This document shows positions 1 to 64,000 of a DNA stretch of 64,000 nucleotides, piece after piece. Source of the DNA: a virus. Under the pieces are notes generated by a model. That model was not told the origin of the DNA and searched no databases. It worked only from the letters and a program-made list of their open reading frames with translations. Location of the stretch: the IMG/VR virus record IMGVR_UViG_3300020185_000016; one strand, 5' to 3'. The stretch's first letter is position 1; the number at the start of each line of letters is the position of its first letter. Made by a program: the position numbers and the translations under genes.

Positions 1-1
1 G

Positions 2-829
2 TTATTCCGCTGATACATCTATTTCAGAAATTTCTTGTCTAAGTTTTGCAAATCTATCTCGATTTTTCCAATCTCCGCCGGTTACACCGCGCACACCATG
101 AATACCAATTGTTGGCATAGCATAGTTCGAGGCTTGTTCTAATACGGCGGGATTGCCATGTTCATCAATAAAAGGATATTCTGTACCATTTTCAAAGCGG
201 TTAGATTCAATATACGTATGGGTTGTAGCACCATACTCTTCAGACAATAATGCAATATCGTCAAGATGATCCTGGTTATGTTTGTGAATAACTGTTTTAT
301 GATCAATTTCAACTGCTTTACCGCCAGCCTCAGCTAATGCTTGCATATTAGCTAAAATTTTGGATAAAATTGTTTTGCGTCTATACATATTTTGCATTTC
401 TTGATTAACGCCCTCGATTGCAAAACTAATCCGCAATGGATGGCGACCAACATATTTTTTAGCTATAAGACCAAGTTCTTTCCACCATATAACACTTCTT
501 AAACTGCCATTGGTATCAATTCTAATATTAGCGTCAGTCTTACATTCATAAATATATTGTATTATTTTAGCAATGTCTTTTGCCATAAAGGGATCACCCC
601 ATGTGCCACAAATTTCCCATACATTAATCATAGAAATAATATGCGGTGGATATGCAGCTTTAAATTCATCTAGCGTCCATTGTACAAGTGGTAGCCAATC
701 AATTTTACCTAATCCACCACTTTTATTATCAACTCTATGGCATTGCGGGCAACCCGCATTACAAAATGTAGAAATATCTAAAAATACCTGGAGTTTATTG
801 TTTTTTAAAATATCGCTATATGTTGGCAT
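2..829 (-). CDS. Radical SAM protein (core domain only, no SPASM)
   Basis: CNAGCPQC = CxxxCxxC; CGTWGDP and DTNGS motifs; TAA stop at 2-4. Confidence 0.9.
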   Translation of the reverse strand: MPTYSDILKNNKLQVFLDISTFCNAGCPQCHRVDNKSGGLGKIDWLPLVQWTLDEFKAAYPPHIISMINVWEICGTWGDPFMAKDIAKIIQYIYECKTDANIRIDTNGSLRSVIWWKELGLIAKKYVGRHPLRISFAIEGVNQEMQNMYRRKTILSKILANMQALAEAGGKAVEIDHKTVIHKHNQDHLDDIALLSEEYGATTHTYIESNRFENGTEYPFIDEHGNPAVLEQASNYAMPTIGIHGVRGVTGGDWKNRDRFAKLRQEISEIDVSAE

Positions 830-860
830 AATATTATTTCCTTATAATGCATCAATACTG

Positions 861-1106
861 TTATTTATTAACGTTTTTAGGTGATGTTAAATACAATCCT
901 TCGGTATGATTCATCGAAACAAATAATTCATTAAACATATGCGGAGATATTTGGATTACTTCATGACGATTATAGATTTCATTCCATTGACGGAAAAAAA
1001 CTACATCATCACTAACTATAATTTGAAAATCTTCATATTTTGCATCATTATCAACAATAGTAATAACACTTGCATCAAATTCTTCTTCAATACTAAACAT
1101 CGTCAC
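861..1106 (-). CDS. Hypothetical protein
   Basis: ORF tightly packed in minus-strand run. Confidence 0.6.
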   Translation of the reverse strand: MTMFSIEEEFDASVITIVDNDAKYEDFQIIVSDDVVFFRQWNEIYNRHEVIQISPHMFNELFVSMNHTEGLYLTSPKNVNK

Positions 1107-1239
1107 GTTTTTCTTTAATTAATGTTTTTATTGTATTAATTTCGGCATTAAGTAAATCGACCTCGTGCCTCAGTGAAGACACAAGATCATTTATAGCATA
1201 CATTTTTATTTCAAGATGTTTTGGATTAATCCCAGTCAT
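1093..1239 (-). CDS. Small coiled-coil hypothetical protein
   Basis: Start trimmed to MTGINPK; overlaps neighbours by 14 nt. Confidence 0.5.
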   Translation of the reverse strand: MTGINPKHLEIKMYAINDLVSSLRHEVDLLNAEINTIKTLIKEKRDDV

Positions 1240-1516
1240 TGTCAAACCTTGTTGTTTCATACAAAACTTCACCATAATATTCTTTTGCATATTTCGGTGC
1301 ATCTGTATATTGATTAATATTAATAGTTGGTTTATTTATTTCTTTTTCAAGACTTGATTCTGTACGTACAGCCCGAGCATTTAGCATAGCACGACGAGCG
1401 GCCGCAGATTTTTTCTTAATAATTTCCATGCGAGCTGCGCGCGCAACGGCTTCTTTACGACGAGTAGCAATTTGCTTAATAAGGTCAATCCGCTCTGCTT
1501 GAGTTTTTGCGATCAT
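1226..1516 (-). CDS. Basic hypothetical early protein
   Basis: GGA RBS; directly downstream of early promoter. Confidence 0.7.
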   Translation of the reverse strand: MIAKTQAERIDLIKQIATRRKEAVARAARMEIIKKKSAAARRAMLNARAVRTESSLEKEINKPTININQYTDAPKYAKEYYGEVLYETTRFDNDWD

Positions 1517-1551
1517 GTTATAAGTTCCTTAGTTAGTTTCATTTATACATC

Positions 1552-1580
1552 TTTATAGCATATAAGAAAGGGAATGTAAA
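1552..1580 (-). promoter_or_regulatory. Early sigma70-type promoter
   Basis: TTTACA-N17-TATAAA with extended TG; near-identical to 59023..59051. Confidence 0.85.
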
Positions 1581-1614
1581 CCCCTAAAATGCAATTAATC
1601 GAAATTAATTTCAA

Positions 1615-1881
1615 TTAACCCCAATCTTTTTTATCTCCGAGTTCTTCATTACGTTCATAACCAGCAGTATATTGTAAGATTTCGTCATTTGACATATTAT
1701 GCCACGTAATACATTCACCATTATTAGTACCATATGGCCACCAATGTGGATTATATGCGCGATGATAATAACTATCAGCGCCACCCCGATCAAATGGGCC
1801 ACCATGACGAATCATCTCATTACTATCCGACCACGTAAGATCAAATTCAACACCATTATAAGTGTATAATTCTTTCTTCAT
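1615..1881 (-). CDS. Hypothetical protein
   Basis: ORF with RHGGPFDRGGADSYY motif. Confidence 0.7.
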   Translation of the reverse strand: MKKELYTYNGVEFDLTWSDSNEMIRHGGPFDRGGADSYYHRAYNPHWWPYGTNNGECITWHNMSNDEILQYTAGYERNEELGDKKDWG

Positions 1882-1925
1882 AATATATACCCTTTAACTA
1901 TTTTCATTTATTGTAAAAAAGTTTT

Positions 1926-2147
1926 TCAAAAATTGCGCGCATAGACCTCCGTTTTGACCGCAATTGCATTCGCAGCAAAGCTTTTTTCTTCCATACGTAT
2001 TACATTAATCATTGAAAACTTTTCATTTGGGTTTTGCAACCTATTATAATAATGTTGAACTGAAGTGGCAGAAATTCCAGTTGCCCATTCAATCATTTCA
2101 TAATTACCGTTTTCTTTGGCATAAGCTTTAACTTCATACTTGGTCAT
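1926..2147 (-). CDS. Hypothetical protein
   Basis: Abuts upstream ORF. Confidence 0.6.
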   Translation of the reverse strand: MTKYEVKAYAKENGNYEMIEWATGISATSVQHYYNRLQNPNEKFSMINVIRMEEKSFAANAIAVKTEVYARNF

Positions 2148-2149
2148 AA

Positions 2150-2488
2150 TTATATTCCTTCAATTTTTTTAAATCCCATACCGGCACATAAGAAAAATTC
2201 TCCATTTAATTCAAAAATATCACCAACCGAAGAAGATGTTCCGTTATCACCTAAAACATCAACATACCGCTGATTGTTCCAAAGATTAGTCCATTCAAAT
2301 GCTTCTTCAAGATTTTCTGTTTCAACTTCATATGCCGCAGTATAAAACTCTGAGAAATAATTAGCTTGAACCCGTTCGGCATCACCAAATTGCAACTGCA
2401 TTTTGGCATCAAACTTTGGAACAGTCTCGTTGCGATTTATTGCATCAATTTCTGTTGGAGTGAGCTGTATTTGGTGAATAGTAATCAT
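2150..2488 (-). CDS. Hypothetical early protein
   Basis: GAGG RBS before MITIHQ; ends SSSVGDIFELNGEFFLCAGMGF. Confidence 0.7.
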   Translation of the reverse strand: MITIHQIQLTPTEIDAINRNETVPKFDAKMQLQFGDAERVQANYFSEFYTAAYEVETENLEEAFEWTNLWNNQRYVDVLGDNGTSSSVGDIFELNGEFFLCAGMGFKKIEGI

Positions 2489-2513
2489 AGTAATTCCTCT
2501 ATATGTTACATAG

Positions 2514-2542
2514 AATATAACATGCAAAAACAGGAATGTAAA
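2514..2542 (-). promoter_or_regulatory. Early promoter
   Basis: TTTACA-N17-TATATT. Confidence 0.8.
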
Positions 2543-2592
2543 CACTAAAATACATTTTATTTGTATTTTATTTTAACTGAGACATTTTTGTA

Positions 2593-2889
2593 TCAGTAAT
2601 ATGTTTTATATAATTTTTTAATTTTATCTAGCTCGGGATGTTTATGAATCCATTGACCGGTACTAGCATTAAATTCTTTTTTAAAAAATGTATCTAATTT
2701 TTTATTAGTAGTTTTTATTGAAGTATCTACTTGTAAACATTTTTTATCAAATTCTGCATCTGACATAATTTCAGAATTTTTAAATTCATAAGCATATGCA
2801 GCAATGCTTAATTTAATACGCAACCAAGTTTGAAATTCAATTTCAGTTTTTTGTTTGGGAGTATTGTGCATAAATTGTTCAAGAGACAT
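2593..2889 (-). CDS. Small protein resembling NAD-dependent DNA ligase subdomain Ia
   Basis: AYAYEFKNSEIMSDAEFDK resembles LigA YY..D.P.ISDAEYD; start at MSLEQF. Confidence 0.55.
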   Translation of the reverse strand: MSLEQFMHNTPKQKTEIEFQTWLRIKLSIAAYAYEFKNSEIMSDAEFDKKCLQVDTSIKTTNKKLDTFFKKEFNASTGQWIHKHPELDKIKKLYKTYY

Positions 2890-2890
2890 A

Positions 2891-3364
2891 TTACTTTTTT
2901 GCCCATTTGGTAATTGTTCCGAATGGTGTAATACTGATTTTTCGAGGTTCAAATAATTTAAAAATTTCTGCTTTTGGTAAATGAACATCACAATTATAAT
3001 TTTTGCCAACATTATTTAGCCATAACTCATCAATAATATCTAATGAACTATTTACTAGTTGTGATCCACCAATAATCCAAACATCTTCATATTGAGATAT
3101 TGTATTCATTCTTGATTTGTAAATATCCGGGCGTATAATTTCTACACCGTACTGTATTTTCATTTTAGAGGACACTACTATGTTATGTCTATTAGATAGC
3201 GGTTTAAATGGTAAACTTTCCCAAGTAGACCTACCCATAACAACAGTAGAACCATTAGTGGATTCTTTAAACCATTTTAAATCTTCACTATTTTTAGGCC
3301 ACGGCAAATCATTATTTTTGCCAATTCCCCAATGTTTATCGTGGGCTAGAATTGCTCTAATCAT
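2891..3364 (-). CDS. frd: Dihydrofolate reductase
   Basis: GIGKNNDLPW, VVMGRSTWESLP, LSNRHNIVVS, IIGG motifs. Confidence 0.97.
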   Translation of the reverse strand: MIRAILAHDKHWGIGKNNDLPWPKNSEDLKWFKESTNGSTVVMGRSTWESLPFKPLSNRHNIVVSSKMKIQYGVEIIRPDIYKSRMNTISQYEDVWIIGGSQLVNSSLDIIDELWLNNVGKNYNCDVHLPKAEIFKLFEPRKISITPFGTITKWAKK

Positions 3365-3366
3365 AA

Positions 3367-3567
3367 TTAAGTTAATCCATTAAGTAATTTTACTACTAAT
3401 TCTTGGCTTTCGGCTATATGATATGTTGATCCATTTGAGGTAAAAATTCTGGTACATGACATATTTTCAACATTATCAGTATAAATTGCCATAATATGGT
3501 CAGAATTAAGATATATCTTATCTCCAACTCTACCTTCGGCCATATTTTCAAAACATATAAAACTCAT
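3367..3567 (-). CDS. FlbD-like small protein
   Basis: YLNSDHI..TRIFTSNGSTYHIAESQELV resembles FlbD pattern. Confidence 0.5.
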   Translation of the reverse strand: MSFICFENMAEGRVGDKIYLNSDHIMAIYTDNVENMSCTRIFTSNGSTYHIAESQELVVKLLNGLT

Positions 3568-3568
3568 A

Positions 3569-3934
3569 TTATTTTTCTTCGTCAAAAAGACAAAAGCGAA
3601 TACATTGCTCAGCAACGTTTTCACCATTTTTCCATGATTCTGGAAGTGTTTTAGTAAACCACTCATGTTCAACAATTTCTTCGAGTGGTTTGTTTTTAAT
3701 ATTTAAATCATGAGCATTTTTTTTATACTCATTCATAAGATGCCCGACTTGCCAATCCGCAAATTGGGTACGGTATTCACTATTACCAAGATAACAACAT
3801 GGCAATACTCCACCATCCGGATTAACTAAAATACGGTTATTTTCCATCCATTGGCATTTTACTTTAATTTCGCCACTTTCAAGCCGAGCACAGTTCTCAT
3901 CGCTTATAATATAATCTCTATTATATTTTTTCAT
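3569..3934 (-). CDS. Stand-alone SPASM/twitch Fe-S domain protein
   Basis: C...VNPDGGVLPCC...LNIKNKPLEEI...CIRFC. Confidence 0.8.
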   Translation of the reverse strand: MKKYNRDYIISDENCARLESGEIKVKCQWMENNRILVNPDGGVLPCCYLGNSEYRTQFADWQVGHLMNEYKKNAHDLNIKNKPLEEIVEHEWFTKTLPESWKNGENVAEQCIRFCLFDEEK

Positions 3935-4191
3935 GCTTTATAAATTCCGGTTAATTTTGTTTCAAATGCTTCAACTTTTGCCAATCTATTAGGCCAAAGA
4001 ATATATTCTTTTTCGGGATTTGCTTTTAAATTATTTAAAAGCGGAATAATTGCATTATATAATGCGTCTAATTTTTCTTGTGTACTTTGTGCGTTAGCTG
4101 ATACTGATTGGGTGGTCGCCTGCAATTCTTGTACTGCCTGCAATTCGTCTTCGTCAACAGCAGTAAATCCGAAATCAAATAAATCATTCAT
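3931..4191 (-). CDS. Hypothetical coiled-coil protein
   Basis: MNDLFDFGFTAVDEDEL start; 4-nt overlap. Confidence 0.7.
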   Translation of the reverse strand: MNDLFDFGFTAVDEDELQAVQELQATTQSVSANAQSTQEKLDALYNAIIPLLNNLKANPEKEYILWPNRLAKVEAFETKLTGIYKA

Positions 4192-4262
4192 TATTTTTAG
4201 CCTTTTCATCTTCTTCTCTGTATTTACGCATTATATACGCGTAATAAGATTCTCTGGGTTCT

Positions 4263-4760
4263 TTATTGACCATATGGAACGTCCACATAGACAGTATCAC
4301 CAACAGAATAAAAAGAATCTGAATAAATATAGCCACGCAAATTCTGGCGCTTCCAATGAATAATATATGTATATGATTGAGTTTCTACCGGAACATTAAC
4401 TGTAGTACATACAGTTTCTGAACGATATCCAGATACAACCCGTTTATTACTGGTTTTATCTGCAGCAATAACAGCGCCAAAAATTGCTCCGGCCGCGGCA
4501 CCTTTATCATTTCCGCTAACACCTTTACCAAGCAATCCACCAAGAATCATTCCAGCAAGAACATCTCCGCTATTAGATCCAGACTCAATATTGCGATAAA
4601 CTGGAACATTTTGTAATGAGCATTGTTTTTGGTTTTGATATGATGTTTGCACTTGAGTAATTTTTTCAACATGCCAGACTTTAGCTGAACGTGTTACTGC
4701 AAATGCCGCAGTACTTGCAAGACTGGCTATAACAGCCAATGGTATAAGTGATTTTTTCAT
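4263..4760 (-). CDS. Secreted glycine-zipper protein (YcfJ-like)
   Basis: Signal peptide; GMILGGLLG..GAAAGAIFGAVIA. Confidence 0.8.
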   Translation of the reverse strand: MKKSLIPLAVIASLASTAAFAVTRSAKVWHVEKITQVQTSYQNQKQCSLQNVPVYRNIESGSNSGDVLAGMILGGLLGKGVSGNDKGAAAGAIFGAVIAADKTSNKRVVSGYRSETVCTTVNVPVETQSYTYIIHWKRQNLRGYIYSDSFYSVGDTVYVDVPYGQ

Positions 4761-4786
4761 AGCAATTTCCTCATATGATTTAATTT

Positions 4787-4815
4787 ATTATAACAAATAA
4801 AATACAGGATGTAAA
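4787..4815 (-). promoter_or_regulatory. Early promoter
   Basis: TTTACA-N17-TATAAT. Confidence 0.85.
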
Positions 4816-4875
4816 CAGTTAATTTCACTTTTATGAAAATAAAGTGACCCACAATTTCTGCAGGCCACTTTACTA

Positions 4876-5745
4876 TTATAAGAGTACTGCTAAAGTGGCT
4901 GGACCAGCAATACCATCAGCAGTTAAGCCATTTGCGGCTTGCCATTCTTTTAATGCGCGCTCAGTGCCTGGACCAAATACGCCATCCGCACTAATACCCA
5001 AAGCTTCTTGCATCATTCCAACACCTGCGCCCTTGCAACCTTTACGTAGCACACCGATATCATCTACATCAAAATCATCATCACCAGCATCTTCGCTAAG
5101 TGAAACCGGATTACCAAACACTTCCATTGCTTTTGAATATCTGCTTTGACGATCCGCAAGACCAATATTTCCGCCGTTAATTTTTTTTGTCATTTTCACA
5201 ACGTCATCAGTATCTGCAATAGCATTGAGGTTATTGGCATCCCAGAACCAGCACGCTGACTCTACAGCGCCCTTAGGTGTTGCTACATAGATTGCAGCTT
5301 CTTCTGCACTAATGCCAATGCTACGGCCAAATTTGGTATAATTTTCGCGACCAGTTAATTGCTTAAGCCCACGACCCCGAAATAACCAACCATCACCTTC
5401 ATTAACATTGCCCATTTTATATTTGCGGAATTCATCCATATAAACATAATTAGCAATTTTTTCGGGATTACGAGCATAATCAGCAGCATTGCGTTTATGT
5501 GGAGCTGAGCCAAAATAACGTCCAAACACTGCGTTGAGCGCTTTTTCACTATAGTTTAAATTTTCTGATAATGAGCGGAAATTATTAGATTCATGTGCAC
5601 ACTGAGAAATAAAATGCGCAGCCCGTCGTTCAGTAGTAATATCATATTTGGGCATTATAGCAACTAACGCTTCATACCAAGAATCAATATCTTTATTACC
5701 GGGAATTAGCTGTGCAAGTTGTTCTTTTTGTAATTCAAAACTCAT
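4876..5745 (-). CDS. Endolysin: GH19 domain plus C-terminal peptidoglycan-binding domain
   Basis: AHFISQCAHES, FRGRGLKQLTGRENY, TKKINGG; DGVFGPGT and DGIAGPAT repeats. Confidence 0.92.
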   Translation of the reverse strand: MSFELQKEQLAQLIPGNKDIDSWYEALVAIMPKYDITTERRAAHFISQCAHESNNFRSLSENLNYSEKALNAVFGRYFGSAPHKRNAADYARNPEKIANYVYMDEFRKYKMGNVNEGDGWLFRGRGLKQLTGRENYTKFGRSIGISAEEAAIYVATPKGAVESACWFWDANNLNAIADTDDVVKMTKKINGGNIGLADRQSRYSKAMEVFGNPVSLSEDAGDDDFDVDDIGVLRKGCKGAGVGMMQEALGISADGVFGPGTERALKEWQAANGLTADGIAGPATLAVLL

Positions 5746-5765
5746 GGTTTATATCCTTTTCAATT

Positions 5766-6524
5766 TTATAAATTGTTTTTCAAGTTAGCTTCTATATTAC
5801 TTATATATCCATCAATTGAATGATCAGTTAGTGGATCGGCTGCTCCGGATGTCCAAATACCATCCAAAAATTCTTTTAATTTAAATAAAAGATTGCTTTT
5901 ACGTTCAACGCCTTCGGCGTCAAAATAACATTCTGTGCCATGGTGCTTATATCCCATAATTGCTAATGGAACCCGGCAAACAATATCATTATTATTTACC
6001 CATCTCATATGTGGGGTTTGCAAATTTTTAGTATAGCCCTTTAATCCAACTCGTGGGGAGCCAAAGGTAAAAATTGCCATAGGATCGGATAAGTGTGCTG
6101 CATTAAAACATCTTGAAGCCATAATGGTAGTCATGCCAGCCCCTAAGCTATGCCCAGTAAACCAAAGATCTCTATTTTTAACCGCGCCCACTCTAAGTTT
6201 AGATTCTAGTAATGGCCATAAATCATCTGCTTCCGATTTAAATCCAGCATGAACTCTACTTTTAGATTCCGATTTTACTGGCCATGCATTTAAATCTGCT
6301 TTTAAATCATTTAATTCAGTTGGTTCTGTGCCACGACAAGCAATAACAGTATCATCAGCACTTTGAAAACGATAAGCTTGTGCTCCATCAGCATTATAAA
6401 ATTCAGCAAAATAAAAGCCCAATTTTTTACTTTCAATCTTAGCTTTAGTGGGCTTCATATATGCAATTTTTGAAAGCTTTGCAAATAATAATGCTTGTTC
6501 ATATTTTGACATATTTCTTATCAT
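5766..6524 (-). CDS. Lipase class 3 family alpha/beta hydrolase
   Basis: CRGTE, VHAGF, GHSLG, TFGSPRVG, NNNDIV, H. Confidence 0.92.
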   Translation of the reverse strand: MIRNMSKYEQALLFAKLSKIAYMKPTKAKIESKKLGFYFAEFYNADGAQAYRFQSADDTVIACRGTEPTELNDLKADLNAWPVKSESKSRVHAGFKSEADDLWPLLESKLRVGAVKNRDLWFTGHSLGAGMTTIMASRCFNAAHLSDPMAIFTFGSPRVGLKGYTKNLQTPHMRWVNNNDIVCRVPLAIMGYKHHGTECYFDAEGVERKSNLLFKLKEFLDGIWTSGAADPLTDHSIDGYISNIEANLKNNL

Positions 6525-6534
6525 TTTTCTGTCC

Positions 6535-8319
6535 TTATAAAGTAAGTATTCTACTCTTATCTATTGTAACTTCATCAGCATTTTCATAATAAACAGTTTC
6601 TTCTTTTTTTACAGTTTTTGGTTTAGTGGAATTTTTATATTTTTTGAATCCCATATTTGCAGCAATTAATAGTAAAACTGCAAGTGGATCAAATACAGAA
6701 ATAATAATAATTATTACCCATCTGACAGCTTCTTCTAATAAATCTTCGGTTGCATCTTCTCTATAAATGAATTCTGCAATATATTTTACTGGTCCAACTT
6801 CAGTTTCGTATTTACGGTATTCAGATTCTAAATTAAATTTTTCCACATATAAAGATTCTATTTCGGAATTTTTTGCGATAATAGCAGCTTCTTCAATTGT
6901 AATTGCATTAGTATTATCAGTAGTAATTCCAATTGATAAACTATTTCTTAAGCTAACAATTAAATTTTGACTTGCTAATATTTGGGCATTTACAGTCTCT
7001 CGTATTTGGTCTATTTTAACACGGGCTTCATTAATTTTAGCACTTTCTGTGTTTTGTAATTCTTTAATTGTATTTTGGGCTATAACTCTTTTATCCCTAT
7101 TCTGAATAACAAGCGTATTTTCAATATTATCAATTTTTGCTTGTATATCATTTTGAATATTATTTAATTCTTTACTAGAATCTTTTCTGATATTGCTAAT
7201 AATATCTAATGCTTCTTGTTTTGAGTTATTTATTGATATCGACTGATTTCCTCTCAAGTCATTAATCAAATTGGCTAGCCGCTGTTTTTCATTATCTAAC
7301 GCTGTTTGTGCAATTGATCTTAAATCTAAAATTTGATTTTGTAATTCAATAATTCTTTCTCGCTGAGATTCTATCCAAATATTATAAGCATTTCTAGTAT
7401 TATTACCAAATAGCCCATCAGAGGTAACACCAATCACTGCTTGGCCTTGCTGTATTTTATCTTTATCTTTACTCTGTAGATTATTTGTTACTATAATAAT
7501 TTGATCTTCAATTTTTGCTATTTGAATTGCAATAAGTTCTGCTGAACTATTATCAATTTTTAATGTTGATAGTTTTTCTTCGTATCCAGCAGCAGTTTCG
7601 TTTATTGTTTTTAATTCATTATTAAGCAATTCTATTTGGCTTAAATATGGCGCAGTTTTTTCTTCAATGCTAGAAACATCAGCATTATTTAATTCTTTTC
7701 TATACTGATTAGTTAATGCAACCAATCGAATTAATTCATTATCAAGACTTTCAATATCCGCTTCAAAAGATGCAATTCTCTTCTGGCGATTAGAATTTTC
7801 GGTTTCAATAATTGCTAATTGTTCATTAATTTGTGGTTCAACTCTGGCATATGCATTGTTGATACGAAGTTGTTCTTTATCTAGTTGTTCTTGTATAGCA
7901 TCATTATTAGCAAAAGCATTTTCTCCTATAGTTATAATCTTTTCTTCGGATCGTGCTATAGCAGTTTTTAATCTAGCAATATCTTCATCAATTCTTTCAA
8001 TTTTAGCCAATCCATCTTTAGCGCCGGCAGTTTGCTCAATATGAGCTTTAGACAAGAAGCCAAAAATACCCATGCTTGTAATAAACATAAGCAGCACTAC
8101 CGAAAGTGTTAAATAAGATTTTAAAAGAAATGGGGTATTTTTCCAATTATCATATAACCAAGTAGCAGTTATAAGTTTACCAGCCTCTAATACGCCACCC
8201 ATAATAGCAACAGGAATAATAGCCGCTGCAAATATTGAGGTTAACCCAATTATTGAATAATACGCTGCAACTGCAGCAATTGCTAATGAGCAAATAAATG
8301 CTAAAATATTAATAAACAT
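6535..8319 (-). CDS. Membrane-anchored long coiled-coil protein with internal PG-binding motif
   Basis: Three N-terminal and one C-terminal hydrophobic segments; heptads; DGLFGNNT. Confidence 0.8.
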   Translation of the reverse strand: MFINILAFICSLAIAAVAAYYSIIGLTSIFAAAIIPVAIMGGVLEAGKLITATWLYDNWKNTPFLLKSYLTLSVVLLMFITSMGIFGFLSKAHIEQTAGAKDGLAKIERIDEDIARLKTAIARSEEKIITIGENAFANNDAIQEQLDKEQLRINNAYARVEPQINEQLAIIETENSNRQKRIASFEADIESLDNELIRLVALTNQYRKELNNADVSSIEEKTAPYLSQIELLNNELKTINETAAGYEEKLSTLKIDNSSAELIAIQIAKIEDQIIIVTNNLQSKDKDKIQQGQAVIGVTSDGLFGNNTRNAYNIWIESQRERIIELQNQILDLRSIAQTALDNEKQRLANLINDLRGNQSISINNSKQEALDIISNIRKDSSKELNNIQNDIQAKIDNIENTLVIQNRDKRVIAQNTIKELQNTESAKINEARVKIDQIRETVNAQILASQNLIVSLRNSLSIGITTDNTNAITIEEAAIIAKNSEIESLYVEKFNLESEYRKYETEVGPVKYIAEFIYREDATEDLLEEAVRWVIIIIISVFDPLAVLLLIAANMGFKKYKNSTKPKTVKKEETVYYENADEVTIDKSRILTL

Positions 8320-8350
8320 TAATGACTTTCGTATATAAGTAATGTATACT

Positions 8351-8358
8351 TATTTATA
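8351..8358 (-). promoter_or_regulatory. T4-type late promoter
   Basis: TATAAATA 32 nt upstream of 8319 start. Confidence 0.7.
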
Positions 8359-8375
8359 TATTAAAAGCTGTTAAA

Positions 8376-8564
8376 TTATGCTTTTTCGCCCAAAACAAAT
8401 ACGCAACCAGCTTCGTAATTGGGCGGAAAAAATTTACCATCTCCGCCTAGCATTAAAGATAATACTGATCTATTGTATATACATTCATCAGGAGTAGCAT
8501 ATAGACCAATAGTCGATGCGTCTAATTTACCGCTAACAAATACCACATAAACTAATGCCCACAT
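8376..8564 (-). CDS. Hypothetical protein
   Basis: GGA RBS, packed ORF. Confidence 0.6.
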   Translation of the reverse strand: MWALVYVVFVSGKLDASTIGLYATPDECIYNRSVLSLMLGGDGKFFPPNYEAGCVFVLGEKA

Positions 8565-8576
8565 TTATTTAATCCT

Positions 8577-9107
8577 TTAATCCCATAGATTTTCATAGAA
8601 ACGACCAAATAATTTAAATCCATCAGTCATTCTACCTTGATGCGCTATAGCATCTTCATTATCCCATTTATAGTCATATTCAGATATCCAACAATCTTTG
8701 CATTTTTGTTCAAACGCCCAAATCATTTCGTCTAAAATATTGTCCCATTCTTCTTCACTTAATTCATGTGGATAACTATGCTTTGTTTCTTTTAGCTGTT
8801 TAAGCATCGGTAATATAATCAAAGCAAGCGTATTATCCATACTCCATGTATCCCATGGATCTATACGAACCTTAACTTTTTGTACTCTTTTGTCTAGCCA
8901 CAATCGATTAATTACATCGTATACTGACTGTACAGCATTTTCAATTTTTTCAAGAATCATTTCTTTAAACGGTTCTTGAACTGGTAGTAGTCCCTTTTGT
9001 TTATAATCAGGCCGTAACTTTTTCAGAGCATCATATTTTTTATCCATATAATTTGTATGAATATCACAAATCAATCTATTTGGATATTTTTTAATCCGTA
9101 CTTTCAT
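8577..9107 (-). CDS. Hypothetical protein
   Basis: WDNILDEMIWAF motif; late promoter upstream. Confidence 0.75.
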   Translation of the reverse strand: MKVRIKKYPNRLICDIHTNYMDKKYDALKKLRPDYKQKGLLPVQEPFKEMILEKIENAVQSVYDVINRLWLDKRVQKVKVRIDPWDTWSMDNTLALIILPMLKQLKETKHSYPHELSEEEWDNILDEMIWAFEQKCKDCWISEYDYKWDNEDAIAHQGRMTDGFKLFGRFYENLWD

Positions 9108-9122
9108 AGCATATTCCTTAAA

Positions 9123-9130
9123 TATTTATA
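9123..9130 (-). promoter_or_regulatory. T4-type late promoter
   Basis: TATAAATA. Confidence 0.55.
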
Positions 9131-9617
9131 TATTATTGAGTTCAGGCCAGCCGCGGCCATTTGCAATTTTATCTGCCCCGACAGAAGCGGCCCAACTATC
9201 GGGCTTAAGCTTAGGTTCAATACCGGTCATTCCTAGTACGTATCCAGCGGCTTCATTTGCAGCACAATTTGATCCGTGTTTTGGATCAGTATTAACATCA
9301 AGATGAATTTCAATTTCAAACTCATCTATAAGAGGACCAATTTGATAATAAAGTTCACATACTTTTTGAACCTCTTTCATCATTCGCATTTTTGGTCTAT
9401 TTGGTTTCATATCATAATTTGGCTCTTTACTGATATGAGAAAATATTTTGCAACCGTTATTTCCATTTTTATGTACAATTAAAACTGTTGCATATCGAGC
9501 CATAGAAATATTATTTTTTGAATATCTAATAGAATCGCAGCCCAAATACACTTTTGTATCCGGGCTGCACTCCAGAAGGAGTTCTATAATATTATTAATT
9601 TGTATATCCGTAAACAT
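9126..9617 (-). CDS. YkuK-family RNase H-like protein
   Basis: YLGCDS, YATV, EIHLDVN, KPDSWAAS.AD. Confidence 0.85.
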   Translation of the reverse strand: MFTDIQINNIIELLLECSPDTKVYLGCDSIRYSKNNISMARYATVLIVHKNGNNGCKIFSHISKEPNYDMKPNRPKMRMMKEVQKVCELYYQIGPLIDEFEIEIHLDVNTDPKHGSNCAANEAAGYVLGMTGIEPKLKPDSWAASVGADKIANGRGWPELNNI

Positions 9618-9618
9618 C

Positions 9619-9915
9619 TTACATGATTAGCTTACCCGCAACAGGATCTGTAATAATTCCTGATGTGGCTTCTTGATATGGCGCTGTTAACTGTTCAGAT
9701 GTTTTTGTCATGAGACAATAATTATAAATTGTAATTTCTGCAGGATTTTCTTCGCCGGACATAGCCATAGTTTGAGCAAAGCCAATTCCCTGTTCAGTCG
9801 GCATAACCATAAATGGCTTACCAAGTTTTACAAATCTGTCATCGAAATCTAAAAGCTTACCCAAATATTCTCGGCCATTATCTACAACAACAGTCACAAC
9901 GTCATTCACATTCAT
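9619..9915 (-). CDS. Sm-like beta-barrel hypothetical protein
   Basis: VTVVVDNGREYLGKL..DD..V.L pattern. Confidence 0.55.
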   Translation of the reverse strand: MNVNDVVTVVVDNGREYLGKLLDFDDRFVKLGKPFMVMPTEQGIGFAQTMAMSGEENPAEITIYNYCLMTKTSEQLTAPYQEATSGIITDPVAGKLIM

Positions 9916-10028
9916 TTTATTTACCTATCCATAACTTATTTTATATAATAAGCAGTTTAGTGTCTTGCTTAGGACATTCTGGGCACCATTCATTTAATTA
10001 TTTTAAAAGAGAAATGAAACTCTAAATA

Positions 10029-10105
10029 TGGTACTCCCCGAGGGACTCGAACCCCCAACCTAAGCGTTATGAGCACTCAGCTCTAACCAATTGAGCTAGA
10101 GGAGT
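10029..10105 (-). tRNA. tRNA with CAU anticodon (probably Ile2; Met not excluded)
   Basis: Full cloverleaf, loop CT-CAT-AA, encoded CCA; C4-G69 and C5-G68 match TilS determinants. Confidence 0.9.
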
Positions 10106-10110
10106 ATATT

Positions 10111-10194
10111 TGGTGGGGGGTAATGGAATCGAACCATTCGTGAGTCACCTCGGCGGAGTTACAGTCCGCTGCCACACCTTGTAGCATACCCCCC
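10111..10194 (-). tRNA. tRNA-Tyr(GUA)
   Basis: GCGGA-CTGTAAC-TCCGC, long variable arm, CCA. Confidence 0.93.
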
Positions 10195-10275
10195 GATTAT
10201 ATAATTGGACCCTTATTCATTATCCGATTACCGGCAGTCTATATCAGGTCTCACCCGCTGGAGGGTGTAGTGTTT

Positions 10276-10303
10276 TGGTATGGGTGGTGTGATTCGACCC
10301 CAC
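10276..10303 (-). pseudogene. 3' tRNA remnant (T-arm, acceptor strand, CCA)
   Basis: GTGGG-GTCGAAT-CACAC-CACCCAT-A-CCA; no 5' half. Confidence 0.5.
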
Positions 10304-10313
10304 ATTATTCTTT

Positions 10314-10445
10314 TTAGCGATCTTTAATTTCATAAACTTCTTTATAGATATTACCAATATCTTTTGCCCCTTGATTATAACCAACAAGCCATCCAATTGC
10401 GCCGCCACAAATAACTAAACAACCAGCAATTAAAACCATTTCCAT
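10314..10445 (-). CDS. Small membrane protein (43 aa)
   Basis: Hand-translated MEMVLIAGCLVICGGAIGWLVGY... Confidence 0.55.
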   Translation of the reverse strand: MEMVLIAGCLVICGGAIGWLVGYNQGAKDIGNIYKEVYEIKDR

Positions 10446-10471
10446 AGTAAACCCCATTATATATTTTTAAT

Positions 10472-10546
10472 TGGCTCCCCAACTTGGATTCGAACCAAGG
10501 ACACACGGATTAACAGTCCGATGCTCTACCGCTGAGCTATTGGGGA
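10472..10546 (-). tRNA. tRNA-Asn(GUU)
   Basis: Cloverleaf, CT-GTT-AA, CCA. Confidence 0.95.
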
Positions 10547-10572
10547 ATATTATAATATTATATATCTTTTAA

Positions 10573-11193
10573 TTAAGATGATGTTTCGAGAGAATTGCCA
10601 TTTTTATCACATTCAGTAATAACTGGATTACAACGCATTTCAAAATAATTTTCTACAAAAGTCCAACCCAATGCTTCAATACCTTCTTGATAGTCTTCAT
10701 CGTACGTCGCTTCAATTTCGTCTATCATTTTATCAACATCTGAAAGCTTAGGTCCACTTGTTCTAATGTCCCAAATGTCTTCCCAAAAACAATCATCTAC
10801 ACAAATCATTTCGGCATCTGGATAGTCTTCAGTAATATCAACATATTCCTCATCTATAGATGGTACTAACATTTTATGCATAATTTGAAATGGGGCCATA
10901 TCCGGATCTACAATAATATTATTGGATTCATCAATAATATGAAACCCATGTTGATCAGCAACATCTTCAATATTATTATAATATTCAGATGCATTAATCC
11001 ATTCAGCAATTTCGGCATCAGTTTCCGGCACTTCAATTAACCACTCACCCCAACGCCATCCCATTTCTTTTGAAAGATAGGCCCATTTACCAATATCTTT
11101 TTCATCGTTAGTTAATTCGTTAAGCGGGCGTTTAAAAGTATAAATTTCAGTAATAGCTTTTTTATAAGAAGATTCTAATTTATAATATTTCAT
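10573..11193 (-). CDS. Acidic hypothetical protein
   Basis: 206-aa ORF with GGA RBS. Confidence 0.75.
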   Translation of the reverse strand: MKYYKLESSYKKAITEIYTFKRPLNELTNDEKDIGKWAYLSKEMGWRWGEWLIEVPETDAEIAEWINASEYYNNIEDVADQHGFHIIDESNNIIVDPDMAPFQIMHKMLVPSIDEEYVDITEDYPDAEMICVDDCFWEDIWDIRTSGPKLSDVDKMIDEIEATYDEDYQEGIEALGWTFVENYFEMRCNPVITECDKNGNSLETSS

Positions 11194-11218
11194 ACTGTTA
11201 ATCCTATAATTAATTTGG

Positions 11219-11292
11219 TGGAGCGGGTAAGGAGAATCGAACTCCTATCATCAGATTGGAAATCTGAGGTCTTACCATTACACAATACCCGC
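11219..11292 (-). tRNA. tRNA-Gly(UCC)
   Basis: TCAGA-TTTCCAA-TCTGA; ends T-CCA followed by a second CCA. Confidence 0.95.
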
Positions 11293-11339
11293 TTAATATT
11301 ATTCTTCCATCAACGATTTGAGTTTTTTAGCTTCTTGAG

Positions 11340-11430
11340 CTTGTTTTTCAATAGCTCTATTTACAATCCCAATATTCTACGAACAGCCACAGGATCATCG
11401 GTCATAATGCTGCCACCGTCATTCATCTGC
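11340..11430. repeat. 91-bp direct repeat, copy at 11340
   Basis: 89/91 identical to 11605..11695 by manual alignment. Confidence 0.9.
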
Positions 11431-11604
11431 TTCCCAATACCTACAATAAAAGTGTTTGCCACACGCATCAATCTCTGCTTGTGGATAACCTTGTTCCAAC
11501 AGCCAAGGAATAATACTCTCATCTTCGAGGAAGTCTGCTGGCAAGGGCTTAGGAAACCCATACTTCCATCCGCTGGGCGGATCACACATCAATAGTTTCG
11601 ACAT
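11419..11604 (-). CDS. Small hypothetical protein bounded by the 91-bp repeats
   Basis: MSKLLMCDPPSGWKYGFPKP; ATG abuts one repeat copy, stop lies inside the other. Confidence 0.7.
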   Translation of the reverse strand: MSKLLMCDPPSGWKYGFPKPLPADFLEDESIIPWLLEQGYPQAEIDACGKHFYCRYWEADE

Positions 11605-11695
11605 CTTGTTTTTCAATAGCTCTATTTACAATCCCAATATTCTACGAACAGCCACAGGATCATCAGTCATAATGCTGCCACCGTCATTCATATGC
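11605..11695. repeat. 91-bp direct repeat, copy at 11605
   Basis: Contains 3' end of gene 11626..11832. Confidence 0.9.
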
Positions 11696-11832
11696 TCTAC
11701 AATTTGTTCAAAATAAAAGCGAGCATCCGCATCTTCATCCAAAAGGCTAGCTGCAGTTCGAAAGAAGTTACGTAACTTCATATCACTTGTGCCATCATTG
11801 GCCGCCGCTTTATATGTTTTACCTCGTCTCAT
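11626..11832 (-). CDS. Hypothetical protein
   Basis: MRRGKTY...DDPVAVRRILGL; start uncertain (11832 or 11781). Confidence 0.6.
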   Translation of the reverse strand: MRRGKTYKAAANDGTSDMKLRNFFRTAASLLDEDADARFYFEQIVEHMNDGGSIMTDDPVAVRRILGL

Positions 11833-11834
11833 CT

Positions 11835-11963
11835 TTAATAAAGCATCCTCATACAAGTAAAGAAGCTGTTTTCTTCTAAACAGTCGCTCCAGATGTGTGT
11901 TGAGTACCATCCAATCAATACAAGACCAAGTGTAATTGCAATTCCATAAATTAACTTTTCCAT
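11835..11963 (-). CDS. Small membrane protein (42 aa)
   Basis: GAGG RBS; MEKLIYGIAITLGLVLIGWY... Confidence 0.6.
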   Translation of the reverse strand: MEKLIYGIAITLGLVLIGWYSTHIWSDCLEENSFFTCMRMLY

Positions 11964-11979
11964 TGTTATTTCCTCTTAT

Positions 11980-12063
11980 TGGTACCCGCGGCCGGACTCG
12001 AACCGGCACGCCTTACGGCCACAGATTTTAAGTCTGTTATGTCTACCATTCCATCACGCGGGC
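11980..12063 (-). tRNA. tRNA-Leu(UAA)
   Basis: ACAGA-CTTAAAA-TCTGT, long variable arm, CCA. Confidence 0.95.
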
Positions 12064-12069
12064 TAACTC

Positions 12070-12297
12070 TTATTTGTCCATCAATTCAGCTTTACGCTTT
12101 TCAACAGCTGCAAGTCGCTGTGCTTCTAATTCGATACCAGCTTCTTTATCACGACCCATAACCAGCAAAATGATTGCCGAAATAAGAGGCGAAATCAATA
12201 GTGCGACTACAAACCAAAGCCATCCATTTCGGCCCCAATTGTTAGCCCAATAGCCAACTAGTGCTGAAAACACTACTGCAATTAAAATAATATCCAT
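12070..12297 (-). CDS. Small two-TM membrane protein
   Basis: GRNGWLWFVVALLISPL motif. Confidence 0.75.
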   Translation of the reverse strand: MDIILIAVVFSALVGYWANNWGRNGWLWFVVALLISPLISAIILLVMGRDKEAGIELEAQRLAAVEKRKAELMDK

Positions 12298-12326
12298 TTA
12301 CTCTTCCTTAAACTTTTTTCGATGTT

Positions 12327-12386
12327 TGGAGTCAAGCCAGGGAATCGAACCCACTTACCCATTTTTATCTCTTACACAATACTTTA
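12327..12386 (-). pseudogene. Degenerate tRNA remnant
   Basis: GGG-TTCGATT-CCC..GCTTGAC-T-CCA; GTATTGTGTAA matches the tRNA-Gly D-arm start; no anticodon arm. Confidence 0.45.
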
Positions 12387-12465
12387 TGGTGATCTCTGTA
12401 GGACTCGAACCTACGACCTAGTGCTTAGAAGGCACTTGCTCTAAATCCTGCTGAGCTAAGAGACC
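12387..12465 (-). tRNA. tRNA-Arg(UCU)
   Basis: AGTGC-CTTCTAA-GCACT, CCA. Confidence 0.95.
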
Positions 12466-12493
12466 ATCAAAAAATATTTTATCTTATAATAAT

Positions 12494-12522
12494 ATAATAA
12501 CACATTTAAAATGGAAAGTAAA
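12494..12522 (-). promoter_or_regulatory. Early promoter of tRNA cluster
   Basis: TTTACT-N17-TATTAT. Confidence 0.75.
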
Positions 12523-12634
12523 CTGTTATTTGCAATTTATTTAAATAAAAATTTTATAATATACACCCACAAATTAAACAATTTTGCGCTAGATTAATTT
12601 GCGGATGTACTCTATTATTTTAATATAGATGAAA

Positions 12635-12907
12635 TTATGCAATTGCTTCTTTATAAGAAACAAGATTTTCCCAGCGAAATGAACGCCATCCTTCAGCTTT
12701 AACATCATAAACAGCCAAAATATCTGGATTAGATTTTTTAGATTTCTTTTCAATATGCTCTTCAACATCAATTTGTTGTGGAAGCAAATCTTCTTTGAGC
12801 GTACAGGTCATTATACGCGTATCACCATTTACTTTAGTAAATGTAATTTCAAACAAACCGCTGTGGAGCGCTTGTTTTAATTCATCTCTATTGATAGTGT
12901 CAATCAT
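12635..12907 (-). CDS. SH3/WYL-like small protein of T4-like phages
   Basis: ITFTKVNGDTRIMTCTL..VYDV..EGWRSFR. Confidence 0.75.
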   Translation of the reverse strand: MIDTINRDELKQALHSGLFEITFTKVNGDTRIMTCTLKEDLLPQQIDVEEHIEKKSKKSNPDILAVYDVKAEGWRSFRWENLVSYKEAIA

Positions 12908-12922
12908 AATATAGTTCTCTCC

Positions 12923-13090
12923 TTAATTATCATGCATTTGTTCTAAAACAGAATCAATATTTTTATCTAAGTCTTCAACAAAGAAAACTAATTCATTTAA
13001 AAGATCTTCACGCGATTTACCGAATGTTTCGGCTCTGCGCATAATAGATGTTATGCGCTCTTTTACCATCATGCTTGTCACGACGTCCAT
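12923..13090 (-). CDS. Small hypothetical protein (55 aa)
   Basis: GGAG RBS; MDVVTSMMVKERI... Confidence 0.6.
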   Translation of the reverse strand: MDVVTSMMVKERITSIMRRAETFGKSREDLLNELVFFVEDLDKNIDSVLEQMHDN

Positions 13091-13099
13091 AATATACTC

Positions 13100-13501
13100 C
13101 TAATTATATACAATTGGCTTTAAATGTGTAACAAATAAAGCTTCAGCAGTCAATCGATCATGTTTTGTATTAATACCTAAATCTTCTGCAGATATATATT
13201 TTAACATAAAACAATGATCTTGTAAACTATGTTTAGTAAATTTTATTCCAGATCTTTCTGCAATGTTTTCGGGATTATTCATTGACATTTTATGACGAGC
13301 AATGCGCGCCTTAATGCAATCGCCAGTTTCTCCAACATATGCCAATGTGCCATCTTCAAGATATATAAAATAAATACCAGCAATTTTGCTGCATATATTG
13401 TATCGAACATACTTTTCAAATCTAGAAAAGGTTGTTGGCATAGTTTTCATTTTGTGTATATTGGCATTGGTATATAATTCTGCAATTTCATTAATATGCA
13501 T
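13100..13501 (-). CDS. GIY-YIG endonuclease (free-standing)
   Basis: GIYFIY...YVGET...R..RH...AE. Confidence 0.85.
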   Translation of the reverse strand: MHINEIAELYTNANIHKMKTMPTTFSRFEKYVRYNICSKIAGIYFIYLEDGTLAYVGETGDCIKARIARHKMSMNNPENIAERSGIKFTKHSLQDHCFMLKYISAEDLGINTKHDRLTAEALFVTHLKPIVYN

Positions 13502-13544
13502 GATGATAGTCCCTCAATTACGTAAACATTTTTACCATTACACC

Positions 13545-13573
13545 TTTATAACATATAAGAAAAGGAATGTACA
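13545..13573 (-). promoter_or_regulatory. Early promoter
   Basis: TGTACA-N17-TATAAA. Confidence 0.8.
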
Positions 13574-13739
13574 CAGTTAATTTACAAATAACTGTATTTT
13601 TTTAGCATTTATTTGTAATTGAGACATTTTTGTATCGGTAATATTTGGATCTTTTTTTACTGTAGTCCATCCAGTAAGTGCTGACATATCAGCGGCGGTA
13701 CAATCATCACACGGGTCATCTAATGGCATAGTATCATCT

Positions 13740-14132
13740 TTATTTTCTAAAGTATTCATCTGCAAGTTTTTCCTGTAAATAGAATGCTTCTATTTCCCAA
13801 GGTAATTCATTATAATTACAATCATATACTATATTATTCCAAGTTTTTTTATCAACATTATATTGTTTAAAAGCAATTTGTTTAACATGTACCAATTCAT
13901 GAAATAGTGTTTCAATCATATCATTTATAGTTAAATCTTTATTTATCTCTATAACAAATTCTAAATTATTTGGTTCTTCTTGATCGCACGATCCCCAAAG
14001 ATTGCTCTCACTATCGATATATTGTATATCTATTGAAATATTTTCGGGCAAGCCCAAATTATCTGAAGCAAAGCATATGGCGCTATCTAATTCAGAAATA
14101 CTCAATACGCCTTCTTCGGCATAATAAATCAC
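13740..14132 (-). CDS. Zincin-like metallopeptidase
   Basis: HELVH and PWEIEA motifs. Confidence 0.8.
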   Translation of the reverse strand: MIYYAEEGVLSISELDSAICFASDNLGLPENISIDIQYIDSESNLWGSCDQEEPNNLEFVIEINKDLTINDMIETLFHELVHVKQIAFKQYNVDKKTWNNIVYDCNYNELPWEIEAFYLQEKLADEYFRK

Positions 14133-14734
14133 TTTTTAGTGCTTCTTACAATTTCAATATTTTTGGGCTGTTTAATAAAAAGCTCACCCTTCGGATGATA
14201 AAGTACAAATTTAGTTTGCTCTTTAAATTCGTCAAAAATGCCTTTAAAAATAGGGCGCCATTTAGCAGTTAGTCGTTGGGTGTTCATATTTTCACGATCC
14301 GATGGTAAAAACATATCAGATGTACTAGTAATATCAAATCCAAAAAGAGAATCAAATCCATACATATGCACTTCAGTAGCTTTTAATTCATTGCAGATCC
14401 AATGCAAACCCATATGACCACAATTAAAATCAGTGTGATTTGCGGCGTATTTTGGAAGATGCGTATAAAATTGTTTAATTTGGCCGCTTCTTTTCATATA
14501 AAAATTTGGTTTCATTTCCATAAATTTCTTTGGGCGCGCCCCAAGAACCCAATCACCAGGCACATCAATCTCGCCTTGATAAATGGAATTCATCATTTTA
14601 AAATCTACAATAACACTAGTATATACATTTTCTACCGCAAAGGGTGGAATATTACATACTACTTTTAATCCAGTAGCAGGCACGTACATTGCGGACGATC
14701 TACCATTGCCAATTAAGTGAACTACTTTAGCCAT
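14129..14734 (-). CDS. Putative glycosyltransferase-like protein
   Basis: HLIGNGRS and VHMYGFD motifs; located in GT island. Confidence 0.55.
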   Translation of the reverse strand: MAKVVHLIGNGRSSAMYVPATGLKVVCNIPPFAVENVYTSVIVDFKMMNSIYQGEIDVPGDWVLGARPKKFMEMKPNFYMKRSGQIKQFYTHLPKYAANHTDFNCGHMGLHWICNELKATEVHMYGFDSLFGFDITSTSDMFLPSDRENMNTQRLTAKWRPIFKGIFDEFKEQTKFVLYHPKGELFIKQPKNIEIVRSTKK

Positions 14735-15398
14735 TTGTTTTTTCCATTTGTCGCATTATCTCTTTTTTTCCTTTTGGTCCAGTCCAATGGATAGCTCGTT
14801 TTTTATTGCTATCATGTCCATCAACAAGTTGTAATCTAAGCCAATTATATTCATTTGGTAATGTATTAATATATATTATGCGATCTAAAGGAGATTTTAA
14901 CATAGAATGCAATACCTCCTGATCCCCAACAATTGGCGAAGTCTTTACGGTTTCTACCCATTTGTTTAAAATTTTAGGATTACCGGATACGCCAACTAAA
15001 CCAGAATTATGCCATGTTTCTCCGCGTCGTTTAGACCAAGGCAAATCTTCTACCATATTTAATTTACTTGGTTCAAAATAATTAAATACATCACCCATAT
15101 CTTGCAAAATTTCAAAGTCAGTATCAATCCAACAAGCAGAATTGGCCAATTTTGCCGCTGTGGCGATTGTAGCAGGTTTTTTAAACCAACCAGCTTCAGA
15201 TAAATGCGTCATATCTAAAATAGTATCAACATTATTATTAGCATAGGTAAGAATATTGGAACTACATCCAAAGTCCGCAAAAACTAATGGTATGCTTATA
15301 TGAGCGGTATAGTTTTTAATAAACCATGGAAGCATCCATTCAGTTTTTGAATCGCATCCAGTAATAAAGCATTTATCAAATAAGTTCATATTGTCCAT
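14727..15398 (-). CDS. GT-A fold glycosyltransferase (GT8/GT77-like)
   Basis: WIDTD, NSG, GDQEVL, HWTG. Confidence 0.8.
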   Translation of the reverse strand: MDNMNLFDKCFITGCDSKTEWMLPWFIKNYTAHISIPLVFADFGCSSNILTYANNNVDTILDMTHLSEAGWFKKPATIATAAKLANSACWIDTDFEILQDMGDVFNYFEPSKLNMVEDLPWSKRRGETWHNSGLVGVSGNPKILNKWVETVKTSPIVGDQEVLHSMLKSPLDRIIYINTLPNEYNWLRLQLVDGHDSNKKRAIHWTGPKGKKEIMRQMEKTNG

Positions 15399-16023
15399 CC
15401 TTATACTGGTGTTTAGCCAAACAGCCAGGTGTTAGTTGAATAGTTGAAAATGAATCCTGAGCTTCTACCGGCCATGGATAAAATTCTTCTATCCACGGAA
15501 ACCAACTGTTATTAATAAAAACATCAGTTGGCTTGGCACTAATTTTAGCTTGTTTAATTAATGCTTCTGCACCCTTTGGTTTAATCTTATAGGCATGCGC
15601 GCCCGGTAAATAGTTTTTAGAAACTAGGGGATTTACACCAATTTTCATTGGTATATTAAATTTCCCATATGAAGGGTGTCCATATGAAAGTAATTTATTA
15701 TATGGTTGAAATTCATTAATAGGTGAATGTACTACAGCATCATGCTCAAAAATTAATATTTCTTCATTGTGTTCTACTGAATATTCCCATAGCGAATGAT
15801 GCGAAAGAAATGCTGCTACACATCGGTCGAGTCTAGAATACACTTCTTGAAATCCGCTAATTGGTATATCTTTTGATTTTAAGATTTCAATTGGATTATC
15901 TGCTGGAGTAATAGCTTTCCAATTTTTTACTTCAATACCATATGAATTTGCAGAGTCAATACAATTTTGCGCTGCTTTCACCGATTGTGGTATATCCATT
16001 ATAGTTATAACATATGATTTCAT
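15376..16023 (-). CDS. GT25-family glycosyltransferase
   Basis: AFLSHHSLW, IFEHDA, GAHAY. Confidence 0.85.
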   Translation of the reverse strand: MKSYVITIMDIPQSVKAAQNCIDSANSYGIEVKNWKAITPADNPIEILKSKDIPISGFQEVYSRLDRCVAAFLSHHSLWEYSVEHNEEILIFEHDAVVHSPINEFQPYNKLLSYGHPSYGKFNIPMKIGVNPLVSKNYLPGAHAYKIKPKGAEALIKQAKISAKPTDVFINNSWFPWIEEFYPWPVEAQDSFSTIQLTPGCLAKHQYKDGQYELI

Positions 16024-16029
16024 TATTTA

Positions 16030-16058
16030 ATTATACCCTATATTCAATAAAAAGTAAA
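16030..16058 (-). promoter_or_regulatory. Early promoter
   Basis: TTTACT-N17-TATAAT. Confidence 0.7.
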
Positions 16059-16760
16059 CTATAAAGTTGTAGTTGATGGGAGTCCTTGCACTTTAGTATA
16101 ATGTTCTTTTGTCACCCCAAGAAAGTAAAAAAGTTGTCTACACATCAAAGCATCATTTGGCCATAGACCAATTTGTGGATTATGGACGGCATCAATAAGT
16201 TCACTTGCAGCCGTTGGTGTAATTATATATGCAGAATTTCCGGCCAACCCCTGCGGAATTTTTTGATCATTATCAATCCAAGGGACGATTTGATATTTCG
16301 AACTATTAGCATTTATTGCATCGCGATATACTGATGCCCGTCTTGTTGCACCGATTGGATTATTAATACCTAATACCTGATAAATAGTAAAATTGATATC
16401 AAAGTCTATTTTTTTTGTAAATACTGCATCATGTTCAAGAATTAAAATATTTTCATTAGTTTCTTTGCATTTTTTCCATAGTAAATAATGGCTCATTGAA
16501 CAGGCCATTCTTTTATTTTTATTTGCAGTTGGATATGCTTTTTTTAATAATCCAGTACCAAAGTCAATGGTTTCACCAGACCAGGGATAATTCCATATAA
16601 CATTATGATCTCTCATTTCTTTATGTACCGTTTCGGGCGTTACGGCATTAAATTGCTCAAGTTGAAACTCATTGTATACCCGATATGAACTTTCAACAAG
16701 TGTTGCATAGCCCTTTTCAGAAATTGCGTCTCCTTCAATTACAATAGCATATGCTTTCAT
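16059..16760 (-). CDS. GT25-family glycosyltransferase
   Basis: ACSMSHYLLW, ILEHDA, GNSAYII. Confidence 0.88.
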   Translation of the reverse strand: MKAYAIVIEGDAISEKGYATLVESSYRVYNEFQLEQFNAVTPETVHKEMRDHNVIWNYPWSGETIDFGTGLLKKAYPTANKNKRMACSMSHYLLWKKCKETNENILILEHDAVFTKKIDFDINFTIYQVLGINNPIGATRRASVYRDAINANSSKYQIVPWIDNDQKIPQGLAGNSAYIITPTAASELIDAVHNPQIGLWPNDALMCRQLFYFLGVTKEHYTKVQGLPSTTTL

Positions 16761-17275
16761 TTGTTCAACTTATTTTTGTGTGGAAATATTGGGTCAATTG
16801 GATTTACATCAAGGAAGTCTGTCAATAGCTTTGTACTATCTCCACCAATAATATCAAGCACAAGCAAATCATTTGGTCGTTTCCAAAAATATTCGAGCAC
16901 ATCCTTATTATGAGAGTCATATGCTAAAGAAGCCTGTTCTCGATTAGGAAATGGTGAACCATAGACTCGAGTCCGAATGTCTACCTGACGTTGAGCCATG
17001 TTCCATCCACGCTTTCTTTCAAGGTATGGTACAATTGAATCCAACCAGTCTTTCTTATTACGAATAGTAATGATAAACTTAGAGTTTGGAAACTTCTGGT
17101 CGAGCTCTTTATACACCGGAATCACTGGAATGTCAGTGGCACCGTCTTTATGAAATCCCCAAAGTTCTTTTTCACTCGGATAGTGTACAACATCGTATCC
17201 AAGTTCAATTAACGTTTCATTAAGTGTGGTTGTACCTGTACGTGATAGTCCAAGTCCAAAAATTTTAGATCTCAT
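16757..17275 (-). CDS. Sulfotransferase-family protein
   Basis: GLSRTGTTTL 5'PSB loop; KFIITIR..W..S. Confidence 0.85.
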   Translation of the reverse strand: MRSKIFGLGLSRTGTTTLNETLIELGYDVVHYPSEKELWGFHKDGATDIPVIPVYKELDQKFPNSKFIITIRNKKDWLDSIVPYLERKRGWNMAQRQVDIRTRVYGSPFPNREQASLAYDSHNKDVLEYFWKRPNDLLVLDIIGGDSTKLLTDFLDVNPIDPIFPHKNKLNK

Positions 17276-18074
17276 AATTCCATTCTTCTCTTGGTAAATT
17301 TACAACTCTTAGCAATTGCTCTTCGGTCATATTATCAGCACCAGGAAATTGGCAATGTACAAATCGGGTGCTTTCATCTCGGTGATCTATAATTCGCCGC
17401 TTTGGATTTATTTTGTCTTTTGTTCCGTGCACATAGCTATTCCAACCATTATGCATTTCAAGCATATTCATATTAGTAGCAAATATCATAGCATGTAGAT
17501 ATGGTTGGTCACACGTATAAAATGAATTAAGACCGGATTTATTTATTAGCTTAACGTAATCATCAAACGCAACCCATTTTTCTCGGGCATGTTGCATTCC
17601 TTTATTAGAATACATTACAACACCGGTATTATAAACTTGTACTAGCCCATCTTCGGTACGCGGAACTTCTATACCATATTGCGCTTTTACTATCTGCGCC
17701 CATTTTTCATCTGTTTGACTTGTTATACGGCCAAGAGTAATTGTTCTTTGTTGCGGTTGAAACGGTTCAGTACAAATACCAATGTCCGCATCAAAACCTT
17801 CGAAAATATTTTCTTTTAATCCATTAACCGGAAAAACATCAGTATCAGCAAATAAGACATTATCATATTCATTATATGGCGATTCAAACACGGGTTTAAA
17901 GGCACCATAGTGTGGAGAATAGTTACCGAATCGCCGATCGTGAATATATTTAGGATTGTCTTCAAATATATAATCAGCGTCAATGCGACTAGCATAAGCT
18001 TTCATTGCGTTCACACCGGCATGCACTGATTCTCTTACTGGCCCGTCCCAATATTGATAGATTAAATTTTTCAT
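17265..18074 (-). CDS. GT-A fold glycosyltransferase
   Basis: FADTD, YNTGV, DQ; start MKNLIYQY. Confidence 0.75.
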   Translation of the reverse strand: MKNLIYQYWDGPVRESVHAGVNAMKAYASRIDADYIFEDNPKYIHDRRFGNYSPHYGAFKPVFESPYNEYDNVLFADTDVFPVNGLKENIFEGFDADIGICTEPFQPQQRTITLGRITSQTDEKWAQIVKAQYGIEVPRTEDGLVQVYNTGVVMYSNKGMQHAREKWVAFDDYVKLINKSGLNSFYTCDQPYLHAMIFATNMNMLEMHNGWNSYVHGTKDKINPKRRIIDHRDESTRFVHCQFPGADNMTEEQLLRVVNLPREEWNYEI

Positions 18075-18075
18075 T

Positions 18076-18744
18076 TTATGCCTTATAATAAAACCAATCC
18101 TGTGGTTTATTTCTCGTTTGATAATAGTGTATGTATCCAAGATCTGTTAGAATTTTATTTGATTGAGTCATAACACCTGGATTTTCTGGATGATTTTCAA
18201 TTTGTATAATAGGCGAATTGTTTTTTAGTGTTTCGATCATTCCATTTAGAACGGGAATATTGTATCCTTCAACATCAATCTTAATCAAGTCTACATCTGT
18301 AAGATTAAGACTATCAATTGTAATTCCTTTTACCTTAATAGGAGTGGCGATGTCTTCAAATCGAGCGTTTTCTTTAAAATAACGGCTATTTAATAATCTT
18401 TCCATGTCAGAATAGTTTACCATTCCACACCCACTATTATGCGGATTCGTAAACATCTCTAGTTCTTGTTCTTTATCAGTAACAGCATTGAAATATAGTG
18501 TAACATTATTGAACTGTTTTGTGTTTTCCTGAAGATAATCGCCAAGGATAGGTTCAAAGGAATGTACGTGTTCAAAGTGTTCAGCAAAACGCAGAGTGGT
18601 CAAACCAATATGGGCGCCGATGTCGAGACAAGTGCGTTTATTTTTTAACTGGCGTTTAATTATTTCCCAATCGCTTTCACCCCAGTTTTTGAGTTCTTCT
18701 TGAGTTCTGCGTTGAAATACAACGTCATTTGGCGTCTTAATCAT
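18076..18744 (-). CDS. FkbM-family methyltransferase
   Basis: LDIGAHIG, FEP, IKIDVEG. Confidence 0.92.
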   Translation of the reverse strand: MIKTPNDVVFQRRTQEELKNWGESDWEIIKRQLKNKRTCLDIGAHIGLTTLRFAEHFEHVHSFEPILGDYLQENTKQFNNVTLYFNAVTDKEQELEMFTNPHNSGCGMVNYSDMERLLNSRYFKENARFEDIATPIKVKGITIDSLNLTDVDLIKIDVEGYNIPVLNGMIETLKNNSPIIQIENHPENPGVMTQSNKILTDLGYIHYYQTRNKPQDWFYYKA

Positions 18745-19409
18745 ATGATTCCTCTTTCTACTAAAGAGCGGTAGTTATCAATCTTTGGCGCTTTTTTACC
18801 ACCAGGTTTTATTTTTGATCGAATATGAATAATTTCAGCTTGGTCAACCCCTTCATCAAAGCTTGAATGATTCCATTGCTGCCGATCTAAATAGGCTTCT
18901 TGAGTATTTTTTATACCAGCTAAAAATGCCAATCTATGCATTATACCTTCGTCATTAAAGTTATTATTAAATTTCATTGCATCGTCAAGATTATAATGCC
19001 TGCGCAATTTTTTTCTTATCTTTTTTTCCAAGCGATAAATAGATCCGCCCCAATATGCATAATTAGGATCACCTAATGTAGGAAACCGTTTATGTAAATT
19101 TTTAGCCAACATTGGTTGAATACCAAAATTACGACCAATGCCTTTTTCATCGGTAAAAATATTTTTTGTAGCACCCTTACGCCGAAACATATCAATATCC
19201 ATCATGACAACAGTGTCATAATCATCGAGGTCCGAACTTAACATAGCAAGCTTTTGGCTTTGGAGGCTTAGCGCGGGGTTAAATACATGGCCACGAAGTA
19301 GTTGGTAATCTGCGCCACAGTACTCAGCATATTCTCGGATACTCTCTTGTGAACGTTTTTCTAATTCACGCAGATCACCAGCCCAGTGCTGTAATATAAT
19401 ATTTTTCAT
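18741..19409 (-). CDS. GT-A fold glycosyltransferase
   Basis: MMDID, NDE, IIHI; N-terminus similar to the 17265 and 20679 genes. Confidence 0.7.
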   Translation of the reverse strand: MKNIILQHWAGDLRELEKRSQESIREYAEYCGADYQLLRGHVFNPALSLQSQKLAMLSSDLDDYDTVVMMDIDMFRRKGATKNIFTDEKGIGRNFGIQPMLAKNLHKRFPTLGDPNYAYWGGSIYRLEKKIRKKLRRHYNLDDAMKFNNNFNDEGIMHRLAFLAGIKNTQEAYLDRQQWNHSSFDEGVDQAEIIHIRSKIKPGGKKAPKIDNYRSLVERGII

Positions 19410-19516
19410 TCTAATGGTTCCTTTGAAAAGAAATAATCATGTTGAATTAGTATTTTTTTATTTCTTAGATGGTCTTTAATTTTTTTCTTTTACGTAAGTG
19501 TCAAGGCGAGAGGTTG

Positions 19517-20239
19517 CTATAAGAATTGCGGCCAGTTTTTTCCTATAGCAGGAGCCATATTAATACACCCTCCTTTATATGTGGTATGGTTATTTTTCCC
19601 ATTGCTACACAAAATTTGATACCATCCCCATTCGGCCGGCAATAATTCTTTTTTTTCATGTAAGCTATTAACCATATCTACATTCCATATTTCGGGTGTA
19701 TGCATGATAAGACTATCCGGACTAATCATTTTCCACCATCTAGGATTATTTTTTGTCATGTTGTGTTTTACAGGAAAGTCTAACAATTTAGTATCCATCA
19801 CTCCCCAGCCCAGTCCAACGGGGCCCTCATCTTTAGCCTTTTCTAAAAAGCATGCATAATTCAATGCGTCAGAAAAATATAAATCCCATCTAACTCTTAC
19901 TATAACATCATATTTTTTATTCAATTTTGCCACAAGAGAATTATGAGCTAAAATTTGTTTTGTGCCGTAATCTAACTTTTGAGTTTTTTTATACTTTTTT
20001 CTTTTTGAATCAAAATATTCTCCAGCATATACAGTAGTATCTTTTATTGGACTATAGTCTATTATAGGTTCTGGTTCAATGACCATATTTTCATATTTTT
20101 TTAAAAGACAATTATCCCACGTGTGGTAAAAATAATCTGCAGTAAAATTTTTAAATGCAGCTTTCATTCTAGCATTTAATGTTTCAAACTGAATATTAGT
20201 TTTTCTTTGTTGACCGCTTACACAGACTGCTATTTTCAT
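19517..20239 (-). CDS. Glycan-cluster hypothetical protein
   Basis: MKIAVCVSGQ.R and YDVIVRVRWD. Confidence 0.65.
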   Translation of the reverse strand: MKIAVCVSGQQRKTNIQFETLNARMKAAFKNFTADYFYHTWDNCLLKKYENMVIEPEPIIDYSPIKDTTVYAGEYFDSKRKKYKKTQKLDYGTKQILAHNSLVAKLNKKYDVIVRVRWDLYFSDALNYACFLEKAKDEGPVGLGWGVMDTKLLDFPVKHNMTKNNPRWWKMISPDSLIMHTPEIWNVDMVNSLHEKKELLPAEWGWYQILCSNGKNNHTTYKGGCINMAPAIGKNWPQFL

Positions 20240-20679
20240 TTTTTCATTTTTGTTTGATCTACAATTTTTTGTTTAATAATTGTAGAGCTAACACCTTTTG
20301 TATAAGGTATATATACCATGACTATATCCCTCAAGTCTAACCATTCTTGACTAAATCCCATTTGATTGTAATAGTCTCTAGATGCCCAATCAGTACCAAT
20401 TGCAATAATATGCGGTTGAACCTTTTCAATAGCTTGTGTACTATCGGTATCTCCAATATTGCGAACAACCTTATCACAATAAATACACGAATCAAGTATA
20501 AGTTTTCGTTCTTCAAATGAATGAAACGGATTAAATCCCTTATAATCTCGTATGAACTTGTCACTATTTAAAGATACCACCACAATATCAGCAATCAATT
20601 TACAACGTGATAAAAAATTCACGTGGCCGGCATGAAATAAATCAAATGTTCCACCAGTATATAATATCCTTTCGGTCAT
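20236..20679 (-). CDS. TagD-like cytidylyltransferase
   Basis: YTGGTFDLFHAGH, GTDW, YTKGVSST. Confidence 0.92.
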   Translation of the reverse strand: MTERILYTGGTFDLFHAGHVNFLSRCKLIADIVVVSLNSDKFIRDYKGFNPFHSFEERKLILDSCIYCDKVVRNIGDTDSTQAIEKVQPHIIAIGTDWASRDYYNQMGFSQEWLDLRDIVMVYIPYTKGVSSTIIKQKIVDQTKMKK

Positions 20680-21467
20680 TATTCTACCGCTTTCATTAAT
20701 TCTTCTATATTTTCACCCTTGTACGGAAGCTTATCTTTTAAGAAAAAGTGCACAAAATGTGCTTCCTTAACTTTATTTTCAGGTATTGCATTAAACAATG
20801 CGTTCCATTTAAAATTCATATGAGCAACATTCATTTTTTCTTCTTTAACCCAAACATTAAGAAGGGTTTGATCGGTTGACCATTTCCAATTACCCATGCC
20901 ATCAATAAAAGGTTTAAAATCAGGTCTTCTTAAAAACTGATTTGGGGTTTCGCCTTTAAGATATTTAAGAATAGCTTTTGAATTTAATACCATCATACCC
21001 ATATTAAAAAACTCCCCGCCAGAAGCATTCCATTTCCAATCAATGCTACGAAGAGTTCCGTATTGCATTTTAGAATATCCAATAATTTTGCGTTTGTATT
21101 CTTCGGTAATAGGCATTTCTCTTTCGCAAACAAAACCAGCATCAACATCATCTGGCAAATCATCAAAAATGTTTGGTGCACCTGGTCGAATCCAGATGTC
21201 AGCATCAATAATTGCTACTTGATCATATTTTGGTAAGTAGGTAAAGGCGTTTTCTTTTTCAAAGATAGGCAGATATCCACCATGCTTTTCATAAGATTCT
21301 TTACTTCTATTTGTTGCAAAGACATCTGGCTTAATCATTAAGATAGGAGACTTTTGAACGATATGTTCAATATTATGGGCTTTGCAGTATTGCGCCACCG
21401 ATTCAACACAATGGTTATACAATGTTGAGCGTTTGCCCACACATACTTGATATATCATTCGTTTCAT
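20679..21467 (-). CDS. GT-A fold glycosyltransferase
   Basis: IIDAD, FFNMG, TDQ, FVHF; start MKRMIYQV. Confidence 0.8.
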   Translation of the reverse strand: MKRMIYQVCVGKRSTLYNHCVESVAQYCKAHNIEHIVQKSPILMIKPDVFATNRSKESYEKHGGYLPIFEKENAFTYLPKYDQVAIIDADIWIRPGAPNIFDDLPDDVDAGFVCEREMPITEEYKRKIIGYSKMQYGTLRSIDWKWNASGGEFFNMGMMVLNSKAILKYLKGETPNQFLRRPDFKPFIDGMGNWKWSTDQTLLNVWVKEEKMNVAHMNFKWNALFNAIPENKVKEAHFVHFFLKDKLPYKGENIEELMKAVE

Positions 21468-21477
21468 TATTTTATTC

Positions 21478-21912
21478 CTATCCGGTTTTTGGTTGAGCTT
21501 CTTTTGCCGAGAACTCTTCAACAATTTCGCCCTCCATAAACTCTTTAACAATTTCCGGTTGGGTTTCGGCTTCTTTAACAATTTCTGGTTTTGGTTGAGC
21601 TTCTTTAACAATTTCTGGTTTTGGTTGAGCTTCTTTAACAATTTCTGGTTTTGGTTGAGCTTCTTTAACAATTTCTGGTTTTGGTTGAGCTTCTGCTGCT
21701 AAAAACTTTTCAACAATGGTATTTATTTTATCATAAACTGCACCAACAATAGAAAGATTTTGTGCAGTAAATACGCCAGCTTTAGTAGACGCGTCAATTA
21801 CTTGCCGTACAACTACCAGATCATTAATATCTAAATTTGTTGATTGTGACGCTGGTGGGCTAGATTTAACAGCAGCTTTACTTTTGGGCGCTGATTTTGT
21901 TTTTTTGGTCAT
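21478..21912 (-). CDS. Hypothetical protein with EAQPKPEIVK repeats
   Basis: In-frame decapeptide repeats. Confidence 0.7.
   Translation of the reverse strand: MTKKTKSAPKSKAAVKSSPPASQSTNLDINDLVVVRQVIDASTKAGVFTAQNLSIVGAVYDKINTIVEKFLAAEAQPKPEIVKEAQPKPEIVKEAQPKPEIVKEAQPKPEIVKEAETQPEIVKEFMEGEIVEEFSAKEAQPKTG
21541..21690. repeat. 30-bp tandem repeat: 4 perfect copies plus 1 degenerate
   Basis: ttctttaacaatttctggttttggttgagc at 21571, 21601, 21631, 21661. Confidence 0.97.
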
Positions 21913-22111
21913 GTGTAATTTCCTTTAGCATAATTTTACATAATTTTTTAGTTTCATCAAAAGTAGATTTAAATCTATTTTGCCGATATCCATTCTTCAA
22001 AAACCATTTAATATTATCTATTGTACCAGTTTTTCTATCGGTTGGCAAATTTAGATCATTAAATAATTTTTCGACGCTAGATCTTAATACTAGAATTTGA
22101 AATATATTCAT
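21878..22111 (-). CDS. Hypothetical protein
   Basis: Packed ORF. Confidence 0.6.
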   Translation of the reverse strand: MNIFQILVLRSSVEKLFNDLNLPTDRKTGTIDNIKWFLKNGYRQNRFKSTFDETKKLCKIMLKEITHDQKNKISAQK

Positions 22112-22114
22112 TAC

Positions 22115-22708
22115 TTATCCTACAATATAGTTATAAATTTCTTTCCAGTTTTTCATAACTGGCAATTGTTCATATAGCATATTATGAGAATGCTCCATAA
22201 TAATCGATTCAAGACCTAAACGATCCCCTAATTCGGCATTTTCAATTTTATCTTCTACCCATATATATCCGCTATTTTCATAAGGGGCAAGAACTTCATC
22301 TTTATCAGCGCCAGTATCGGTAAAGATAAACTGTTCAAATGCCGTTTTACCAAAAAGTTTCTTAGTATTTTTAATCCGTAAGGCTTGAGCTGTTGGATCT
22401 AGCGACAAAGAAGTAATCATATGGAAAACATACCCGTGCTTGCGATGTAATAGATCAATATAATGCATAGCGTCGCGTAATGGCGGTAAAAATCCAATAG
22501 TTGAAGATTCATTAAAAAAGCGGACAAGCTCTTCTTTTTTATCAGACGTAAGATTGTATCGTGTGCCAATATCATATGCGTCTGGATCACCAGTTTTTTC
22601 ATAACCATGATGTTCCATCCAAACAGTAAAGGCGTACTCCCAATTAAGTAGCACACCATCGCAGTCCGTTAGAATGACTTTATCTAGGTTGTTCAATTTT
22701 TTCATCAT
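22115..22708 (-). CDS. HAD-family 5'(3')-deoxyribonucleotidase-like phosphatase
   Basis: DCDGVL, ITS, K, EDK motifs. Confidence 0.85.
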   Translation of the reverse strand: MMKKLNNLDKVILTDCDGVLLNWEYAFTVWMEHHGYEKTGDPDAYDIGTRYNLTSDKKEELVRFFNESSTIGFLPPLRDAMHYIDLLHRKHGYVFHMITSLSLDPTAQALRIKNTKKLFGKTAFEQFIFTDTGADKDEVLAPYENSGYIWVEDKIENAELGDRLGLESIIMEHSHNMLYEQLPVMKNWKEIYNYIVG

Positions 22709-22732
22709 GTAGTTCTCCATTAATATAATATT

Positions 22733-22761
22733 ATTATAGCGTTTGATTAATGGATTGTACA
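22733..22761 (-). promoter_or_regulatory. Early promoter
   Basis: TGTACA-N17-TATAAT. Confidence 0.8.
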
Positions 22762-22783
22762 CCCTTATTTTTAATTTAATAGA

Positions 22784-22951
22784 TTATTTTTTTATCATAG
22801 TGTCATTATCATCACTAAAATATAATAATTCTATAGGTTTAATTTTTTTTTCTTTTTCAATAGATTTTATTTTAAAATCTTTTTCAATTGATCGAATTTT
22901 TTGCTGCCCTCTTTTTTTATTACGAGGGTCGTATCTTCCAAATTTTGCCAT
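22784..22951 (-). CDS. Small basic hypothetical protein (55 aa)
   Basis: Hand-translated MAKFGRYDPRNKKRG... Confidence 0.55.
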   Translation of the reverse strand: MAKFGRYDPRNKKRGQQKIRSIEKDFKIKSIEKEKKIKPIELLYFSDDNDTMIKK

Positions 22952-22957
22952 AATATA

Positions 22958-23215
22958 TTAAAAATCACTTTCCCCATGACCACCAGCGGTATTTTCTATT
23001 TCTACTGCAAATTCTTGATATCCACCAATGTGTTTATCATGCCAAAAAATTTGTGGTACAGTTTTTGCATTTGGTACTAATTTAAACATTTCATCTCTTT
23101 TGCCTGGTTCATTAATATCTATATAGTTATAATCAAGCTGCCATTCAGTTGCTAATCGCACAGCTCTTTTGCAATATACACAGCCTTCTTTTCCGTAAAT
23201 TTTTATTACACCCAT
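22958..23215 (-). CDS. Glutaredoxin
   Basis: CVYC, TVPQIF, IGGY. Confidence 0.95.
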   Translation of the reverse strand: MGVIKIYGKEGCVYCKRAVRLATEWQLDYNYIDINEPGKRDEMFKLVPNAKTVPQIFWHDKHIGGYQEFAVEIENTAGGHGESDF

Positions 23216-23823
23216 GTTAATACTTCCGCTAAATTTGGTCTATCTTCAGTTGAATTTTTATATTTTAATACATCTGCATAGCCAGCAGACATTAAAAATT
23301 GTACATCGTCTTCTATAAAATCAAGTTTATTATCTAGCCATATTTCTTTTTTAACATTAAAATCTGCAAAGCATAATGTATAAGAAACATCTAGGCCAGC
23401 TTCAATTAATAAACCACTTAAAATGGTAGCATGCATTCCTATTTCAATATTTGTATTTTTTAAAGTATAATGAGTTTTATAAATTGCTGGATCCATTGGT
23501 GGCTGCTTATGACCACCTGATAAATCGCTTTGTACTTTTGCATTTCCGGTAGCAAGTCTTACAGTATAAATGAATTGATAAGGCGCAGTTAATAAATTAT
23601 AATTTGATCTTACCCTACTATACGCCGAAACATTATATAACCCCTGATTTATATTTTTATTAAATGGGCCAACCGCATAAACTTTATACGGTATTAAATT
23701 TTGTTTTGATGCCACAATATCATGCGTGCTTGTCAAAGCATCTGATATAATTGTTTTATCGGGGGCGCGGGTTTCATCATACCATCTAATTTGATTGCGT
23801 TTTGCAAAGGTATTATAAATCAT
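23206..23823 (-). CDS. Nitroreductase-like protein
   Basis: KRNQIRWY, ASKQNL.PY, GLDVSY. Confidence 0.7.
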   Translation of the reverse strand: MIYNTFAKRNQIRWYDETRAPDKTIISDALTSTHDIVASKQNLIPYKVYAVGPFNKNINQGLYNVSAYSRVRSNYNLLTAPYQFIYTVRLATGNAKVQSDLSGGHKQPPMDPAIYKTHYTLKNTNIEIGMHATILSGLLIEAGLDVSYTLCFADFNVKKEIWLDNKLDFIEDDVQFLMSAGYADVLKYKNSTEDRPNLAEVLTWV

Positions 23824-23832
23824 AATAAATCC

Positions 23833-24516
23833 TTATAAATTAAGCATATCTTTTGTCATAATATAATCTCGAACAAAATCTGAGCGAACAATATCTGCCC
23901 ATTCAAAATTAACTATTTTGAAAAACCGCATTTGTTCAATAATAGATACAAATTGTAAAATGCCGTCTTTTTCATCTTTATATTTAAAATCGGTTTGTTT
24001 CGAATCACCGCTAAAAATTATTCGGCAATCATTGCCAACTCGAGTAATAACAGAATCCAATTCATGAAAATTAAGATTTTGCATTTCATCAACTACAATA
24101 ATAGTATTATCAAAAGTTGCACCCCTAATATAAGAAGTGGTTTCAAATTCTAATTTCTTTTGAGTAACAAGCTTATTATATGCGCCGCCATATCCAAAGA
24201 TTACGTCACAAATATGTTTATACGGCACTTTATATGGTTCTTCTTTTTCCTCTTTAGTTCCGGGTAAATGGCCAGCATCTCGGGTTGCAACCATAGATCT
24301 TAATATCATTACTTTACGATATTTATCTGGATTATTAAGCATTTCATAAAATGCAAAATATAGAGCTATAAAAGTTTTACCAGTGCCAGCTGATCCAGAT
24401 AAGACTAGATTATACCCATCTTCCCAATGTTCAAAGGCTTTTGATTGCCGTTCGGTAATAGGGTTAAATGGTTCAAGTTCTGCAGCATGGACTTGTAGAC
24501 TATTGCTTTTTTTCAT
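23833..24516 (-). CDS. phoH: PhoH-family protein
   Basis: GSAGTGKT, RG.TF, VDEMQN, GDSKQ, IVRS. Confidence 0.95.
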   Translation of the reverse strand: MKKSNSLQVHAAELEPFNPITERQSKAFEHWEDGYNLVLSGSAGTGKTFIALYFAFYEMLNNPDKYRKVMILRSMVATRDAGHLPGTKEEKEEPYKVPYKHICDVIFGYGGAYNKLVTQKKLEFETTSYIRGATFDNTIIVVDEMQNLNFHELDSVITRVGNDCRIIFSGDSKQTDFKYKDEKDGILQFVSIIEQMRFFKIVNFEWADIVRSDFVRDYIMTKDMLNL

Positions 24517-24518
24517 AA

Positions 24519-24752
24519 TTAAATTCTTACGTTGTTATTACGGCCCGAACCAGATTTTACTCGGCCCAAAACGTCTTTGAATCCATCTGGCGTTTTGTTT
24601 ATAATATTACCAACACCGCTTACAATTTTTGGTGCAGATAATTTTTGAATTACATCAGGCATTTCATTCAAAATAAGTTGCAATTCTTCATATGAACATA
24701 CTACATCCCATTCGTAGGCTGTGGCAGTGTCTCTCAGGGTGTACATAGGCAT
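24519..24752 (-). CDS. Hypothetical T4-like small protein
   Basis: MPMYTL..., PDGFKDVL. Confidence 0.7.
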   Translation of the reverse strand: MPMYTLRDTATAYEWDVVCSYEELQLILNEMPDVIQKLSAPKIVSGVGNIINKTPDGFKDVLGRVKSGSGRNNNVRI

Positions 24753-25192
24753 TAATCATCTATCTCTTTATCGCCCTCAATTCCAAATAAAACATTTTGA
24801 TAAAATTCGTATATATCATCAAAAAGCTTATTGGAATTGAGGTATTGGGCTACATTATTTTTGTTATACAAATTATACTTATAATCTTCTGAAAGCGTTA
24901 TATTTAATCCATCAGCATCCCAGATCATGGCTTGTAATAAAGATATTTTGTAATCTTTCATCATTCCAACTAATCTATCAATAAACAGCCTATGATTTTT
25001 ATTACTAGCAATATTTATTTCGTCTATTTGATATTGCAATAAATTAATTAAATCTTCATAATAAGAATCTAGCTCAGTCTCTGGCATTTCTTTCAGAATT
25101 TTTCTTAGTCCACCTTTAAGCGGATAGCCGTGGATATCCTTATATAATTCTGAAACTTTAGTGAACAAATGTTTCGTCATTTTATACAACAC
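24752..25192 (-). CDS. Hypothetical protein
   Basis: TATAAATA at 25224..25231 upstream. Confidence 0.65.
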   Translation of the reverse strand: MLYKMTKHLFTKVSELYKDIHGYPLKGGLRKILKEMPETELDSYYEDLINLLQYQIDEINIASNKNHRLFIDRLVGMMKDYKISLLQAMIWDADGLNITLSEDYKYNLYNKNNVAQYLNSNKLFDDIYEFYQNVLFGIEGDKEIDD

Positions 25193-25248
25193 CCCTTATT
25201 AATAATTGGTAATACTTCAGAATTATTTATAAGGAAGATAATAATAAT

Positions 25249-25401
25249 TTAATTATTGATTTTTTTTGTCTTTACATTTTTACGGCGAATTCTTCGGAAT
25301 TTAGAATAAAGGCGCACAGTTCGGTCAGTTATTATACGTTTTACATTTTTTCTTCTATGCCGTGCTGCTTCTGATTTTGCAATTCTTTCAGCTTTAGTCA
25401 T
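25249..25401 (-). CDS. Small Arg/Lys-rich protein (50 aa)
   Basis: Hand-translated MTKAERIAKSEAARHRRK...; GGAG RBS; 4-nt overlap. Confidence 0.55.
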   Translation of the reverse strand: MTKAERIAKSEAARHRRKNVKRIITDRTVRLYSKFRRIRRKNVKTKKINN

Positions 25402-25961
25402 GCTGCAATCTCCTTAAACCAATTTGGTGTTTTACGTTTAGACCAAGACATTTTAAATCTTGCTTGCTTAGTTTGATAGAATGCCCGATATGCCTCAACC
25501 GGATCGTTGAGAGCAATGCATTCTGGATTAGACGCCATAGCCAATTTAAATGGTGTACGTCCAATATCTGGTATTTTAGTAGGAGGTTTTACTAAAATAT
25601 CTTTTAGCTTTGTTATACTGAGATGTTGTTTATTATAGCGATATTCAAATTCTTCGCCAAGCGCAATAAAGTGCTCATAATGCCAATTGTAATTATCTTT
25701 GGATTCTGCTGTCCATACTGTGCATGGATGATGATAATGAACTGCTTTATATAGCACATTATCCATATTATTGTTGGGGTGAAGGTAATGCCAAACCATG
25801 CGTTTGCCGGATTTTGATGGCCGTTTTTCAGCGTGACCATCTAGCATACGGTGCACGGTCGAAAGCATTTGTGCTGATTCTAAAATCATTTTAACAACAT
25901 GCTTATCACATTGTTGTTGAGCAGCCTCAATTGGGCATTCAGATAATACAAATAAATTCAT
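25398..25961 (-). CDS. Pyrimidine-dimer DNA glycosylase (DenV-like family)
   Basis: DKHVVKMILESAQMLST, HHPCTVW, V.AYR.FY. Confidence 0.8.
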   Translation of the reverse strand: MNLFVLSECPIEAAQQQCDKHVVKMILESAQMLSTVHRMLDGHAEKRPSKSGKRMVWHYLHPNNNMDNVLYKAVHYHHPCTVWTAESKDNYNWHYEHFIALGEEFEYRYNKQHLSITKLKDILVKPPTKIPDIGRTPFKLAMASNPECIALNDPVEAYRAFYQTKQARFKMSWSKRKTPNWFKEIAA

Positions 25962-25985
25962 AATAATATCTCCAAGTTATATACT

Positions 25986-26014
25986 ATATTACCACATTTA
26001 AAGTGGATTGTAAA
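25986..26014 (-). promoter_or_regulatory. Early promoter
   Basis: TTTACA-N17-TAATAT. Confidence 0.75.
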
Positions 26015-26018
26015 TAGC

Positions 26019-26261
26019 TTATTTCTTTTTTGCGATATTTTTTGTTTTTGTTTTAACCACAATTTTTTCTTTTTTTTGTAATTTTATTCTCATATTAAAA
26101 TGGTTAGCGCATGCAAATTCGGTTTGTTTATCGGTCCAATTAAATTTTTTTGATATTCGAGATAACATTTTAATCCGAGTATCTGCAGCGCCATCCCACT
26201 TAGAAATAGCTTCCCAAAGAATTTTATCTATTTCTATCCAATTCATGTAATCTATAGCCAT
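26019..26261 (-). CDS. Hypothetical protein
   Basis: ORF. Confidence 0.6.
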   Translation of the reverse strand: MAIDYMNWIEIDKILWEAISKWDGAADTRIKMLSRISKKFNWTDKQTEFACANHFNMRIKLQKKEKIVVKTKTKNIAKKK

Positions 26262-26281
26262 AATCTAATATTTTATACTTT

Positions 26282-26455
26282 CTAATGCGTTGTCACTAAT
26301 TCGGTTTTCTTTGATGATATATAGGATTCAATATATTGTTTTTTCACTATGACCTTTTTAGCTAGGTCTTGCTTTCCTTCTTTTCTGAGTTCGTTTGCAA
26401 AAATTTCGAGTTGAGCTGAATCTTCTTGTAATCTCTTCAGTTGTTGCTCTAGCAT
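26282..26455 (-). CDS. Small coiled-coil protein
   Basis: GGA RBS before MLEQQL. Confidence 0.6.
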   Translation of the reverse strand: MLEQQLKRLQEDSAQLEIFANELRKEGKQDLAKKVIVKKQYIESYISSKKTELVTTH

Positions 26456-26473
26456 CAGACTTCCTTTAAAGTG

Positions 26474-26505
26474 AAAAAACTGGCTCGTGCAAAGCACGGC
26501 CAGTT
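26474..26505 (-). terminator. Rho-independent terminator
   Basis: AACTGGCCGTGC-TTT-GCACG(A)GCCAGTT followed by a T-run. Confidence 0.8.
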
Positions 26506-26544
26506 CAGTATTAATTAGTTGTTAATGTGAATAACATATGCATT

Positions 26545-26961
26545 TTATGAATCAGACAATAACCCTGGGAAGGCCTCCATTACTGTGTTGCGGGTAATAC
26601 CTTTAATAGCTTTTTTTTGAATCATGTTTAATACAATCTCTGCATCTGCTGGGTGGATAGATTCCAATAATTGCACATATAGCTTTTCGCGTTTAGCTTT
26701 AAGCATGCTGTCGCCAGGACCGCCTTTTACAAAATATCGGAATTTACTATTTTGTCTGCTCAGAGACGATGGAATAGAGTCAATTTTATTTGCTTCATAT
26801 GGCGGTATGCCAGATGGAATATTCCAAACAATATTTGAATCGTAAGATCCACGTAAAATATCTTTCAACGCCCACGATTCATGATTTTGTAAAATTTGAA
26901 TCGTGTCGGCCTTTTTCTTTTCACGGGCCGCCGCGTGAATAATTTCATGAACTAATAGCAT
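26545..26961 (-). CDS. Conserved T4-like hypothetical protein downstream of rnh
   Basis: REKLYVQLLESIHPADAE motif. Confidence 0.8.
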   Translation of the reverse strand: MLLVHEIIHAAAREKKKADTIQILQNHESWALKDILRGSYDSNIVWNIPSGIPPYEANKIDSIPSSLSRQNSKFRYFVKGGPGDSMLKAKREKLYVQLLESIHPADAEIVLNMIQKKAIKGITRNTVMEAFPGLLSDS

Positions 26962-26964
26962 TTA

Positions 26965-27816
26965 TTATATAAACTCCTGTACACTTTCTAATAACAATTT
27001 ACATCGCTTCTGAATCAAATATGGGAAAACCTTTCCCCTATTACTTGAAGGGTTTTGGCTTTCATAATTATTTATAATTTCTTTAACGACAGAAATGGGC
27101 GTTTCAGTCAAATCTATAAGTTTTTTATTTCGCATGTAGTTTCTATATGCATCTGCACCCATCGCTGCTTCCAGATTATCTGCAGCAAGCCAAGTCTCAA
27201 TTTTCTTTTTAGTTAGCGGGGTTTGCCTACGGCCTTCAACAAATACATTATCATCAGATAATACATTAGGGATGCCATCACTAGCGTCACCCTTAAAAAT
27301 ATGTTGAGCAAAATACAACCGCGGATTATCTTCTTTTACAAACTTTTTAGTCATTGGAGAATACTGACGAATATTCTCATATTTGTGCAATTGAATAAAA
27401 TCTTTATCAGCAGAAATAATCATTACTGGCTCATGCTGACCAAACTCTTGTGTTCCTAAAGCAATATGAGCAATAGCGTCATCGGCTTCACAGCCTTCTT
27501 GATGAATTACTTTATATGGAAAATGATCACGAATTTCATCACGAATTAAATTAATAATCCGAAACGCTTCATTCCAATCAATTGTAGATTCTTCACGCGC
27601 ATTTTTGCGTTTGAATTTATATTGTGGAAATGCATCTTTACGCCAATTACCTTTACCATCCGCCACAATAACAATTTCGCCATATTCTTTACCGAATTTT
27701 TGACGATACATTCTTATTGAATTAAGAATCATATGGCGAATAAGATTTTCATCTAAAGCTAACCGTTGCACAATAACATTACCAATAGCAACACCATTGA
27801 AATCAATTAAAATCAT
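26965..27816 (-). CDS. rnh: T4-type RNase H (5'-3' exonuclease)
   Basis: LIDFN, WRK..FP.YK, EADD.I, SADKDF.QL, GDASDGIPN. Confidence 0.95.
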   Translation of the reverse strand: MILIDFNGVAIGNVIVQRLALDENLIRHMILNSIRMYRQKFGKEYGEIVIVADGKGNWRKDAFPQYKFKRKNAREESTIDWNEAFRIINLIRDEIRDHFPYKVIHQEGCEADDAIAHIALGTQEFGQHEPVMIISADKDFIQLHKYENIRQYSPMTKKFVKEDNPRLYFAQHIFKGDASDGIPNVLSDDNVFVEGRRQTPLTKKKIETWLAADNLEAAMGADAYRNYMRNKKLIDLTETPISVVKEIINNYESQNPSSNRGKVFPYLIQKRCKLLLESVQEFI

Positions 27817-27841
27817 TATATACTCCCTATCGTTATATACT

Positions 27842-27870
27842 ATTTTACACTATATTGATCGATAAGTAAA
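27842..27870 (-). promoter_or_regulatory. Early promoter
   Basis: TTTACT-N17-TAAAAT. Confidence 0.75.
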
Positions 27871-27883
27871 CCCCCTAAAGGAT

Positions 27884-28342
27884 TTATTTCATTTTTGCAG
27901 CAGCTTCTTGAACTTCGGCTACATCTATAATATTTTCACTTAATAAAATTTCTCTATTTCCAAGGTGATCGCGCTCAATATCAGCTTTATTTTGCCCAAA
28001 GTATTTTACTGCATGATGTTCATCAATTAAAATAGCTGCAGCCGTTGTATCACCAATAATAAAGTCACCAAGGATTCTCCCAAATTTGCCTTTCATATCT
28101 TCGCCATCTTTTGCGGCAAACGTTTTAAGGATACATTCTTTTTCAAGTAATTGTTTTAACCGATTTTTTGCGGCTATACCAAAAATTTTTTCAACTTTAT
28201 CACTGGTTCGGGATTCCGGAGTGTCAATTCCCATAACACGGACGCGTTCGTTTTTTAACCAGATTCCGAATCCAAGATCAATATCAACGTCTACGGTATC
28301 TCCATCAACAACCTTTACTAGGTTTGCTTTATATTCATACAT
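27884..28342 (-). CDS. Thermonuclease (SNase-like)
   Basis: VVDGDT, VR..GIDTPE, GKFGRILG. Confidence 0.92.
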   Translation of the reverse strand: MYEYKANLVKVVDGDTVDVDIDLGFGIWLKNERVRVMGIDTPESRTSDKVEKIFGIAAKNRLKQLLEKECILKTFAAKDGEDMKGKFGRILGDFIIGDTTAAAILIDEHHAVKYFGQNKADIERDHLGNREILLSENIIDVAEVQEAAAKMK

Positions 28343-28345
28343 TTT

Positions 28346-28771
28346 TTAATCCTTTTTTTCTTTTAATACATGTTTGCGATGGATTTTGCCACCCACAAAG
28401 GCATTATAGTATTCATCGGGCTTTAATAACACATCCCGCACCATTTGTTCTCTCATTTCATAATACGAGCATTCACCCTTTGATATACATAATCGCAGTA
28501 TTTCTCGTTTAAATCTATCTCTTCCCGAATTTTCAACAAGCAATTTAACTTCTTCACTTGAACCATAATAGTTTTGCCAATCAGATTGTGTTACTTTAAC
28601 ACGCTTTCTTTTATATCCTTTTAATGGCGCCAATCTTCGAGTAGACCATAGATTTTTTTTACCAACATATTTTTTATTATTTGTTAAATCAGTAATTAAA
28701 TATACAAACCCGACGAAAGGCTTTATTTCCTCTTCCGTCGGGTTATATTCAATATCATTATAAAACCACAT
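28346..28771 (-). CDS. GIY-YIG family protein (Seg-like N-terminus)
   Basis: GFVYLIT..NNKKYVGKK, YYGSS, YYN. Confidence 0.85.
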   Translation of the reverse strand: MWFYNDIEYNPTEEEIKPFVGFVYLITDLTNNKKYVGKKNLWSTRRLAPLKGYKRKRVKVTQSDWQNYYGSSEEVKLLVENSGRDRFKREILRLCISKGECSYYEMREQMVRDVLLKPDEYYNAFVGGKIHRKHVLKEKKD

Positions 28772-28802
28772 GTATTATCCTTTATTCGCATCGCGATAAA
28801 TT

Positions 28803-28810
28803 TATTTATA
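28803..28810 (-). promoter_or_regulatory. T4-type late promoter
   Basis: TATAAATA. Confidence 0.6.
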
Positions 28811-28824
28811 ATACATGTTAAGAG

Positions 28825-28977
28825 TTAATCTTCGGAGTCGTTTAGTTCATCAATCATTTCTGCTCGTATTTCGGTTCCACACATCGGGCAATGGTATGGA
28901 TCATCATCGATATCGGTTGATATTACTACTTGTGTTTCAGTTTCACAAACATCACAGTCTAAATAAAAATATTTCAT
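28825..28977 (-). CDS. Small Zn-ribbon protein (50 aa)
   Basis: Hand-translated CDVC...CPMCG. Confidence 0.75.
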   Translation of the reverse strand: MKYFYLDCDVCETETQVVISTDIDDDPYHCPMCGTEIRAEMIDELNDSED

Positions 28978-28978
28978 A

Positions 28979-30676
28979 TTAGGCCTCACATGCTGCGCAT
29001 TCAGTTGATATTACTCTTTTGCGGGTCAAAGATTGTGCTGCAGACATAGAAAAACTATAATATAAACTCTTAATACCCAATTCATGAGCATACAAATATA
29101 GCTGATTAATTTCCTTTACAGTCATATCTGGATCAAGCATTAGATTCAAGCTTTGACTTTGATCAATATATTCTTGACGGATTGCCGCTTGATCAATAAT
29201 AGTATTTGGACTAATTTCAGAAAATGTTTTAAATACTGCTTTTTCATCATCAGTTAAAATATCGAGATGCTGAACAGATCCATCTGCATTACGGATTGCT
29301 TCCCATACTTCGGGTTTATCTTCATCTTTTTCTTGCAATAATTTTTCAAGATATGGATTCTTAATTGTTACTTTCATTTTAGCCAAATCTTTAACATAGC
29401 AATTACTAAATTCTGGCTCTATAGATTGAGATACTTGACCCAAAATAAAACTTGATGATTTAGTTGGAGCAACAGCCATTGTAGTAGTATTGCGCATACC
29501 ATAGCCTTCAAGAAGTGGTGGTTCGCCTAAAACAATAGCCAATTCTTTTGAAGCTTCATAACTTCTTGTTCGCAATGTTTTTGCAATTTCAAGATTTAAT
29601 TTGGCCGCGGCTGTGCCCTCAAAAGCAATCATATTAGACTGTAAATATGAATGCCAGCCAAGAATACCAGCGCCTAGCGCCCGGTGATTTTTTGCAAATT
29701 CCCTCGCACGAAGCAAATATGTCTGGCCTTCGGTCTTGCGAATAAATTCCTCACAGACAGTATCAAGGAACATAGTTAATGTTTCAATAGCATCTGTTTC
29801 TTTAATCTCATCCCAATGTAAAAGATTAAGTGATGATAATACACAAGTAAACGTTTCTTCATGTGAAGATGGCAAGGCAATTTCAGCACACATATTAGAA
29901 GCATATACGCGCAGATCTTTATCTTTATAAACTTGGGGCCGGCCATCATTTACATTATCGCTAAATAAAATATATGGGAAGCCAATTTCAGCTCGACGCT
30001 GCAAAACTTTTGCCCATAATCTGCGCTTTTCTGCATCACCGGCTTTCATTTCGCGAATAAACGCATCACTTACCGTAATACCTGTTGTAAGCCCTTGGAT
30101 AGGATTACCTTCTGTACCAATGTCCAGAAACTCGTCAGCATCTGGGTGTTCAATGTCTTGGTATGCCGCAAAGAAACCACGGCGAACTGAACCTTGCGAT
30201 ACAACTGATGCCAAAGTATCATACATCTGCATAAAGTGTACCGAACCCGAGGATTCTCCCGAATCACGAATTGGAGCACCGCGATGACGAACGGCGCCAA
30301 AGTAACCCGACGTACCACCGCCGTTTTTCATTAGCATACCGTTTTCAGCATGACCAAATAAAATAGCTTCCATATTATCGTCAATATAAGAACCAAAACA
30401 AGAAACTGGTAAGCCCCGGTTTTTGCCATAATTTGCCCATACTGGCGATGCTAATGAATAATAGCCGCGGCTCATATAATCATAAAACTTATCAGCAAAA
30501 CCATCAAATTTTGATTGGTCTGATTTAGTCTTTGCCATATCTTTTAAATACCATTCTGCTTTATCCGCAATATTGCGAATACGGCTTTCTGGCTTTTCTT
30601 TTCCTTCTAAATAGCCACGTGACAAAAATGTTCGGGAATCTTCGTTTAACCAATAAAACTTTTTATATTTTTTCAT
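28979..30676 (-). CDS. nrdA: Class I ribonucleotide reductase alpha subunit, no ATP-cone
   Basis: SCF, GGTS, ASNMCAEI, TCVLSS, APT.SSS, KSLYY, C-terminal CAAC. Confidence 0.96.
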   Translation of the reverse strand: MKKYKKFYWLNEDSRTFLSRGYLEGKEKPESRIRNIADKAEWYLKDMAKTKSDQSKFDGFADKFYDYMSRGYYSLASPVWANYGKNRGLPVSCFGSYIDDNMEAILFGHAENGMLMKNGGGTSGYFGAVRHRGAPIRDSGESSGSVHFMQMYDTLASVVSQGSVRRGFFAAYQDIEHPDADEFLDIGTEGNPIQGLTTGITVSDAFIREMKAGDAEKRRLWAKVLQRRAEIGFPYILFSDNVNDGRPQVYKDKDLRVYASNMCAEIALPSSHEETFTCVLSSLNLLHWDEIKETDAIETLTMFLDTVCEEFIRKTEGQTYLLRAREFAKNHRALGAGILGWHSYLQSNMIAFEGTAAAKLNLEIAKTLRTRSYEASKELAIVLGEPPLLEGYGMRNTTTMAVAPTKSSSFILGQVSQSIEPEFSNCYVKDLAKMKVTIKNPYLEKLLQEKDEDKPEVWEAIRNADGSVQHLDILTDDEKAVFKTFSEISPNTIIDQAAIRQEYIDQSQSLNLMLDPDMTVKEINQLYLYAHELGIKSLYYSFSMSAAQSLTRKRVISTECAACEA

Positions 30677-30687
30677 TCTATAATTTC

Positions 30688-31971
30688 CTAAAATAAATCA
30701 TCGCAAGTAAACGCTTTTGTTTTCTTTGAATACGCGGTACTGCGCTTAACAAAAAAGTCTACATTTTTTGTACTCAAAATTTCTTCCATAAACCAGTCAG
30801 TAGTTTTGACTGCATCCATATCTACATCATATAATGGCTTCATATCAATTGCTTGGAGCGATTGATTAAACCGATATTTTAAAAATTCTTTTACTGTTTC
30901 TTTTGGCAAGAAATCTAAATCATATTCGCCATAAATCCAATCAACAATTGCAGATTCTGCTTTATATGCATCACGGCAAAGGCGATTAACTTCGCTAATA
31001 CTATCTTTATCAAACCAATCTGGATTTTCTGCCCGAATAATATTTACCAGTTCAAACCCAAATCGAGCATGAATATCTTCTTCTTTTGAAGTAGCTTCTA
31101 CTGCATTTGAAATACCCTTAAGCACATTTTTATGCTTGTTAAATGACATCATAATTAAAAACTGGCTAAACAAAGATACATTTTCAACAAACATTGAAAA
31201 TAGAATAATTTTATGAAAATAATCTTTATTATCAACAGGAGAACCAATTGATTGTTCGAGATACGCAATACGTTTTTTCATAGCAGGCACTTCAACAAGC
31301 TTTTCAAATTCTTCGTTAAGCCCCATTATTTCAATAAGATTTGAATAAGCATCGGCATGCCGCACTTCAGATTCGCCAAAAGTCATACCTACTGCAGACA
31401 CTTCTGGTTTTGGGAATCGATCACCGATTTTAGACCAAAATGTTTTAACCGCAACTTCAATTTGAGAAATGGCTAACATAGCCTTCTTAACAATTTCAAC
31501 CTCTTCGGGTTTCATATTAACTTTCATATCTTGAATATCAGATGAATAATTAAATTCAGTATGAACCCAATATGAATGACGAATAGCATCTGTGTATTCA
31601 TTAAGCTGAGGATATTCATACGGCTTTAGGTTTGTTCTTTTGCGAAAAATATCTGGTTGGTTATTAAAACGAAAACGAATATATTCACGGGCTAAATCAT
31701 GTAAGCCCATATCCATAATAACATTCTCTACAGTTGTATGAATATTATCAACCCCCACTTGAACATCAGCAGCATCATCCTCATTCAATAAATTTGTTAC
31801 ATCATTGGCTACTTCACCTGGGAGCAACCTGCTCCGCATTCCAACAGTTTTCATAGCTTTAGAAACCGCAAGACTAATTTTATTTTCGTCGTAGCTTTCA
31901 GTAGTGCCATCACGTTTAGTAACGTAATTAACTTTTCTTAAAAATTCTTGGGGAGTTGTTTGCAGCATCAT
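30688..31971 (-). CDS. nrdB: RNR beta subunit with N-terminal ATP-cone (class Id-like)
   Basis: VTKRDG cone; QIEVAVK, EVRHADAY, EEDIH. Confidence 0.93.
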   Translation of the reverse strand: MMLQTTPQEFLRKVNYVTKRDGTTESYDENKISLAVSKAMKTVGMRSRLLPGEVANDVTNLLNEDDAADVQVGVDNIHTTVENVIMDMGLHDLAREYIRFRFNNQPDIFRKRTNLKPYEYPQLNEYTDAIRHSYWVHTEFNYSSDIQDMKVNMKPEEVEIVKKAMLAISQIEVAVKTFWSKIGDRFPKPEVSAVGMTFGESEVRHADAYSNLIEIMGLNEEFEKLVEVPAMKKRIAYLEQSIGSPVDNKDYFHKIILFSMFVENVSLFSQFLIMMSFNKHKNVLKGISNAVEATSKEEDIHARFGFELVNIIRAENPDWFDKDSISEVNRLCRDAYKAESAIVDWIYGEYDLDFLPKETVKEFLKYRFNQSLQAIDMKPLYDVDMDAVKTTDWFMEEILSTKNVDFFVKRSTAYSKKTKAFTCDDLF

Positions 31972-32060
31972 GGCTATTCCTTCATTGGAGGTCTAAAAAT
32001 AAGATAGCTATATTAACCCTTAAAATAAGAGCAAATGCTATATACTCAGTCGGATGATTT

Positions 32061-32089
32061 ATTATATACTATTATATATCATAAGTAAA
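32061..32089 (-). promoter_or_regulatory. Early promoter of nrdBA
   Basis: TTTACT-N17-TATAAT. Confidence 0.75.
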
Positions 32090-32155
32090 TCTTTAAAATT
32101 AACAATATGTAGTCTTTTAACGATTTTTTTATCAATATATGGAAAATAAATTAAT

Positions 32156-32434
32156 TTATTTTTTCTCTAGTTCTAAAATTCTATTTTCGAGTTCGTCAAT
32201 TTTTTTAGTTACATGCGGATATTTTTTGCGCCAAGCATCGGTTGGTTGTTCAAACCAAGTAAACCCGTATCTATTAACTAAAAAATCTAAAAATTGATCT
32301 AGCTTAGCATAACACCATAGGCCAACTCGGGTGTCTTTAAAATATGCTAAAAATGCAGCACCTAAGATTGCCCCCAATATACTAGTATATATCCAAAGTG
32401 TATCGTTCATAAGATCTGATATTAAAGTTGACAT
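32156..32434 (-). CDS. Small membrane protein
   Basis: N-terminal TM segment, C-terminal coiled coil. Confidence 0.7.
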   Translation of the reverse strand: MSTLISDLMNDTLWIYTSILGAILGAAFLAYFKDTRVGLWCYAKLDQFLDFLVNRYGFTWFEQPTDAWRKKYPHVTKKIDELENRILELEKK

Positions 32435-32437
32435 TTA

Positions 32438-32833
32438 TTATTCTTCCAGTATTACAGCACTATCTAAAGCTTCTTCAGCCTTTTCATAGTAGTTTCTATA
32501 TGCCGCAATAATAGTTTTTTGTTGTTCAACTAACTTGCGTATTTCACTAAGATTTAATCCTAAATTACTATACCCATCACCGGTTAATGCATAAAGCGCA
32601 AAGGCTTGACCATCGTTACTTAGATCTTCGATAACCTGGTCAAGATTGTTTTCATTAATAACAATCCATTCAAGAGTTTTCATATTTAATTCATCAACTT
32701 CAGGTAAAGTCAATACGGGTTTATTAATCGGCTTCGACGATATCTGTATTTGCTGAGGTAGCGGTTTCGAGCAGGCCATCAGACTTGTAAGTATCATAAA
32801 GCCAAGGGCATTCCTTATTAAAAGCTTCGCCAT
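32438..32833 (-). CDS. Putative o-spanin lipoprotein
   Basis: Lipobox LMAC, Pro-rich, overlaps i-spanin candidate. Confidence 0.7.
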   Translation of the reverse strand: MAKLLIRNALGFMILTSLMACSKPLPQQIQISSKPINKPVLTLPEVDELNMKTLEWIVINENNLDQVIEDLSNDGQAFALYALTGDGYSNLGLNLSEIRKLVEQQKTIIAAYRNYYEKAEEALDSAVILEE

Positions 32834-33239
32834 TTACAGCGGTCCTTTCTTTTTCATTTAGTTCGGCACCCGATAACAATTCAAAACATCGACCGGCGTT
32901 ATATGAGCCACGATTAACCGCGCGCTCAATTCCAGCCGGATTATTAAGTGCAGCAACTGTTAAATCTATTCTTTCTAATTTATCAGCTAATAATTGGCTT
33001 TGTCTTCTTATTTTTGCATATTCGGCATTTATAGTGGTCAATTCTGCTTGTGCATCATTATAACTGTTTTGAAGAGACGCCATAGCATCTTCTTGAGTTT
33101 CTATAGCACTATTTAATTTAGCATTATTGGTTTCTAATATAATTATTGTTTGTTGCAATCTTAGGTATTCTTGGTATCCGAAATAGCCCGATACACCTAT
33201 TATAGCAAATAATGAAAGGAAAAGATACACTTTAATCAT
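32724..33239 (-). CDS. Putative i-spanin
   Basis: N-terminal TM followed by coiled coil; C-terminal Cys pair. Confidence 0.7.
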   Translation of the reverse strand: MIKVYLFLSLFAIIGVSGYFGYQEYLRLQQTIIILETNNAKLNSAIETQEDAMASLQNSYNDAQAELTTINAEYAKIRRQSQLLADKLERIDLTVAALNNPAGIERAVNRGSYNAGRCFELLSGAELNEKERTAVNGEAFNKECPWLYDTYKSDGLLETATSANTDIVEAD

Positions 33240-33251
33240 ATTTTTTAAACT

Positions 33252-33449
33252 TTATTCAATAAATTTGCGGAATCTTTTTAAGATTCTTGGTGGTTTATCT
33301 TTACGACGGCGTTTATCAACAATAACAGTGCCAGTCGGATTATCACCGGCACCAACAACTGATTGAGTAGTAGTTCCGGCCGCAATATCTTCAGTTTTTG
33401 ACAATACGGGCGCTATGGCTTGACCGTAAAGGGGCTTGATTTTTTTCAT
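33252..33449 (-). CDS. Small late hypothetical protein
   Basis: Packed ORF. Confidence 0.6.
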   Translation of the reverse strand: MKKIKPLYGQAIAPVLSKTEDIAAGTTTQSVVGAGDNPTGTVIVDKRRRKDKPPRILKRFRKFIE

Positions 33450-33457
33450 AGTATTTC

Positions 33458-34042
33458 CTATAGCAATTCTGTAGATGATATATAGATTTTTTGATTTGTT
33501 CTAATATGTACAGCCTCATATATATTTAAGCCAAATATATCTCCAATTGGATATCCATCATTAATAATACGAATTTGATCTTTAGCCCGTACTAATTCTT
33601 CATTAGTGCTATTAACCATTTTAGGATATTTTACCTTATACATACCCGGAGATACCCGATTACCTTCTAACATAAACCATTCGCTATGTTCGTTTAAAAA
33701 ATCTACGGGGTGATGACCAGTTGTTTCAATAATTTTTTGTAATCCTCTATCATCAATTTTGTATTTTTCTTTAATAAGATATAAAGCTGCAGCATAAGAC
33801 CCAATAATAGAACCACCACCGGGCGCTTTAGCCATTAATCGTTTAATATTAAATACCAATTTAATAAACGGAGTATATGCAGATTTTTTTTCCGGAGAAT
33901 CTATAGCTTCGCTTTTAATTCGTTTACCAGCTTTATCAATAAGACCAATTTTAAATGCTTCGGTTTTTTCAAACGGTGTTACTAATAGCTTTAAAAATCT
34001 AATAGTATATACTAAATCTGCTGCTGATTTAAAAATTCCCAT
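33458..34042 (-). CDS. Conserved T4-like hypothetical protein
   Basis: ADLVYTIRFLKLLVTPF motif. Confidence 0.8.
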   Translation of the reverse strand: MGIFKSAADLVYTIRFLKLLVTPFEKTEAFKIGLIDKAGKRIKSEAIDSPEKKSAYTPFIKLVFNIKRLMAKAPGGGSIIGSYAAALYLIKEKYKIDDRGLQKIIETTGHHPVDFLNEHSEWFMLEGNRVSPGMYKVKYPKMVNSTNEELVRAKDQIRIINDGYPIGDIFGLNIYEAVHIRTNQKIYISSTELL

Positions 34043-34410
34043 TATATTGCTCTCAGTCTTTCTACAATTTCCTTATCCATTTCTATACCAAGATATTGGT
34101 TAGGTCCAATATAATTAAGGAACAATAAAAATGGTTTTAAAACGGGCCAGTGGGCAGAAGTCATTTTATACTCTAAAATCTTAAGAGTGGCTTCTGGTCC
34201 AAAAGAGTTAAAGACTACTACCAAATGATTTAGTATTAATCTTTCACTACACCGGCCCGATTCTATATATTTATTAATCAATCTTTTTATATATTTAAAT
34301 CTATTCAAATCTTCATGAAATTCATCAACATCAATACACTTAGGATTATAATAATGCTTCGCTACATATATAAGGAAATTCTTTTCATTCAACTCATTAA
34401 ATAATGTCAA
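34042..34410 (-). CDS. Conserved T4-like hypothetical protein
   Basis: FHEDLNRFKYIKRL..ERLILNH. Confidence 0.8.
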   Translation of the reverse strand: MTLFNELNEKNFLIYVAKHYYNPKCIDVDEFHEDLNRFKYIKRLINKYIESGRCSERLILNHLVVVFNSFGPEATLKILEYKMTSAHWPVLKPFLLFLNYIGPNQYLGIEMDKEIVERLRAI

Positions 34411-34428
34411 AGTGTTAGCCTTTATTTT

Positions 34429-35292
34429 TTAGGCGCGGTAAATCACCGTTTTATCGCCAGTAGAATTATCACCGGGTCTCGTAGTTGGACTTTTAACGCC
34501 GTTCAAAAATGATTGAAAAGTTTTTGTGTTAACGGTTGGGCCATCAGCATATTCTGGTGTTTCAATTGTATGTTTATTAATAAAATCTGCTTCGCCCTTG
34601 CGTGTTTGCAATTGCTTTTGCCAACTATCACGTGTGATATCATTGGACTCCGGTTGCGCAGCTTCTTGAACAGATTCATCAGTATTTGATTTAGTAATCC
34701 AATTAGAACCGTCTTTGTCGCTGGAATCATATGAGCAGTCTTCGTTTTTCGGTTTGTTAAATTCATCGCCGCACTCTTTGCATACTAAAGTTGCATTATC
34801 AGTATCTTCATTTTTAGTTTCTGATACTTCATGATAACCGTTATTATCACAATGCTTGCAACCTTTGCCTTTGCATTCAGGGCAAACTTGACGCTCTTCA
34901 TCCATAGCCTTTGCAATTGCTTTGCGGCGTTTATGAAGATATTCATCAGAAGAATCGATGTCGCCATCGTTATCAATGTCTTTGTCTTTACGGTCATCGA
35001 ATTTCTTCTTGACTGCTTTAGGCTGGACTTTATCCATACCTTCACCGTCATCAGACTTATCGTTAGTATTATCTTCGGTCTTACTCTTTTTATCCCATGG
35101 GGCTTTTGGTAGAGTAACCTTTTCTATACCCTTTTTAGAAGCAGCACTTACTTTAGCTAACGCTTTACGCGTCGCAGCAACTGAACTTTCATCTACGGTT
35201 TCTTCAGCAGGATTAGCCGCCGCTTCTTCCATTTGTTTTTGTTTTACTTGACCATATGTTGCGGCCAAATTTCGGATCCATTGATTATCCAT
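34429..35292 (-). CDS. Charged modular late protein with Zn finger
   Basis: DKDIDNDGDID, CPECKGKGCKHC, CKEC; Glu-ended linkers. Confidence 0.8.
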   Translation of the reverse strand: MDNQWIRNLAATYGQVKQKQMEEAAANPAEETVDESSVAATRKALAKVSAASKKGIEKVTLPKAPWDKKSKTEDNTNDKSDDGEGMDKVQPKAVKKKFDDRKDKDIDNDGDIDSSDEYLHKRRKAIAKAMDEERQVCPECKGKGCKHCDNNGYHEVSETKNEDTDNATLVCKECGDEFNKPKNEDCSYDSSDKDGSNWITKSNTDESVQEAAQPESNDITRDSWQKQLQTRKGEADFINKHTIETPEYADGPTVNTKTFQSFLNGVKSPTTRPGDNSTGDKTVIYRA

Positions 35293-35304
35293 GATTGTAT
35301 TCCT

Positions 35305-35592
35305 TTACATCCATATATTGGCGGCAACAGCCGCAATAACAGCAGTACAAACTGCCCAAAATATTTTATTAATAATAGAAATAGTTCTACTATTATTTTC
35401 TGCTGTTTGCCCTAAATTATCTAGTTTTTCATCCATTTTATTTAATCGCTTATACATCATTGAATTATCTTTTTGGATGTTTAGAATTTTCTCTTCGGCG
35501 CGTGCCAAAGATACCATTGCTTCTGCTAGCAAATCTAATTTAACTTCTATTCGTTCTAGGCGCGATCTTTGTGACTCGTTATTATCGGACAT
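35305..35592 (-). CDS. Coiled-coil protein with C-terminal TM (holin/XhlA-like)
   Basis: Topology; TATAAATA at 35627..35634. Confidence 0.6.
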   Translation of the reverse strand: MSDNNESQRSRLERIEVKLDLLAEAMVSLARAEEKILNIQKDNSMMYKRLNKMDEKLDNLGQTAENNSRTISIINKIFWAVCTAVIAAVAANIWM

Positions 35593-35668
35593 ATATTTAA
35601 TTTCCCATGCGATAAATTATTATTGTTATTTATAATATAATATATTCAATACATATATTTTGTAATAA

Positions 35669-35908
35669 TTATTGACTACCAAATTCATGGCCGGCCACTC
35701 GCTTCATTTGTTTATTAAATTCTTCTTGGTCCGGTTTTTTCTTGTATAGCTTAATAGAGATATTATCTTTATCTTTACCTTTAATACGCCATTTCATACC
35801 ATCCGCTTTATGTTCAGCATCAGTTGTTTTTACAACACGACGTTTATAGCCATCTTCCCAGGTTTCGGATCTTCCACCTTCGGCAATAAAAAGCTTAAAT
35901 GGTTTCAT
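35669..35908 (-). CDS. Putative internal head protein (CTS)
   Basis: MKPFKLFIAE/G. Confidence 0.7.
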   Translation of the reverse strand: MKPFKLFIAEGGRSETWEDGYKRRVVKTTDAEHKADGMKWRIKGKDKDNISIKLYKKKPDQEEFNKQMKRVAGHEFGSQ

Positions 35909-36075
35909 TGGGATAACTCCGTCGTAGTTTCGGTTAATAAAGAAGTCTTAATTTGTAATTCTATTGGATTTGCTTCATTTAATTTAGTAGCGGATTCATT
36001 TGTAGGCTTACACTCACCACAGCAATTATCGGTACCACAATCCGGATGCTCATTCAATTGAGGATTAATTAACAT
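35905..36075 (-). CDS. Small Cys-rich protein
   Basis: HPDCGTDNCCGEC. Confidence 0.55.
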   Translation of the reverse strand: MLINPQLNEHPDCGTDNCCGECKPTNESATKLNEANPIELQIKTSLLTETTTELSQ

Positions 36076-36352
36076 TTTTTTTACCCCTATTATCATATTC
36101 GCCCATTTTCATAACTTGTTCTTTAGCATACCATTGTGGGCTATATGTTTCATGCCAATCCCACTCGCGTGTTTTTGAATTCCACTCCAATACTTTCCAC
36201 TCACCTTTATGACGAATATTTTCATCATATTGTTTTTCAATTTTAAATCTTCTACCGGTAGGAAAAGTAATTTCCTTTTCGCCGTTGGGTCCAGCCTTTT
36301 TCCATTTAGGCAATTTAACAGCTTCTGTTAAATGAGTTTTGAAACTTTTCAT
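36065..36352 (-). CDS. Putative internal head protein (CTS)
   Basis: MKSFKTHLTE/A. Confidence 0.7.
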   Translation of the reverse strand: MKSFKTHLTEAVKLPKWKKAGPNGEKEITFPTGRRFKIEKQYDENIRHKGEWKVLEWNSKTREWDWHETYSPQWYAKEQVMKMGEYDNRGKKNVN

Positions 36353-36642
36353 TTCATTAATTCTTTTATAATAGCTAAGGCTTTCTTACCATCAGGATGG
36401 TTTGGATTTATACTTACTTCATCACCGTTCATAAAATCAGATATATTTGCTGATTTACCTAATGCTGTAATTGCTTTATGTAATGGATCTCTTTTATCAT
36501 ATTTAGTTTCAAAATTAGGTTTACCCCGCAATTCAACCCAACTTTTTTCTTTAGTGTCTCTCATTTTTAAAGTATCCTGGCCTATGCCACGAATCAATTT
36601 AACCATAACACCTTCAGAAATATATGTTTTAAATTTTAGCAT
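36349..36642 (-). CDS. Putative internal head protein (CTS)
   Basis: Start trimmed to MLKFKTYISE/G. Confidence 0.7.
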   Translation of the reverse strand: MLKFKTYISEGVMVKLIRGIGQDTLKMRDTKEKSWVELRGKPNFETKYDKRDPLHKAITALGKSANISDFMNGDEVSINPNHPDGKKALAIIKELMK

Positions 36643-36644
36643 TG

Positions 36645-36950
36645 CTAAATACCCGGTTCTATTATTTTTAAAATTAAAGTGCCGTCGCTGGGACAACCCG
36701 TAGGAGGTTTGCCCTTTATTAACCTATGATATTCCATTTTTTTTATTTGAAATGTTGTACCTTCTTCCATCATATGAGGAAGAGTATTTTCCATTTGGAA
36801 TAACCAACCAGCACTATTATGTACAACAAGAACTAATCTATCTTTTTTATCCCTATGCCAATGTAAATCGCCGCCTTCACAATCATATGCAAAAGTTCTA
36901 AACCATACATTTTCTTCAACAGTTGGGATATCGAAATAAGGAGCTACCAA
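36645..36950 (-). CDS. Cupin-fold protein
   Basis: LHWHRD...EYHRLIKG; probable TTG start overlapping the upstream stop. Confidence 0.7.
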   Translation of the reverse strand: MVAPYFDIPTVEENVWFRTFAYDCEGGDLHWHRDKKDRLVLVVHNSAGWLFQMENTLPHMMEEGTTFQIKKMEYHRLIKGKPPTGCPSDGTLILKIIEPGI

Positions 36951-37480
36951 AAGAAATTTCCACCCCCGCTTAATCCCAGCTGATCGGCATAATATGGTAA
37001 TCGACATGCCCAATAACCAGCAGTCATTTTATCGGTTTTTGTATCACATTGATGTCTAGCAGCAAAAGACTTACGAGCTGCCGGATCATCAATTTTTGCT
37101 TTCAATCCTGTGGTATCACCCCATGAAATTTTTTTAATCTTATCAGTTTTAGGATCTTTAACATAAACATAATATTTTTTTGGGCCGCCACGCTTTGGTT
37201 TATTTAATGGCATATCCTGCTCTTTTTCTTCGAGCATTGGTGAATCTAAGGGCACATGCTGATGATTATAAAAAGCAAATTCCCCAATATCGGTTTGTTC
37301 AATCATAAATAAATCGCGACCAGATAACTCAATATTACCTTCAGCATATTGCTTTCGGGCATCTCTGAAAACTTTATAATAAGATTCTGAGCCAACTCTA
37401 TATAACTCACCAAGAGAAATATTATTTTCTACAACATACGTTAAATTAGTGTCATTTACAAAGTTTTTAAATTTAATCAT
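36944..37480 (-). CDS. Putative internal head protein, two modules
   Basis: MIKFKNF..YVVE; MLEE/KEQDMPLNKPKRGG..RKSF.ARH.C. Confidence 0.75.
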   Translation of the reverse strand: MIKFKNFVNDTNLTYVVENNISLGELYRVGSESYYKVFRDARKQYAEGNIELSGRDLFMIEQTDIGEFAFYNHQHVPLDSPMLEEKEQDMPLNKPKRGGPKKYYVYVKDPKTDKIKKISWGDTTGLKAKIDDPAARKSFAARHQCDTKTDKMTAGYWACRLPYYADQLGLSGGGNFFW

Positions 37481-37481
37481 T

Positions 37482-37964
37482 TTATATTAATCCCTTTGAA
37501 TCCATAACTAAATATCCTATACCGCCAAATACTCCGATACAAGCAAACATTAATATTAATATAGCTAAAGTATTTAATAAATTTTTACGCATTTCGGCCT
37601 GGCGATATACAGTTTCTTGCCTTTGTTTTGCTATCTTACGACGCATGCGAATTAATTCATCCCAGGCATTTGCTCCATATCTAAACATTAGCATTGTTCT
37701 TAATTCTTTTTCTTGTTCAATTATTTTCTTTTCTTGAATAAGCAATGCTAAAGCTTCTTCTTCAATAGATCCGCTAGCAAATAGCCGTTTAAAAATTGGC
37801 GGATTTTTTGCTTGTTCTTTTGCAAATCTAAAATCATTTACTGCGCTATACCACTTACCTAATTGCTGAGCAGTATCTTCAAATTCCCTACCAGCCGCAA
37901 CCATTCGAGTTACTACATTATATGCAGAGGTAGCCATAGTTATTGCTGATATTGGATCTATCAT
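37482..37964 (-). CDS. Coiled-coil protein with C-terminal TM
   Basis: MIDPISA start; TM at C-terminus. Confidence 0.7.
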   Translation of the reverse strand: MIDPISAITMATSAYNVVTRMVAAGREFEDTAQQLGKWYSAVNDFRFAKEQAKNPPIFKRLFASGSIEEEALALLIQEKKIIEQEKELRTMLMFRYGANAWDELIRMRRKIAKQRQETVYRQAEMRKNLLNTLAILILMFACIGVFGGIGYLVMDSKGLI

Positions 37965-38215
37965 TATTCGGTTTCTTTTTTATCTAAAACTGCATACATG
38001 TCTTTAGCTTTTTCATGAAACCCGCTTAATTTATTTTGCATCCATTCCGGAAATTTTTTATTATTTTGAATATGTTCAGCTACTTCTTTGCCTACATATT
38101 GAATAAATTCTGCTTGTTGCATAGCCATACCGGCTTCATCTGGGGAAGCCGGTTTATCATCTTCTGGCGCTTCTGTAATAATGCGGAATTCTCTTAATTG
38201 GGTAAAGGATTTCAT
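37964..38215 (-). CDS. Putative internal head protein (CTS)
   Basis: MKSFTQLRE..IITE/A; PEWMQNKL. Confidence 0.7.
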   Translation of the reverse strand: MKSFTQLREFRIITEAPEDDKPASPDEAGMAMQQAEFIQYVGKEVAEHIQNNKKFPEWMQNKLSGFHEKAKDMYAVLDKKETE

Positions 38216-38216
38216 T

Positions 38217-41075
38217 TTATTTTACCTTACTCATTGCAAAATCCATCATTTTCATAAACCTGGTTTCGTCTTTGTTAATTGCGTCAGCAAACTTTTTCTT
38301 GTTTGCATCGTTCAACGAGTCATGCACCTTTACCATTGCAGATGCAGTGAACATATCAACTTTTGTCTTTGAACCAGAAGCAAATTTAACAGCTCCGGCC
38401 GACTTTGTGTTTACGATTTTACGAAGATCATCGATAACGCCTTCTGATACAACTTCTACATAATCTTTATTACTAGGTAATTTGCCTTTATTAAGACCAT
38501 TTTTAGCTTTATGTTTATCAAATGTGGGTTTAATACCACGCTTTTTAGCATTCTTTTCAGCTTTATCGATATCAACCATATGCTTAGCATAACCCTTCTT
38601 AAACATTTTAGGGTCAGATTTTTTATGTTCATCGTCATTTTTTGATTGCTTTTTATTACGCCAATCAATAAATTTTTTGCCGGACATTGCTGCGGCCCGA
38701 TCACTGGAGGTATATTTACCGCCAAATAGACCTTTATTATCTTTGTATTTAGCACTGGTACCAGCAGCCTCTTCTAGCGGATTAGTAAAGCTATCGGCCT
38801 TTAAGCGGCCAATAATACGTCCACCCCCATCTGTAACAATAAAATCGCCGTTATCAGCAATACGAGAAGTTGTTCCGGCTTTTGCTCTTTTACCACCAAG
38901 AGCCTTTGTCATTAGGGCCTTTACTGCTCTTTCTTTTACGCCTTCATCAAGTTCAATTTCTTCATTACGTATATTTTTCTGAAATGCTTTGTATTCTTTG
39001 CGGCGGTCTGCGTCTTTATCTAATAAAGAAAGAATTTTTTCACGTGGCTCTGTGTCTAAGTCATCGACAAACTTCTTCAGTTGTGCTGTTTGACCTTTCT
39101 TCATCATCATAGCAGCTTTTATAAAGTCCATCTTATCAATGCCGCCATGTTTACGGGCATAATCTTCAAGTTCTTTTGCAACACGTGACATTGTAGCTTC
39201 ATCAAGATTCGATTCTCTTATTGAGGCTTTGTACAATTCTAAACCTTTAGAATATGCTGGGTTTTTCATCATTCGCTTTGACTCAGCATCATCTGGATTT
39301 TGATGAGCCATGCGAACTGTTGGTTCGTCTAATTTATTGGCTTTCATATGCTTTTTATATGCATCAAACTTTTTAGAATCTACTGCTGGACCAAATCTGT
39401 TTCTCATCGGCGTGGTTGTTTCATTAACAGATTCAGCAAGCTTCCAACCCTTTGCAAGATATTCTTTTTGTTTAGTCTTATCAATAACAATAGTTTTGCC
39501 GGCTTTATCTACAACCATGACTTCGGTTTTAGGATTTTTTAACTGCCGAGCCTCCTCAACAGATTCGGTAAATTCAACTGGAACAAGGATGGATCCTTTA
39601 GACCCACCATTAACCATCATCATTTCATCACCTTTACGAGCAATTTTAAAATCTTTGTGAATTTTTTTAAAGTTAGCTTTTGAAATATAAACTTTATTAT
39701 TTTTTACTTCATAATCGCGATCCCGTAAAACGGCTTCGTCAAGCGATTCAAATTGCATAGTATGTTGGCCACTGCCACGAACCTTTTCGGCTGCGGCTTT
39801 AGATGAATATGGGGCACCTTGATTAACAAATTTGCCACCAGAAAACTTTTGAACCTGAAACCCGGATTTTGCTTTAGCGCCGGCTCTGTTATCAGGGTGG
39901 GCATTCGACAAATCTATAATACGGATTTGACCGGTTTTAGCTTCAGAAATAGCCTCATCGCCCTTATCGGTTTCGCTGTTTATATTTTGTTTAAATTTAT
40001 TCCAATTATAATCGCGGATAATTTTTAAGATTGCATCTCTATTACTAGAACGCTTGTCAATATATTTACCAACAATGACATCAATAGACATTTTGGCTTC
40101 AAGATCTTTAATAATCTTTTTAGCTGGTAATTTAGCTTCATCTACATATTCAATACCTTCTTTCATATCGATAAGACTTGCACCTAAATCGCCAATAGCA
40201 AAGGTAATTTTACCGTCCTTTTTTCTACGTAAGAAAGATTTAACACCACCAGATTTTGCTTGAAGAGTAATTTTTTCTTGTTCGGAAGGCTTACCTTTTA
40301 AAACGGTTGTTTTTGATAAAACTTTATATTCGACAAAATCTCCACCTTTAGATAACGTTGAATCAAATTTAATTTTTACATTATCATTTTTCTTTAACTT
40401 ATCGAAAATAGCAGAATGTTTGTCGGTCATTTCAGTTAATCCTTTAATTTGTGTAATTTCTGTGGTAGCTTCTGCCATTGCAGGCTTTTCAATCATATAC
40501 ATTTGTACAGATTCCGTTGGAACAATTCCACCACTTTTCCATACTTTTGGGGCAATAAGAACTCGCGGTCCTCTTAATTCTTTTACAATATAATCCATTT
40601 TAGCTTCGGCTGGTCCGTCAGCGTATTTCTTTTTTAAACGAACAGTATCACCTTTTTTAATTTCGGTTTTTGCTTCATAAGCTGGGCCACGCTTTGGTGA
40701 TCCTGGATTTGGCTGTTTTAAATTTTTACGAAGTGCTGCAAGATCATTTTTAAGCTTGCTTATCTTAAAAGATTTCATAACATTTGAATTGCCAGATTTT
40801 GTTATAGCATTTTTTGTTAATTGCATAGACTCTTCGGTATTTTCTTTACGTGACATAGATTTATCCATTTTATCGGCCGCGGAATTGAATAGTTTAGTAT
40901 AAGTTTTTTCATTTTCGGCGGCCGAAGGCATTGCCATCATAACATCATCATTAACAAGATCCCAATTAATTGAACCATCTTTATTATAATTAGCCTTATC
41001 TTTTAAAGACTTTTTTATGTGTTTTTCAATATTAGATTTATTAAGAGAAGCCTCTTGCAAATTACGATTTTCCAT
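38217..41075 (-). CDS. 952-aa Lys-rich modular polyprotein, putative prohead-protease substrate
   Basis: GAGG RBS before MENRNLQE/A; repeated hydrophobic-x-E/(A,G,S,T) linkers. Confidence 0.85.
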   Translation of the reverse strand: MENRNLQEASLNKSNIEKHIKKSLKDKANYNKDGSINWDLVNDDVMMAMPSAAENEKTYTKLFNSAADKMDKSMSRKENTEESMQLTKNAITKSGNSNVMKSFKISKLKNDLAALRKNLKQPNPGSPKRGPAYEAKTEIKKGDTVRLKKKYADGPAEAKMDYIVKELRGPRVLIAPKVWKSGGIVPTESVQMYMIEKPAMAEATTEITQIKGLTEMTDKHSAIFDKLKKNDNVKIKFDSTLSKGGDFVEYKVLSKTTVLKGKPSEQEKITLQAKSGGVKSFLRRKKDGKITFAIGDLGASLIDMKEGIEYVDEAKLPAKKIIKDLEAKMSIDVIVGKYIDKRSSNRDAILKIIRDYNWNKFKQNINSETDKGDEAISEAKTGQIRIIDLSNAHPDNRAGAKAKSGFQVQKFSGGKFVNQGAPYSSKAAAEKVRGSGQHTMQFESLDEAVLRDRDYEVKNNKVYISKANFKKIHKDFKIARKGDEMMMVNGGSKGSILVPVEFTESVEEARQLKNPKTEVMVVDKAGKTIVIDKTKQKEYLAKGWKLAESVNETTTPMRNRFGPAVDSKKFDAYKKHMKANKLDEPTVRMAHQNPDDAESKRMMKNPAYSKGLELYKASIRESNLDEATMSRVAKELEDYARKHGGIDKMDFIKAAMMMKKGQTAQLKKFVDDLDTEPREKILSLLDKDADRRKEYKAFQKNIRNEEIELDEGVKERAVKALMTKALGGKRAKAGTTSRIADNGDFIVTDGGGRIIGRLKADSFTNPLEEAAGTSAKYKDNKGLFGGKYTSSDRAAAMSGKKFIDWRNKKQSKNDDEHKKSDPKMFKKGYAKHMVDIDKAEKNAKKRGIKPTFDKHKAKNGLNKGKLPSNKDYVEVVSEGVIDDLRKIVNTKSAGAVKFASGSKTKVDMFTASAMVKVHDSLNDANKKKFADAINKDETRFMKMMDFAMSKVK

Positions 41076-41553
41076 TGTAACCTCTACCGATTGATTTACG
41101 GAATTGTTTAACACCAACTCTATCAGACATGTCTTGGCCCTTTTCACGCTTACGAATAGTTTCTTTTTCTTTTGAAATTTCAGGATTGCCGCGAAGAAGT
41201 TTAGCTGTTGCAGTATTACGAGCCTTATCACTTTTCATTTTAGCTTTTTTTCTATAGCTATCCAATGCGCCTGGACGATCTAGAACTTCATCAATAGTCT
41301 CTTCATTCTTGCCTCTTACTTTATCCGCTAAATCTTTATCGGCTTTGCCCCATGTGCCCGGAGATTTTGTAGTAAACGAATTAACCCTAGCAAATCCCCA
41401 TTGTTCAGGAGTGGTTCCAGGTCTATGACCGGTTTTCCAAGCCGCTACACCGCGGTTATATACACTACGTAAAACACTTAATGGCATTCCAGATTTTTCC
41501 GCTTTATTTTTAAGTGCTTTAGTATTTTCATTAAATTGTTTAAAAGTTTTCAT
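41062..41553 (-). CDS. Putative internal head protein, two modules
   Basis: MKTFKQFNE/N; internal EETIDE/V. Confidence 0.8.
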   Translation of the reverse strand: MKTFKQFNENTKALKNKAEKSGMPLSVLRSVYNRGVAAWKTGHRPGTTPEQWGFARVNSFTTKSPGTWGKADKDLADKVRGKNEETIDEVLDRPGALDSYRKKAKMKSDKARNTATAKLLRGNPEISKEKETIRKREKGQDMSDRVGVKQFRKSIGRGYNGKS

Positions 41554-42752
41554 GGCTTTGTCGATCTATTTGTTGAACGTGTTTGTAAAGTTCGCGCGCG
41601 ATCTCGCATTGCATCAAATTTGATTTTATCTGCTCTTTTTTCTCTATTAATTCTATCATTTACTTTATCAATATAATCAATTTCTTCGTCGGTATCGCCA
41701 AACATTTGTGCAAATCGTTTAGTGTGCTTACTTGGCTTAGTTTTTGCAGTGGCATCGCCTGGTGCTTTTTTATAAGCATCGGGATTATTATCAGCCTTTT
41801 TAGCATTCTTTTTAAAATGTTGGTCTCTAGCAATTTTTGTAGACTTGTTCTTTATTCCAGCAAAATACTTTTTAGGCTGCGCTCCATCACGGTCCGCAAT
41901 ATCGGGATCTTGGGTAGTAGTTGTTTTTTCTTCAATTTTTTCAATTCTATCAAGCCATTGTCTAGATTTTCCGGATGAAGTTTCAACAATTACATAATTT
42001 GGGCCAAGTGTTGCAATAATACCAACCTCGCTTGTTTCAGTAATAATAATTTCTTCGCCTATAGAATACAAATCACCCTTTACATATTGCTCTCTAATAT
42101 CAGAAATAGATTCTAATTGAATGTGACGTTTAAATTCGGTTTCTTCTTTTAATCCCATGCCTTTACGCACATCATTAAAAAGTTTTTTTGCATCAGAATT
42201 ACTCATTGAAGTAGGAAGACCTTCATAAAATTTTGTGAAATTATTCTCTGCGGCAAATTTACGCTGCTTAGTTCCAGACGCACCGTCTGGCCCATCGCTA
42301 TCAGCATCTCGCATACCGGCCGATATTACCTGAACCCCACCATTAAAATTATAAAATCCGTGAGTAGAATCAACTCCATTATATTTATTTAATCTAATTT
42401 TATATTCATCCACTCTATCACTACCAGCTACCATAATAACTTTACGGAAACCCTGATCATAAAGATAAGCTAATGCAAAAAAAGGATTAATAATTTTTTT
42501 ATTAATTAAAATATTGCGGGCATGTTTTGGAAACATTTTTCGCACATGCTTTACCTTGTCCGCATATTTCAAAGGATTATCTTTTTTATCCTGAGATTGA
42601 GATAAAAAGATTTTATACGGCAAACGGCCAGCGGTTTGCGCTAGTTTATTTAATAATTTACCATGACCAACAGTAGGCGGATTTAATCTACCAAAAGTAA
42701 AATATACTATTTGGTCTTCTTCAATAATATATTGTTTAAAAGAATTAACCAT
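41550..42752 (-). CDS. HIGH-family nucleotidyltransferase with CTS and C-terminal modules
   Basis: MVNSFKQYIIEE; FGRLNPPTVGH, GSDR, SGTK.R. Confidence 0.85.
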   Translation of the reverse strand: MVNSFKQYIIEEDQIVYFTFGRLNPPTVGHGKLLNKLAQTAGRLPYKIFLSQSQDKKDNPLKYADKVKHVRKMFPKHARNILINKKIINPFFALAYLYDQGFRKVIMVAGSDRVDEYKIRLNKYNGVDSTHGFYNFNGGVQVISAGMRDADSDGPDGASGTKQRKFAAENNFTKFYEGLPTSMSNSDAKKLFNDVRKGMGLKEETEFKRHIQLESISDIREQYVKGDLYSIGEEIIITETSEVGIIATLGPNYVIVETSSGKSRQWLDRIEKIEEKTTTTQDPDIADRDGAQPKKYFAGIKNKSTKIARDQHFKKNAKKADNNPDAYKKAPGDATAKTKPSKHTKRFAQMFGDTDEEIDYIDKVNDRINREKRADKIKFDAMRDRARTLQTRSTNRSTKP

Positions 42753-43191
42753 TTTTAGATTGTGCCTTATGCTGTTTTCTATCTTTTTCAGCTTGACGCA
42801 TTTTTGGAAGCAATTTTACAGCAATGCGATCTATTCTTGAGCCCATTTTCTCAAGCCGTTTTTCTAATTCCATTTTACGAGCAACTGACATATCACTTTT
42901 CGGAATATCTTTTGTAAGTTTTTTAAGAATAATATTACGGGCTGCTTTACGTGCACGTTTTTTTAACACATCTTTATTGGCAGTACGACGTGCGGCGCGG
43001 TTGCGCCCCATTTTTAATTTAGCTTTATTACGTTTCATACTACGGCCGCGAGCTAATCGCTGTTGAATATTGAGAGCCTCATCTGGGCCACCACTACCGC
43101 CGGTTCTTTTTGTTCTATGTGCTTGATGTTGAACTTCGTCTGGTTCTCCATCACGCATATCTACAACTCTTAGATCTTTAAATCTAATCAT
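42745..43191 (-). CDS. Arg/Lys-rich late protein
   Basis: MIRFKDL; PDE/ALNIQQRLARGR. Confidence 0.8.
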   Translation of the reverse strand: MIRFKDLRVVDMRDGEPDEVQHQAHRTKRTGGSGGPDEALNIQQRLARGRSMKRNKAKLKMGRNRAARRTANKDVLKKRARKAARNIILKKLTKDIPKSDMSVARKMELEKRLEKMGSRIDRIAVKLLPKMRQAEKDRKQHKAQSKNG

Positions 43192-44420
43192 TAACTTCTC
43201 CCTGGCTTATCCCATCCTTTAATAATATCTGGCGAAAAGTTGTTGTATGAAAATTCTAATCTATCAACAATCTTTACAGCGTCACTACCCAGTCTATCAA
43301 TTGCTACATAACCTTCTTGACCCGTTGTTTTAAAACCATTTTTAGTTTTTACAAAAGTCTTTACTTTATTTATCCTATCAAGTATATTTATAAGTTTTAA
43401 TTTCGCTAAGACAATAACTTTCTGCAATTCGAACATAGTTATCAAATTATTTTTATTATTAGCCGAAAAAAATGATAAAATATCATTCAGTTTATCTTGT
43501 TTGCGCCCCTTACCTTTTTCAGTTTTAAGCTTATCCATTTCTTTTTGGAATTTTGCTTCAATAAATTTAATAAGTGCCGTTACTCTTTTGGCTGGATCCG
43601 GGGGCATTTGGCCTGCCCGTACATAAGAATTTGAATGTTGCTCTATTAATTGTGTTAAATCAGTATTAGCTTCTAAGGTGCGTAAAACGCCCCCCGAAAT
43701 TTTATTAAATAATTTTCCAGCTTGAGTTAAATAGTCATTTACTATATCGGAATCAGACTTATTCATAGTAAGATTTGTCATATCACGAAGCATAGCATCT
43801 TGCGACCAAACATTTTTTGATTTTTTAAGACGAGAAACATTAACACCATATGAAGCTTTCATAGTTTCAAATGTATTACCTTTATATGTAGTATGCCAAA
43901 CAATACCAATTTTAGATGCTAAAATTTCTTTTGATGATACTGTATTAGCTGGTACAGCATAAACAATAGTATTTGGATGGAAGGTGATATATTTTTCACC
44001 AGCAATAGTTTCATTACTAAGATCGCCTGGGCCGTATAAAAAATCGCCCTGAATAACTTCAGTAATTCCCAATTCGGGTAAATATTGTAAGGCTTGCTTA
44101 AGCTTTATAGCTAAATCGCCTGAAGTATCTGCATCTACCTCACCTGGAGTTTTATATACTTTTGGATTTTTATTAAAAATACCCTTTTTAGCAACAAAAA
44201 ATTTGCCATCAGCTGGATCAATGCCAGCAAATACTGCTGGTGCTCCATCCCATTTAACAGATATTTTCCCGTCATGTTCGCCCTTTAACATATTACGCAA
44301 TTCGCGCAAAGCCATAATAGCTTGACGAGTACCATTAACACCACCATAAATCACCTTATCTTCAAGGTGTGTCATGTGAGTATTTTTGTTTTCAGCAATG
44401 AAAGATTTAAAGTTTTCCAT
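43191..44420 (-). CDS. CTS-bearing protein with ligase-like nucleotidyltransferase motifs
   Basis: MENFKSFIAE/N; VKWDG, IQGDF, QEGYV, VKIV. Confidence 0.7.
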   Translation of the reverse strand: MENFKSFIAENKNTHMTHLEDKVIYGGVNGTRQAIMALRELRNMLKGEHDGKISVKWDGAPAVFAGIDPADGKFFVAKKGIFNKNPKVYKTPGEVDADTSGDLAIKLKQALQYLPELGITEVIQGDFLYGPGDLSNETIAGEKYITFHPNTIVYAVPANTVSSKEILASKIGIVWHTTYKGNTFETMKASYGVNVSRLKKSKNVWSQDAMLRDMTNLTMNKSDSDIVNDYLTQAGKLFNKISGGVLRTLEANTDLTQLIEQHSNSYVRAGQMPPDPAKRVTALIKFIEAKFQKEMDKLKTEKGKGRKQDKLNDILSFFSANNKNNLITMFELQKVIVLAKLKLINILDRINKVKTFVKTKNGFKTTGQEGYVAIDRLGSDAVKIVDRLEFSYNNFSPDIIKGWDKPGRS

Positions 44421-44452
44421 ATTTTAAATATTATCCGTATTATAATGTATGT

Positions 44453-45241
44453 TTAATTGTTTATTAGTATAAGATCAAAAGAAGCATTTACTTCTGTTTG
44501 TTGAGCAGCAACAGCATCTACACGAATATCACTTTTTTCTGCAAATACTAATGGTATTGGGTATTCAATAAATGTGTTTTGCCCGCCGGCTGCGAAATAT
44601 GTTCCTTTATTTCGGAAAATTCCGCCATCTTGAAAAGTTCTTTGTCTTAGTGTGTATTTCATAGCCGAATTAGTACTAGCCTTTGATGAACCAAATCTTA
44701 ATGAAAGCATATAAGCAGTTTTACCAGCGGGTACTGTATAAATAGCCATTAAGGTTTGAGCTTCATTTGCAGTAATCTGCGCGGCGGTTGTGGCTCCAAT
44801 ACTAATAATAACGTTAGCATCATTATTAATATCAACCATATATGCTCTATAAACTCTAAGAAAAGTTTTTACCCCAGTTGAACCAATAGGAATAGTTTCA
44901 CTTTGATCATTATAATTTTCATCTAATCCTTGAATAAAAACACTCGCACCAGAATTTTGTGTTGAAACAACAGAAATTACAGATGGAACAGTCGGAAATA
45001 CATAAGTACTGCTTCCAGTATTACCGTCCCAAATACTGCCTGCTGTTATATCGCCCGGAGTAGCACCAAATTTATTAATATGATTATAATTAGCAATTAA
45101 ACCGGCTGCAAGTGGAATATTACCAACATTTCCATTGCCGTTAAGTATATTACCATTTTTATCAGCCATCATAATCACTTCATGAATATCATTATTTCCA
45201 GCATGAAGTGGATTTTGTCTACTAACGCTATACTGTGCCAT
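44453..45241 (-). CDS. Putative virion structural protein
   Basis: Beta-rich, low charge, late region. Confidence 0.65.
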   Translation of the reverse strand: MAQYSVSRQNPLHAGNNDIHEVIMMADKNGNILNGNGNVGNIPLAAGLIANYNHINKFGATPGDITAGSIWDGNTGSSTYVFPTVPSVISVVSTQNSGASVFIQGLDENYNDQSETIPIGSTGVKTFLRVYRAYMVDINNDANVIISIGATTAAQITANEAQTLMAIYTVPAGKTAYMLSLRFGSSKASTNSAMKYTLRQRTFQDGGIFRNKGTYFAAGGQNTFIEYPIPLVFAEKSDIRVDAVAAQQTEVNASFDLILINN

Positions 45242-45255
45242 TTATAATTCCCTCT

Positions 45256-46008
45256 TTACATTTTTACCCTAGGTTTAATTGTGCCAGAAGTTATTCTTTC
45301 TAAGATAATATCTTTCTTTTGAACCAGTTTAATTTCAATAAGGTCCCCAAGAGAAAATCCGGCGCCAGTTTTATTAGCTAAAAAAATAATTTTATGATTT
45401 TTAAAATAATTTTTATAACTTAGATCTACAAATTCATCTTCAAGGTCTTTAAGCTGCGCCGGAAATTGTTTTCTTATTATATCAAGTTGTCCGCTATTAA
45501 CTTCGGATCCACTTCCTAATCCAGCATCTTTTTTTAAATCTTGAATCCCGCGAATAATTTCAGCAATAGAAAATGTTCCCCCAATTTTAAAATTATTAAC
45601 ATATTTACCATTAGCCGAATAATCAACAGCTTTAACTTCAAAGCTTCCTGCTGCATCCACAATATCAACTCCGGCCGAAGAGCCTCCACCCAAATGTCCA
45701 TTATTCAAAATAAAATATAGCATAACTTCACCGGGTCCTACCCCTTTAATATTATACTTATATAATGCTTCGAAGTTACGGATATCTATATTCCGTGCAG
45801 TTTTAATTGCTTTTTTAAGAGCTGACGCAGTAATTCGATCTATATGAACATCATTGCTATTATTAAATTTTGGAAAAAAATGTAAATGAAAAAGATGTTG
45901 AATTTCTTTTTTATAAGTCAAAGATTCAAAATCTTTTGCAATTAAATTAAATGAGGTCCGTACCATAGCTCTATTAAGAAACTCGGAATTTAATTGACTA
46001 GTATCCAT
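45256..46008 (-). CDS. Putative PD-(D/E)xK nuclease-like protein
   Basis: GPGE..; GVDIV....FEVKA; TATAAATA at 46040..46047. Confidence 0.55.
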   Translation of the reverse strand: MDTSQLNSEFLNRAMVRTSFNLIAKDFESLTYKKEIQHLFHLHFFPKFNNSNDVHIDRITASALKKAIKTARNIDIRNFEALYKYNIKGVGPGEVMLYFILNNGHLGGGSSAGVDIVDAAGSFEVKAVDYSANGKYVNNFKIGGTFSIAEIIRGIQDLKKDAGLGSGSEVNSGQLDIIRKQFPAQLKDLEDEFVDLSYKNYFKNHKIIFLANKTGAGFSLGDLIEIKLVQKKDIILERITSGTIKPRVKM

Positions 46009-46061
46009 TATTTTTTTCCACTAATAAACTTATTAGTATTATTTATATAAAAAAATATTAT

Positions 46062-46094
46062 AAAGCCCCCAATACTTAATGTGTTGGGGGCTTT
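46062..46094. terminator. Terminator separating early and late blocks
   Basis: AAAGCCCCCAATAC-TTAAT-GTGTTGGGGGCTTT. Confidence 0.85.
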
Positions 46095-46099
46095 TATTT

Positions 46100-46426
46100 T
46101 TAGGTTTTTTCATAAATATAAAGATCAAGTCTTTCTGCAAACTCAAGCGGTATTGAGCAACGCACTCGAGATTTTACAAATCGTACAAGATCAGATTCGC
46201 TAATATATGGATGTTTATTTGCATAATAGTCTTTAACTTTTTCATAGCGATTTTTTGTGCGGCCTTGCAATTTTACATAAAAACGCTGTGTAGCACCATG
46301 ACGAGCTAAATCTTTATTCATAGTAATTACCATGTTACGAATATCTGCAATTCTTTTTGAATCTTCGGCGGTTTTTTCAAAAGTTCCAATATAAGAATCC
46401 GAATATCTTTTATTTACTACTTGCAT
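46100..46426 (-). CDS. Hypothetical early protein
   Basis: YVKLQGR..LDLYIY. Confidence 0.7.
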   Translation of the reverse strand: MQVVNKRYSDSYIGTFEKTAEDSKRIADIRNMVITMNKDLARHGATQRFYVKLQGRTKNRYEKVKDYYANKHPYISESDLVRFVKSRVRCSIPLEFAERLDLYIYEKT

Positions 46427-46593
46427 GATTTCATTACTCCGCTTTTAACTGATGGTACAAACATGTCATAGTATTTTAAGTGAAGCTCTTTTGCACATTC
46501 TTCACTAATATATTCCCAACGCTCAGTTTCCTGAGTTTGCCAATTCATTATTGCTTCTACATACCACATTGCGCTATCCTTATTTGCTTTCAT
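46417..46593 (-). CDS. Hypothetical early protein
   Basis: GAGG RBS before MKANKD. Confidence 0.6.
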   Translation of the reverse strand: MKANKDSAMWYVEAIMNWQTQETERWEYISEECAKELHLKYYDMFVPSVKSGVMKSCK

Positions 46594-46603
46594 TTTATAC
46601 CTC

Positions 46604-46632
46604 TTTATAGCATAGTTTAAAACGAATGTAAA
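46604..46632 (-). promoter_or_regulatory. Early promoter
   Basis: TTTACA-N17-TATAAA. Confidence 0.85.
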
Positions 46633-46698
46633 CCCCCTAAACACAATTAATTAATTAATTTTTAAAAAAACTTATAAAATGCGTTATTTTAGTGGCAT

Positions 46699-46887
46699 TT
46701 ATTGAAATACACCCAATATTCTTAGTTTAACATTCTGAATATGGGTGCACTGTTTGCGAGGGTTCTTTTTACATGAACACGAAAAGCCATTATCATGCAT
46801 AGTAACAATACCTTTGGCATATTGCCATTTAGTACCGACCATCCAATGATTTACAGTATTAATTGAACCTGTTGAAAAAATTGTCAT
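46699..46887 (-). CDS. SWIM-type Zn finger protein
   Basis: FSCSC......CTHI. Confidence 0.75.
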   Translation of the reverse strand: MTIFSTGSINTVNHWMVGTKWQYAKGIVTMHDNGFSCSCKKNPRKQCTHIQNVKLRILGVFQ

Positions 46888-46889
46888 TC

Positions 46890-47060
46890 TTATGCTACAC
46901 CACTTACTACATCTACTGCATATTGAACTTCTTGTTGAAATTCAGTTTCGGTAGCTTCAGAAAAATCAAAACCGGAATACTCCATTTCATCTTGAATGAG
47001 CCGCGCAAAAGCTTGATTACAATCAAGGATAGACATGATTTGTTTTGTATAATAATTCAT
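46890..47060 (-). CDS. Small acidic early protein (56 aa)
   Basis: Hand-translated MNYYTKQIMSILDC... Confidence 0.6.
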   Translation of the reverse strand: MNYYTKQIMSILDCNQAFARLIQDEMEYSGFDFSEATETEFQQEVQYAVDVVSGVA

Positions 47061-47098
47061 AATGATTCTTCCCTTTGCTTCATTTCATTGTATATACA

Positions 47099-47127
47099 TT
47101 TATAACATAAAAGAAAGAAAATGTACA
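47099..47127 (-). promoter_or_regulatory. Early promoter
   Basis: TGTACA-N17-TATAAA. Confidence 0.75.
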
Positions 47128-47155
47128 CACTTTTTTTACTTTTTTATCTTCGTTT

Positions 47156-47313
47156 GAAACTATTTTATACATACGCCCGAGCTAGTATCTCCAATCTCCC
47201 CGCACGGCCTTATTGACATTGCCGCTCTGGTTCGATCGAAACTAACATCCCTTTCGAGATAGTGCTTTTAGCTGATCAACGCCTCTACACAGACGTATGT
47301 ATGAAATAGTTTT
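47156..47313 (-). ncRNA. Putative structured ncRNA, domain B
   Basis: Closing stem of about 22 bp (47156-47178 with 47291-47313), internal GAAA-loop hairpin. Confidence 0.65.
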
Positions 47314-47323
47314 CCTTGTCTTA

Positions 47324-47445
47324 GACTCTTTGCTGATTATATAGTGGTCTTAACTTAGTCCCTTACCAGGATTTTACGGGTTCTGCTCCATGGGCATACC
47401 TACCTTTACGGTTCTTCGCTCGTACTATATAATCAGAAAAGAGTC
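47324..47445 (-). ncRNA. Putative structured ncRNA, domain A
   Basis: 21/22-bp inverted repeat (47324-47345 with 47424-47445). Confidence 0.65.
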
Positions 47446-47461
47446 CTTTGTTTTAGTTTCC

Positions 47462-47668
47462 TTATGCGAAGTGGTTATCAACAAGCACACTAATGCAATC
47501 ATTCAGATACTCAGTATCATAGAAGACTCCAAGTGGAATAAAGATATCAGACTCAACAAAGTTCCAATTGATACCGCCACCTTCGTGGATATTTTCTGGA
47601 TTAACCACCGCAGCATTGAAAGCTTCGATAATGTCATTCTTAATCATTGCGCCATAAGTAGTAAGCAT
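47462..47668 (-). CDS. Early protein of the INW family (paralog of 59885..60175)
   Basis: IKND..EAFN.A....EN......INW.FVE.D shared. Confidence 0.75.
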   Translation of the reverse strand: MLTTYGAMIKNDIIEAFNAAVVNPENIHEGGGINWNFVESDIFIPLGVFYDTEYLNDCISVLVDNHFA

Positions 47669-47692
47669 AGTGTTTCCCCTTTTGATATATTA

Positions 47693-47721
47693 GTTATATC
47701 ATATTAAGATCTGATTGTAAA
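47693..47721 (-). promoter_or_regulatory. Early promoter (duplicated unit)
   Basis: TTTACA-N17-TATAAC; about 65 bp nearly identical to 48107..48175. Confidence 0.85.
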
Positions 47722-47748
47722 CCCCTAAAATGCATTTTTTTTATTTTT

Positions 47749-47913
47749 TTATACCAAACCAAATTGGCTAAAAAGTACTACCATTGCAATAACACCAACG
47801 AGGGCCCAGGCAAGAATAGTAAGTTCCCCTTCTGGAGATTTAGGAGTCTCAACAAACATACTACTAACTCCACTGAAAAGTACAGCGCCAATTATACTAG
47901 CAACTAATGTCAT
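47749..47913 (-). CDS. Small two-TM membrane protein (54 aa)
   Basis: Hand-translated MTLVASIIGAVLFSG... Confidence 0.6.
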   Translation of the reverse strand: MTLVASIIGAVLFSGVSSMFVETPKSPEGELTILAWALVGVIAMVVLFSQFGLV

Positions 47914-47914
47914 A

Positions 47915-48097
47915 TTAAGCTCCATCATCCATTTCTAATTCATATTCAATAAACTCTGCTTCTACCTTGCAGTCAGGATATTCCCGGTCAAGATACCGAA
48001 GCTCTTCAGAAGTTGCATAACCAGAGTATTCTTCTCCTGTATGAACAATTTCCCCAGCTTTGTTAGTAACTGTGAGTTTATAAAATCTTTTCCACAT
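47915..48097 (-). CDS. Hypothetical early protein
   Basis: GGAG RBS. Confidence 0.65.
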   Translation of the reverse strand: MWKRFYKLTVTNKAGEIVHTGEEYSGYATSEELRYLDREYPDCKVEAEFIEYELEMDDGA

Positions 48098-48121
48098 TGT
48101 GTATCTCCTTTTGATATATTA

Positions 48122-48150
48122 GTTATACCATGTAGAGATCTGATTGTAAA
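48122..48150 (-). promoter_or_regulatory. Early promoter
   Basis: TTTACA-N17-TATAAC. Confidence 0.85.
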
Positions 48151-48189
48151 CCCCTAAAGTGCATTTTTTTATTTAATGTGATATATTTG

Positions 48190-48447
48190 TTATGCCACCT
48201 CATAGCCTATTACAGTTTCTACATATCCATTACCATACTCTTCAGCAATCGCCAATAGGATCTGCTCACGTGGTTCTGTATCCATATTACCGATTTTTGC
48301 TAAAGCGCCGTCAATGTCATTCGAATTCATCAGCCACTGCACCTGCTTAAAATCAGCCGTATCGGCCAGATATAGATCAGCAAGGCCTGCATCTTGTGCT
48401 TCTAAGCTATAGCTGAATGTTTGATCGATAAGTTTTTGAATAGTCAT
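48190..48447 (-). CDS. Early protein with DTEPRE motif
   Basis: GGAG RBS; matches a polyprotein module. Confidence 0.75.
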   Translation of the reverse strand: MTIQKLIDQTFSYSLEAQDAGLADLYLADTADFKQVQWLMNSNDIDGALAKIGNMDTEPREQILLAIAEEYGNGYVETVIGYEVA

Positions 48448-48476
48448 GATAGGCTCCTTTGTTTCATTCTATATTA

Positions 48477-48505
48477 GTTATACCATATAATAAAGAGAAT
48501 GTAAA
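48477..48505 (-). promoter_or_regulatory. Early promoter
   Basis: TTTACA-N17-TATAAC. Confidence 0.8.
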
Positions 48506-48506
48506 T

Positions 48507-48535
48507 AAAAAAGATGCCCCAAAGGACATCTTTTT
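48507..48535 (-). terminator. Rho-independent terminator
   Basis: GATGTCC-TTTG-GGGCATC-TTTTTT. Confidence 0.75.
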
Positions 48536-48554
48536 CTTTAATGTGATATATTTG

Positions 48555-49532
48555 TTATGCTGCTGTTGCCATTTGAACGGCCAAATTTGCAGCCTTTATT
48601 TTGCGCAACCGATTATTACCGAACCATTGATTGTGTAACCGATTTTCAGCTCCTCGTCCTTGAAGATGGTCAGTGACATATGTTACTGAATTAAATGCCT
48701 GCCACCATGTTCCAGCACCAAATTCTGCGCCAGGTTGAATTTCAAGCATATCATATGCGGTTTGCGCATTGCGGCTTAAATCTTCTTTTTTTGTCACCGT
48801 TGTTTCAATATCTTTGCGCGAAGTAGATGGAAATACTTGGCTATAGTACTGAATAAGTGAATCAGCAGTAAAACGACGGCCGCCTAAAAATTGAGCCATA
48901 TCTTTATACTGAGTAAATTTTTCAGAAGCAAGCCCCAATGTTGTTTTCACATCATCAGCATTAAACACTGTGCGATGGCCAACTTTAACAGAACGCTCAG
49001 CGTGGCTGTTCAAGCTAAATGTAAGAGTATTATTACAAACAACACGAATAGGAGTAAATCGAATATCAATTGATTTACCATATTGATGAGGATTTGAAAA
49101 CAACAAATATGATTCAACGGTATCTTCTTTACCAAATACATCAAACGACTCTTTAATTTTTGCAAGAGCCCACACTTGTTGACCGCCTTTTAGCGAACCG
49201 GCAGTGTGCATTTCCATATCACCGGCCGCAACATATTCAGCAAAGAAATTAAAGGCTTCTTCATTTTGGACTGGATTCCAATTTTCGCCAACATTAGTAA
49301 GAACTTTTCCATCAGTTGAGCGAATAAGGGCTTGTTGACCAGTGGCAACATTATCGCCCTTCCAACGGACAAAAGCATCTACCTTTTCAACTTCCCAATC
49401 AAGACCAGCTTTTTGCATCATTTGCATAGGTGTAAGATCATTTGATACCGAAACACCTAAACCATGCCATGGCAATTCGCCTGCATAAGCCATCTGTGCT
49501 ACACCGTTTACAATTTCTACCTCATGTGCCAT
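48555..49532 (-). CDS. DUF932 / TIGR03299-like protein
   Basis: PWHGLG, LDWEV, PVQNEEAF, TPIRVVCNNTL, W.AFN.VT. Confidence 0.88.
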   Translation of the reverse strand: MAHEVEIVNGVAQMAYAGELPWHGLGVSVSNDLTPMQMMQKAGLDWEVEKVDAFVRWKGDNVATGQQALIRSTDGKVLTNVGENWNPVQNEEAFNFFAEYVAAGDMEMHTAGSLKGGQQVWALAKIKESFDVFGKEDTVESYLLFSNPHQYGKSIDIRFTPIRVVCNNTLTFSLNSHAERSVKVGHRTVFNADDVKTTLGLASEKFTQYKDMAQFLGGRRFTADSLIQYYSQVFPSTSRKDIETTVTKKEDLSRNAQTAYDMLEIQPGAEFGAGTWWQAFNSVTYVTDHLQGRGAENRLHNQWFGNNRLRKIKAANLAVQMATAA

Positions 49533-49560
49533 TTTATTCTCCAATATATCTAATAATACT

Positions 49561-49589
49561 ATAATAGCATATTACAAACAGATTGTAAA
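49561..49589 (-). promoter_or_regulatory. Early promoter
   Basis: TTTACA-N17-TATTAT. Confidence 0.8.
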
Positions 49590-49633
49590 CAGTTAATTTA
49601 AACTATTTGAATAAAAATTTTTATGTGATAATA

Positions 49634-49864
49634 TTATCGTTTACCGCTTCCAAATCGGTTTTTTGGTCTATAAAATGTTTTTTGATTATGAATACGTCCT
49701 AATAAATCACGAATTAATGTAATTTCTTTTTGCATCTCTTTCGCATAAATATTTGTAGGATCCATAGTTATACTCATAGATCTTCGATGCACTCGACCAT
49801 TTAATGCAGATTCGATCATCTCAATATCATCTACAGTTAATTCGAAGGTTTTATTGGGTTTCAT
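49634..49864 (-). CDS. Hypothetical protein
   Basis: GAGG RBS; LGRIHNQKTFYRP. Confidence 0.7.
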   Translation of the reverse strand: MKPNKTFELTVDDIEMIESALNGRVHRRSMSITMDPTNIYAKEMQKEITLIRDLLGRIHNQKTFYRPKNRFGSGKR

Positions 49865-49896
49865 TATCGCCTCTATGTTTCAAAATATAACTAAGT

Positions 49897-50640
49897 TTAT
49901 CCTAAGTTTAACTTTTGCATTTCATTTAATGCATCTTGTCTTATACCACGAAAAATTATCCCGCGGCGGATTTGATTGGTTTTATTTGGCATAATACTAT
50001 GCAGCACATTACCATAAAAACAACTGAACCCACCCAAAGAAACCGGTGGTTGAACATAATTATTTTCAAAGAAAGCTTTATAAAAAGGTTTTTCTTCATT
50101 CCAATTAGTGGTATTGTATATATATCTATGCGTTCCAGGTACATATGCAGTAGCACCGTTTTCTATTGTAAAATCAACTAAAGGAATCATAAAGGTAACA
50201 CTTAAAGGACCTTTATCTAAATATTTAGACATTTCGCATTCAAGTTTTTGTGGCCACAAATATGGCGCATCTAAGTGGGGCTGAATAGAATAATCATGCT
50301 TGTAATTAGACATAATATAACGGTTAGTTAATTGCCAGTCCCAATCTTTATTCCCAAATAAAACATCACAAATACTTTTTAATAACGGAAGCATGGTTGT
50401 GTTAATAAATAAATTATTTTTTGGAGTTTGTGCCCAATGATAAGCCCAATCAATATTTTTAATTTTAGCTTCTGATAACACATCTTGATCATTTAACCAC
50501 CGTCCATTACCATGACCCACAAAAGGCGGGAGTTTACTTGCAACTTTATTAAATGCAATTAAATCTTCGGTATTAAATACATTATCAACAATAGCAATAC
50601 CATCTTTATCTAAATCTGATAAAAAATTTTCTGTTAACAT
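49897..50640 (-). CDS. PhyH-family 2OG-Fe(II) dioxygenase
   Basis: HLD, NGAT.YVPGTH, LHS..N....R. Confidence 0.88.
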   Translation of the reverse strand: MLTENFLSDLDKDGIAIVDNVFNTEDLIAFNKVASKLPPFVGHGNGRWLNDQDVLSEAKIKNIDWAYHWAQTPKNNLFINTTMLPLLKSICDVLFGNKDWDWQLTNRYIMSNYKHDYSIQPHLDAPYLWPQKLECEMSKYLDKGPLSVTFMIPLVDFTIENGATAYVPGTHRYIYNTTNWNEEKPFYKAFFENNYVQPPVSLGGFSCFYGNVLHSIMPNKTNQIRRGIIFRGIRQDALNEMQKLNLG

Positions 50641-50645
50641 TTATA

Positions 50646-50996
50646 TTATCGCCTCATTTGAGCCGCATCTTTTGCGGCTTGCATATTATCTTTGCGAATA
50701 GGCATAAGATTTGATTTATGAGTTACAACAATACCAGCAATTTCATTACCAGTATATTGAACAGTGTCTTTTTTAAGTCCATTACTACAGATTGTATCTG
50801 ACGTTTTTATCATAGAAGTGCTTTTATAATCGGGTATTTCATAACGGTGATCTTTAAGACCATCACCCTTTATACCCATCTTTTTTAAAAAAGCTTCATG
50901 TTCTAATTGAGCTTTCTGCCAACCAGGCGATTTTTTTTGTTTTCTTTTTTTAAAATTATTACTAGACATTCCGCGAATTAAATGCATACCTGACAT
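50646..50996 (-). CDS. Conserved T4-like hypothetical protein
   Basis: YTG..IAGI...HKSNL.P. Confidence 0.8.
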   Translation of the reverse strand: MSGMHLIRGMSSNNFKKRKQKKSPGWQKAQLEHEAFLKKMGIKGDGLKDHRYEIPDYKSTSMIKTSDTICSNGLKKDTVQYTGNEIAGIVVTHKSNLMPIRKDNMQAAKDAAQMRR

Positions 50997-51031
50997 AGTA
51001 TACCTTCCCCTTTAATAAAGATTACTCTATT

Positions 51032-51059
51032 ATTATATCATATTTTGACGGAAAGTAAA
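51032..51059 (-). promoter_or_regulatory. Early promoter
   Basis: TTTACT-N16-TATAAT. Confidence 0.7.
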
Positions 51060-51079
51060 CAGCTAATTTTAAATTTATG

Positions 51080-51277
51080 TTATTTTTTTATAGCTGTTTT
51101 TTTCTTAAGTGCTTTTCGTTTTGCAAGAGCTTCTTTCATTTCCTCGAGCGGATTTGCTTTTGCTGCTTTAATTGCACTAAATTTGCCTGTTCCGGCTTCT
51201 GTGGACTTTGCTTGTTGTTTATTATAAAATCCAGCATTTTTAATTCTTTGACTCATATCACCTTTAGGTTTTGGCAT
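51080..51277 (-). CDS. Small basic protein
   Basis: GGAG RBS; Lys/Ala-rich. Confidence 0.6.
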   Translation of the reverse strand: MPKPKGDMSQRIKNAGFYNKQQAKSTEAGTGKFSAIKAAKANPLEEMKEALAKRKALKKKTAIKK

Positions 51278-51324
51278 TTATATTCTCCATTTTATTAGCC
51301 TATATTTTATATATAAATATTTTT

Positions 51325-51840
51325 ATGAAGCATATATTTTTTATTATAATTTTCTTATTCAGTACAGGCTGTTCCATATTTAATACATTGGGGCAACAGC
51401 CAAAACATACTATAAATCTTACTGAAGCGATTTATTATGTTGGTCTTAATGAAAATATAGATCGTGTTCAATTAAAAAGATTTTTAAATGTTGACCCGGT
51501 TACAACTGAGTGGTGCGCAGCATTTATCAATGCGGTTTTAGCTAGAAATAATATATCAAACCTACACGATTTTAATTCTAAACGACCATTATTAGCACAA
51601 GAATTTTTAAATTACGGAGAAATAATTCTTGAAGAAGAATTGCGGTATGGCGATATTATAATAATAGAGCGCGATGGCGCAAAATGGCAAGGTCATGTTG
51701 GATTTTTTATGGGAATTCGGCATTCTCGAGGGCAAAAATATTATTTACTTTTGGGTGGTAATCAAAATAATAAAGTTAGTATTGCCCCATATTCATCAAA
51801 AAAATTAATTGGAATGCGAAGATATTCTAATTATAAATAA
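51325..51840 (+). CDS. NlpC/P60-CHAP-like lipoprotein (TIGR02594-like)
   Basis: Lipobox STGC; WCAAF, GD, GHVGF, GGNQ; TATAAATA at 51312. Confidence 0.85.
   Translation: MKHIFFIIIFLFSTGCSIFNTLGQQPKHTINLTEAIYYVGLNENIDRVQLKRFLNVDPVTTEWCAAFINAVLARNNISNLHDFNSKRPLLAQEFLNYGEIILEEELRYGDIIIIERDGAKWQGHVGFFMGIRHSRGQKYYLLLGGNQNNKVSIAPYSSKKLIGMRRYSNYK
51832..51839 (+). promoter_or_regulatory. T4-type late promoter
   Basis: TATAAATA 29 nt upstream of 51869. Confidence 0.7.
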
Positions 51841-51868
51841 AACTATATAAGCAATTAATGAGAATCTA

Positions 51869-52636
51869 ATGTATACTTTTAAATCATTTATAAGCGAAAG
51901 CGCTAAATCAGATAAGTATGAAAATGATATGGCTAAACACATTGCCGATATGGGTTTAGACGCATCTCGTCCAGCCGTTGATCCAACATATTCAGATATT
52001 CTTATTAAATATAAAGGCGATCGCATATGGTTAGAAGTTAAAATGAATCACTCTGACCAACTTGGCAATACTCGCGCTAGTTTTGACGGTAAAAAATGGA
52101 TTGCCGCAATTGATAAAAAAGGCCCTAGTAAGGGTAAATTATCTCCTCTTAAAGCATATATTACTAAAACCTTAAATAACGATAAAGATACTCAAGCATG
52201 GTTAAAAGATCTTGAAAAGTTTTCCGGAATAAAGGGTATGAAAGTACCCACATTAATTTCTGGATTGAGTGATCCAAAATCCGTTCCACGTGATGTAATG
52301 ATTGCATATTTAAAAGGTAAAAAACAATATATTTTAAATAAACCTGAAGTAGATTTGGGCGAGTTAATTACTCAGCATTATCTTAAAGGGAAATCCGAGC
52401 CAGCATATTATATGCAAGCCGGCGATGATTTCTATAGAATTGGTTCTGCAAATCCAATGGGCGTTCCTAATGATGTTCCATTACTCTCTGGCACTGGCCC
52501 ATTCAAAATGCGCATTGGTATGCGGTCAAAGTATTATGAGGTGCAGCCCGAGGTTAAAATTACTAAAATGCCGAGCAGTAAGTATTCCTTAAAGCCCGGC
52601 ACTAGTAAATTAAACCCATTTGAAAATATCAAATAA
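51869..52636 (+). CDS. CTS-bearing PD-(D/E)xK nuclease-like protein
   Basis: MYTFKSFISE/S; E..(N-terminal), SDIL......WLEVK. Confidence 0.65.
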   Translation: MYTFKSFISESAKSDKYENDMAKHIADMGLDASRPAVDPTYSDILIKYKGDRIWLEVKMNHSDQLGNTRASFDGKKWIAAIDKKGPSKGKLSPLKAYITKTLNNDKDTQAWLKDLEKFSGIKGMKVPTLISGLSDPKSVPRDVMIAYLKGKKQYILNKPEVDLGELITQHYLKGKSEPAYYMQAGDDFYRIGSANPMGVPNDVPLLSGTGPFKMRIGMRSKYYEVQPEVKITKMPSSKYSLKPGTSKLNPFENIK

Positions 52637-52638
52637 TT

Positions 52639-52992
52639 TTATTTCTTTTTCAAAGCATCAGCACCAAAAAATGCTGAAACCAATGCTGCAATAGCAACAA
52701 AATATGTTGGTGCAATATCGCCAACAATTTTAGCAGCAGTGTCTAGTCCTAATAATGAAGTCAATACAATTGCAAATGGATATAATAGCATACCCATTAA
52801 AGCAAACCATGTCATTTTCCGCATAGCATCTCTTTGTGCGTCTTGATCTTCTAACGCTTTACGCTTGAATTCAAGGTGCATTTCCATTTCATCAGCAGAA
52901 ATGTGCCCATCGCCATTTATATCAACACCTGCTACTGCAGATGCATCAATTGTTTTTGTATTAGCCGTTGTATCAGCTATTGTATCAGCCAT
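52639..52992 (-). CDS. Membrane protein with EF-hand-like loop
   Basis: DINGDGHISADE; 2-3 TM segments. Confidence 0.75.
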   Translation of the reverse strand: MADTIADTTANTKTIDASAVAGVDINGDGHISADEMEMHLEFKRKALEDQDAQRDAMRKMTWFALMGMLLYPFAIVLTSLLGLDTAAKIVGDIAPTYFVAIAALVSAFFGADALKKK

Positions 52993-53009
52993 ATTTTTCT
53001 CCTATGATT

Positions 53010-53705
53010 TTAGTCTGAAAGTGGATTATCAAAAGCCTCTTGAATCCGCTGTCTAATATCATCATCTAATTTATTCATTTTGGCTTCTATTTCAGCAACA
53101 ATAGTTTTCATAAAATCACGAGTATCTTTTTCTGATGCTCTTGTTGTACCTTCAACTTCACGGATACTAGCTGTAGTATCTTTTTGTAGTTGGTTCATTT
53201 CATTCCGAATTCCTTCAAGCGTGTCGCCAATACTATTTTGTGTTGCCTTAATTCTTGCTTCGCTAATCTCGAGATTTGTACTAATTTTATCCCGCACATT
53301 AGCTATCGTATTTTGATTATCTTTTAATGTTATTCGTAAACGTTCTTCAAATGTATCTAATTTTGCAAGAACATCGCTGCGAACTTCCCTTACAGCATTT
53401 TCTGCAGTAATAACATTATCTTCAAGTGTATCGATTAAATTCTCAAGCCTAGTAATATCTGCTTTTAAATCGTCTTTAATAACAGTAGTGTAGCCAATAG
53501 CATCTTCTAGTTTTTGGAGTTGTAGTTCATTAGCAGAGCTAATTGCATCAATATCAATATTCTGAACAATTTCTTTCATATCCATATAATCGGAATAAAA
53601 TTCAAATCCCGCCCACGCTGCGCCGCCAAGCGTTGATAACGCGGTAAGAATAGCAAACATTTTGCCACCTTTAAATGTCATTCCTGCAAATTCAACTTCT
53701 GCCAT
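53010..53705 (-). CDS. Membrane-anchored coiled-coil protein
   Basis: N-terminal TM, heptads. Confidence 0.8.
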   Translation of the reverse strand: MAEVEFAGMTFKGGKMFAILTALSTLGGAAWAGFEFYSDYMDMKEIVQNIDIDAISSANELQLQKLEDAIGYTTVIKDDLKADITRLENLIDTLEDNVITAENAVREVRSDVLAKLDTFEERLRITLKDNQNTIANVRDKISTNLEISEARIKATQNSIGDTLEGIRNEMNQLQKDTTASIREVEGTTRASEKDTRDFMKTIVAEIEAKMNKLDDDIRQRIQEAFDNPLSD

Positions 53706-53706
53706 G

Positions 53707-54051
53707 TTATTCCCCTAAAAAATATTCTATTCCGAGCGTAAGTGCAATATCGTTATCTTCATTCAGAGTCGGAGTCACAAAATAATATCCATAATTGAAT
53801 TTTAAAAAAGGAATTATACCCCTTTCTGTTAATCCATAATATCCGTTTACAATACCATATTCTATATTTAAATCTTTATATAATGCATGTTCAAATCCTG
53901 CATATATGCTGGGAATTTCAAAGCTATTTAAATATACCCCAGATATATAATTTCCACATTCTAATCTTCCATGCGGGTGTATTTCATTAAATTCTATGCT
54001 TGTATTTAAATGAGCAGATACAGCCAATCCTATTAAATAATTACAAATCAA
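53707..54051 (-). CDS. Small putative outer-membrane beta protein
   Basis: Alternating aromatic strands (G.Y.NS, YGIVNGY, LGIEY.F). Confidence 0.55.
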   Translation of the reverse strand: MICNYLIGLAVSAHLNTSIEFNEIHPHGRLECGNYISGVYLNSFEIPSIYAGFEHALYKDLNIEYGIVNGYYGLTERGIIPFLKFNYGYYFVTPTLNEDNDIALTLGIEYFLGE

Positions 54052-54063
54052 ATTATAATTTTC

Positions 54064-54261
54064 CTATTTACTTGCACCCACATAACCAGCCACAAGTCCA
54101 ATTATGCCAGTAATGCTCATTTGCAATAACTCAACAATATTTTGATCAAGTTCTGCATTATGTTCAGCAGCAACCATAAACTCATCAACAACAATAAGAC
54201 CTAAAAGACCCATTAAACCTACTGCCATAACTAATACTATTACATCTTTTATATACATCAT
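54064..54261 (-). CDS. Two-TM membrane protein
   Basis: Hydrophobic profile. Confidence 0.7.
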   Translation of the reverse strand: MMYIKDVIVLVMAVGLMGLLGLIVVDEFMVAAEHNAELDQNIVELLQMSITGIIGLVAGYVGASK

Positions 54262-54461
54262 TTTTTAAATCCCTTTAATTTTGCCTTCATATCACTCAAC
54301 TCTTTAAGTTTGGCATTTTTATCTGTTTTTTCTATTTCAACAGAAGATTTTTCTTGCCCAATTTTAATTCTTGGTATTGTATTAATATCTAATGCTTTAC
54401 GTGCCTCAGCAATACGTAATCGTAAACTTGTTACTTCGGCCCGCATTTGTTTATAATCCAA
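54258..54461 (-). CDS. Hypothetical protein
   Basis: 4-nt overlap. Confidence 0.55.
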   Translation of the reverse strand: MDYKQMRAEVTSLRLRIAEARKALDINTIPRIKIGQEKSSVEIEKTDKNAKLKELSDMKAKLKGFKK

Positions 54462-54466
54462 TAGAA

Positions 54467-54880
54467 TTATTCCTCAAATTGTAATTCTCGCAATTGCCTT
54501 ACTTCTTGTTCTAATTTCATTATTTCTAACCGCTTACGCTTTAATTCTAATTCGAATAATTGATTACAATCAATCCGAGATTTAGTAGTTTTGCCAAGTG
54601 GTATTGTTATTCTTGCATATACACCAATATCAGTATTATCAGAATTATAATAATCCCTATCAGATAGATTATCGGGTTCAGTAATAAATCCAGTAACACC
54701 AAATTCTAAATTAGTAGCAGAACCAATTGCGTTTGAACAATCTAATTCACCAGCTTTAAATTTATCAGATTGATAACTAGCAGGACCATTTGGTATTTGT
54801 AAATTTAAAGAGCTCGATTCAGCAATTGCTTTTTGTCCCAATAAAAATATTAATAATATACATAATATAACTTTTTTCAT
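54467..54880 (-). CDS. Secreted protein with C-terminal coiled coil
   Basis: Signal peptide; two Cys; VYARITIPLG. Confidence 0.75.
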   Translation of the reverse strand: MKKVILCILLIFLLGQKAIAESSSLNLQIPNGPASYQSDKFKAGELDCSNAIGSATNLEFGVTGFITEPDNLSDRDYYNSDNTDIGVYARITIPLGKTTKSRIDCNQLFELELKRKRLEIMKLEQEVRQLRELQFEE

Positions 54881-54888
54881 ATTTCATC

Positions 54889-55263
54889 TCACTTTATTTT
54901 CGAACATATTCGCGATGAGACACCGGTTGTTATAACATCTTTTTTTAGTAATTTCGATGTTGAACAAATATATGTTATTCGTGGTTTATCTATTTCTCGT
55001 ATATAAATTTCAATTTCTTTATAAGCAAGATAATTTATACTTATAATTTTATTAGAAGCTGCAAATGGAATAGTATTCCATTCTTCATCATGTACAGAGA
55101 TAGTATAATATTGTATTTCTTTTCTTTTATTAAATAGTTGCATTTTAGTATAAAGAAGGCCATCCATATATGACCGCTTTAATGTTGGATAGGTTGGTGT
55201 CCATTCATGGGCCGTAGCTGAAGTAGACACCAACACTAAAAATAATATTATTTTGCTATACAT
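54889..55263 (-). CDS. Secreted Ig-like protein (pilus-chaperone-like?)
   Basis: Signal peptide ATA-H; L.N.R....Y strand pattern. Confidence 0.55.
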   Translation of the reverse strand: MYSKIILFLVLVSTSATAHEWTPTYPTLKRSYMDGLLYTKMQLFNKRKEIQYYTISVHDEEWNTIPFAASNKIISINYLAYKEIEIYIREIDKPRITYICSTSKLLKKDVITTGVSSRICSKIK

Positions 55264-55745
55264 TCTGCGTTAACTAAAGCCTTATATTCGCCACCCGGAA
55301 ATGATTTATCAAATCCATATGTTACAGTTGATGATACATTAAACCATGTTGAGCCAGCTATAGTAAGATCATATTCGGTTGTATTATCATAGATAACTTT
55401 TGCTGTTTCATAACCGGACATAGTAGTTTCTGACATAGTGCCAACTGTTACTTCGCCCGTCCAGTTTACAGCATCTGTTAAAGTAGGGCTGGTTGAAAAA
55501 GTATTTGGTGTAGAAATTTTTGCAAGATATGAATCAGCAATCGCTACGTCAAACCGAATAACTGGTAAAACCCCACCGTCTGCCGGAGCAGTGCTTAGTT
55601 TATTTGGGGTAGGGTTACCATATACACCCGGAGTATCTGAATATATTGTGCATTTTGATGTGACATTTCCTGTAATGGGAAAGTCCTCAGCAATTGCTGT
55701 TGAAGCAAAAGCAATGGTGAATAATATAGAAATAGATCTAAACAT
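55248..55745 (-). CDS. Secreted pilin/fimbrial-subunit-like protein
   Basis: Signal peptide; ITGNV.SKC.I N-terminus; G.Y.A.V..EC C-terminus. Confidence 0.55.
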   Translation of the reverse strand: MFRSISILFTIAFASTAIAEDFPITGNVTSKCTIYSDTPGVYGNPTPNKLSTAPADGGVLPVIRFDVAIADSYLAKISTPNTFSTSPTLTDAVNWTGEVTVGTMSETTMSGYETAKVIYDNTTEYDLTIAGSTWFNVSSTVTYGFDKSFPGGEYKALVNAECIAK

Positions 55746-55759
55746 TTATTTCTCCTATG

Positions 55760-56659
55760 TTATCTATTGTATTGCGAGCGTACCATTGTATTATGTTGTG
55801 TGTCTGTAGATAGTGATCGCAGTGCTCTATTATTATCAGGTAATACTGAATCTTTAATTTGTAAGTTTTCTTTGTATTCGCCGCCTGGGATGAGTACAGT
55901 ATAATATGATTCAAGTATCGGAAGATTTGCTAATGCTTCAAAAGCAGCATTTTGTTGAGTTTTGTCAATAAGGCTATTGCTAGCTCCTTCGACCCTCATT
56001 CGACTTTGCATTTCTTCATTTTCCATTTCTTCCAGATCTTCTTCTGGATCTTCTTCTTCTTCTTTTATTTCAGCTTCAGTCTGGGATTCTAACCATGTTG
56101 TATAATATGGATCGTCTTCTGATAGTTCTGTTAATCCCATATCTTGTAAATATTTATATAATGCATCTAAAAAACCGGGACAAGATGGATCATTTAATGG
56201 ACTTATACAGCTAATAGCATTTTCACCAATATCCATTTTATATGAATAAATTAATGTTGAATTGCTAATAGATCCATCACCTTCTATTTCCATAGACCCA
56301 TCACCCCATAATTCTGCATTTGAGCCAGGAAAGGTATATAACTTTCGAATATTTCCGCCATTTCCACCAGACCAATCATCTGTTTTTTCAAAAATATATC
56401 CATCGCCAGTAGAATTTTCATTTCGAATATGTACTTTGGCGTCAGCGTCCGGATCTTTGTTCATTGTATATTGATATATCACTCCATTAATTTGAAGAGA
56501 AATATTTGGAGCAGAATGATCTGGTAAAATACCAGTCATATTCCAAGATAATCCATTGGACGTTACATTATTGGTAGTTCCGTATATTGTTTCAGAGAAG
56601 GAGTAAGAGGAGCAAACCGCCCACCACACCAACGCCACCAAGAGTGCTCTTAGTGTCAT
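55760..56659 (-). CDS. Secreted protein with acidic linker
   Basis: Signal peptide; C..P..DPSCPG. Confidence 0.75.
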   Translation of the reverse strand: MTLRALLVALVWWAVCSSYSFSETIYGTTNNVTSNGLSWNMTGILPDHSAPNISLQINGVIYQYTMNKDPDADAKVHIRNENSTGDGYIFEKTDDWSGGNGGNIRKLYTFPGSNAELWGDGSMEIEGDGSISNSTLIYSYKMDIGENAISCISPLNDPSCPGFLDALYKYLQDMGLTELSEDDPYYTTWLESQTEAEIKEEEEDPEEDLEEMENEEMQSRMRVEGASNSLIDKTQQNAAFEALANLPILESYYTVLIPGGEYKENLQIKDSVLPDNNRALRSLSTDTQHNTMVRSQYNR

Positions 56660-57173
56660 CAGACATCACCTTTCTTTTTTTATCAGAATCTGGTCGTAAA
56701 TGCTTATTATCAGGCGAATTCCACGCGTCTTTTGCTTCTGAACCAATCAAACCGTCAAATGGACATGGTGTACCAGCATTCATCATTGCAGTAAACACAC
56801 GATTATCTTCACACATAACTGATACTGCTGCAACTTTCATACCCATATCATACAAAGTTTTAGCATTTTTTAATTTCTCACAATTCATATCACGGACTGT
56901 TTTACCGGCCGAAATACCTAATATCTGAGTTTGTACAGCACCAGCTACACCTATTGTGCATAAATCAGAATTACTCCCATTAATAGAGGGAGAAATTGCG
57001 GAAGGTGGCGGAGATTTAATTGTAGCATTAGAATTGCTATCAGATTTTACTGTGCTATTATTAGTATTATCTGTATATATTGTATCATCTGTAACAGTAT
57101 CTGTGGTGTCTTGTGCAAATACCGCAGTCGATAAACTCAATACTACTAATGTAAAAAACATTTTTTTAATCAT
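56592..57173 (-). CDS. Secreted Cys-containing protein with C-terminal hydrophobic tail
   Basis: Signal peptide AVFA-Q; PPPSAISP; four Cys. Confidence 0.8.
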   Translation of the reverse strand: MIKKMFFTLVVLSLSTAVFAQDTTDTVTDDTIYTDNTNNSTVKSDSNSNATIKSPPPSAISPSINGSNSDLCTIGVAGAVQTQILGISAGKTVRDMNCEKLKNAKTLYDMGMKVAAVSVMCEDNRVFTAMMNAGTPCPFDGLIGSEAKDAWNSPDNKHLRPDSDKKRKVMSDDTKSTLGGVGVVGGLLLLLLL

Positions 57174-57230
57174 ACGAAATAATCCTCTAATAATTATATG
57201 CATTCGATTTTTAATTTTCATTCATATTGT

Positions 57231-57238
57231 TATTTATA
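57231..57238 (-). promoter_or_regulatory. T4-type late promoter
   Basis: TATAAATA. Confidence 0.6.
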
Positions 57239-57255
57239 CATATAAAAAATTATAC

Positions 57256-57283
57256 AAAAAAAAGAGGAGCCAAAGCTCCTCTT
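57256..57283 (-). terminator. Rho-independent terminator
   Basis: AAGAGGAGC-TTTG-GCTCCTCTT followed by a T-run. Confidence 0.9.
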
Positions 57284-57305
57284 AATTTCCAATTAATTGG
57301 TTAGT

Positions 57306-58100
57306 TTAGAATGCAAAGCTTAATTCAATTGAAGGAGAAAAATCTTCACTATTTAAATTATAATTTGCGCCTGTGGTAAGCTCAGCGCCCGCAATACCAT
57401 ATACAAATTCGCCACCAATATTTTGTAGCATATCAGTGTCGTCACCATTAATATATGTTGTAATTACAGATTGCTTTGCTACAAGCTCATAACCTATTGC
57501 TGTAGTGTCTACATCATAAGATACTGCACCGCCAACTGCGGCAACACCAAGATCAACACCAGTAACGCCGGCGCCAAATACAGTATTTTCAGTATTTAAG
57601 TTATAATCAGCAGCGGCAGTAATTTCAATTCCAGCTACGGATGGGAGTACAATTGCGCCCTGTACATTGCTAATATCTGTAATATCGGCAGCAATATCAG
57701 TAAATCCGATAGCCGCAGAAATTGCACCCATATTTACTTGTACAGATTCAGCCATTGCTGGAGCAGTAAGTGTTTGCTCGCCTTCGGCACCTGGCATTAC
57801 ACCATTGTCATCGCCAATTGCAATATCGATACCGGCTACTTGTGTGCCAATTGTCCAATTATCAAGAGTAACACCATTTCCGTCTGTTGCAGAAAAGTCA
57901 AGGTTTACAGTTGAAATACCAGCAACATCAATACCAAGATCGAATGTTGGAGTTGCGGCCCATTTATCTGCAGCGGTTTCTGCAAATGTTAAAACAGCTT
58001 TACCAGATAATGTTGGGCCATATGGCAGTACTGTAGTTTCAGCATATGCTGCACCAGCAAATCCTGTTACAAGTGCAGATGTGATAAGTAAATTACGCAT
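57306..58100 (-). CDS. Porin-like outer-membrane beta-barrel
   Basis: Signal peptide AAYA-E; amphipathic strands; terminal SFAF. Confidence 0.8.
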   Translation of the reverse strand: MRNLLITSALVTGFAGAAYAETTVLPYGPTLSGKAVLTFAETAADKWAATPTFDLGIDVAGISTVNLDFSATDGNGVTLDNWTIGTQVAGIDIAIGDDNGVMPGAEGEQTLTAPAMAESVQVNMGAISAAIGFTDIAADITDISNVQGAIVLPSVAGIEITAAADYNLNTENTVFGAGVTGVDLGVAAVGGAVSYDVDTTAIGYELVAKQSVITTYINGDDTDMLQNIGGEFVYGIAGAELTTGANYNLNSEDFSPSIELSFAF

Positions 58101-58146
58101 TTCGTATATTCTTTCTGATTTTATAAAAATTTTAAATATTAAATAT

Positions 58147-58314
58147 GCCACTTTTCTGTTGCTAAGCAAGTGGCCAGCTCCCTGTGTTTATGCAGCTAGT
58201 GCATAACCAGATGGTGCAAAGTTATTATTTGCAGTTATAGTGTTTGATCTATACGCGATCATCCGGTTAACTCCACTTCCACTTTCACACCTGTCGATCC
58301 TAAATGTCAGCCCC
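58147..58314 (-). ncRNA. ssrA: Two-piece tmRNA, coding piece (tag ANNNFAPSGYALAA, 58188..58232)
   Basis: 5' GGGGCTGA..GGATCGAC; resume GCA; ALAA-stop; 3' hairpin. Confidence 0.92.
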
Positions 58315-58404
58315 ATCAAAAACACTTGAAACTTCTCCATAGCATCAGGTAGCTAAATCCTTATCTACTTCATCGAATATAGGTCGTCACCTATCAAGTG
58401 CTTA

Positions 58405-58470
58405 TGGTGGAGCTGTCGGGATTCGCACCCGAGTCCAGTATGTGTCCACGTCGCTTCAACGTTAACAAAG
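58405..58470 (-). ncRNA. ssrA: Two-piece tmRNA, acceptor piece
   Basis: GAC-TCGGG-TGCGAAT-CCCGA-CAGCTCC-A-CCA; pairs with GGGGCTG giving G3.U70; 5' end approximate. Confidence 0.9.
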
Positions 58471-58554
58471 ATACTTATAAAAATTTAATGCAAGTTGTAA
58501 CTTATAATTTTATAATAATCAATTATGTGTTAATTATGTGACAATATAATGTAT

Positions 58555-58577
58555 AAAGGGGGATTATCTCCCCCCTT
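58555..58577 (-). terminator. Hairpin terminator
   Basis: AAGGGGGG-AGATAA-TCCCCCTTT. Confidence 0.65.
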
Positions 58578-58611
58578 ATGTTTTCAAGCTATTTTAATAG
58601 TAAGTATCGAA

Positions 58612-58989
58612 TTACTTAAACATGTATTTAGCTGTTGATGTAGATGCTTTATACATTTTACCATCTGCACCACATTGATAAACATATGGGTATTTTGGCG
58701 AACGAGGTTTAAATGCAAGTAGCTTATCGCCATTAGAATTTACAAATTTAGTGATACCATCAAGACGCGCAAACATTTCGAGGTTTTTTTGATCGTGTGA
58801 TTTAGCCCCTTTAATTTTTGCATTAACTTTGATTTTAACATCATCTACATCAAAAGACATATGTCCTACTTCAATATCAAGATTTGCTTTTGATGCATAC
58901 TTATTCATTACTTCTTGCAGTTCAGCACGAAGAGCCCGACAAGTTGCACGATCAAATTTTGTGAATTTTGTTTTAGTCATAGTAGTCAT
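58612..58989 (-). CDS. Basic early hypothetical protein
   Basis: GAGG RBS; KPRSPKYP motif. Confidence 0.75.
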   Translation of the reverse strand: MTTMTKTKFTKFDRATCRALRAELQEVMNKYASKANLDIEVGHMSFDVDDVKIKVNAKIKGAKSHDQKNLEMFARLDGITKFVNSNGDKLLAFKPRSPKYPYVYQCGADGKMYKASTSTAKYMFK

Positions 58990-59022
58990 GATATATTCCT
59001 CTTTGTTTTCATCTTATACACC

Positions 59023-59051
59023 TTTATAGCATATAAGAAAAGGAATGTAAA
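59023..59051 (-). promoter_or_regulatory. Early promoter
   Basis: TTTACA-N17-TATAAA. Confidence 0.85.
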
Positions 59052-59109
59052 CAGTTAATTTGCAATTTTATAATTTTTTTTAAAAATTCACGATAATGTG
59101 TTATTTTAG

Positions 59110-59403
59110 TTACAACTCATTATCGTGAATATAAAGTTGAATAAGAGCATAGTGCAATACTTTCATTAGATCCTTACGAGCATCATCTCGTGATCCTTTT
59201 TTGCCATATCTATTAGAATACTTATCTACATTGCCCATGCAAAAACCGGTTCCATGCCCACGTTCAATAATAACTTCGGTTGATTGAAATTTGCTTTGTG
59301 AATAATGTCCGGAATATGTTTTATCAATATACTCTCGGAACTCATTAATAAGTTCACCTTCTTTAAATTTATAATCAATTTTTTCCTGGATCTTATTCAT
59401 CAA
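59110..59403 (-). CDS. DUF3310/SaV-like protein of T4-like phages
   Basis: TY..HY, GFC.GNV.KY..RYGKK, DL.K..HY. Confidence 0.8.
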   Translation of the reverse strand: MMNKIQEKIDYKFKEGELINEFREYIDKTYSGHYSQSKFQSTEVIIERGHGTGFCMGNVDKYSNRYGKKGSRDDARKDLMKVLHYALIQLYIHDNEL

Positions 59404-59428
59404 AACACCTTTACGTTTTCTATTCTAT

Positions 59429-59457
59429 ATTATACCATATTCTGACGCGCGCGTAAA
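59429..59457 (-). promoter_or_regulatory. Early promoter
   Basis: TTTACG-N17-TATAAT. Confidence 0.65.
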
Positions 59458-59633
59458 TCAAAATAATACGGATTAAGATTTAATGCTTTGGACTGTTCTT
59501 TTGCTTTTTCTTCGGATCTGCATGTTGTAATACAATAACCCGTTGAGCCACCAAGTTTAATTTCCCATCGAGATTCCCCATTAGGAGTTAATGTTTTAAA
59601 GACACGAAAATCGTTTCGTAGAGATGCTTTCAT
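59430..59633 (-). CDS. Hypothetical protein
   Basis: Packed ORF. Confidence 0.6.
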   Translation of the reverse strand: MKASLRNDFRVFKTLTPNGESRWEIKLGGSTGYCITTCRSEEKAKEQSKALNLNPYYFDLRARQNMV

Positions 59634-59645
59634 AATATATTCTTT

Positions 59646-59882
59646 CTATAAGATTTCCATGCCAGTAAAATATTCTTGCTTCCACCCGCAAGCTTTAGCA
59701 TAAGCTTCAACAATTTCACTATATTCTGCGGTTGCCCACATGCCAGCTTTAAGAGCCCATTGTTTCATATCCATTTGAATTGCACTTGATTGTTCCCCTT
59801 GAACCGGTTGTGCTTGATGAATACGAATCAATTCATCAGTGATCGCCGCGGCATAAAGGTTATGATAGATTGGTTGTTTCAT
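59646..59882 (-). CDS. Hypothetical protein
   Basis: GGAG RBS. Confidence 0.65.
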   Translation of the reverse strand: MKQPIYHNLYAAAITDELIRIHQAQPVQGEQSSAIQMDMKQWALKAGMWATAEYSEIVEAYAKACGWKQEYFTGMEIL

Positions 59883-59884
59883 TA

Positions 59885-60175
59885 TTATACTCCCAAATAA
59901 TCGGTTTTTAGAATTTCGAGTTGCCCAATAGCGTTTGGATAACGAGTGAGTAAATTTTCAGTATTGTCTAGCAAGTCGTCACGTAAAACATCTAAGCAGT
60001 CTATGATATATGATCGGGTATATACAAAACATTCATTGTACATATCAGCTTCAACAAAAGCCCAATTGATTTTGTTATTATAATCAAAATTCTCGCGAAG
60101 AAAAATCGCGGTATTAAAAGCTTCGACTACATCATTTTTGATGGCCGAACCATTTGCTAGATGATAGATTGTCAT
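59885..60175 (-). CDS. Early protein of the INW family
   Basis: Paralog of 47462..47668. Confidence 0.75.
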   Translation of the reverse strand: MTIYHLANGSAIKNDVVEAFNTAIFLRENFDYNNKINWAFVEADMYNECFVYTRSYIIDCLDVLRDDLLDNTENLLTRYPNAIGQLEILKTDYLGV

Positions 60176-60202
60176 ACTGATTCCTTTATTTAGTATATAA
60201 TT

Positions 60203-60231
60203 AATATAACATATATACAAATAAATGTAAA
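60203..60231 (-). promoter_or_regulatory. Early promoter
   Basis: TTTACA-N17-TATATT. Confidence 0.8.
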
Positions 60232-60258
60232 CAGCTAAGCGCAATTAAATATTATTTT

Positions 60259-60501
60259 TTAATCATATCCTAAAACTGCGACATATTTGCGCTCATTATC
60301 TAATAATTCATTTTCGCGGATTTTCCAAGCAAGCTCAAATCCAGATTCGTGGATATAATTTTCATTATTTCCCCAAAGTCTTTCGAAATATGAATGATAA
60401 AGTTTTTCAACTTCTTGATCTGTCCAAGATGTATCAATAAGTTTGCCTTTAACTAACCAATTAAATCGATTAGCTTCTTTACGTACATATGCTGTACACA
60501 T
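60259..60501 (-). CDS. Hypothetical protein
   Basis: TATAAATA at 60529..60536 upstream. Confidence 0.7.
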   Translation of the reverse strand: MCTAYVRKEANRFNWLVKGKLIDTSWTDQEVEKLYHSYFERLWGNNENYIHESGFELAWKIRENELLDNERKYVAVLGYD

Positions 60502-60591
60502 TGCAAATCCCCTTATGGTGTATAAAATTATTTATATAGAAGGGGCCCTTATGTTAGCGCTAGCAAATAATGATAACGCTAACATAAAAGA

Positions 60592-60690
60592 TTAGTATAA
60601 TCCACCCGGAATAAAATAAAAGTCAATTAATATAAGAAATAGTCCAAGCATTACACCTTGCACAAGAGTTTTTATTGTGGTTGTATTCAT
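60592..60690 (-). CDS. Tiny membrane peptide (32 aa)
   Basis: Hand-translated MNTTTIKTLVQGVMLGLFLILIDFYFIPGGLY. Confidence 0.45.
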   Translation of the reverse strand: MNTTTIKTLVQGVMLGLFLILIDFYFIPGGLY

Positions 60691-60704
60691 ATTATATTTT
60701 CCAA

Positions 60705-61199
60705 TCATTTATAAAATATATGACTATCAATTTGTTTAGTCACTTTGAAAGATGCTGACCAATATGGGTTAACATAATCAGCATGATAAAATAAAGCGCC
60801 TGCAGTGGGGTCATTTTTATTAAAAGCATAATCATATAATACTGCATGCGAAACTTGCTTAGCTTTTTCCCAAGCTTGGGAATTTTTTGGGTTGTCAGAT
60901 TTTCCGTCATGAGTCCAGCTAAACTGTTTATTTTGCCATACAACACCACAGATAGTATTCGGAAACTTTTTAGAATTAACTCTATTTAATGTTACCCAAA
61001 CTACTGATGCTTGCCCAAGCACACTTTGATTTCTAGCTTCAAAATATACATTTTGCTGCAAACAATGTATTTCTTTATTTGAAAACGACTTAACGAATTC
61101 CTTTGCTTCGGCCTGCTGAATTGAAATATATCCGCCAATACACATTGCTGAAGCTAATGCGGTATTAGTAACTCCGGATAAAATGTTAGATATTTTCAT
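60705..61199 (-). CDS. SleB-like cell wall hydrolase
   Basis: CL..NVYFEAR.Q, NRV, FPNTICGVV, QFSW, ALFYHADYV.P.W. Confidence 0.93.
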   Translation of the reverse strand: MKISNILSGVTNTALASAMCIGGYISIQQAEAKEFVKSFSNKEIHCLQQNVYFEARNQSVLGQASVVWVTLNRVNSKKFPNTICGVVWQNKQFSWTHDGKSDNPKNSQAWEKAKQVSHAVLYDYAFNKNDPTAGALFYHADYVNPYWSASFKVTKQIDSHIFYK

Positions 61200-61228
61200 T
61201 AAACTGCCTCACTTTTTTCATTATATAA

Positions 61229-61257
61229 TTTATAACACATAATAAAACAAATGTAAA
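61229..61257 (-). promoter_or_regulatory. Early promoter
   Basis: TTTACA-N17-TATAAA. Confidence 0.85.
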
Positions 61258-61282
61258 CCCCTAAAATACATTTAATTAAAAA

Positions 61283-61507
61283 TTAATCATCAGTTTTTCC
61301 TACCATGCGATTTTCCATCGAGCTTTTAATATCAAGCACAGTTTCTTGTTCAATTATTTTAATAATAGTATTTGTGACATCAATATCTTTTTGAATGAAA
61401 AACATTTTCATTTGTAGTTTTTTTAGTTCTTCTGTATAAAATTCGAGTTCTTTTTCTTTGCGAATTTTTTGCTCAAGAATATCGGTTATTTGAATAAGTT
61501 CAACCAT
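61283..61507 (-). CDS. Conserved T4-like coiled-coil protein
   Basis: RKEKELEFY.EEL..LQ. Confidence 0.75.
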   Translation of the reverse strand: MVELIQITDILEQKIRKEKELEFYTEELKKLQMKMFFIQKDIDVTNTIIKIIEQETVLDIKSSMENRMVGKTDD

Positions 61508-61556
61508 TAAATAATTTTATCCCTATTTTAATTTAGTTCACAAAATAAAATGTTTA

Positions 61557-61802
61557 TTACAATATTAACATTAAAAGGGTACCAACAACAACACCCATTA
61601 CAAAACCAGGTGGAACAAATAATGTAGTTTCTTTTTTAGGCAGTTCAGCTTTAATATGATTAGATGGGCTGGGCGAGCTTAAATAACTTTGATATTGTTT
61701 AGGTGTTATTAATTTTACCTTATCAACAGACTTAACATATTGCTGTCTAGATTTGAGCTGTGATAATGTTGATATTGGAGGAGGAGTTACATTTATATGC
61801 AT
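61557..61802 (-). CDS. Small protein with C-terminal TM
   Basis: Hydrophobic C-terminus. Confidence 0.55.
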   Translation of the reverse strand: MHINVTPPPISTLSQLKSRQQYVKSVDKVKLITPKQYQSYLSSPSPSNHIKAELPKKETTLFVPPGFVMGVVVGTLLMLIL

Positions 61803-61919
61803 TTACCGAGATTTACCCTGCCCTCGATATTTTTTATAACCACGTTTTTTATTTTTATTCATAGATGAGGTCGAAACATTTTTGAGACCCTGTGATGATT
61901 TTTTATTGCCAATAGCCAT
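61803..61919 (-). CDS. Small basic protein (38 aa)
   Basis: Hand-translated; STSSMNKNKKRGYKKYRGQG. Confidence 0.6.
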   Translation of the reverse strand: MAIGNKKSSQGLKNVSTSSMNKNKKRGYKKYRGQGKSR

Positions 61920-61935
61920 TTTATATTTTCCTTAT

Positions 61936-63300
61936 TTAAATTTTAAAATCTTTGAACCGATCAGCGGTATGTGTCTTATCAAAAGTTGGTGTGTCGTCAG
62001 TAAGTGTTTGTTCATTTTCATCAATATCAAATAATTTCATTTTTGATCTATCGACACCAATTACAAATCGTTTTTTATATGATGGATCATTATATCTATT
62101 CTTCAATTGTTTAACTGCAATTTGACCCATTGATTCAAGTTCTTCAGTAGAAAGCAAAGCAAACATTAGATCAGCAGTTGCAGGCAAACCAAAAGATTCG
62201 GATGTATCAGTTAAATCAATATCACTACTTCCATAACCGCTACGAGTTGTTTGTGTTGCAGAAACAACTGGAAGATTAAATTCCATTGCTAAGCCGCGAA
62301 GTTCTTCAGCAATTGATTTAATAAGTGTATATGAATTTATATTACCACCAGCTTTCATTCTAGCAGAAGCACAAATATTGAGATAATCAATATAGATAAT
62401 ATCCGGTATGAAAGACTTTTTAAGTTTCAATTCATTAAGTAGTGCTCTGAAGTGTGAAGCGTTTGCTTGACCTGTCGGATATTCCTTAATAATCAATTTA
62501 CCATTAGTGCGGCTAGATACTCGATGTACTCTTTCTGCAAACATTGATCTGGTCAGTGTTGGCAATTGATCCATCGGAAGATCTAACAAATTCGCATCAA
62601 TGCGCTCTGCTACACGCTCTTCTGCCATTTCCATAGTAAGATACAAAACATTTTTTCCGGCAGTAAGGTTTGCGGCGGCGCAGTGGCACATGAAAAGAGA
62701 TTTGCCCACACCAGTACCGGCCAAAATAATATTAAGAGTTTTATTTGGAAGACCGCCATTTGTAATTGCATTGAAATATGATAAATCGAATGGCAATTTT
62801 TCTTCATCCCGATGATAGAATTCATACCGTTCATCAACATTTTCAATATAGTCATGGCCAATATTCGTATCAAATGAAACACCGAGTGCTTTGCTAAGAA
62901 TATCCGGTAAAGCATTTTTAGTTAGTGTGTCATGTTTACCGTCAATAATACTAATAGATTCCATTACCGCAATAAACAATGCTCTATCTTGGCACCACTT
63001 TTCGGTAGTGTCATAAAGCCATTGCCCATCAACAGTTTCTTCACTAAACAATGAAGGCAAAATTTCTACTGCATGGCTATGTTGTTCTGCGTTAAATGAA
63101 GTGCTTTGATCAAGTTCAATTTTAAATGATTCGAGTGTTGGCAATTTATTATATTGCCCAACAAATTTACCTACTTCTTTAAATAATTGCTTATAGGTTC
63201 CTTCAAAATAATCTGGTTGAATAAATGGAAGAACTTTACGCATAAAGTCTTCATTCACAATAATATTTTTAATAATAAGTTGTTCAATATTAATAGTCAT
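61936..63300 (-). CDS. 41: Replicative DNA helicase (T4 gp41 / DnaB family)
   Basis: AGTGVGKS, MEMAE, KEYPT, IDYLNI, ATQTTR, SESFG.PATAD, KNRY. Confidence 0.97.
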   Translation of the reverse strand: MTINIEQLIIKNIIVNEDFMRKVLPFIQPDYFEGTYKQLFKEVGKFVGQYNKLPTLESFKIELDQSTSFNAEQHSHAVEILPSLFSEETVDGQWLYDTTEKWCQDRALFIAVMESISIIDGKHDTLTKNALPDILSKALGVSFDTNIGHDYIENVDERYEFYHRDEEKLPFDLSYFNAITNGGLPNKTLNIILAGTGVGKSLFMCHCAAANLTAGKNVLYLTMEMAEERVAERIDANLLDLPMDQLPTLTRSMFAERVHRVSSRTNGKLIIKEYPTGQANASHFRALLNELKLKKSFIPDIIYIDYLNICASARMKAGGNINSYTLIKSIAEELRGLAMEFNLPVVSATQTTRSGYGSSDIDLTDTSESFGLPATADLMFALLSTEELESMGQIAVKQLKNRYNDPSYKKRFVIGVDRSKMKLFDIDENEQTLTDDTPTFDKTHTADRFKDFKI

Positions 63301-63303
63301 GAA

Positions 63304-63717
63304 TTATTGTAGATTTCCTTCTTCGCGCATTTTAGCGCGGATTTTGGTTGCAGAAATATTATGTATTGCTTCGCCTAAGTCGTGTTCAGTAAAAGTATAA
63401 CCAACACCTCGACCATAGCTAATGTCTACAATGTTTGGTACTTTCATAATAACATATTCTGTACCCTTTGTAAACCCTGCATTGTGCAATCCATCCTCAA
63501 TAGCATCACAAACATAATCATAATAAAATGGATTATCATCTTGAGCAGCGGTGCGCCCACCTCCAGCATCCTCACCGATAATGCCTTCAACGTCACGTAC
63601 CATAATAATAACTTGACCAGTTTCAGCAAATGCTTTCTTAAATAGTGCTGTGTGGCCATCATGCCATGGTTGCCAACGACCAAGCATCTGTGCTGTCGGT
63701 TTTTTCCAATCAAACAT
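63304..63717 (-). CDS. HIGH-family nucleotidyltransferase (cytidyltransferase-like)
   Basis: GRWQPWHDGH; ISATKIR. Confidence 0.85.
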   Translation of the reverse strand: MFDWKKPTAQMLGRWQPWHDGHTALFKKAFAETGQVIIMVRDVEGIIGEDAGGGRTAAQDDNPFYYDYVCDAIEDGLHNAGFTKGTEYVIMKVPNIVDISYGRGVGYTFTEHDLGEAIHNISATKIRAKMREEGNLQ

Positions 63718-64000
63718 TTTTTACTTCTCCGGTTAAATTAATATGCCTATGAATAGCATCAACCAATGTTTCGTCTGTATCATCAAACCAAGCCGAAACG
63801 TGATAATTTACTTCAGCTGCTTTTGGATTTTGAAATAATTTATTAGTATCACTAAATCGACCTTTAGCAATAGTATCCATCCATACCGTATAATCGGCAT
63901 TAAATATATCCCGAGTAATTTCCAATGGACATACAAAATCGCAAATAACAATTCGGTCAGTATTAACTTCATAATCAGCAATATTTTTCATTCGATATGC
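63710..64000 (-). CDS. Adenylylsulfate-kinase-like P-loop protein, C-terminal part (5' end outside window)
   Basis: VICDFVCP...R, VWMDT, GRF.DT..LF. Confidence 0.65.
   Translation of the reverse strand, partial: AYRMKNIADYEVNTDRIVICDFVCPLEITRDIFNADYTVWMDTIAKGRFSDTNKLFQNPKAAEVNYHVSAWFDDTDETLVDAIHRHINLTGEVKNV

Follow-up and report, generated by a model that had tools for sequence, protein, structure and literature searches.

A class Id-type ribonucleotide reductase with the ATP-cone on its beta subunit in marine T4-like phages

A 64,000-nucleotide stretch of viral DNA (hereafter the window) carries two adjacent genes for an aerobic ribonucleotide reductase (RNR), and the question is which kind of enzyme they encode, whether it could be switched off by dATP and where the operon came from. 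A sequence-only reading of this DNA had proposed a class Id-like (Mn) enzyme with its ATP-cone on NrdB, unusual for a T4-like phage and acquired from Bacteroidetes. Our analysis makes it very probable that nrdB-nrdA is the only RNR of this phage, an early-expressed aerobic class Id (NrdAi/NrdBi) enzyme with a dATP-responsive cone on the beta subunit, while the origin of the operon appears to be a different one. The features that we refer to are the following:

30688..31971, minus strand: nrdB, 427 aa, ATP-cone::NrdBi radical-generating subunit (ORF with Pfam ATP-cone and Ribonuc_red_sm domains)
31669..31926, minus strand: ATP-cone domain of NrdB, residues 16-101 (Pfam PF03477)
30820..31638, minus strand: ferritin-like metal-binding core of NrdB, residues 112-384 (Ribonuc_red_sm, ligands and conserved residues)
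28979..30676, minus strand: nrdA, 565 aa, cone-less NrdAi catalytic subunit (ORF with TIGR02510 and structure matches)
32061..32089, minus strand: promoter candidate, sigma-70-like (T4 early-type), TTTACT-17-TATAAT, ~90 bases upstream of nrdB
22958..23215, minus strand: glutaredoxin, 85 aa, CVYC motif, T4 NrdC-like (Pfam PF00462, E 3.5e-14)

Operon layout and domain architecture

Both RNR genes lie on the minus strand with the boundaries of the sequence-only reading, and nrdA starts 11 bases downstream of nrdB. The cone profile PF03477 matches NrdB with an E value of 7e-13 (49 bits against a cutoff of 25.8) over positions 2-83 of its 88, followed by Ribonuc_red_sm with an E value of 8e-57. NrdA carries only the RNR all-alpha and barrel domains and gave no PF03477 match, so that the proposal of a cone on NrdB, made from the motif VTKRDG (residues 17-22), and of none on NrdA was borne out. 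No second ATP-cone, separate cone protein or second RNR subunit was found anywhere in the 64,000-nt window. A pseudogene or an annotation artefact can be dismissed, since the two ORFs are uninterrupted and lack none of the catalytic residues. The promoter candidate agrees with the consensus at 10 of 12 positions and is a consensus match only, the number of such sites in the region being not above that in shuffled sequence. The glutaredoxin of the window shares 53-62% identity with that of two relatives, G002 and G004, each of which has only one.

Subclass and proposed chemistry of the enzyme

NrdA is a short alpha subunit of the NrdAi group. It scores 767 bits with the NCBIfam model TIGR02510 ("NrdE-prime"), against a cutoff of 602, and among solved chains it matches the cone-less class Id-type alpha chains 6DQX (E 1e-205) and 6DQW (E 1e-177), with the next chain at 1e-47. 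The residues expected of a catalytic subunit are all found: C93, N261/C263/E265, C278, Y539/Y540 and a C-terminal C560-x-x-C563 pair, the cysteine positions having been located by script.

In NrdB, the first-sphere ligands read E-E-H-E-E-H (E172, E202, H205, E263, E298 and H301), with Glu and not Asp as the first ligand, and S201 and E297 occupy the second sphere. The phage protein thus matches the NrdBi signature given in Table 4 of Harrison et al. 2019 (ligands E-E-H-E-E-H, second-sphere C/S and D/E), and its residues also agree with those that the eLife 2018 paper (PMC5794259) names for Leeuwenhoekiella blandensis. The motifs QIEVAVK and HADAY were located by script at residues 170-176 and 205-209, which places Glu as first ligand (E172), a Lys at +4 (K176) and a Tyr at the radical-site position (Y209), just as the sequence-only reading had it. 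The distorted-helix motif ISQIEVAVKTFW, which holds K176 and W179, is identical to the E170/K174/W177 stretch of L. blandensis. All ligands, S201, E297, K176, W179 and Y209 are invariant in both alignments (A1 and A2), as are W135 and the C-terminal Y414, the positions of the radical-transfer path.

The best solved matches of NrdB are all class Id beta chains (5OLK, 1e-136; 6SF4, 1e-129; 8DQ3, 1e-107; 6CWO, 1e-90), and class Id beta matches as a whole span 1e-137 to 1e-84. The alignment with L. blandensis NrdB (5OLK) includes the cone, which upholds the likeness to that enzyme seen from the sequence. An AlphaFold2 model of NrdB with a mean pLDDT of 84.8 fits 5OLK along 394 columns (TM-score by target, 0.82) and the Mn-loaded structure 6SF5 (TM-score, 0.96; rmsd, 1.4 A). 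A fold search with this model returned class Id structures at ranks 1-19, with 5OLK, 6SF5, 8DQ3 and 6CWO among the matches. The presence of a cone-on-beta class Id-type RNR at this locus is therefore confirmed far beyond chance.

The closest characterized system is the NrdAi/NrdBi enzyme of L. blandensis (5OLK, 6SF4, and 6SF5; PMC5794259; JBIC 2019, PMC6754362), which shares with the phage the N-terminal cone on NrdB, the cone-less NrdA, the nrdB-nrdA gene order, the ligand set and the helix motif, with the NrdB core 58% identical. It differs in that the phage NrdA is ~35 residues shorter at the N terminus and in that L. blandensis has a class II enzyme in addition, whereas the complete relatives of the phage are without a second RNR. 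The class Id beta subunits of Flavobacterium johnsoniae and Aggregatibacter actinomycetemcomitans (6CWO-6CWQ and 8DQ3-8DQ5) likewise begin their ligand set with Glu, carry the Lys at +4 and retain the Tyr, and they match the phage NrdB at 1e-84 to 1e-107, but they align only from phage residue 104 on and have no N-terminal region of cone length.

A conventional diferric-tyrosyl (class Ia-like) RNR with its radical on Y209 would fit the Tyr at the canonical radical position, but we regard this as scarcely credible, given that the first ligand is Glu instead of Asp, that K176 and the helix motif are the same as in L. blandensis and that chains outside class Id match NrdB only at 7e-22 (Francisella beta, 9DWS) or weaker, those of class Ic (Chlamydia) at 1e-9 or weaker and, 9DWS aside, the rest weaker still. 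Both subunits have their best solved matches in class Id, and NrdB clusters in the tree with L. blandensis-type sequences. In the characterized class Id enzyme, the Tyr is no radical carrier (eLife 2018, PMC5794259).

Homology to the enzymes of F. johnsoniae, L. blandensis and F. ignava lets one expect the class Id enzyme of the phage to work as follows, and it is on this homology that the identity of the metal as Mn, the oxidant and the dATP response rest. NrdB would assemble a dimanganese cofactor that is then oxidized to Mn(III)/Mn(IV), and the cofactor itself, not a tyrosyl radical, would initiate the transfer of the radical to C263 of NrdA, by way of W135 and Y414 in beta and Y539/Y540 in alpha. 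The NDP would be reduced by C93 and C278, which the C-terminal pair C560/C563 would re-reduce, this pair in turn being probably reduced by the CVYC glutaredoxin of the phage. As NrdA has no cone, overall sensing of ATP and dATP would be absent there and would be taken over by the N-terminal cone of NrdB, with ATP favoring an active alpha2beta2 complex and dATP pairing the cones and so driving beta2 into an inactive beta4. Such a cone-on-beta mechanism has been published for enzymes from two phyla (among others, eLife 2018, PMC5794259).

The ATP-cone and its response to dATP

In the model, the cone has the expected beta-hairpin and four helices (pLDDT, 77-94) and aligns to the cone of 5OLK. The texts consulted on cone-on-beta enzymes gave no listing of the residues that hold the two dATP molecules, and the residues of the cone were therefore judged by conservation only. 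Across 69 cone-bearing NrdBi sequences, that of L. blandensis included, K19, K31, A35, E82, A94, Y97, I98 and R101 never vary, and R20, I32, A39, V81 and M86 reach a conservation of 90% or more. The dN/dS of the cone, ~0.1-0.2 (a weak estimate, since dS is saturated at >1 in every pair), indicates that the domain is under purifying selection.

Overall identity to the L. blandensis cone is 27%. At or beside the cone-cone interface, M80, I92 and E76 of L. blandensis are kept as M86, I98 and E82 (the "Asp76" of the eLife 2018 paper, PMC5794259, is Glu in the L. blandensis sequence), whereas D73, D77, K89 and I93 are changed to T79, N83, R95 and R99. Across the phage clade, D73 to T/K, K89 to R, Q72 to H and D77 to N are fixed; I93 is R in the window. 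D73 and K89 are among the positions named for the L. blandensis cone-cone interface or an internal salt bridge (eLife 2018, PMC5794259), and Q72 and D77 adjoin the named positions. A predicted complex of two cone copies (residues 1-108, alignment A2) reached a score of 0.27 against a mark of 0.42, a value that speaks neither for nor against binding.

Since the clade has fixed residues of its own at or beside the L. blandensis contact and salt-bridge positions, the cone may have been re-tuned and the dATP-driven beta4 state may differ or be absent. The enzyme would then be the same, but its cone would be no dATP off-switch of the published kind: ATP activation might be kept with dATP shut-off lost or weakened, or the changed contacts might lead to another inhibited oligomer. 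The low identity to the L. blandensis cone and one clade member, L069, that has lost the cone altogether also point this way. The RNR of phage T4 is not known to be inhibited by dATP, which means that an off-switch need not be retained by lytic phages. We nevertheless consider such a re-tuning unlikely, though not to the degree of a class Ia-like enzyme, as none of the invariant cone residues has been lost (the N-terminal K-R pair among them), purifying selection acts on the cone and the F. ignava cone, also very dissimilar to that of L. blandensis, still forms a dATP-induced beta4. The reading that we favor is therefore a cone that does respond to dATP.

Spread and origin of the operon

The gp41-type helicase in the window is closest to Kyanoviridae and complete relatives of the phage carry gp23, in agreement with the earlier assignment to the T4-like phages. 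The nrdB-nrdA operon is kept in ~70 IMG/VR loci, and the ~70 IMG/VR contigs fall with >120 metagenome protein clusters into a single clade of marine T4-like phages; the exact NrdB protein of the window was found on 114 contigs. In the complete gp23-bearing relatives there is one RNR large subunit, one glutaredoxin and no NrdD, and the cone-bearing class Id enzyme is thus the standard and sole RNR in the complete relatives of this clade. The nearest record, G001, is a 22.8-kb fragment without nrdB.

Contrary to what was first supposed, such an enzyme is not unusual for a T4-like phage. Besides the IMG/VR loci, 72 GenBank phage records hold an ATP-cone::NrdBi, each covering at least 80% of the query. 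Subclass Id RNRs had previously been reported as abundant in ocean viruses, and viruses were already among the carriers of cone::NrdBi described by Rozman Grinberg et al. (eLife 2018, PMC5794259). The arrangement is absent only in the closest cultured relatives: phage C48C1, the closest of them, has a cone-less NrdB that is 23% identical to ours, and no NrdB match was found in HTVC008M, the phage that also gave the sole megablast match (124 bases) of 24 kb of the window to GenBank phages. The same fused ATP-cone::NrdBi is found in cultured phages of a different virus family, the Staphylococcus Herelleviridae phages (Romulus, Remus, SA11 and others), and in Sporosarcina phage Lietuvens. As their NrdB is 47-49% identical to that of our phage and groups with Bacillota in the NrdB tree, they represent a separate lineage and a separate acquisition. 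T4 and the cyanomyophages resemble the present phage in having an aerobic class I RNR in a T4-like genome and an NrdC-like CVYC glutaredoxin. Phage T4 bears the ATP-cone on alpha and has an additional NrdD/NrdG, whereas NrdD is missing from the complete relatives studied here.

As for the origin, a recent capture of the operon from a Bacteroidetes (Flavobacteriia) host or co-resident would be in line with Flavobacteriia being the most numerous cellular carriers. The cellular sequences nearest to the phage proteins (L083, L085 and L086; ~55% identity) carry Bacteroidetes or Balneolaceae labels, and the NrdB tree unites them with the phage clade at an SH-aLRT support of 99, albeit in a quick search and on long branches; in the NrdA tree, however, the same link has a support of only 25. 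Against a capture, the phage sequences are monophyletic (support of 99) in both trees, where they form a deep branch of their own outside Flavobacteriia, with a length of 0.67 in the NrdB tree and deep divergence among members that share as little as 64% identity. Flavobacteriia fall into a clade of their own, with Thiotrichales as its sister group in the NrdA tree, and forcing phages and Bacteroidota together costs 28.6 lnL (AU test, p = 0.026). A permuted tmRNA of alphaproteobacterial type, also present in the phage, is a hint of a host outside Bacteroidetes. A recent Bacteroidetes capture is thus quite improbable, more so than a re-tuned cone. The RNR phylogeny lends no support to the suggested acquisition from Bacteroidetes. 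To judge by the trees, the phage operon belongs to an old, independent lineage and hardly resembles a gene pair captured from Flavobacteriia in recent times.

The enzyme type, the cone-on-beta switch and its occurrence in viruses had all been published in 2018, and as a discovery there is little new in them. What this locus adds is that a cone-bearing class Id enzyme is the sole RNR in a very common clade of marine T4-like phages and that this clade is an old, separate lineage rather than a recent-looking Flavobacteriia capture. With a cone that differs at published contact residues, the phage enzyme lends itself reasonably well to a test of whether dATP feedback is kept in a lytic phage. If the cone has indeed been re-tuned, one of the most common phage groups of the ocean would carry a natural variant of the beta-borne switch, and a lost or weakened dATP shut-off would suit a lytic phage.

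Subclass and active-site residues of the RNR

The two ribonucleotide reductase (RNR) genes form an operon, and a consensus match to a promoter lies upstream of it:

30688-31971, minus strand: nrdB, 427-aa ORF
28979-30676, minus strand: nrdA, 565-aa ORF, 11 bases downstream of nrdB
32089-32061: sigma-70-like hexamer pair TTTACT-17-TATAAT, ~90 bases upstream of nrdB, consensus match only

The candidate hexamer pair fits a T4 early-type promoter. Pfam places an ATP-cone at NrdB residues 16-101 (E 7e-13) and the RNR small-chain domain at residues 112-384 (E 8e-57), while NrdA has large-chain domains only and scores above the NCBIfam TIGR02510 "NrdE-prime" cutoff (767 bits versus 602). No further ATP-cone or RNR subunit was found within the window. 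The sequence-only reading had proposed a class Id-like enzyme with the cone on the beta subunit and none on NrdA, and this was borne out, as were the positions of the motifs it quoted (VTKRDG at 17, QIEVAVK at 170, and HADAY at 205).

In a search of solved structures, the top NrdB matches were all class Id: Leeuwenhoekiella blandensis NrdB with its cone (5OLK, E 1e-136), its cone-less core (6SF4, E 1e-129), Aggregatibacter actinomycetemcomitans (8DQ3, E 1e-107), and Flavobacterium johnsoniae (6CWO-6CWQ, E 1e-84 to 1e-90). The Francisella beta chain 9DWS followed at E 7e-22, with class Ic (Chlamydia) chains and the remainder at 1e-9 or weaker. NrdA matched 6DQX (E 1e-205) and 6DQW (E 1e-177), the next chain being at 1e-47. 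An AlphaFold2 model of NrdB, built from a 69-row alignment (mean pLDDT 84.8, cone blocks 77-94), superposed on 5OLK over 394 columns and on the Mn-loaded structure 6SF5 with a TM-score of 0.96 and an rmsd of 1.4 Å.

By homology, the six metal ligands of NrdB are E172, E202, H205, E263, E298, and H301, with S201 and E297 in the second sphere, a set identical to the NrdBi row in Table 4 of Harrison et al. 2019 (ligands E E H E E H; second sphere C/S, D/E). The L. blandensis counterparts of K176, W179, and Y209 are K174, W177, and Y207; T294 is numbered alike in the two proteins, and their helix motif ISQIEVAVKTFW is identical. All of these are invariant across alignments of 19 and 69 relatives. 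The tyrosine described earlier as the radical site is correct as a position (Y209) but not as a radical carrier. W135 and Y414, also invariant, are the equivalents of Trp133 in L. blandensis and Tyr356 in Escherichia coli, both of which have been named as radical-transfer residues. NrdA carries C93, N261/C263/E265, C278, Y539/Y540, and a C-terminal C560-x-x-C563. The class Id assignment is sound.

Distribution and origin of the enzyme

The sequence-only reading had called an enzyme of this kind unusual for a T4-like phage and suggestive of acquisition from Bacteroidetes. Rozman Grinberg et al. 2018 had already counted 93 RefSeq NrdBi proteins with N-terminal cones, "encoded by viruses and bacteria." We found 72 GenBank phage records with at least 80% coverage of NrdB; the 40 listed comprise Staphylococcus or Mammaliicoccus Herelleviridae (~47% identity) and Sporosarcina phage Lietuvens. 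IMG/VR yielded at least 80 loci, ∼70 of which fall into a single clade at 64-88% identity, all with a cone and an adjacent nrdA apart from the cone-less L069. The best 120 clusters in a large protein collection (78-99% identity, contigs up to 223 kb) all have both Pfam domains, and an identical NrdB is encoded by 114 contigs of up to 203 kb. Five long relatives (four 91-100% complete at 183-221 kb, and one record of 318 kb, 85% complete) each encode T4 gp23, exactly one RNR large subunit, and one glutaredoxin; NrdD was not found in any of the five. The closest cultured relatives lack the enzyme: C48C1 has a cone-less NrdB with 23% identity to that of the window, and HTVC008M gave no match. According to a 2026 preprint, in which cones were trimmed before analysis, subclass Id viruses always outnumbered the non-cyanophage viruses of subclass Ia in the ocean samples surveyed.

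The 80 cone-bearing cellular relatives in GTDB most similar to the query (50-55% identity) come from Flavobacteriia, Thiotrichales, several Patescibacteria phyla, Bacillota, and others. The single 82% match, a species-representative MAG ("Rhodobacteraceae bacterium Water_Bin34," FZLS01000020.1), has nine genes for the T4 gp23 major capsid protein, spread over different contigs, and so consists mostly of binned T4-like phage contigs; its taxonomic label is unsuitable for inferring a host. In the NrdB tree (74 rows, LG+C20, quick search), the marine phages form one group (SH-aLRT 99) on a branch of 0.67, Flavobacteriia form a separate group (99), and Staphylococcus-type phage sequences group with Bacillota. 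Constraining the phages together with all Bacteroidota cost 28.6 lnL units (AU p = 0.026). The NrdA tree likewise recovers the phage clade as monophyletic (99), with another viral contig as sister, and pairs Flavobacteriia with Thiotrichales; in neither tree does the phage clade nest in Flavobacteriia. Three cellular MAG loci labeled Bacteroidetes (L083 and L085) and Balneolaceae (L086) group with the phage clade on the basis of NrdB but not of NrdA; their neighboring genes look cellular, and their NrdA proteins are nearly identical (branch lengths 0.007-0.013). These trees are unrooted, come from quick searches, and represent bacteria by the 80 sequences closest to the query; they speak against a recent origin in Flavobacteriia without identifying a donor. 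The window enzyme is of a known type, and neither its rarity nor a Bacteroidetes origin is supported.

In L085, the second gene upstream of nrdB encodes a Cu/Zn superoxide dismutase, which is curious since the class Id cofactor is, according to published work, assembled with superoxide.

Neighboring genes and phage genome

The operon is flanked on the minus strand by the following:

28346-28771, minus strand: SegE-like GIY-YIG homing endonuclease (PF19835, E 2e-36), just 3' of nrdA
28825-28977, minus strand: ~50-aa ORF with a CxxC...CxxC zinc ribbon, starting 2 bases past the nrdA stop
32156-33239, minus strand: three ORFs directly upstream of nrdB

The endonuclease, preceded by the T4 late-promoter consensus TATAAATA, occupies this site in only 5 of the related loci and so is a mobile insertion beside the RNR genes. 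The zinc-ribbon ORF has a weak homologue there in one related locus only (L052). Of the upstream ORFs, one (92 aa) is a membrane ORF, another (131 aa) bears a lipobox-like LMAC signal, and the third (171 aa), which overlaps the second, combines an N-terminal membrane anchor with a coiled coil. The 131-aa and 171-aa ORFs resemble an overlapping spanin pair; they gave no significant Pfam match, and relatives do not conserve them at this site.

The window nrdA is intact, unlike that of four related loci (L037, 7278-10295; L038; L079; L056), where the break falls precisely at the catalytic Cys. There, an N-terminal fragment ending ...SNM is followed by an intein N-part (CLRGDS...), a free-standing 282-aa ORF (no Pfam match), and a short intein C-part (...ILVHN) leading into CIEIALP. 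The layout suggests a split intein into which an endonuclease gene has been inserted, similar to the "fractured genes" of marine metagenomes.

Elsewhere the window encodes:

61936-63300: gp41-type helicase, closest to phage C48C1 and cyanomyophages (Kyanoviridae), 60-66% identity
58144-58519, minus strand: permuted (two-piece) tmRNA of alphaproteobacterial type (Rfam)
22958-23215: glutaredoxin with a CVYC motif, matching the single glutaredoxin of the relatives
10029-12465, minus strand: six-tRNA cluster (Met, Tyr, Asn, Gly, Leu, Arg)

The tmRNA (alpha_tmRNA 72 bits, tmRNA_permuted 103 bits; ARAGORN tag ANNNFAPSGYALAA) points tentatively to a host that is alphaproteobacterial or comparably streamlined. 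Permuted tmRNAs are known from Melnitz-like phages and pelagimyophages (PMC9004378).

The diverged ATP-cone

Identity to L. blandensis is 27% in the cone versus 58% in the core. Within the marine phage clade, mean pairwise identity is 0.64 for the cone versus 0.84 for the core, and dN/dS is ~0.1-0.2 versus ~0.03, rough values since dS is saturated. The cone therefore evolves faster than the core, yet is still constrained. In a comparison of 69 NrdBi with cones, L. blandensis among them, K19, K31, A35, E82, A94, Y97, I98, and R101 never vary, and R20, I32, A39, V81, and M86 show conservation of at least 90%. A cone-less NrdB (322 aa; L069, 5998-6966, with 6 kb of upstream sequence available) lies inside the marine phage clade, which indicates secondary loss of the cone there.

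In L. blandensis, the cone-cone contact was reported to involve M80, I92, I93, D73, "D76," and K89, with an internal D73-R95 salt bridge (eLife 2018, PMC5794259); position 76 of that sequence is a Glu, with D77 next to it. At these positions, the window has M86, I98, R99, T79, E82, N83, R95, and R101, and the clade-wide replacements are D73 to T/K, D77 to N, K89 to R, and Q72 to H. Judging from these residues, the conserved cone residues are kept and the tetramer interface is kept only in part. A dATP off-switch is the likeliest reading for the window enzyme, since the dissimilar cone of F. ignava nonetheless gives the dATP-induced inactive NrdB tetramer.

Follow-up and report, generated by a model that had tools for sequence, protein, structure and literature searches.

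The question raised by this locus is why nine of about 13 consecutive genes, together with one outlier 8 kb off (51869, plus strand), encode proteins that begin with the same short leader, and where that leader might direct them. The window, by which we mean the whole 64 kb stretch of DNA that was analysed, belongs to a marine T4-like myovirus whose nearest isolates are Phage C48C1, Pelagibacter phage HTVC008M and Methylophilales phage Melnitz. The cluster occupies the conserved gp41-to-primase/RNR interval, its neighbours are replication and nucleotide-metabolism genes, and the head module lies elsewhere. Since nine neighbouring genes and one more share the ten-residue head-loading tag of T4, this phage probably takes a set of enzymes and small basic proteins into its head and injects them, and a mechanism known from T4 would then also operate in phages that are very abundant in the ocean.

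A leader confined to gene starts

The ten N-termini quoted in the initial annotation are all present and all begin at the initiator Met, at 35908, 36352, 36642, 37480, 38215, 41553, 42752, 43191 and 44420 on the minus strand and at 51869 on the plus strand. Their consensus, M-x-x-F-(K/S)-x-(F/Y/H)-(I/L)-x-E, spans about ten residues and, in whichever frame the 64 kb is read, is found at no other place. The regular expression M.{1,3}F[KTRQ].[FYLHI].{1,3}E, applied to each Met of the six frames that has 40 or more codons after it, gave eight matches, all at gene starts, seven of them in 35.6-44.4 kb and the eighth at 51869. A position-specific profile added two looser members, 37480 (MIKFKNFVND) and 43191 (MIRFKDLRVVD), and scored members at 10-24 bits against 5.8 bits for the best non-member; the 38215 leader (MKSFTQLRE...IITEA) is a weaker, longer variant that reaches only 2.8 bits.

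Phe is found at position 4 in all ten leaders (position 5 in the 42752 protein, which has one extra residue), and position 7 is F, Y, H or L. Among the marine leaders, positions 2, 3, 6 and 9 are variable and F4, F/Y/H7, I/L8 and E10 are conserved, and the orthology-anchored N-termini of the DUF6267, cytidylyltransferase and DUF5824 proteins follow the same position 4/7 pattern. Nine of the ten carriers are basic (pI of at least 8.7; control median 6.0). Synonymous codons within the leader vary about as they do genome-wide and, judged in this way, the constraint on the leader acts at the amino-acid level.

Similarity to the T4 capsid targeting sequence

The T4 internal proteins IPI, IPII and IPIII carry a capsid targeting sequence (CTS) (Mullaney & Black 1996; reviewed in PMC9026906, PMC3012670), in which, for IPIII, targeting depends on residues 4 and 7 and processing on residues 8 and 10 (PMC9026906). 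As the annotation had said, T4 ipII and ipIII begin MKTYQEFIAE. The marine leaders share with this sequence an N-terminal peptide of about ten residues after Met, with aromatic residues at 4 and 7, I/L at 8 and Glu at 10, so that MKTFKEF of T4 ipI and MKTYQEFIAE of ipII/ipIII can be set beside MKTFKQF, MKPFKLFIAE and MENFKSFIAE of the window. In both cases the carriers are unrelated and mostly basic, their genes lie outside the head module (ipII/ipIII at 65.7-66.4 kb and ipI at 73.9 kb in T4), and a gp21-type protease, which cuts after Glu, is found in T4 and in relatives of the window's phage. When a profile was built from the nine leaders of the window only, T4 ipI, ipII and ipIII ranked 3rd, 4th and 5th of 1580 T4 Met positions. 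The two best T4 matches were the hypothetical protein gp61.1 and a Met inside UvsW, neither a known head protein, and the motif is therefore not perfectly specific.

The two systems also differ. The window has 9-10 tagged genes where T4 has three, and its carriers include enzymes of about 400 residues and a nuclease-like protein in addition to small internal proteins. The residue after Glu is often N, E, D or Q (A in T4), and in some members position 10 is D or is not acidic at all. Similarity to the T4 internal proteins is confined to the leader, with no homology of the mature window proteins detected in Pfam-A and PHROGs scans, and for the window proteins loading and cleavage are predictions. 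The suggestion of an injected proteome much larger than that of T4 is a plausible extrapolation from 9-10 tagged genes against three internal proteins plus Alt.

Transcription and gene content of the cluster

The unit lies on the minus strand. Its upstream boundary is marked by a terminator-like, 14-bp G+C-rich hairpin with a T-run (46062..46094, stem AAAGCCCCCAATAC...GTGTTGGGGGCTTT), which would end the upstream transcription unit. After this hairpin sits the T4-type late-promoter consensus TATAAATA (46040..46047), 31 nt before the ATG at 46008 and the only intergenic copy upstream of the cluster. By their coordinates, several copies precede a start codon by about 30 nt (29-34); in total, the motif is not above chance in the window (14 versus 17.35). 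The late timing that the annotation had assigned to the cluster is something we infer from promoter motifs only.

The first gene of the unit (45256..46008) encodes a basic protein of 250 residues with no leader and no family match, and is followed by a leaderless 262-residue protein of phrog_8198 (44453..45241). The leaders start with the next gene (43191..44420), in which MENFKSFIAE precedes DUF6267, a putative nucleotidyltransferase of RNA-ligase-like type whose KxDG is invariant (Pfam 2.8e-100, model from residue 13). A very basic protein of 148 residues (42745..43191, pI 11.4) carries the variant MIRFKDLRVVD, and its orthologues begin MAVGFKDFLTVDY or MLKFKHFFTEDY. In the next protein (41550..42752; phrog_3041, 2.1e-72), the leader MVNSFKQYIIEE precedes a nucleotidyltransferase that resembles cytidylyltransferases (HxGH), after which come a small beta domain and a tail of basic character. 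MKTFKQFNEN (41062..41553) is followed by DUF5824.

Downstream of a 952-residue basic ORF (38217..41075; start MENRNLQEA, net charge +59) lies an acidic protein of 83 residues (37964..38215), whose long leader, MKSFTQLREFRIITE-A, resembles that of T4 ipI (MKTFKEF..., with the cut site further downstream). A 178-residue protein (36944..37480) has the leader MIKFKNFVND, with Asp at position 10, and a C-terminal phrog_7595 domain. Three small basic proteins complete the series, with 97 residues and MLKFKTYISE-G (36349..36642), 95 residues and MKSFKTHLTE-A (36065..36352), and 79 residues and MKPFKLFIAE-G (35669..35908). Three genes within the cluster are leaderless, namely those for a 160-residue protein with a C-terminal membrane helix (37482..37964, phrog_32327), a small WHRD-motif protein of uncertain start codon (36645..36940, homologues Melnitz gp19 and immuto gp098), and a Cys-rich acidic protein of 63 residues (35905..36096) with no F-K leader. 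The small leader proteins matched no family in Pfam-A (E<=0.01) or PHROGs (E<=0.001) scans. The outlier on the plus strand (51832..52636) has its own TATAAATA (51832-51839), followed by a basic protein of 255 residues with the leader MYTFKSFISE-S and no family match; relatives have similar leader-tagged proteins with a D...E-x-K pattern, and it is described here as nuclease-like.

Candidate cleavage sites

An (L/I)-x-E site is present in seven of the ten leaders (35908, 36352, 36642, 42752, 44420, 51869 and, at residues 13-15, 38215) and missing from 41553 (FNE-N), 37480 (VND-T) and 43191 (RVVD). In the enzymes, Glu is followed by N, E, D or Q and not by A, G or S. Because of these three leaders and of the residues after Glu in the enzymes, it is uncertain that every member is cleaved. 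The 952-residue ORF contains 11 [LIV]xE[AGS] sites versus 2.2 in shuffles (P<0.0005), making it a candidate polyprotein substrate of the head protease; such sites concentrate in this ORF, and the folded enzymes have none.

The annotation had also proposed internal Glu-linked modules in several members, and this holds in part. The cytidylyltransferase has a leader-like internal motif at its domain boundary (EFKRHIQLES, conserved, with F207, H210 and L213 invariant), and relatives differ in which modules are joined and which are separate: DUF5824 is the C-terminal part of a fused cytidylyltransferase in HTVC008M and Melnitz, and Melnitz gp18 combines the phrog_7595 domain with the cytidylyltransferase. 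On the other side stands the lack of [LIV]xE[AGS] sites in the folded enzymes.

The putative cargo enzymes

The cargo proposed for the window, from its gene content, comprises the RNA-ligase-like DUF6267 protein, an NMNAT/cytidylyltransferase-like enzyme, the DUF5824 and phrog_7595 proteins, the nuclease-like 51869 protein and several small basic proteins. For DUF6267, the K56-x-D58-G59 residues, which would correspond to motif I (KxDG, with the catalytic Lys) of the ATP-dependent RNA/DNA ligases and capping enzymes, are invariant in 76 sequences. Its AF2 model (pLDDT 93) matches Naegleria RNA ligase, T4 Rnl2, Trl1 and T4 Rnl1 at middling Z scores (7.0-7.8 over 172-200 residues), with a Foldseek E of about 0.1 and no PDB match by sequence. 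Residues 1-11 of this model and residues 1-10 of the cytidylyltransferase model have pLDDT values below 50; the leader is thus predicted to be disordered and outside the folds.

Distribution of the leader among relatives

In the complete 157 kb genome of a relative (G003), the top four of 1553 Met positions by profile all fall within its cluster, while column-permuted profiles gave a mean of 0.25 matches and none of 300 reached four. All six regex matches in the whole C48C1 genome likewise lie inside the cluster. In 80 related IMG/VR loci, 243 matches were found, all on the coding strand and in at least nine unrelated families; 240 of 279 strong matches follow directly after Met, and most others lie at most five residues from the start codon.

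The tag is found in 33 of 37 separate DUF5824 ORFs versus none of seven fused forms. Among 77 diverse DUF6267 representatives it is present in 27 and absent in 43, many of the untagged proteins beginning at a conserved KNxH motif, and the P-HM2 orthologues have no tag. On these distributions the tag belongs to the polypeptide and not to the domain, being portable, optional and lost on fusion to an upstream protein.

A gp21-family protease and a gp22-type scaffold were found in every sufficiently complete relative tested, with Peptidase_S77 (gp21) in C48C1, HTVC008M, G002-G004, S-SM1 and S-CREM2. In C48C1 and HTVC008M, the F-K leader is missing from the proteins of the scaffold and capsid and from the protease. 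As the window does not include the head module, we presume from these relatives that its phage has gp21.

Leader-bearing proteins in cyanophage virions

The protein encoded at 41550-42752 is an orthologue of cyanophage T4-GC190. Across about 250-270 residues it is 34-37% identical to its counterparts in Syn9, S-SM1 and S-CREM2, and it has the same leader and the same gp41-primase interval. Cyanophage members have been detected by mass spectrometry (MS) in purified virions. The S-SM1 virion proteome includes the cytidylyltransferase T4-GC190, with 25 peptide counts, and five further genes of the syntenic gp41-gp61 cluster (PMC3037559 Table S8). S-SM1 GC190 begins MKKFSAFLNE-A, which at 12.3 bits is the top match in the S-SM1 genome; the leaderless DUF6267 (GC71) is absent from the same table (PMC3037559). 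In S-CREM2, three of the six MS-detected "non-structural virion proteins" (PMC10665884) have the leader, namely the cytidylyltransferase (MKNFSSFLTE-A), a SAM hydrolase (MKDFDSFLEE) and a kinase ((V)KRFDAFLTE-E), and the two best of 1389 Met positions both belong to MS-detected proteins. The authors of that study noted that abundant proteins might co-purify with virions (PMC10665884), and both papers report the detection and mention no leader or targeting signal (PMC3037559, PMC10665884).

Syn9 gp184 bears the leader (13.3 bits), and T4-GC190 was scored "-" in the Syn9 and S-PM2 proteomes (PMC3037559). This absence counts only weakly, because genuine structural proteins, gp4, gp5, gp14 and gp21 among them, likewise escaped detection in the cyanophage surveys (PMC3037559). 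The window lineage differs from the cyanophages in that it also tags DUF6267, DUF5824 and more small proteins, whereas the cyanophage DUF6267 is untagged and undetected in virions.

Proposed mechanism and alternatives

Taken together, the T4 functional positions, the profile, the portability of the tag and two cyanophage virion proteomes give the capsid-targeting interpretation of the initial annotation good, if indirect, support, and from them we infer loading, cleavage and injection. We put a probability of about 0.78 on the reading that this marine T4-like myovirus carries the products of the cluster as cargo in its head, with a counterpart of the T4 CTS at the front of every protein that is translated separately. 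The unit would be transcribed late from the T4-type late promoter, and the leader, by analogy with T4 IPIII, would dock the proteins on the scaffolding core during prohead assembly via its aromatic residues 4 and 7. The gp21-family prohead protease would then cut after the Glu of (I/L)-x-E, leaving mature, mostly basic proteins inside the head, and probably also chop the 952-residue ORF at its many [LIV]xE[AG] sites. At infection, the cargo proteins would exit the head with the DNA.

The shared N-terminus could instead be a tag or propeptide for another use (chaperone or partner binding, degradation or regulation, or a zymogen-type function) on proteins that act in the infected cell and are not injected. 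The enzymes look ordinary, and in many cyanophages their orthologues are untagged and presumably do their work once expressed. The cluster is surrounded by genes for replication and nucleotide metabolism, and gp61.1 and UvsW head the T4 ranking. We nevertheless regard this explanation as unlikely, given that leader-bearing proteins occur in purified S-SM1 and S-CREM2 virions, that the leader fits the functional positions of the T4 CTS and retrieves ipI-III, and that the carriers are basic. T4 internal proteins are basic as well, and their own genes are likewise found outside the head module.

It is less probable still that selection acts on the mRNA, the first ten codons, which are rich in A/T (ATG AAA nnn TTT AAA nnn TTT ATT nnn GAA), serving as a translation-initiation enhancer or as an operator through which a RegA-like translational repressor would control the genes of the unit together. 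TTTAAA does occur in eight of the ten window leaders, A/T-ending codons are slightly over-used there (TTT 0.88 versus 0.70, GAA 0.86 versus 0.76), and relatives encode a RegA homologue. Yet synonymous sites vary (AAA/AAG 70/30, TAT/TAC 61/39), substitutions are conservative in the protein (F/Y/H at 7, I/L at 8, K/S at 5), the peptide is kept in the T4 internal proteins and throughout the 80 loci, where the leaders take 194 distinct forms at the nucleotide level, and virion detection and leader loss in fused forms would be left unexplained. Recent duplication, or chance in an A/T-rich genome, is contradicted by the data and hardly credible: several members (35669-36642) lie side by side and are small and basic, as tandem duplicates would be, but the carriers come from unrelated families and folds (DUF6267, cytidylyltransferase, DUF5824, phrog_7595 and others), their similarity ends after about ten residues, the other five frames and the rest of the 64 kb give no matches, and the permuted profiles fall far short of the four matches in G003.

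Comparison with known head-packaged proteins

Head cargo processed after Glu is also known from giant phages. In phiKZ and SPN3US, the propeptides of ejection proteins are cut at S/A-x-E by a gp21-related protease (PMC5694885). The likeness to the head-cargo reading of the window lies in the many head-internal proteins whose N-terminal propeptides a related protease cuts off behind a Glu; paralogues there have identical N-termini. The motif (A/S-x-E), the leader sequences and the phage lineage are different, and their inner-body and vRNAP cargo is not seen in the window.

T4 Alt, an ADP-ribosyltransferase packaged in the head and injected, undergoes gp21 processing at ITE-6 and LTE-619 (PMC5694885). 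Its propeptide is shorter, with another sequence and without the F-x-x-F pattern, and the window enzymes are of the nucleotidyltransferase type. In other respects Alt is similar to the cargo proposed here, being an enzyme of a T4-type head that is trimmed after Glu by the prohead protease and delivered with the DNA, and the putative window cargo likewise includes enzymes.

A shared N-terminal leader in the cluster

The initial annotation proposed that the genes at 35669-44420 (-) encode proteins with capsid-targeting N-termini of the T4 type, and suggested comparing the motif's frequency there with that in the rest of the proteome. All of the N-termini quoted there are present in the sequence at the starts to which they had been assigned. 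The leader has the consensus M-x-x-F-(K/S)-x-(F/Y/H)-(I/L)-x-E. From a scan of every Met in all six frames of the window with a regular expression for the motif, it is clear that the motif is confined to gene starts, with seven of the eight matches in the cluster and the eighth at 51869 (+). A position-specific profile built from the window leaders brings in two more members, at 37480 and 43191, and members score 10-24 bits, compared with 5.8 bits for the best non-member in the 64 kb. Within the cluster, nine of about 13 consecutive genes carry the leader. These leaders are best explained as capsid targeting sequences (CTS) of the T4 type, a reading to which we assign a probability of about 0.78 and from which we infer loading of the carriers into the head, their cleavage and their injection.

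The same distribution is seen in related phages. All six leader matches of Phage C48C1 (156 kb) fall within its cluster, as do the top four of the 1553 Met positions in a complete IMG/VR genome of 157 kb (G003), where the remaining positions score 7 bits or less; with column-permuted profiles, that genome averaged 0.25 matches, and none of 300 such profiles reached four. Across 80 related loci (848 kb), 243 matches of at least 10 bits were obtained, on the coding strand only, and fall into nine or more protein families, with another dozen that the window lacks. The HTVC008M cluster has no match to the strict expression and carries degenerate leaders only, its best profile matches being gp139 (MKSFKDFQNV) and gp143.

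Setting of the cluster

The window has a GC content of about 34% and carries nearly all of its genes on the minus strand. Among isolates, it is closest to Phage C48C1 (Kyanoviridae), Methylophilales phage Melnitz and Pelagibacter phage HTVC008M. Since the gp41 helicase (61936-63300), ribonucleotide reductase (RNR, 28979-31971), RNase H and PhoH were all placed in the window by tblastn against HTVC008M and C48C1, it represents the arm of a marine T4-like myovirus that serves replication and nucleotide metabolism. The conserved interval flanked by gp41 and the primase/RNR genes houses the cluster and is syntenic with HTVC008M gp126-143, C48C1 CDS0086-0101 and Melnitz genes 15-29, and likewise with the cyanophage intervals P-HM2 161-172, Syn9 gp182-191 and S-SM1 188-198.

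An identical copy of the DUF6267 protein (43191-44420) occurs on 128 contigs, the longest of 203 kb, so the phage genome may be well above the 141-157 kb of the nearest isolates. Relatives of this protein in marine metagenomes fill at least 8000 database clusters, at about 70% identity or more among the matches listed, which points to a very abundant lineage.

Comparison with the T4 targeting sequence

In T4, ipII and ipIII begin with MKTYQEFIAE and ipI with MKTFKEF. For IPIII, targeting has been assigned to positions 4 and 7 and processing to positions 8 and 10 (PMC9026906). For DUF6267, the cytidylyltransferase and DUF5824, N-termini anchored by orthology conserve F4, F/Y/H7, I/L8 and E10 and are variable at the other positions. 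The marine cluster would be a further member of the T4 internal-protein system, differing from it in that the tagged set is large and the tag is carried by enzymes.

When the profile from the window's nine leaders alone was applied to the 1580 Met positions of T4, ipI, ipII and ipIII took ranks 3-5, with gp61.1 and a Met inside UvsW above them; the motif is therefore not perfectly specific. The best match in all T4, gp61.1 (NC_000866 18966-19130, locus L028), is a 54-aa hypothetical protein that starts MKTFKEFIKED and sits between T4 genes 61 and 41, where synteny places the marine cluster too; it is possibly a head protein whose CTS has gone unrecognised. The annotation places the rank-2 match not in gp67 but at an internal Met of uvsW (NC_000866 114210, locus L030), where the former uvsW.1 ORF began. 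This Met reads MLLEFKQFLYEA, so that a leader-like peptide begins a small C-terminal domain of the UvsW helicase, which is not known to enter the head.

The leader as a probable detachable address

The leader behaves as an appendage to otherwise complete domains. The Pfam DUF6267 model starts at residue 13, and AlphaFold gives pLDDT values below 50 for DUF6267 residues 1-11 (93 for the rest) and for cytidylyltransferase residues 1-10. Among 77 diverse DUF6267 representatives in which the domain is N-terminal, 27 have a strong leader, seven a weak one and 43 none, and many of these 43 begin right at the conserved KNxH motif; the DUF6267 proteins of P-HM2, Syn9 and S-SM1 are leaderless as well. 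For DUF5824 (41062..41553 (-) in the window), the leader directly follows the Met in 33 of 37 separate ORFs and in none of seven proteins fused to an upstream protein, although these cases are phylogenetically related and do not count independently. All but one of the ten carriers are basic (pI 8.7-11.4), compared with a median pI of 6.0 among controls. A conserved element at the RNA level could also be imagined, but the synonymous codons of the leader vary roughly at the genome-wide level, which argues against it.

Enzymes in cyanophage virions

Papers on cyanophages have described puzzling "non-structural" enzymes in virions, for which contamination was feared. Purified S-SM1 virions yielded 41 proteins, among which T4-GC190, the "cytidylyltransferase", is represented by 25 peptide counts; with GC1453, GC1454, GC1455, GC425 and GC426, six genes of the gp41-gp61 interval are on the list, and the leaderless DUF6267 protein (GC71) is missing from the same list (Sullivan et al. 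2010, PMC3037559, Table S8). The N-terminus of S-SM1 GC190, MKKFSAFLNE-A, is the best profile match in that genome. In S-CREM2, six "non-structural" proteins were reported from virions (PMC10665884), and three of them bear the leader: the cytidylyltransferase gp154 (MKNFSSFLTE-A, 15.9 bits), the SAM hydrolase gp6 (MKDFDSFLEE, 12.2 bits) and the kinase gp14 ((V)KRFDAFLTE-E, 11.9 bits). Over the 1389 Met positions of S-CREM2, the two best profile matches and the fourth best (107301) were detected by mass spectrometry. The S-CREM2 authors suggested that the virion may bring these enzymes into the host, cautioned that co-purification could account for them, and mention no targeting sequence (PMC10665884). 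The CTS reading offers an explanation for these enzymes and is a candidate for the missing link. Counting against it, GC190 is missing from the earlier and less deep proteomes of Syn9 and S-PM2, though Syn9 gp184 bears the leader.

In a full-text literature search, capsid targeting appeared in no cyanophage paper and only in a T4 review, no cyanophage paper tied virion enzyme detections to a CTS, and no paper mentioned HTVC008M together with cytidyltransferase. The Melnitz paper discusses neither internal proteins, nor proteomics of these genes, nor leaders.

Two further S-CREM2 proteins, from the same stretch as gp6 and gp14 (OR473000 3837-12846, locus L167), may be mentioned here. Residues 17-26 of the virion-detected Cas9-like gp12 form the leader-like LRFASFMAE-A, and the small upstream gp13 begins with MKDLHSFLTE.

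Protease and candidate polyprotein

The head module lies outside the 64-kb window, and the nearest record, the 23-kb fragment G001, carries no protease. Peptidase_S77 (the T4 gp21 family) was found in C48C1, HTVC008M, three large cluster-bearing IMG/VR genomes, S-SM1 and S-CREM2. Since HTVC008M gp21 has the N-terminus MKLITE...LIAE-A and a small neighbouring protein has MEENKTIVSE-A, the (L/I)-x-E rule appears to be kept in the lineage. The 952-aa ORF (38217..41075 (-)) contains 11 [LIV]xE[AGS] sites, compared with 2.2 in shuffles, and the five folded cargo proteins contain none; as a sequence statistic, this would fit a polyprotein cut by the protease.

Proposed cargo proteins

In DUF6267, KxDG is invariant, and its structural model matches RNA-ligase adenylyltransferase domains (Naegleria RNA ligase, T4 Rnl2, Trl1 and T4 Rnl1) with Z values of 7.0-7.8 over 172-200 residues, which is consistent with, though not conclusive for, a ligase-like enzyme. 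PDB sequence searches with DUF6267 and the cytidylyltransferase gave no match, and Foldseek against the PDB reached an E value of about 0.1 at best. Pfam and PHROGs searches gave no family for the small leader proteins, the 51869 protein or 45256-46008.

In the cytidylyltransferase (41550-42752), an HxGH nucleotidyltransferase comes first, then a small beta domain and finally a basic tail. At residues ~205-214 (window 42110-42140) it contains the conserved leader-like motif EFKRHIQLES, whose F207, H210 and L213 are nearly or fully invariant in 25 orthologues and which coincides with a domain boundary modelled at low confidence; an internal cut site and a second docking motif are both conceivable roles. 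The window encodes cytidylyltransferase, DUF5824 and the phrog_7595 domain in three separate genes, and a single protein unites them in HTVC008M gp130 (596 aa; L004 7221-9011) and Melnitz gp18 (650 aa; L014 10459-12411). The Melnitz fusion retains a leader-like IVSFKEHLD inside.

More tentatively, and with the odds somewhat against it, the portable CTS can be read as an evolutionary switch in this very abundant ocean T4-like lineage, in which ten codons gained or lost would move an enzyme between being made after infection and being pre-packed and injected. The enzymes concerned would be the RNA-ligase-like DUF6267, the NMNAT-like nucleotidyltransferase and PD-(D/E)xK-like nucleases, together with the cyanophage SAM hydrolase and kinase; this phage would deliver a ready-made kit for RNA repair or nucleotide modification and anti-defence, plus peptides from the 952-aa polyprotein.

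With an RNA-ligase-like and an NMNAT-like enzyme among it, the cargo points to RNA-repair, NAD-related or anti-defence functions that would be injected and act before phage gene expression. If the main CTS reading is right, the capsid-borne proteins of marine T4-like phages would be predictable, with no more than their sequence, by a ten-residue tag. Its presence or absence among orthologues provides a simple test set, and the leader is a candidate for a natural delivery tag in the engineering of non-coli T4-like phages.

Additional leader-tagged families with no counterpart in the window occur in relatives (for example, L061:2319-3722, L084:837-1610, L089:2115-2861 and L068:2051-2902). One of them, of 467 aa, is encoded directly upstream of DUF6267, and several proteins of about 250 aa show D...E-x-K patterns that are reminiscent of restriction-type nucleases. 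Ten such families were searched against Pfam and PHROGs and returned no family, except for one DUF6321 match.

The small WHRD-motif protein at 36645-37013 (-) is leaderless, has an uncertain start codon and overlaps the 3' end of the upstream gene; its homologues are Melnitz gp19 and gp098 of Flavobacterium phage immuto.

Candidate promoter and timing

As a statistical signal in the window, TATAAATA was rejected (14 copies against 17.35 expected), and a scan for sigma-70-like promoters gave no enrichment. The published cyanophage metatranscriptome covers a nucleotidyltransferase different from that of the cluster (PMC7238727). Downstream of a 14-bp hairpin and its T-run (46062-46094), TATAAATA occurs at 46040-46047 (-), 31 nt upstream of the unit's first ATG, and the 51869 gene has the same 8-mer 29 nt upstream, at 51832-51839 (+). 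Together with the copies at 8351-8358, 25224-25231, 28803-28810 and 35627-35634 (-), these lie 29-34 nt upstream of start codons and look like late promoters scattered through the replication arm. Thus, despite the lack of overall 8-mer enrichment, the hairpin and this placement make late transcription of the cluster plausible.

Follow-up and report, generated by a model that had tools for sequence, protein, structure and literature searches.

A modular, lysine-rich phage protein whose Glu-ending linkers resemble prohead protease sites

How many proteins does a phage gene supply when its product looks like a string of small domains joined by protease sites? The question is raised by a 952-residue open reading frame in the 64,000-nucleotide stretch of DNA from a marine T4-like phage analysed here (IMG/VR record IMGVR_UViG_3300020185_000016; the window). 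An initial annotation, made from the letters alone, had taken its product for a late polyprotein, seemingly cut by the prohead protease into about 13 small basic cargo proteins. We show here its modular architecture, the excess of a Glu-ending motif and its placement, the shuffling of modules among relatives and the link between this family and head genes, and we consider the cleavage, packaging, retention and ejection that these features may reflect.

A protein assembled from separable modules

The reading frame (P0001; 38217..41075 on the minus strand, stop codon included) begins MENRNLQEA and has a GAGG Shine-Dalgarno sequence 5 nt upstream of its ATG. An identical protein (P0002) is on record from other assemblies (4 contigs, 36 member sequences). 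Lysine makes up 16% of the residues and the pI of the whole protein is 9.7. Searches of Pfam, PHROGs and PDB sequences returned nothing useful, and Pfam and PHROG showed neither an embedded peptidase nor the characteristic effector domains of polyvalent proteins. Comparison of the gene with phage records by blastn gave zero matches, and tblastn of the protein matched only a stretch of 160 aa, in Melnitz and phage C48C1. Some 12-13 modules, independent of one another and for the most part basic, make up the chain, as follows (a slash marks a putative cut):

aa 1-8, 41052..41075 (-): leader MENRNLQE, ending LQE/A; the tripeptide is that of the predicted gp23 maturation site of relative G002, and there are no aromatics at CTS positions 4 and 7.
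aa 9-82, 40830..41051 (-): module 1, neutral, with few homologues; its C-terminal border, TEE/S, is weak.
aa 83-134, 40674..40829 (-): module 2, pI 10.6, ending AYE/A; the block in relative P0048 is 84% identical and has ATEE/S immediately before it.
aa 135-202, 40470..40673 (-): module 3, ending MAE/A; also in P0091 and in P0154, a 103-aa stand-alone leader-bearing protein (MYSFKSYIEE/..VSE/G, then module 3).
aa 203-215, 40431..40469 (-): 13-residue spacer from MAE/A to LTE/M; P0048 homology ends at about 217, and pLDDT is low (model residues 1-11).
aa 216-313, 40137..40430 (-): beta-rich module ending VDE/A; pLDDT 90-96, 23 homologous targets, envelope ends clustered at 307-318; also in Melnitz gene 20.
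aa 314-378, 39942..40136 (-): helical module ending ISE/A; confidence trough at 369-374; the 76-aa extra module of relative P0003 sits exactly after ISE.
aa 379-447, 39735..39941 (-): alpha/beta module ending LDE/A; pLDDT 83-93, linker 53-65; 21 targets.
aa 448-508, 39552..39734 (-): module ending VEE/A; envelope ends at 505-510, pLDDT below 50 at 497-509.
aa 509-552, 39420..39551 (-): small hairpin-helix module ending VNE/T; pLDDT 62-88, flanking troughs at 497-509 and 549-558.
aa 553-626, 39198..39419 (-): helical module ending LDE/A; 57 targets; pLDDT 81-87, dipping to 62 at 617-626.
aa 627-711, 38943..39197 (-): 'DTEPRE' helical module ending LDE/G, the commonest of the family (88 targets); missing from P0003 as a clean 85-aa deletion; a weak free-standing paralogue (E 4e-5), without a leader, lies at 48190-48447.
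aa 712-769, 38769..38942 (-): helix and three-strand module ending LEE/A; pLDDT 89-94, troughs at 705-709 and 772-782.
aa 770-878, 38442..38768 (-): very basic module (net +15) ending VSE/G; 40 targets and a stand-alone 85-aa form (P0150).
aa 879-952, 38220..38441 (-): C-terminal cap module, also found in 153-aa proteins starting MKSFKQFAAE.

The blocks and acidic linkers described in the initial annotation were confirmed in three ways: by homology envelopes, by whole-module indels and by predicted structure. Among 537 envelope ends from 187 relatives, 59% lie no more than 8 aa from a proposed site (24% expected), a coincidence that none of 5000 random site sets matched. P0003, which is 98% identical to P0001, has 76 extra aa inserted and lacks 85 others; both indels are bounded by E/A and LDE/ and fall at short repeats within the linkers. 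AlphaFold was applied to aa 203-452 and 497-782; in the models the modules come out compact (pLDDT 85-96), confidence drops to troughs at 313, 378, 447, 508, 552, 626, 711 and 769, and some linkers are drawn as continuing helices. The pTM values are 0.44 (aa 203-452) and 0.35 (aa 497-782); the ESM Atlas pTM for the entire protein is 0.19. In Foldseek searches of the two models no PDB entry matched with E below 0.07, and an ESM Atlas search returned viral hypothetical proteins only. None of the modules could be assigned to a fold or family by Pfam, PHROG and PDB sequence searches or, for the two folded regions, by Foldseek.

The approximately 13 modules have separate sets of homologues and occur in free order. 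The cap module is C-terminal in 26 of its 31 homologues, and the remaining modules are positionally free. The description of the pieces as small and basic holds for 11 of the 13 modules (pI 9.0-10.6) and fails for two, which are neutral; there are also two tiny acidic peptides. BLASTP gave no alignment between module 1 and the genes at 47462-47668 or 59885-60175, so a proposed kinship with them was not borne out.

Linker sequences and the prohead protease rule

The motif [LIVM]-x-E-[AG] occurs 11 times in P0001 against 1.95 expected, and the narrower [LIVM][DE]E[AG] six times against 0.27; none of 5000 shuffled sequences reached either count, so the excess of Glu motifs over shuffled sequence is real. 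Neither the reversed motif nor its Asp version is enriched in P0001, and the motif shows no excess in any of the window's approximately 115 other ORFs (38 observed overall, 31.7 expected). Across the family, [LIVM][DE]E[AG] was found 334 times where 38 were expected, compared with 5 against 4.4 in control ORFs.

The 14 sites listed in the initial annotation fared unequally. Ten (215, 313, 378, 447, 508, 552, 626, 711, 769 and 878) coincide with independently determined module borders, and sites 134 and 202 have some support as borders. Site 8 fits the motif, which is its sole support, and site 82 (TEE/S) is weak and breaks the hydrophobic-P3 rule. The Glu-ending linkers are true module borders.

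Over 22 non-redundant relatives the linker consensus is K-E-E-V-E-L-D-E/A, of which the linkers of P0001 itself retain only the P3/P1/P1' pattern. Repeats in the P0001 DNA are no longer than 15-19 nt, and two of these few lie on linkers. Retention of this pattern in DNA with no longer repeats points to selection on the peptide. The gp21 protease of T4 cleaves after Glu (PMC5694885), and residues 8 and 10 of the T4 capsid-targeting leader (CTS) control processing (PMC9026906). The linkers of P0001 follow the [L/I/V]-x-E pattern at which T4-type prohead proteases cut. They also agree with the maturation sites predicted for the capsid proteins of related phages: alignment to the T4 gp23 site LTE/A predicts LQE/A in G002 and LSE/A in Melnitz. 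Conservation of the family linker (EEVELDE) goes beyond what T4 gp21 is known to require, so the linker may have another role.

Gene neighbourhood and relatives

P0001 lies after the replicative helicase among nucleotide-metabolism genes, outside the head module; the 64-kb window contains no head genes, and the nearest record (G001) is a 22.8-kb fragment that also lacks them. The features around it are:

35669..36642 (-): three short genes whose starts are strictly CTS-like, MKPFKLFIAE, MKSFKTHLTE and MLKFKTYISE.
37964..38215 (-): 83-aa gene just downstream, with leader MKSFTQLREFRIITE/A and then one module.
41062..41553 (-): upstream DUF5824 gene (PF19141), 163 aa, starting MKTFKQFNEN and overlapping the P0001 start by 14 nt.
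41550..42752 (-): cytidylyltransferase-like gene with the CTS-like start MVNSFKQYIIEE; PHROG 3041/395.
43191..44420 (-): DUF6267 gene starting MENFKSFIAE (compare the T4 CTS, MKTYQEFIAE).
46040..46047 (-): T4 late-promoter-like box TATAAATA, 39 nt upstream of the gene at 45256-46008, which heads a packed row of genes.

The CTS rule calls for about 10 residues with aromatics at 4 and 7 for the targeting of T4 internal proteins, I or L at 8 and Glu at 10 (PMC9026906, PMC8442874). Five of the six strict CTS-like N-termini in the window flank P0001, and such leaders occur on 24-39 of 181 family members. The N-terminus of P0001 itself falls outside the rule, keeping only its L-x-E/A part. The downstream 83-aa protein and one internal module of the mosaic protein P0035 are 59% identical (E 2e-25), and the alignment begins exactly at ITE/A in the former and VNE/A in the latter. 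DUF5824 is fused to modules in relatives, and its junction with P0001 resembles an ancestral linker that a frameshift has broken in two. The cytidylyltransferase-like protein matches PSSM4_155 of P-SSM4 (T4-GC190) with E 2e-46, and T4-GC190 was detected in virions of cyanophage S-SM1; T4-GC71, the orthologue of DUF6267 from the same cluster, has no proteomic 'YES' in the S-SM1 table (PMC3037559).

The description of the gene as late is suggestive only. The sequence TATAAATA is not enriched over the window (14 observed, 17 expected), so lateness rests on the position of the single box heading the tightly packed row.

The family comprises 1,241 protein clusters at 50% identity. Its paralogues P0005 and P0023 sit, in two phage lineages, directly between the portal gene and the Peptidase_S77 prohead protease, which is the slot of gp67/gp68 in the T4 gene order (AF158101). 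The P0001 gene is not in this slot and sits instead in the DUF6267/cytidylyltransferase/DUF5824 cluster; it shares 615 nt with P0005 at 91% identity, and tblastn of P0005 gave zero matches. A contig (L003) that joins a P0005-type 5' half to a P0001 3' half, at 97% identity on each side, was excluded from the evidence because a chimeric assembly may have produced it. Melnitz, G002 and L041/L042, relatives that carry the family, also encode the protease. Single modules are found too as the products of small genes with leaders (P0154, P0117 and the 153-aa L028 type), and in P0020 and P0021 a cytidylyltransferase-like enzyme is fused to P0001-type modules. The only non-module parts seen in relatives are cytidylyltransferase-like, Zeta_toxin/AAA_33, DUF5824 and metallothionein-like (PF02068). 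Gene position, targeting-like leaders and the published virion proteome for a fused or neighbouring enzyme provide contextual evidence that ties this family to the prohead.

Proposed processing, alternatives and known systems

Because the linkers resemble cut sites of the head-maturation protease, the gene probably yields many small capsid-packed proteins. We propose that P0001 is a precursor cut by the prohead protease into basic proteins that are packed in the capsid and later ejected, an account that we think slightly likelier to be right than wrong. The precursor, some 12-13 unrelated and mostly basic domains of 44-110 residues separated by short acidic linkers ([L/I/V/M]-x-E, then A or G), would be produced late, alongside neighbours bearing T4-like capsid-targeting leaders, and would be incorporated into the prohead core. 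There a gp21-type serine protease (Peptidase_S77) would cut after the linker Glu, as it would in the major capsid protein and leader peptides, and the basic modules would remain with the DNA as internal head proteins and exit with it at infection. The linkers also serve as uniform joints where entire modules can be added, dropped or exchanged among genes.

Three other explanations can be weighed against this one. The protein might instead be an uncleaved, multidomain 'polyvalent' protein that works intact, in the cytoplasm or packaged whole, with the linkers as flexible spacers or recombination joints. Polyvalent proteins known from phages, the N4 virion RNA polymerase among them, go into the virion unprocessed (PMC5512222), module indels fall at short linker repeats, the few repeats in the DNA include two within linkers, and P0001 lacks a canonical CTS. 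However, a spacer has no need of a fixed hydrophobic P3, Glu at P1 and a small P1' while its other positions vary, the same E/A junction ends the N-terminal leaders of stand-alone modules, and paralogues adjoin the prohead protease; we therefore regard an intact protein as unlikely, though worth keeping in mind. The linkers could also be used outside the capsid, by another host or phage protease or by a binding partner, with the modules acting in intracellular development. A neighbourhood of replication and nucleotide metabolism and the leaderless paralogue of the DTEPRE module would suit this, yet no other protease is evident near the gene by Pfam or PHROG, the motif is the one expected of T4-type prohead proteases and predicted at the gp23 site, and the cluster bears CTS-like leaders and has one member whose orthologue is a virion protein. 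A role outside the capsid accordingly seems improbable to us.

The remaining alternative accepts cleavage and differs in the fate of the pieces, which would be expelled, like those of T4 gp22, gp67 and gp68, from a prohead-core or scaffold-like protein instead of being injected as cargo. It draws on the paralogues in the gp67/gp68 slot, on the cutting of T4 core proteins to short fragments that leave the capsid (PMC5694885) and on the start of T4 gp67, MEGLIE/A, which resembles MENRNLQE/A in form. The pieces of P0001 are nevertheless basic (pI 9-10.6), like the retained T4 internal proteins (PMC8442874), whereas T4 gp67 has a long acidic tail; the modules are confidently predicted to fold, each of them is conserved in its own right across hundreds of clusters, they shuffle freely, and enzymes stand in the same chain in relatives. 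These features suit cargo better than scaffold, and we consider expelled core fragments a distinctly unlikely explanation.

Cleavage of the linkers in the prohead would mean that a tailed dsDNA phage uses a polyprotein strategy, in which a single gene and a protease already present supply packaged proteins whose make-up can change. Such a strategy would account for the way in which abundant ocean phages (relatives of pelagiphages, methylophages and cyanophages) vary what they inject, would define a large unannotated protein family that reaches cultured cyanophages, and would provide a simple sequence rule for spotting virion cargo in metagenomes. A broader possibility, which we advance tentatively and hold at somewhat under an even chance, is that marine T4-like phages have a cassette system for capsid cargo, in which standard protease-site linkers string together, shuffle and swap dozens of small, unrelated proteins and enzymes between a head-module gene and a second locus, so that one gene loads the capsid with a dozen different proteins for the next host. 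Cutting of the linkers can be tested directly, as the cluster is also present in the cultured relatives Melnitz, P-SSM4 and S-SM1 and mass-spectrometry data sets on virions exist.

One close comparison is with the internal proteins of T4. IPI, IPII, IPIII and Alt carry the leader MKTYQEFIAE, which the gp21 prohead protease removes; they share with the P0001 system small size, basic charge, a hydrophobic-x-Glu cut rule, highly diverse and fast-changing content, presumed packaging and ejection, and M-K-x-F/Y-x-x-F/L-[I/L]-x-E leaders, which here occur on the neighbours of P0001 and on family members. Unlike P0001, which strings together a dozen units with putative internal cut sites, each T4 internal protein has its own gene and a single cut; the leader of P0001 is not a canonical CTS and its sequence resembles no T4 internal protein. 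We read the proposed scheme as a variant of T4-type internal-protein processing. T4 gp67 and gp68, and the scaffold gp22, are cut at several L/I-x-E sites, as proposed for P0001, and paralogues of P0001 share the portal-protease slot of gp67/gp68, whereas P0001 itself is encoded elsewhere; the T4 proteins give short, mostly acidic fragments that are expelled, while the pieces of P0001 are basic, diverse and predicted to be folded. Polyvalent proteins (Iyer et al. 2017, PMC5512222) likewise have many unrelated domains per chain, and share with our model predicted delivery with the DNA, predicted proteolytic release of domains and an explicit analogy to viral polyproteins. They differ in having an embedded peptidase (MPTase) and known effectors; P0001 has neither and would use the capsid maturation protease with a standard linker. 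In the giant phages phiKZ, 201phi2-1 and SPN3US, a gp21-related protease cuts many head proteins after the Glu of a three-residue motif (A/S/G-x-E), sometimes at several sites per protein. In these cases the additional sites serve chiefly to trim back the long propeptides of individual proteins, and no chain of unrelated modules separated by cut sites, as proposed for P0001, has been described in these phages.

A modular protein with Glu-ending linkers

The gene studied here encodes a 952-aa protein (P0001, N-terminus MENRNLQEA), with a GAGG box 5 nt 5′ of its ATG, and four contigs encode a protein identical to it. It lies in an AT-rich window (G+C ~34%) whose minus strand holds nearly all genes, among them those for a DnaB-like helicase, both ribonucleotide reductase subunits, an exonuclease and an endolysin; among cultured phages, its nearest kin are Melnitz (Kyanoviridae) and C48C1, both T4-like and marine. 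No match to P0001 was found in Pfam, PHROGs or PDB sequences.

37964-38215: 83-aa gene adjoining the P0001 gene
38217-41075, minus strand: P0001 gene
38220-38441: C-terminal module (aa 879-952)
40137-40430: module aa 216-313
40470-40673: module aa 135-202
41062-41553: upstream DUF5824 gene, overlapping the P0001 start by 14 nt (41062-41075)
41550-42752: adjoining cytidylyltransferase gene
48190-48447: free-standing 85-aa gene without a leader
51869-52636, plus strand (rare in the window): gene with a leader-like N-terminus

The initial annotation described Lys-rich blocks separated by linkers ending in Glu, and this observation is confirmed by motif excess, basic pieces and borders at the sites. 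The motif [LIVM]-x-E-[AG] occurs 11 times in P0001 against 1.95 expected and the stricter [LIVM]-[DE]-E-[AG] six times against 0.27, with 0 of 5000 shuffles as high in either case, so the Glu motif is commoner than in shuffled P0001. Neither the reversed motif nor an Asp variant is enriched in P0001, and the excess is absent from every other window ORF (pooled, 38 observed vs 31.7 expected). Apart from two modules that are neutral and two very short peptides that are acidic, every proposed piece has a basic pI, between 9.0 and 10.6.

The proposed sites mark module borders by three tests, all independent of the motif: homology envelopes, indels and predicted structure. An exhaustive HMMER search for relatives yielded 1,241 clusters (50% identity) at E ≤ 0.001 and 384 at E ≤ 1e-10, 85-1,143 aa long, each aligning to one or a few stretches of P0001. 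Envelope ends from 187 relatives cluster at residues 215, 313, 378, 447, 508, 552, 626, 711, 769 and 878, and 59% of the 537 internal ends are no more than 8 aa away from a proposed site (24% expected), a figure matched by 0 of 5000 random site sets, although this is not a strict probability because the relatives are kin. P0003, a relative 98% identical to P0001, differs in exactly two places, both whole-module events: an additional 76-aa module (bounded by AIS-EA and VID-EA) and a missing 85-aa "DTEPRE" module (bounded by SN-LDE and IE-LDE). AlphaFold models covered aa 203-452 (mean pLDDT 77.5, pTM 0.44) and aa 497-782 (76.4, 0.35). Both contain compact modules with pLDDT 85-96, and the troughs (below 50-65) are the linkers, at 303-317, 369-374, 433-452, 497-509, 549-558, 617-626, 705-709 and 772-782. 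Because of these troughs and a whole-chain pTM of 0.19 in ESM Atlas, P0001 is predicted to form separate modules, as the initial annotation supposed, rather than one continuous fold across the linkers.

Mosaic relatives and the ends of P0001

The relatives have a mosaic make-up, combining these Lys-rich modules and further ones in highly variable order. Across 22 non-redundant members the top four-residue words are ELDE, EEVE, VELD and LDEA, and the junction logo reads K-E-E-V-E-L-D-E/A (a slash marks the proposed cut after Glu); [LIVM][DE]E[AG] occurs 334 times in the family against 38 expected. Some relatives carry enzymes within the same chain (cytidylyltransferase-like, Zeta_toxin/AAA_33 kinase or DUF5824), the enzyme domain beginning directly after a linker. 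Since the P0001 linkers vary in sequence, keeping only a hydrophobic P3, Glu at P1 and a small P1′, and since the gene's DNA holds no repeats longer than 15-19 nt, the constraint appears to act on the peptide and not on a recombination sequence.

Several further observations concern individual modules. Modules aa 135-202 and 216-313 are adjacent, beta-rich and share a KKGDTV(R/K)(L/I)K-like opening; their homologues are confused by MAFFT, and they may be distant duplicates. Both the product of 48190-48447 and module 627-711 contain the signature D..DF..(22 residues)..DTEPRE, and BLASTP aligns the two over 36 aa (E 4e-5). P0045, P0040, P0048, P0089 and P0094 carry Cys-rich, metallothionein-like or zinc-ribbon-like modules between the same linkers, with a weak Pfam Metallothio_PEC match. 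The gene for the relative P0005 has 615 nt in common with the P0001 gene at 91% identity. Contig L003 (IMGVR_UViG_3300009507_000644) matches a 183-kb relative, G002, at 97% identity up to ~8617; beyond that point it matches window positions 39559-38194 at 97.6%. It is either a natural recombinant at this common block or an assembly chimera.

Of 31 homologues, 26 have the module aa 879-952 at their C-terminus, unlike every other module, whose position is free; speculatively, it may be a cap that anchors or targets chains without an N-terminal leader. Compared with the T4 capsid targeting sequence (CTS), the P0001 N-terminus has no aromatic residues at the targeting positions and is not a strict CTS. 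DUF5824 stays fused to modules in relatives, and comparison with P0015 suggests that a frameshift within a linker divided a single ancestral chain into the DUF5824 gene and P0001. Targeting of P0001 is therefore uncertain, as its leader lacks aromatics and its ORF is apparently split from DUF5824.

Links to the prohead protease and head genes

When the capsid protein gp23 of G002 and of Melnitz was aligned to T4 gp23 (public T4 record), the predicted sites LQE/A and LSE/A, respectively, fell opposite LTE/A, the T4 maturation site; P0001 likewise has LQE/A as its first site. Internal proteins of T4 begin with the leader MKTYQEFIAE, behind which each receives a single cut (PMC8442874); residues 4 and 7 of this leader control targeting, and 8 and 10 processing (PMC9026906). 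Among 146 six-frame window ORFs, six have strict CTS-like N-termini, and five of these flank the P0001 gene (MENFKSFIAE, MVNSFKQYIIEE, MKSFKTHLTE, MLKFKTYISE and MKPFKLFIAE); the sole one outside the cluster is 51869-52636 (MYTFKSFISE). This cluster and its leaders are found again in another lineage (L043) as well as in Melnitz and P-SSM4.

The paralogues P0005 (559 aa, starting MKTFKNLIAE/V) and P0023 (661 aa, MKKFSQIISE/V) are encoded directly between the portal and Peptidase_S77 (prohead protease) genes, followed in these two lineages by scaffold and gp23; by T4 gene order this is the gp67/gp68 slot. Its content varies between lineages, since Melnitz (L045, 125256-125943) has three small ORFs there (61, 82 and 82 aa) and no long mosaic gene. 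No gene for the phage's own prohead protease was seen in the window. Some small genes encode a single module with a leader: those for P0154 (103 aa) and P0117 (127 aa), and those for proteins of 153 aa that begin MKSFKQFAAE and contain the P0001 C-terminal module. An internal module of P0035 matches the 83-aa protein at 59% identity, and because this alignment begins exactly at ITE/A versus VNE/A, leader cut site and internal linker appear to be the same element.

The adjoining cytidylyltransferase, an enzyme that in P0020 and P0021 is fused to P0001-type modules, is homologous to P-SSM4 PSSM4_155 (T4-GC190; E 2e-46). A study of purified S-SM1 virions (PMC3037559, text and Tables S2/S8) detected T4-GC190 with 25 peptides; its S-SM1 table gives no proteomic "YES" for T4-GC71, the orthologue of the DUF6267 gene. 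The cultured Prochlorococcus phage P-SSM4 (L046, 152192-155116; PSSM4_155-158) has the same arrangement as the window: a cytidylyltransferase starting MKKFSAFLKE/A, a 324-aa protein with ESVEVEE/G and EEVEQIDE linkers, and two small genes starting MLSFK. This arrangement offers a ready experimental system. The P0001 gene would be late, judging by one TATAAATA box, 39 nt upstream of the gene that heads a tightly packed row.

Interpretation and known systems

On balance, we lean towards P0001 being a polyprotein of internal head proteins processed by the prohead protease. The initial annotation, which proposed some 13 basic cargo proteins acting as effectors, is partly supported: the modules, their Glu-linker borders and the links to head genes speak for it, whereas the effector role is a guess, since predicted structures of the modules matched no known fold. 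By analogy, their basic charge favors pieces that stay in the head, as the basic T4 internal proteins do, over pieces that leave it, as gp67/gp68 fragments do.

Literature searches turned up no account of proteins like these in T4-like marine phages. P0001 has a conceptual likeness to the polyvalent proteins of Iyer et al. (PMC5512222), but differs in having neither an embedded peptidase nor known effector domains. Its proposed mode of working resembles the loading of T4 internal proteins and their processing by gp21; unlike these, P0001 lacks a strict CTS and carries many units in one gene.
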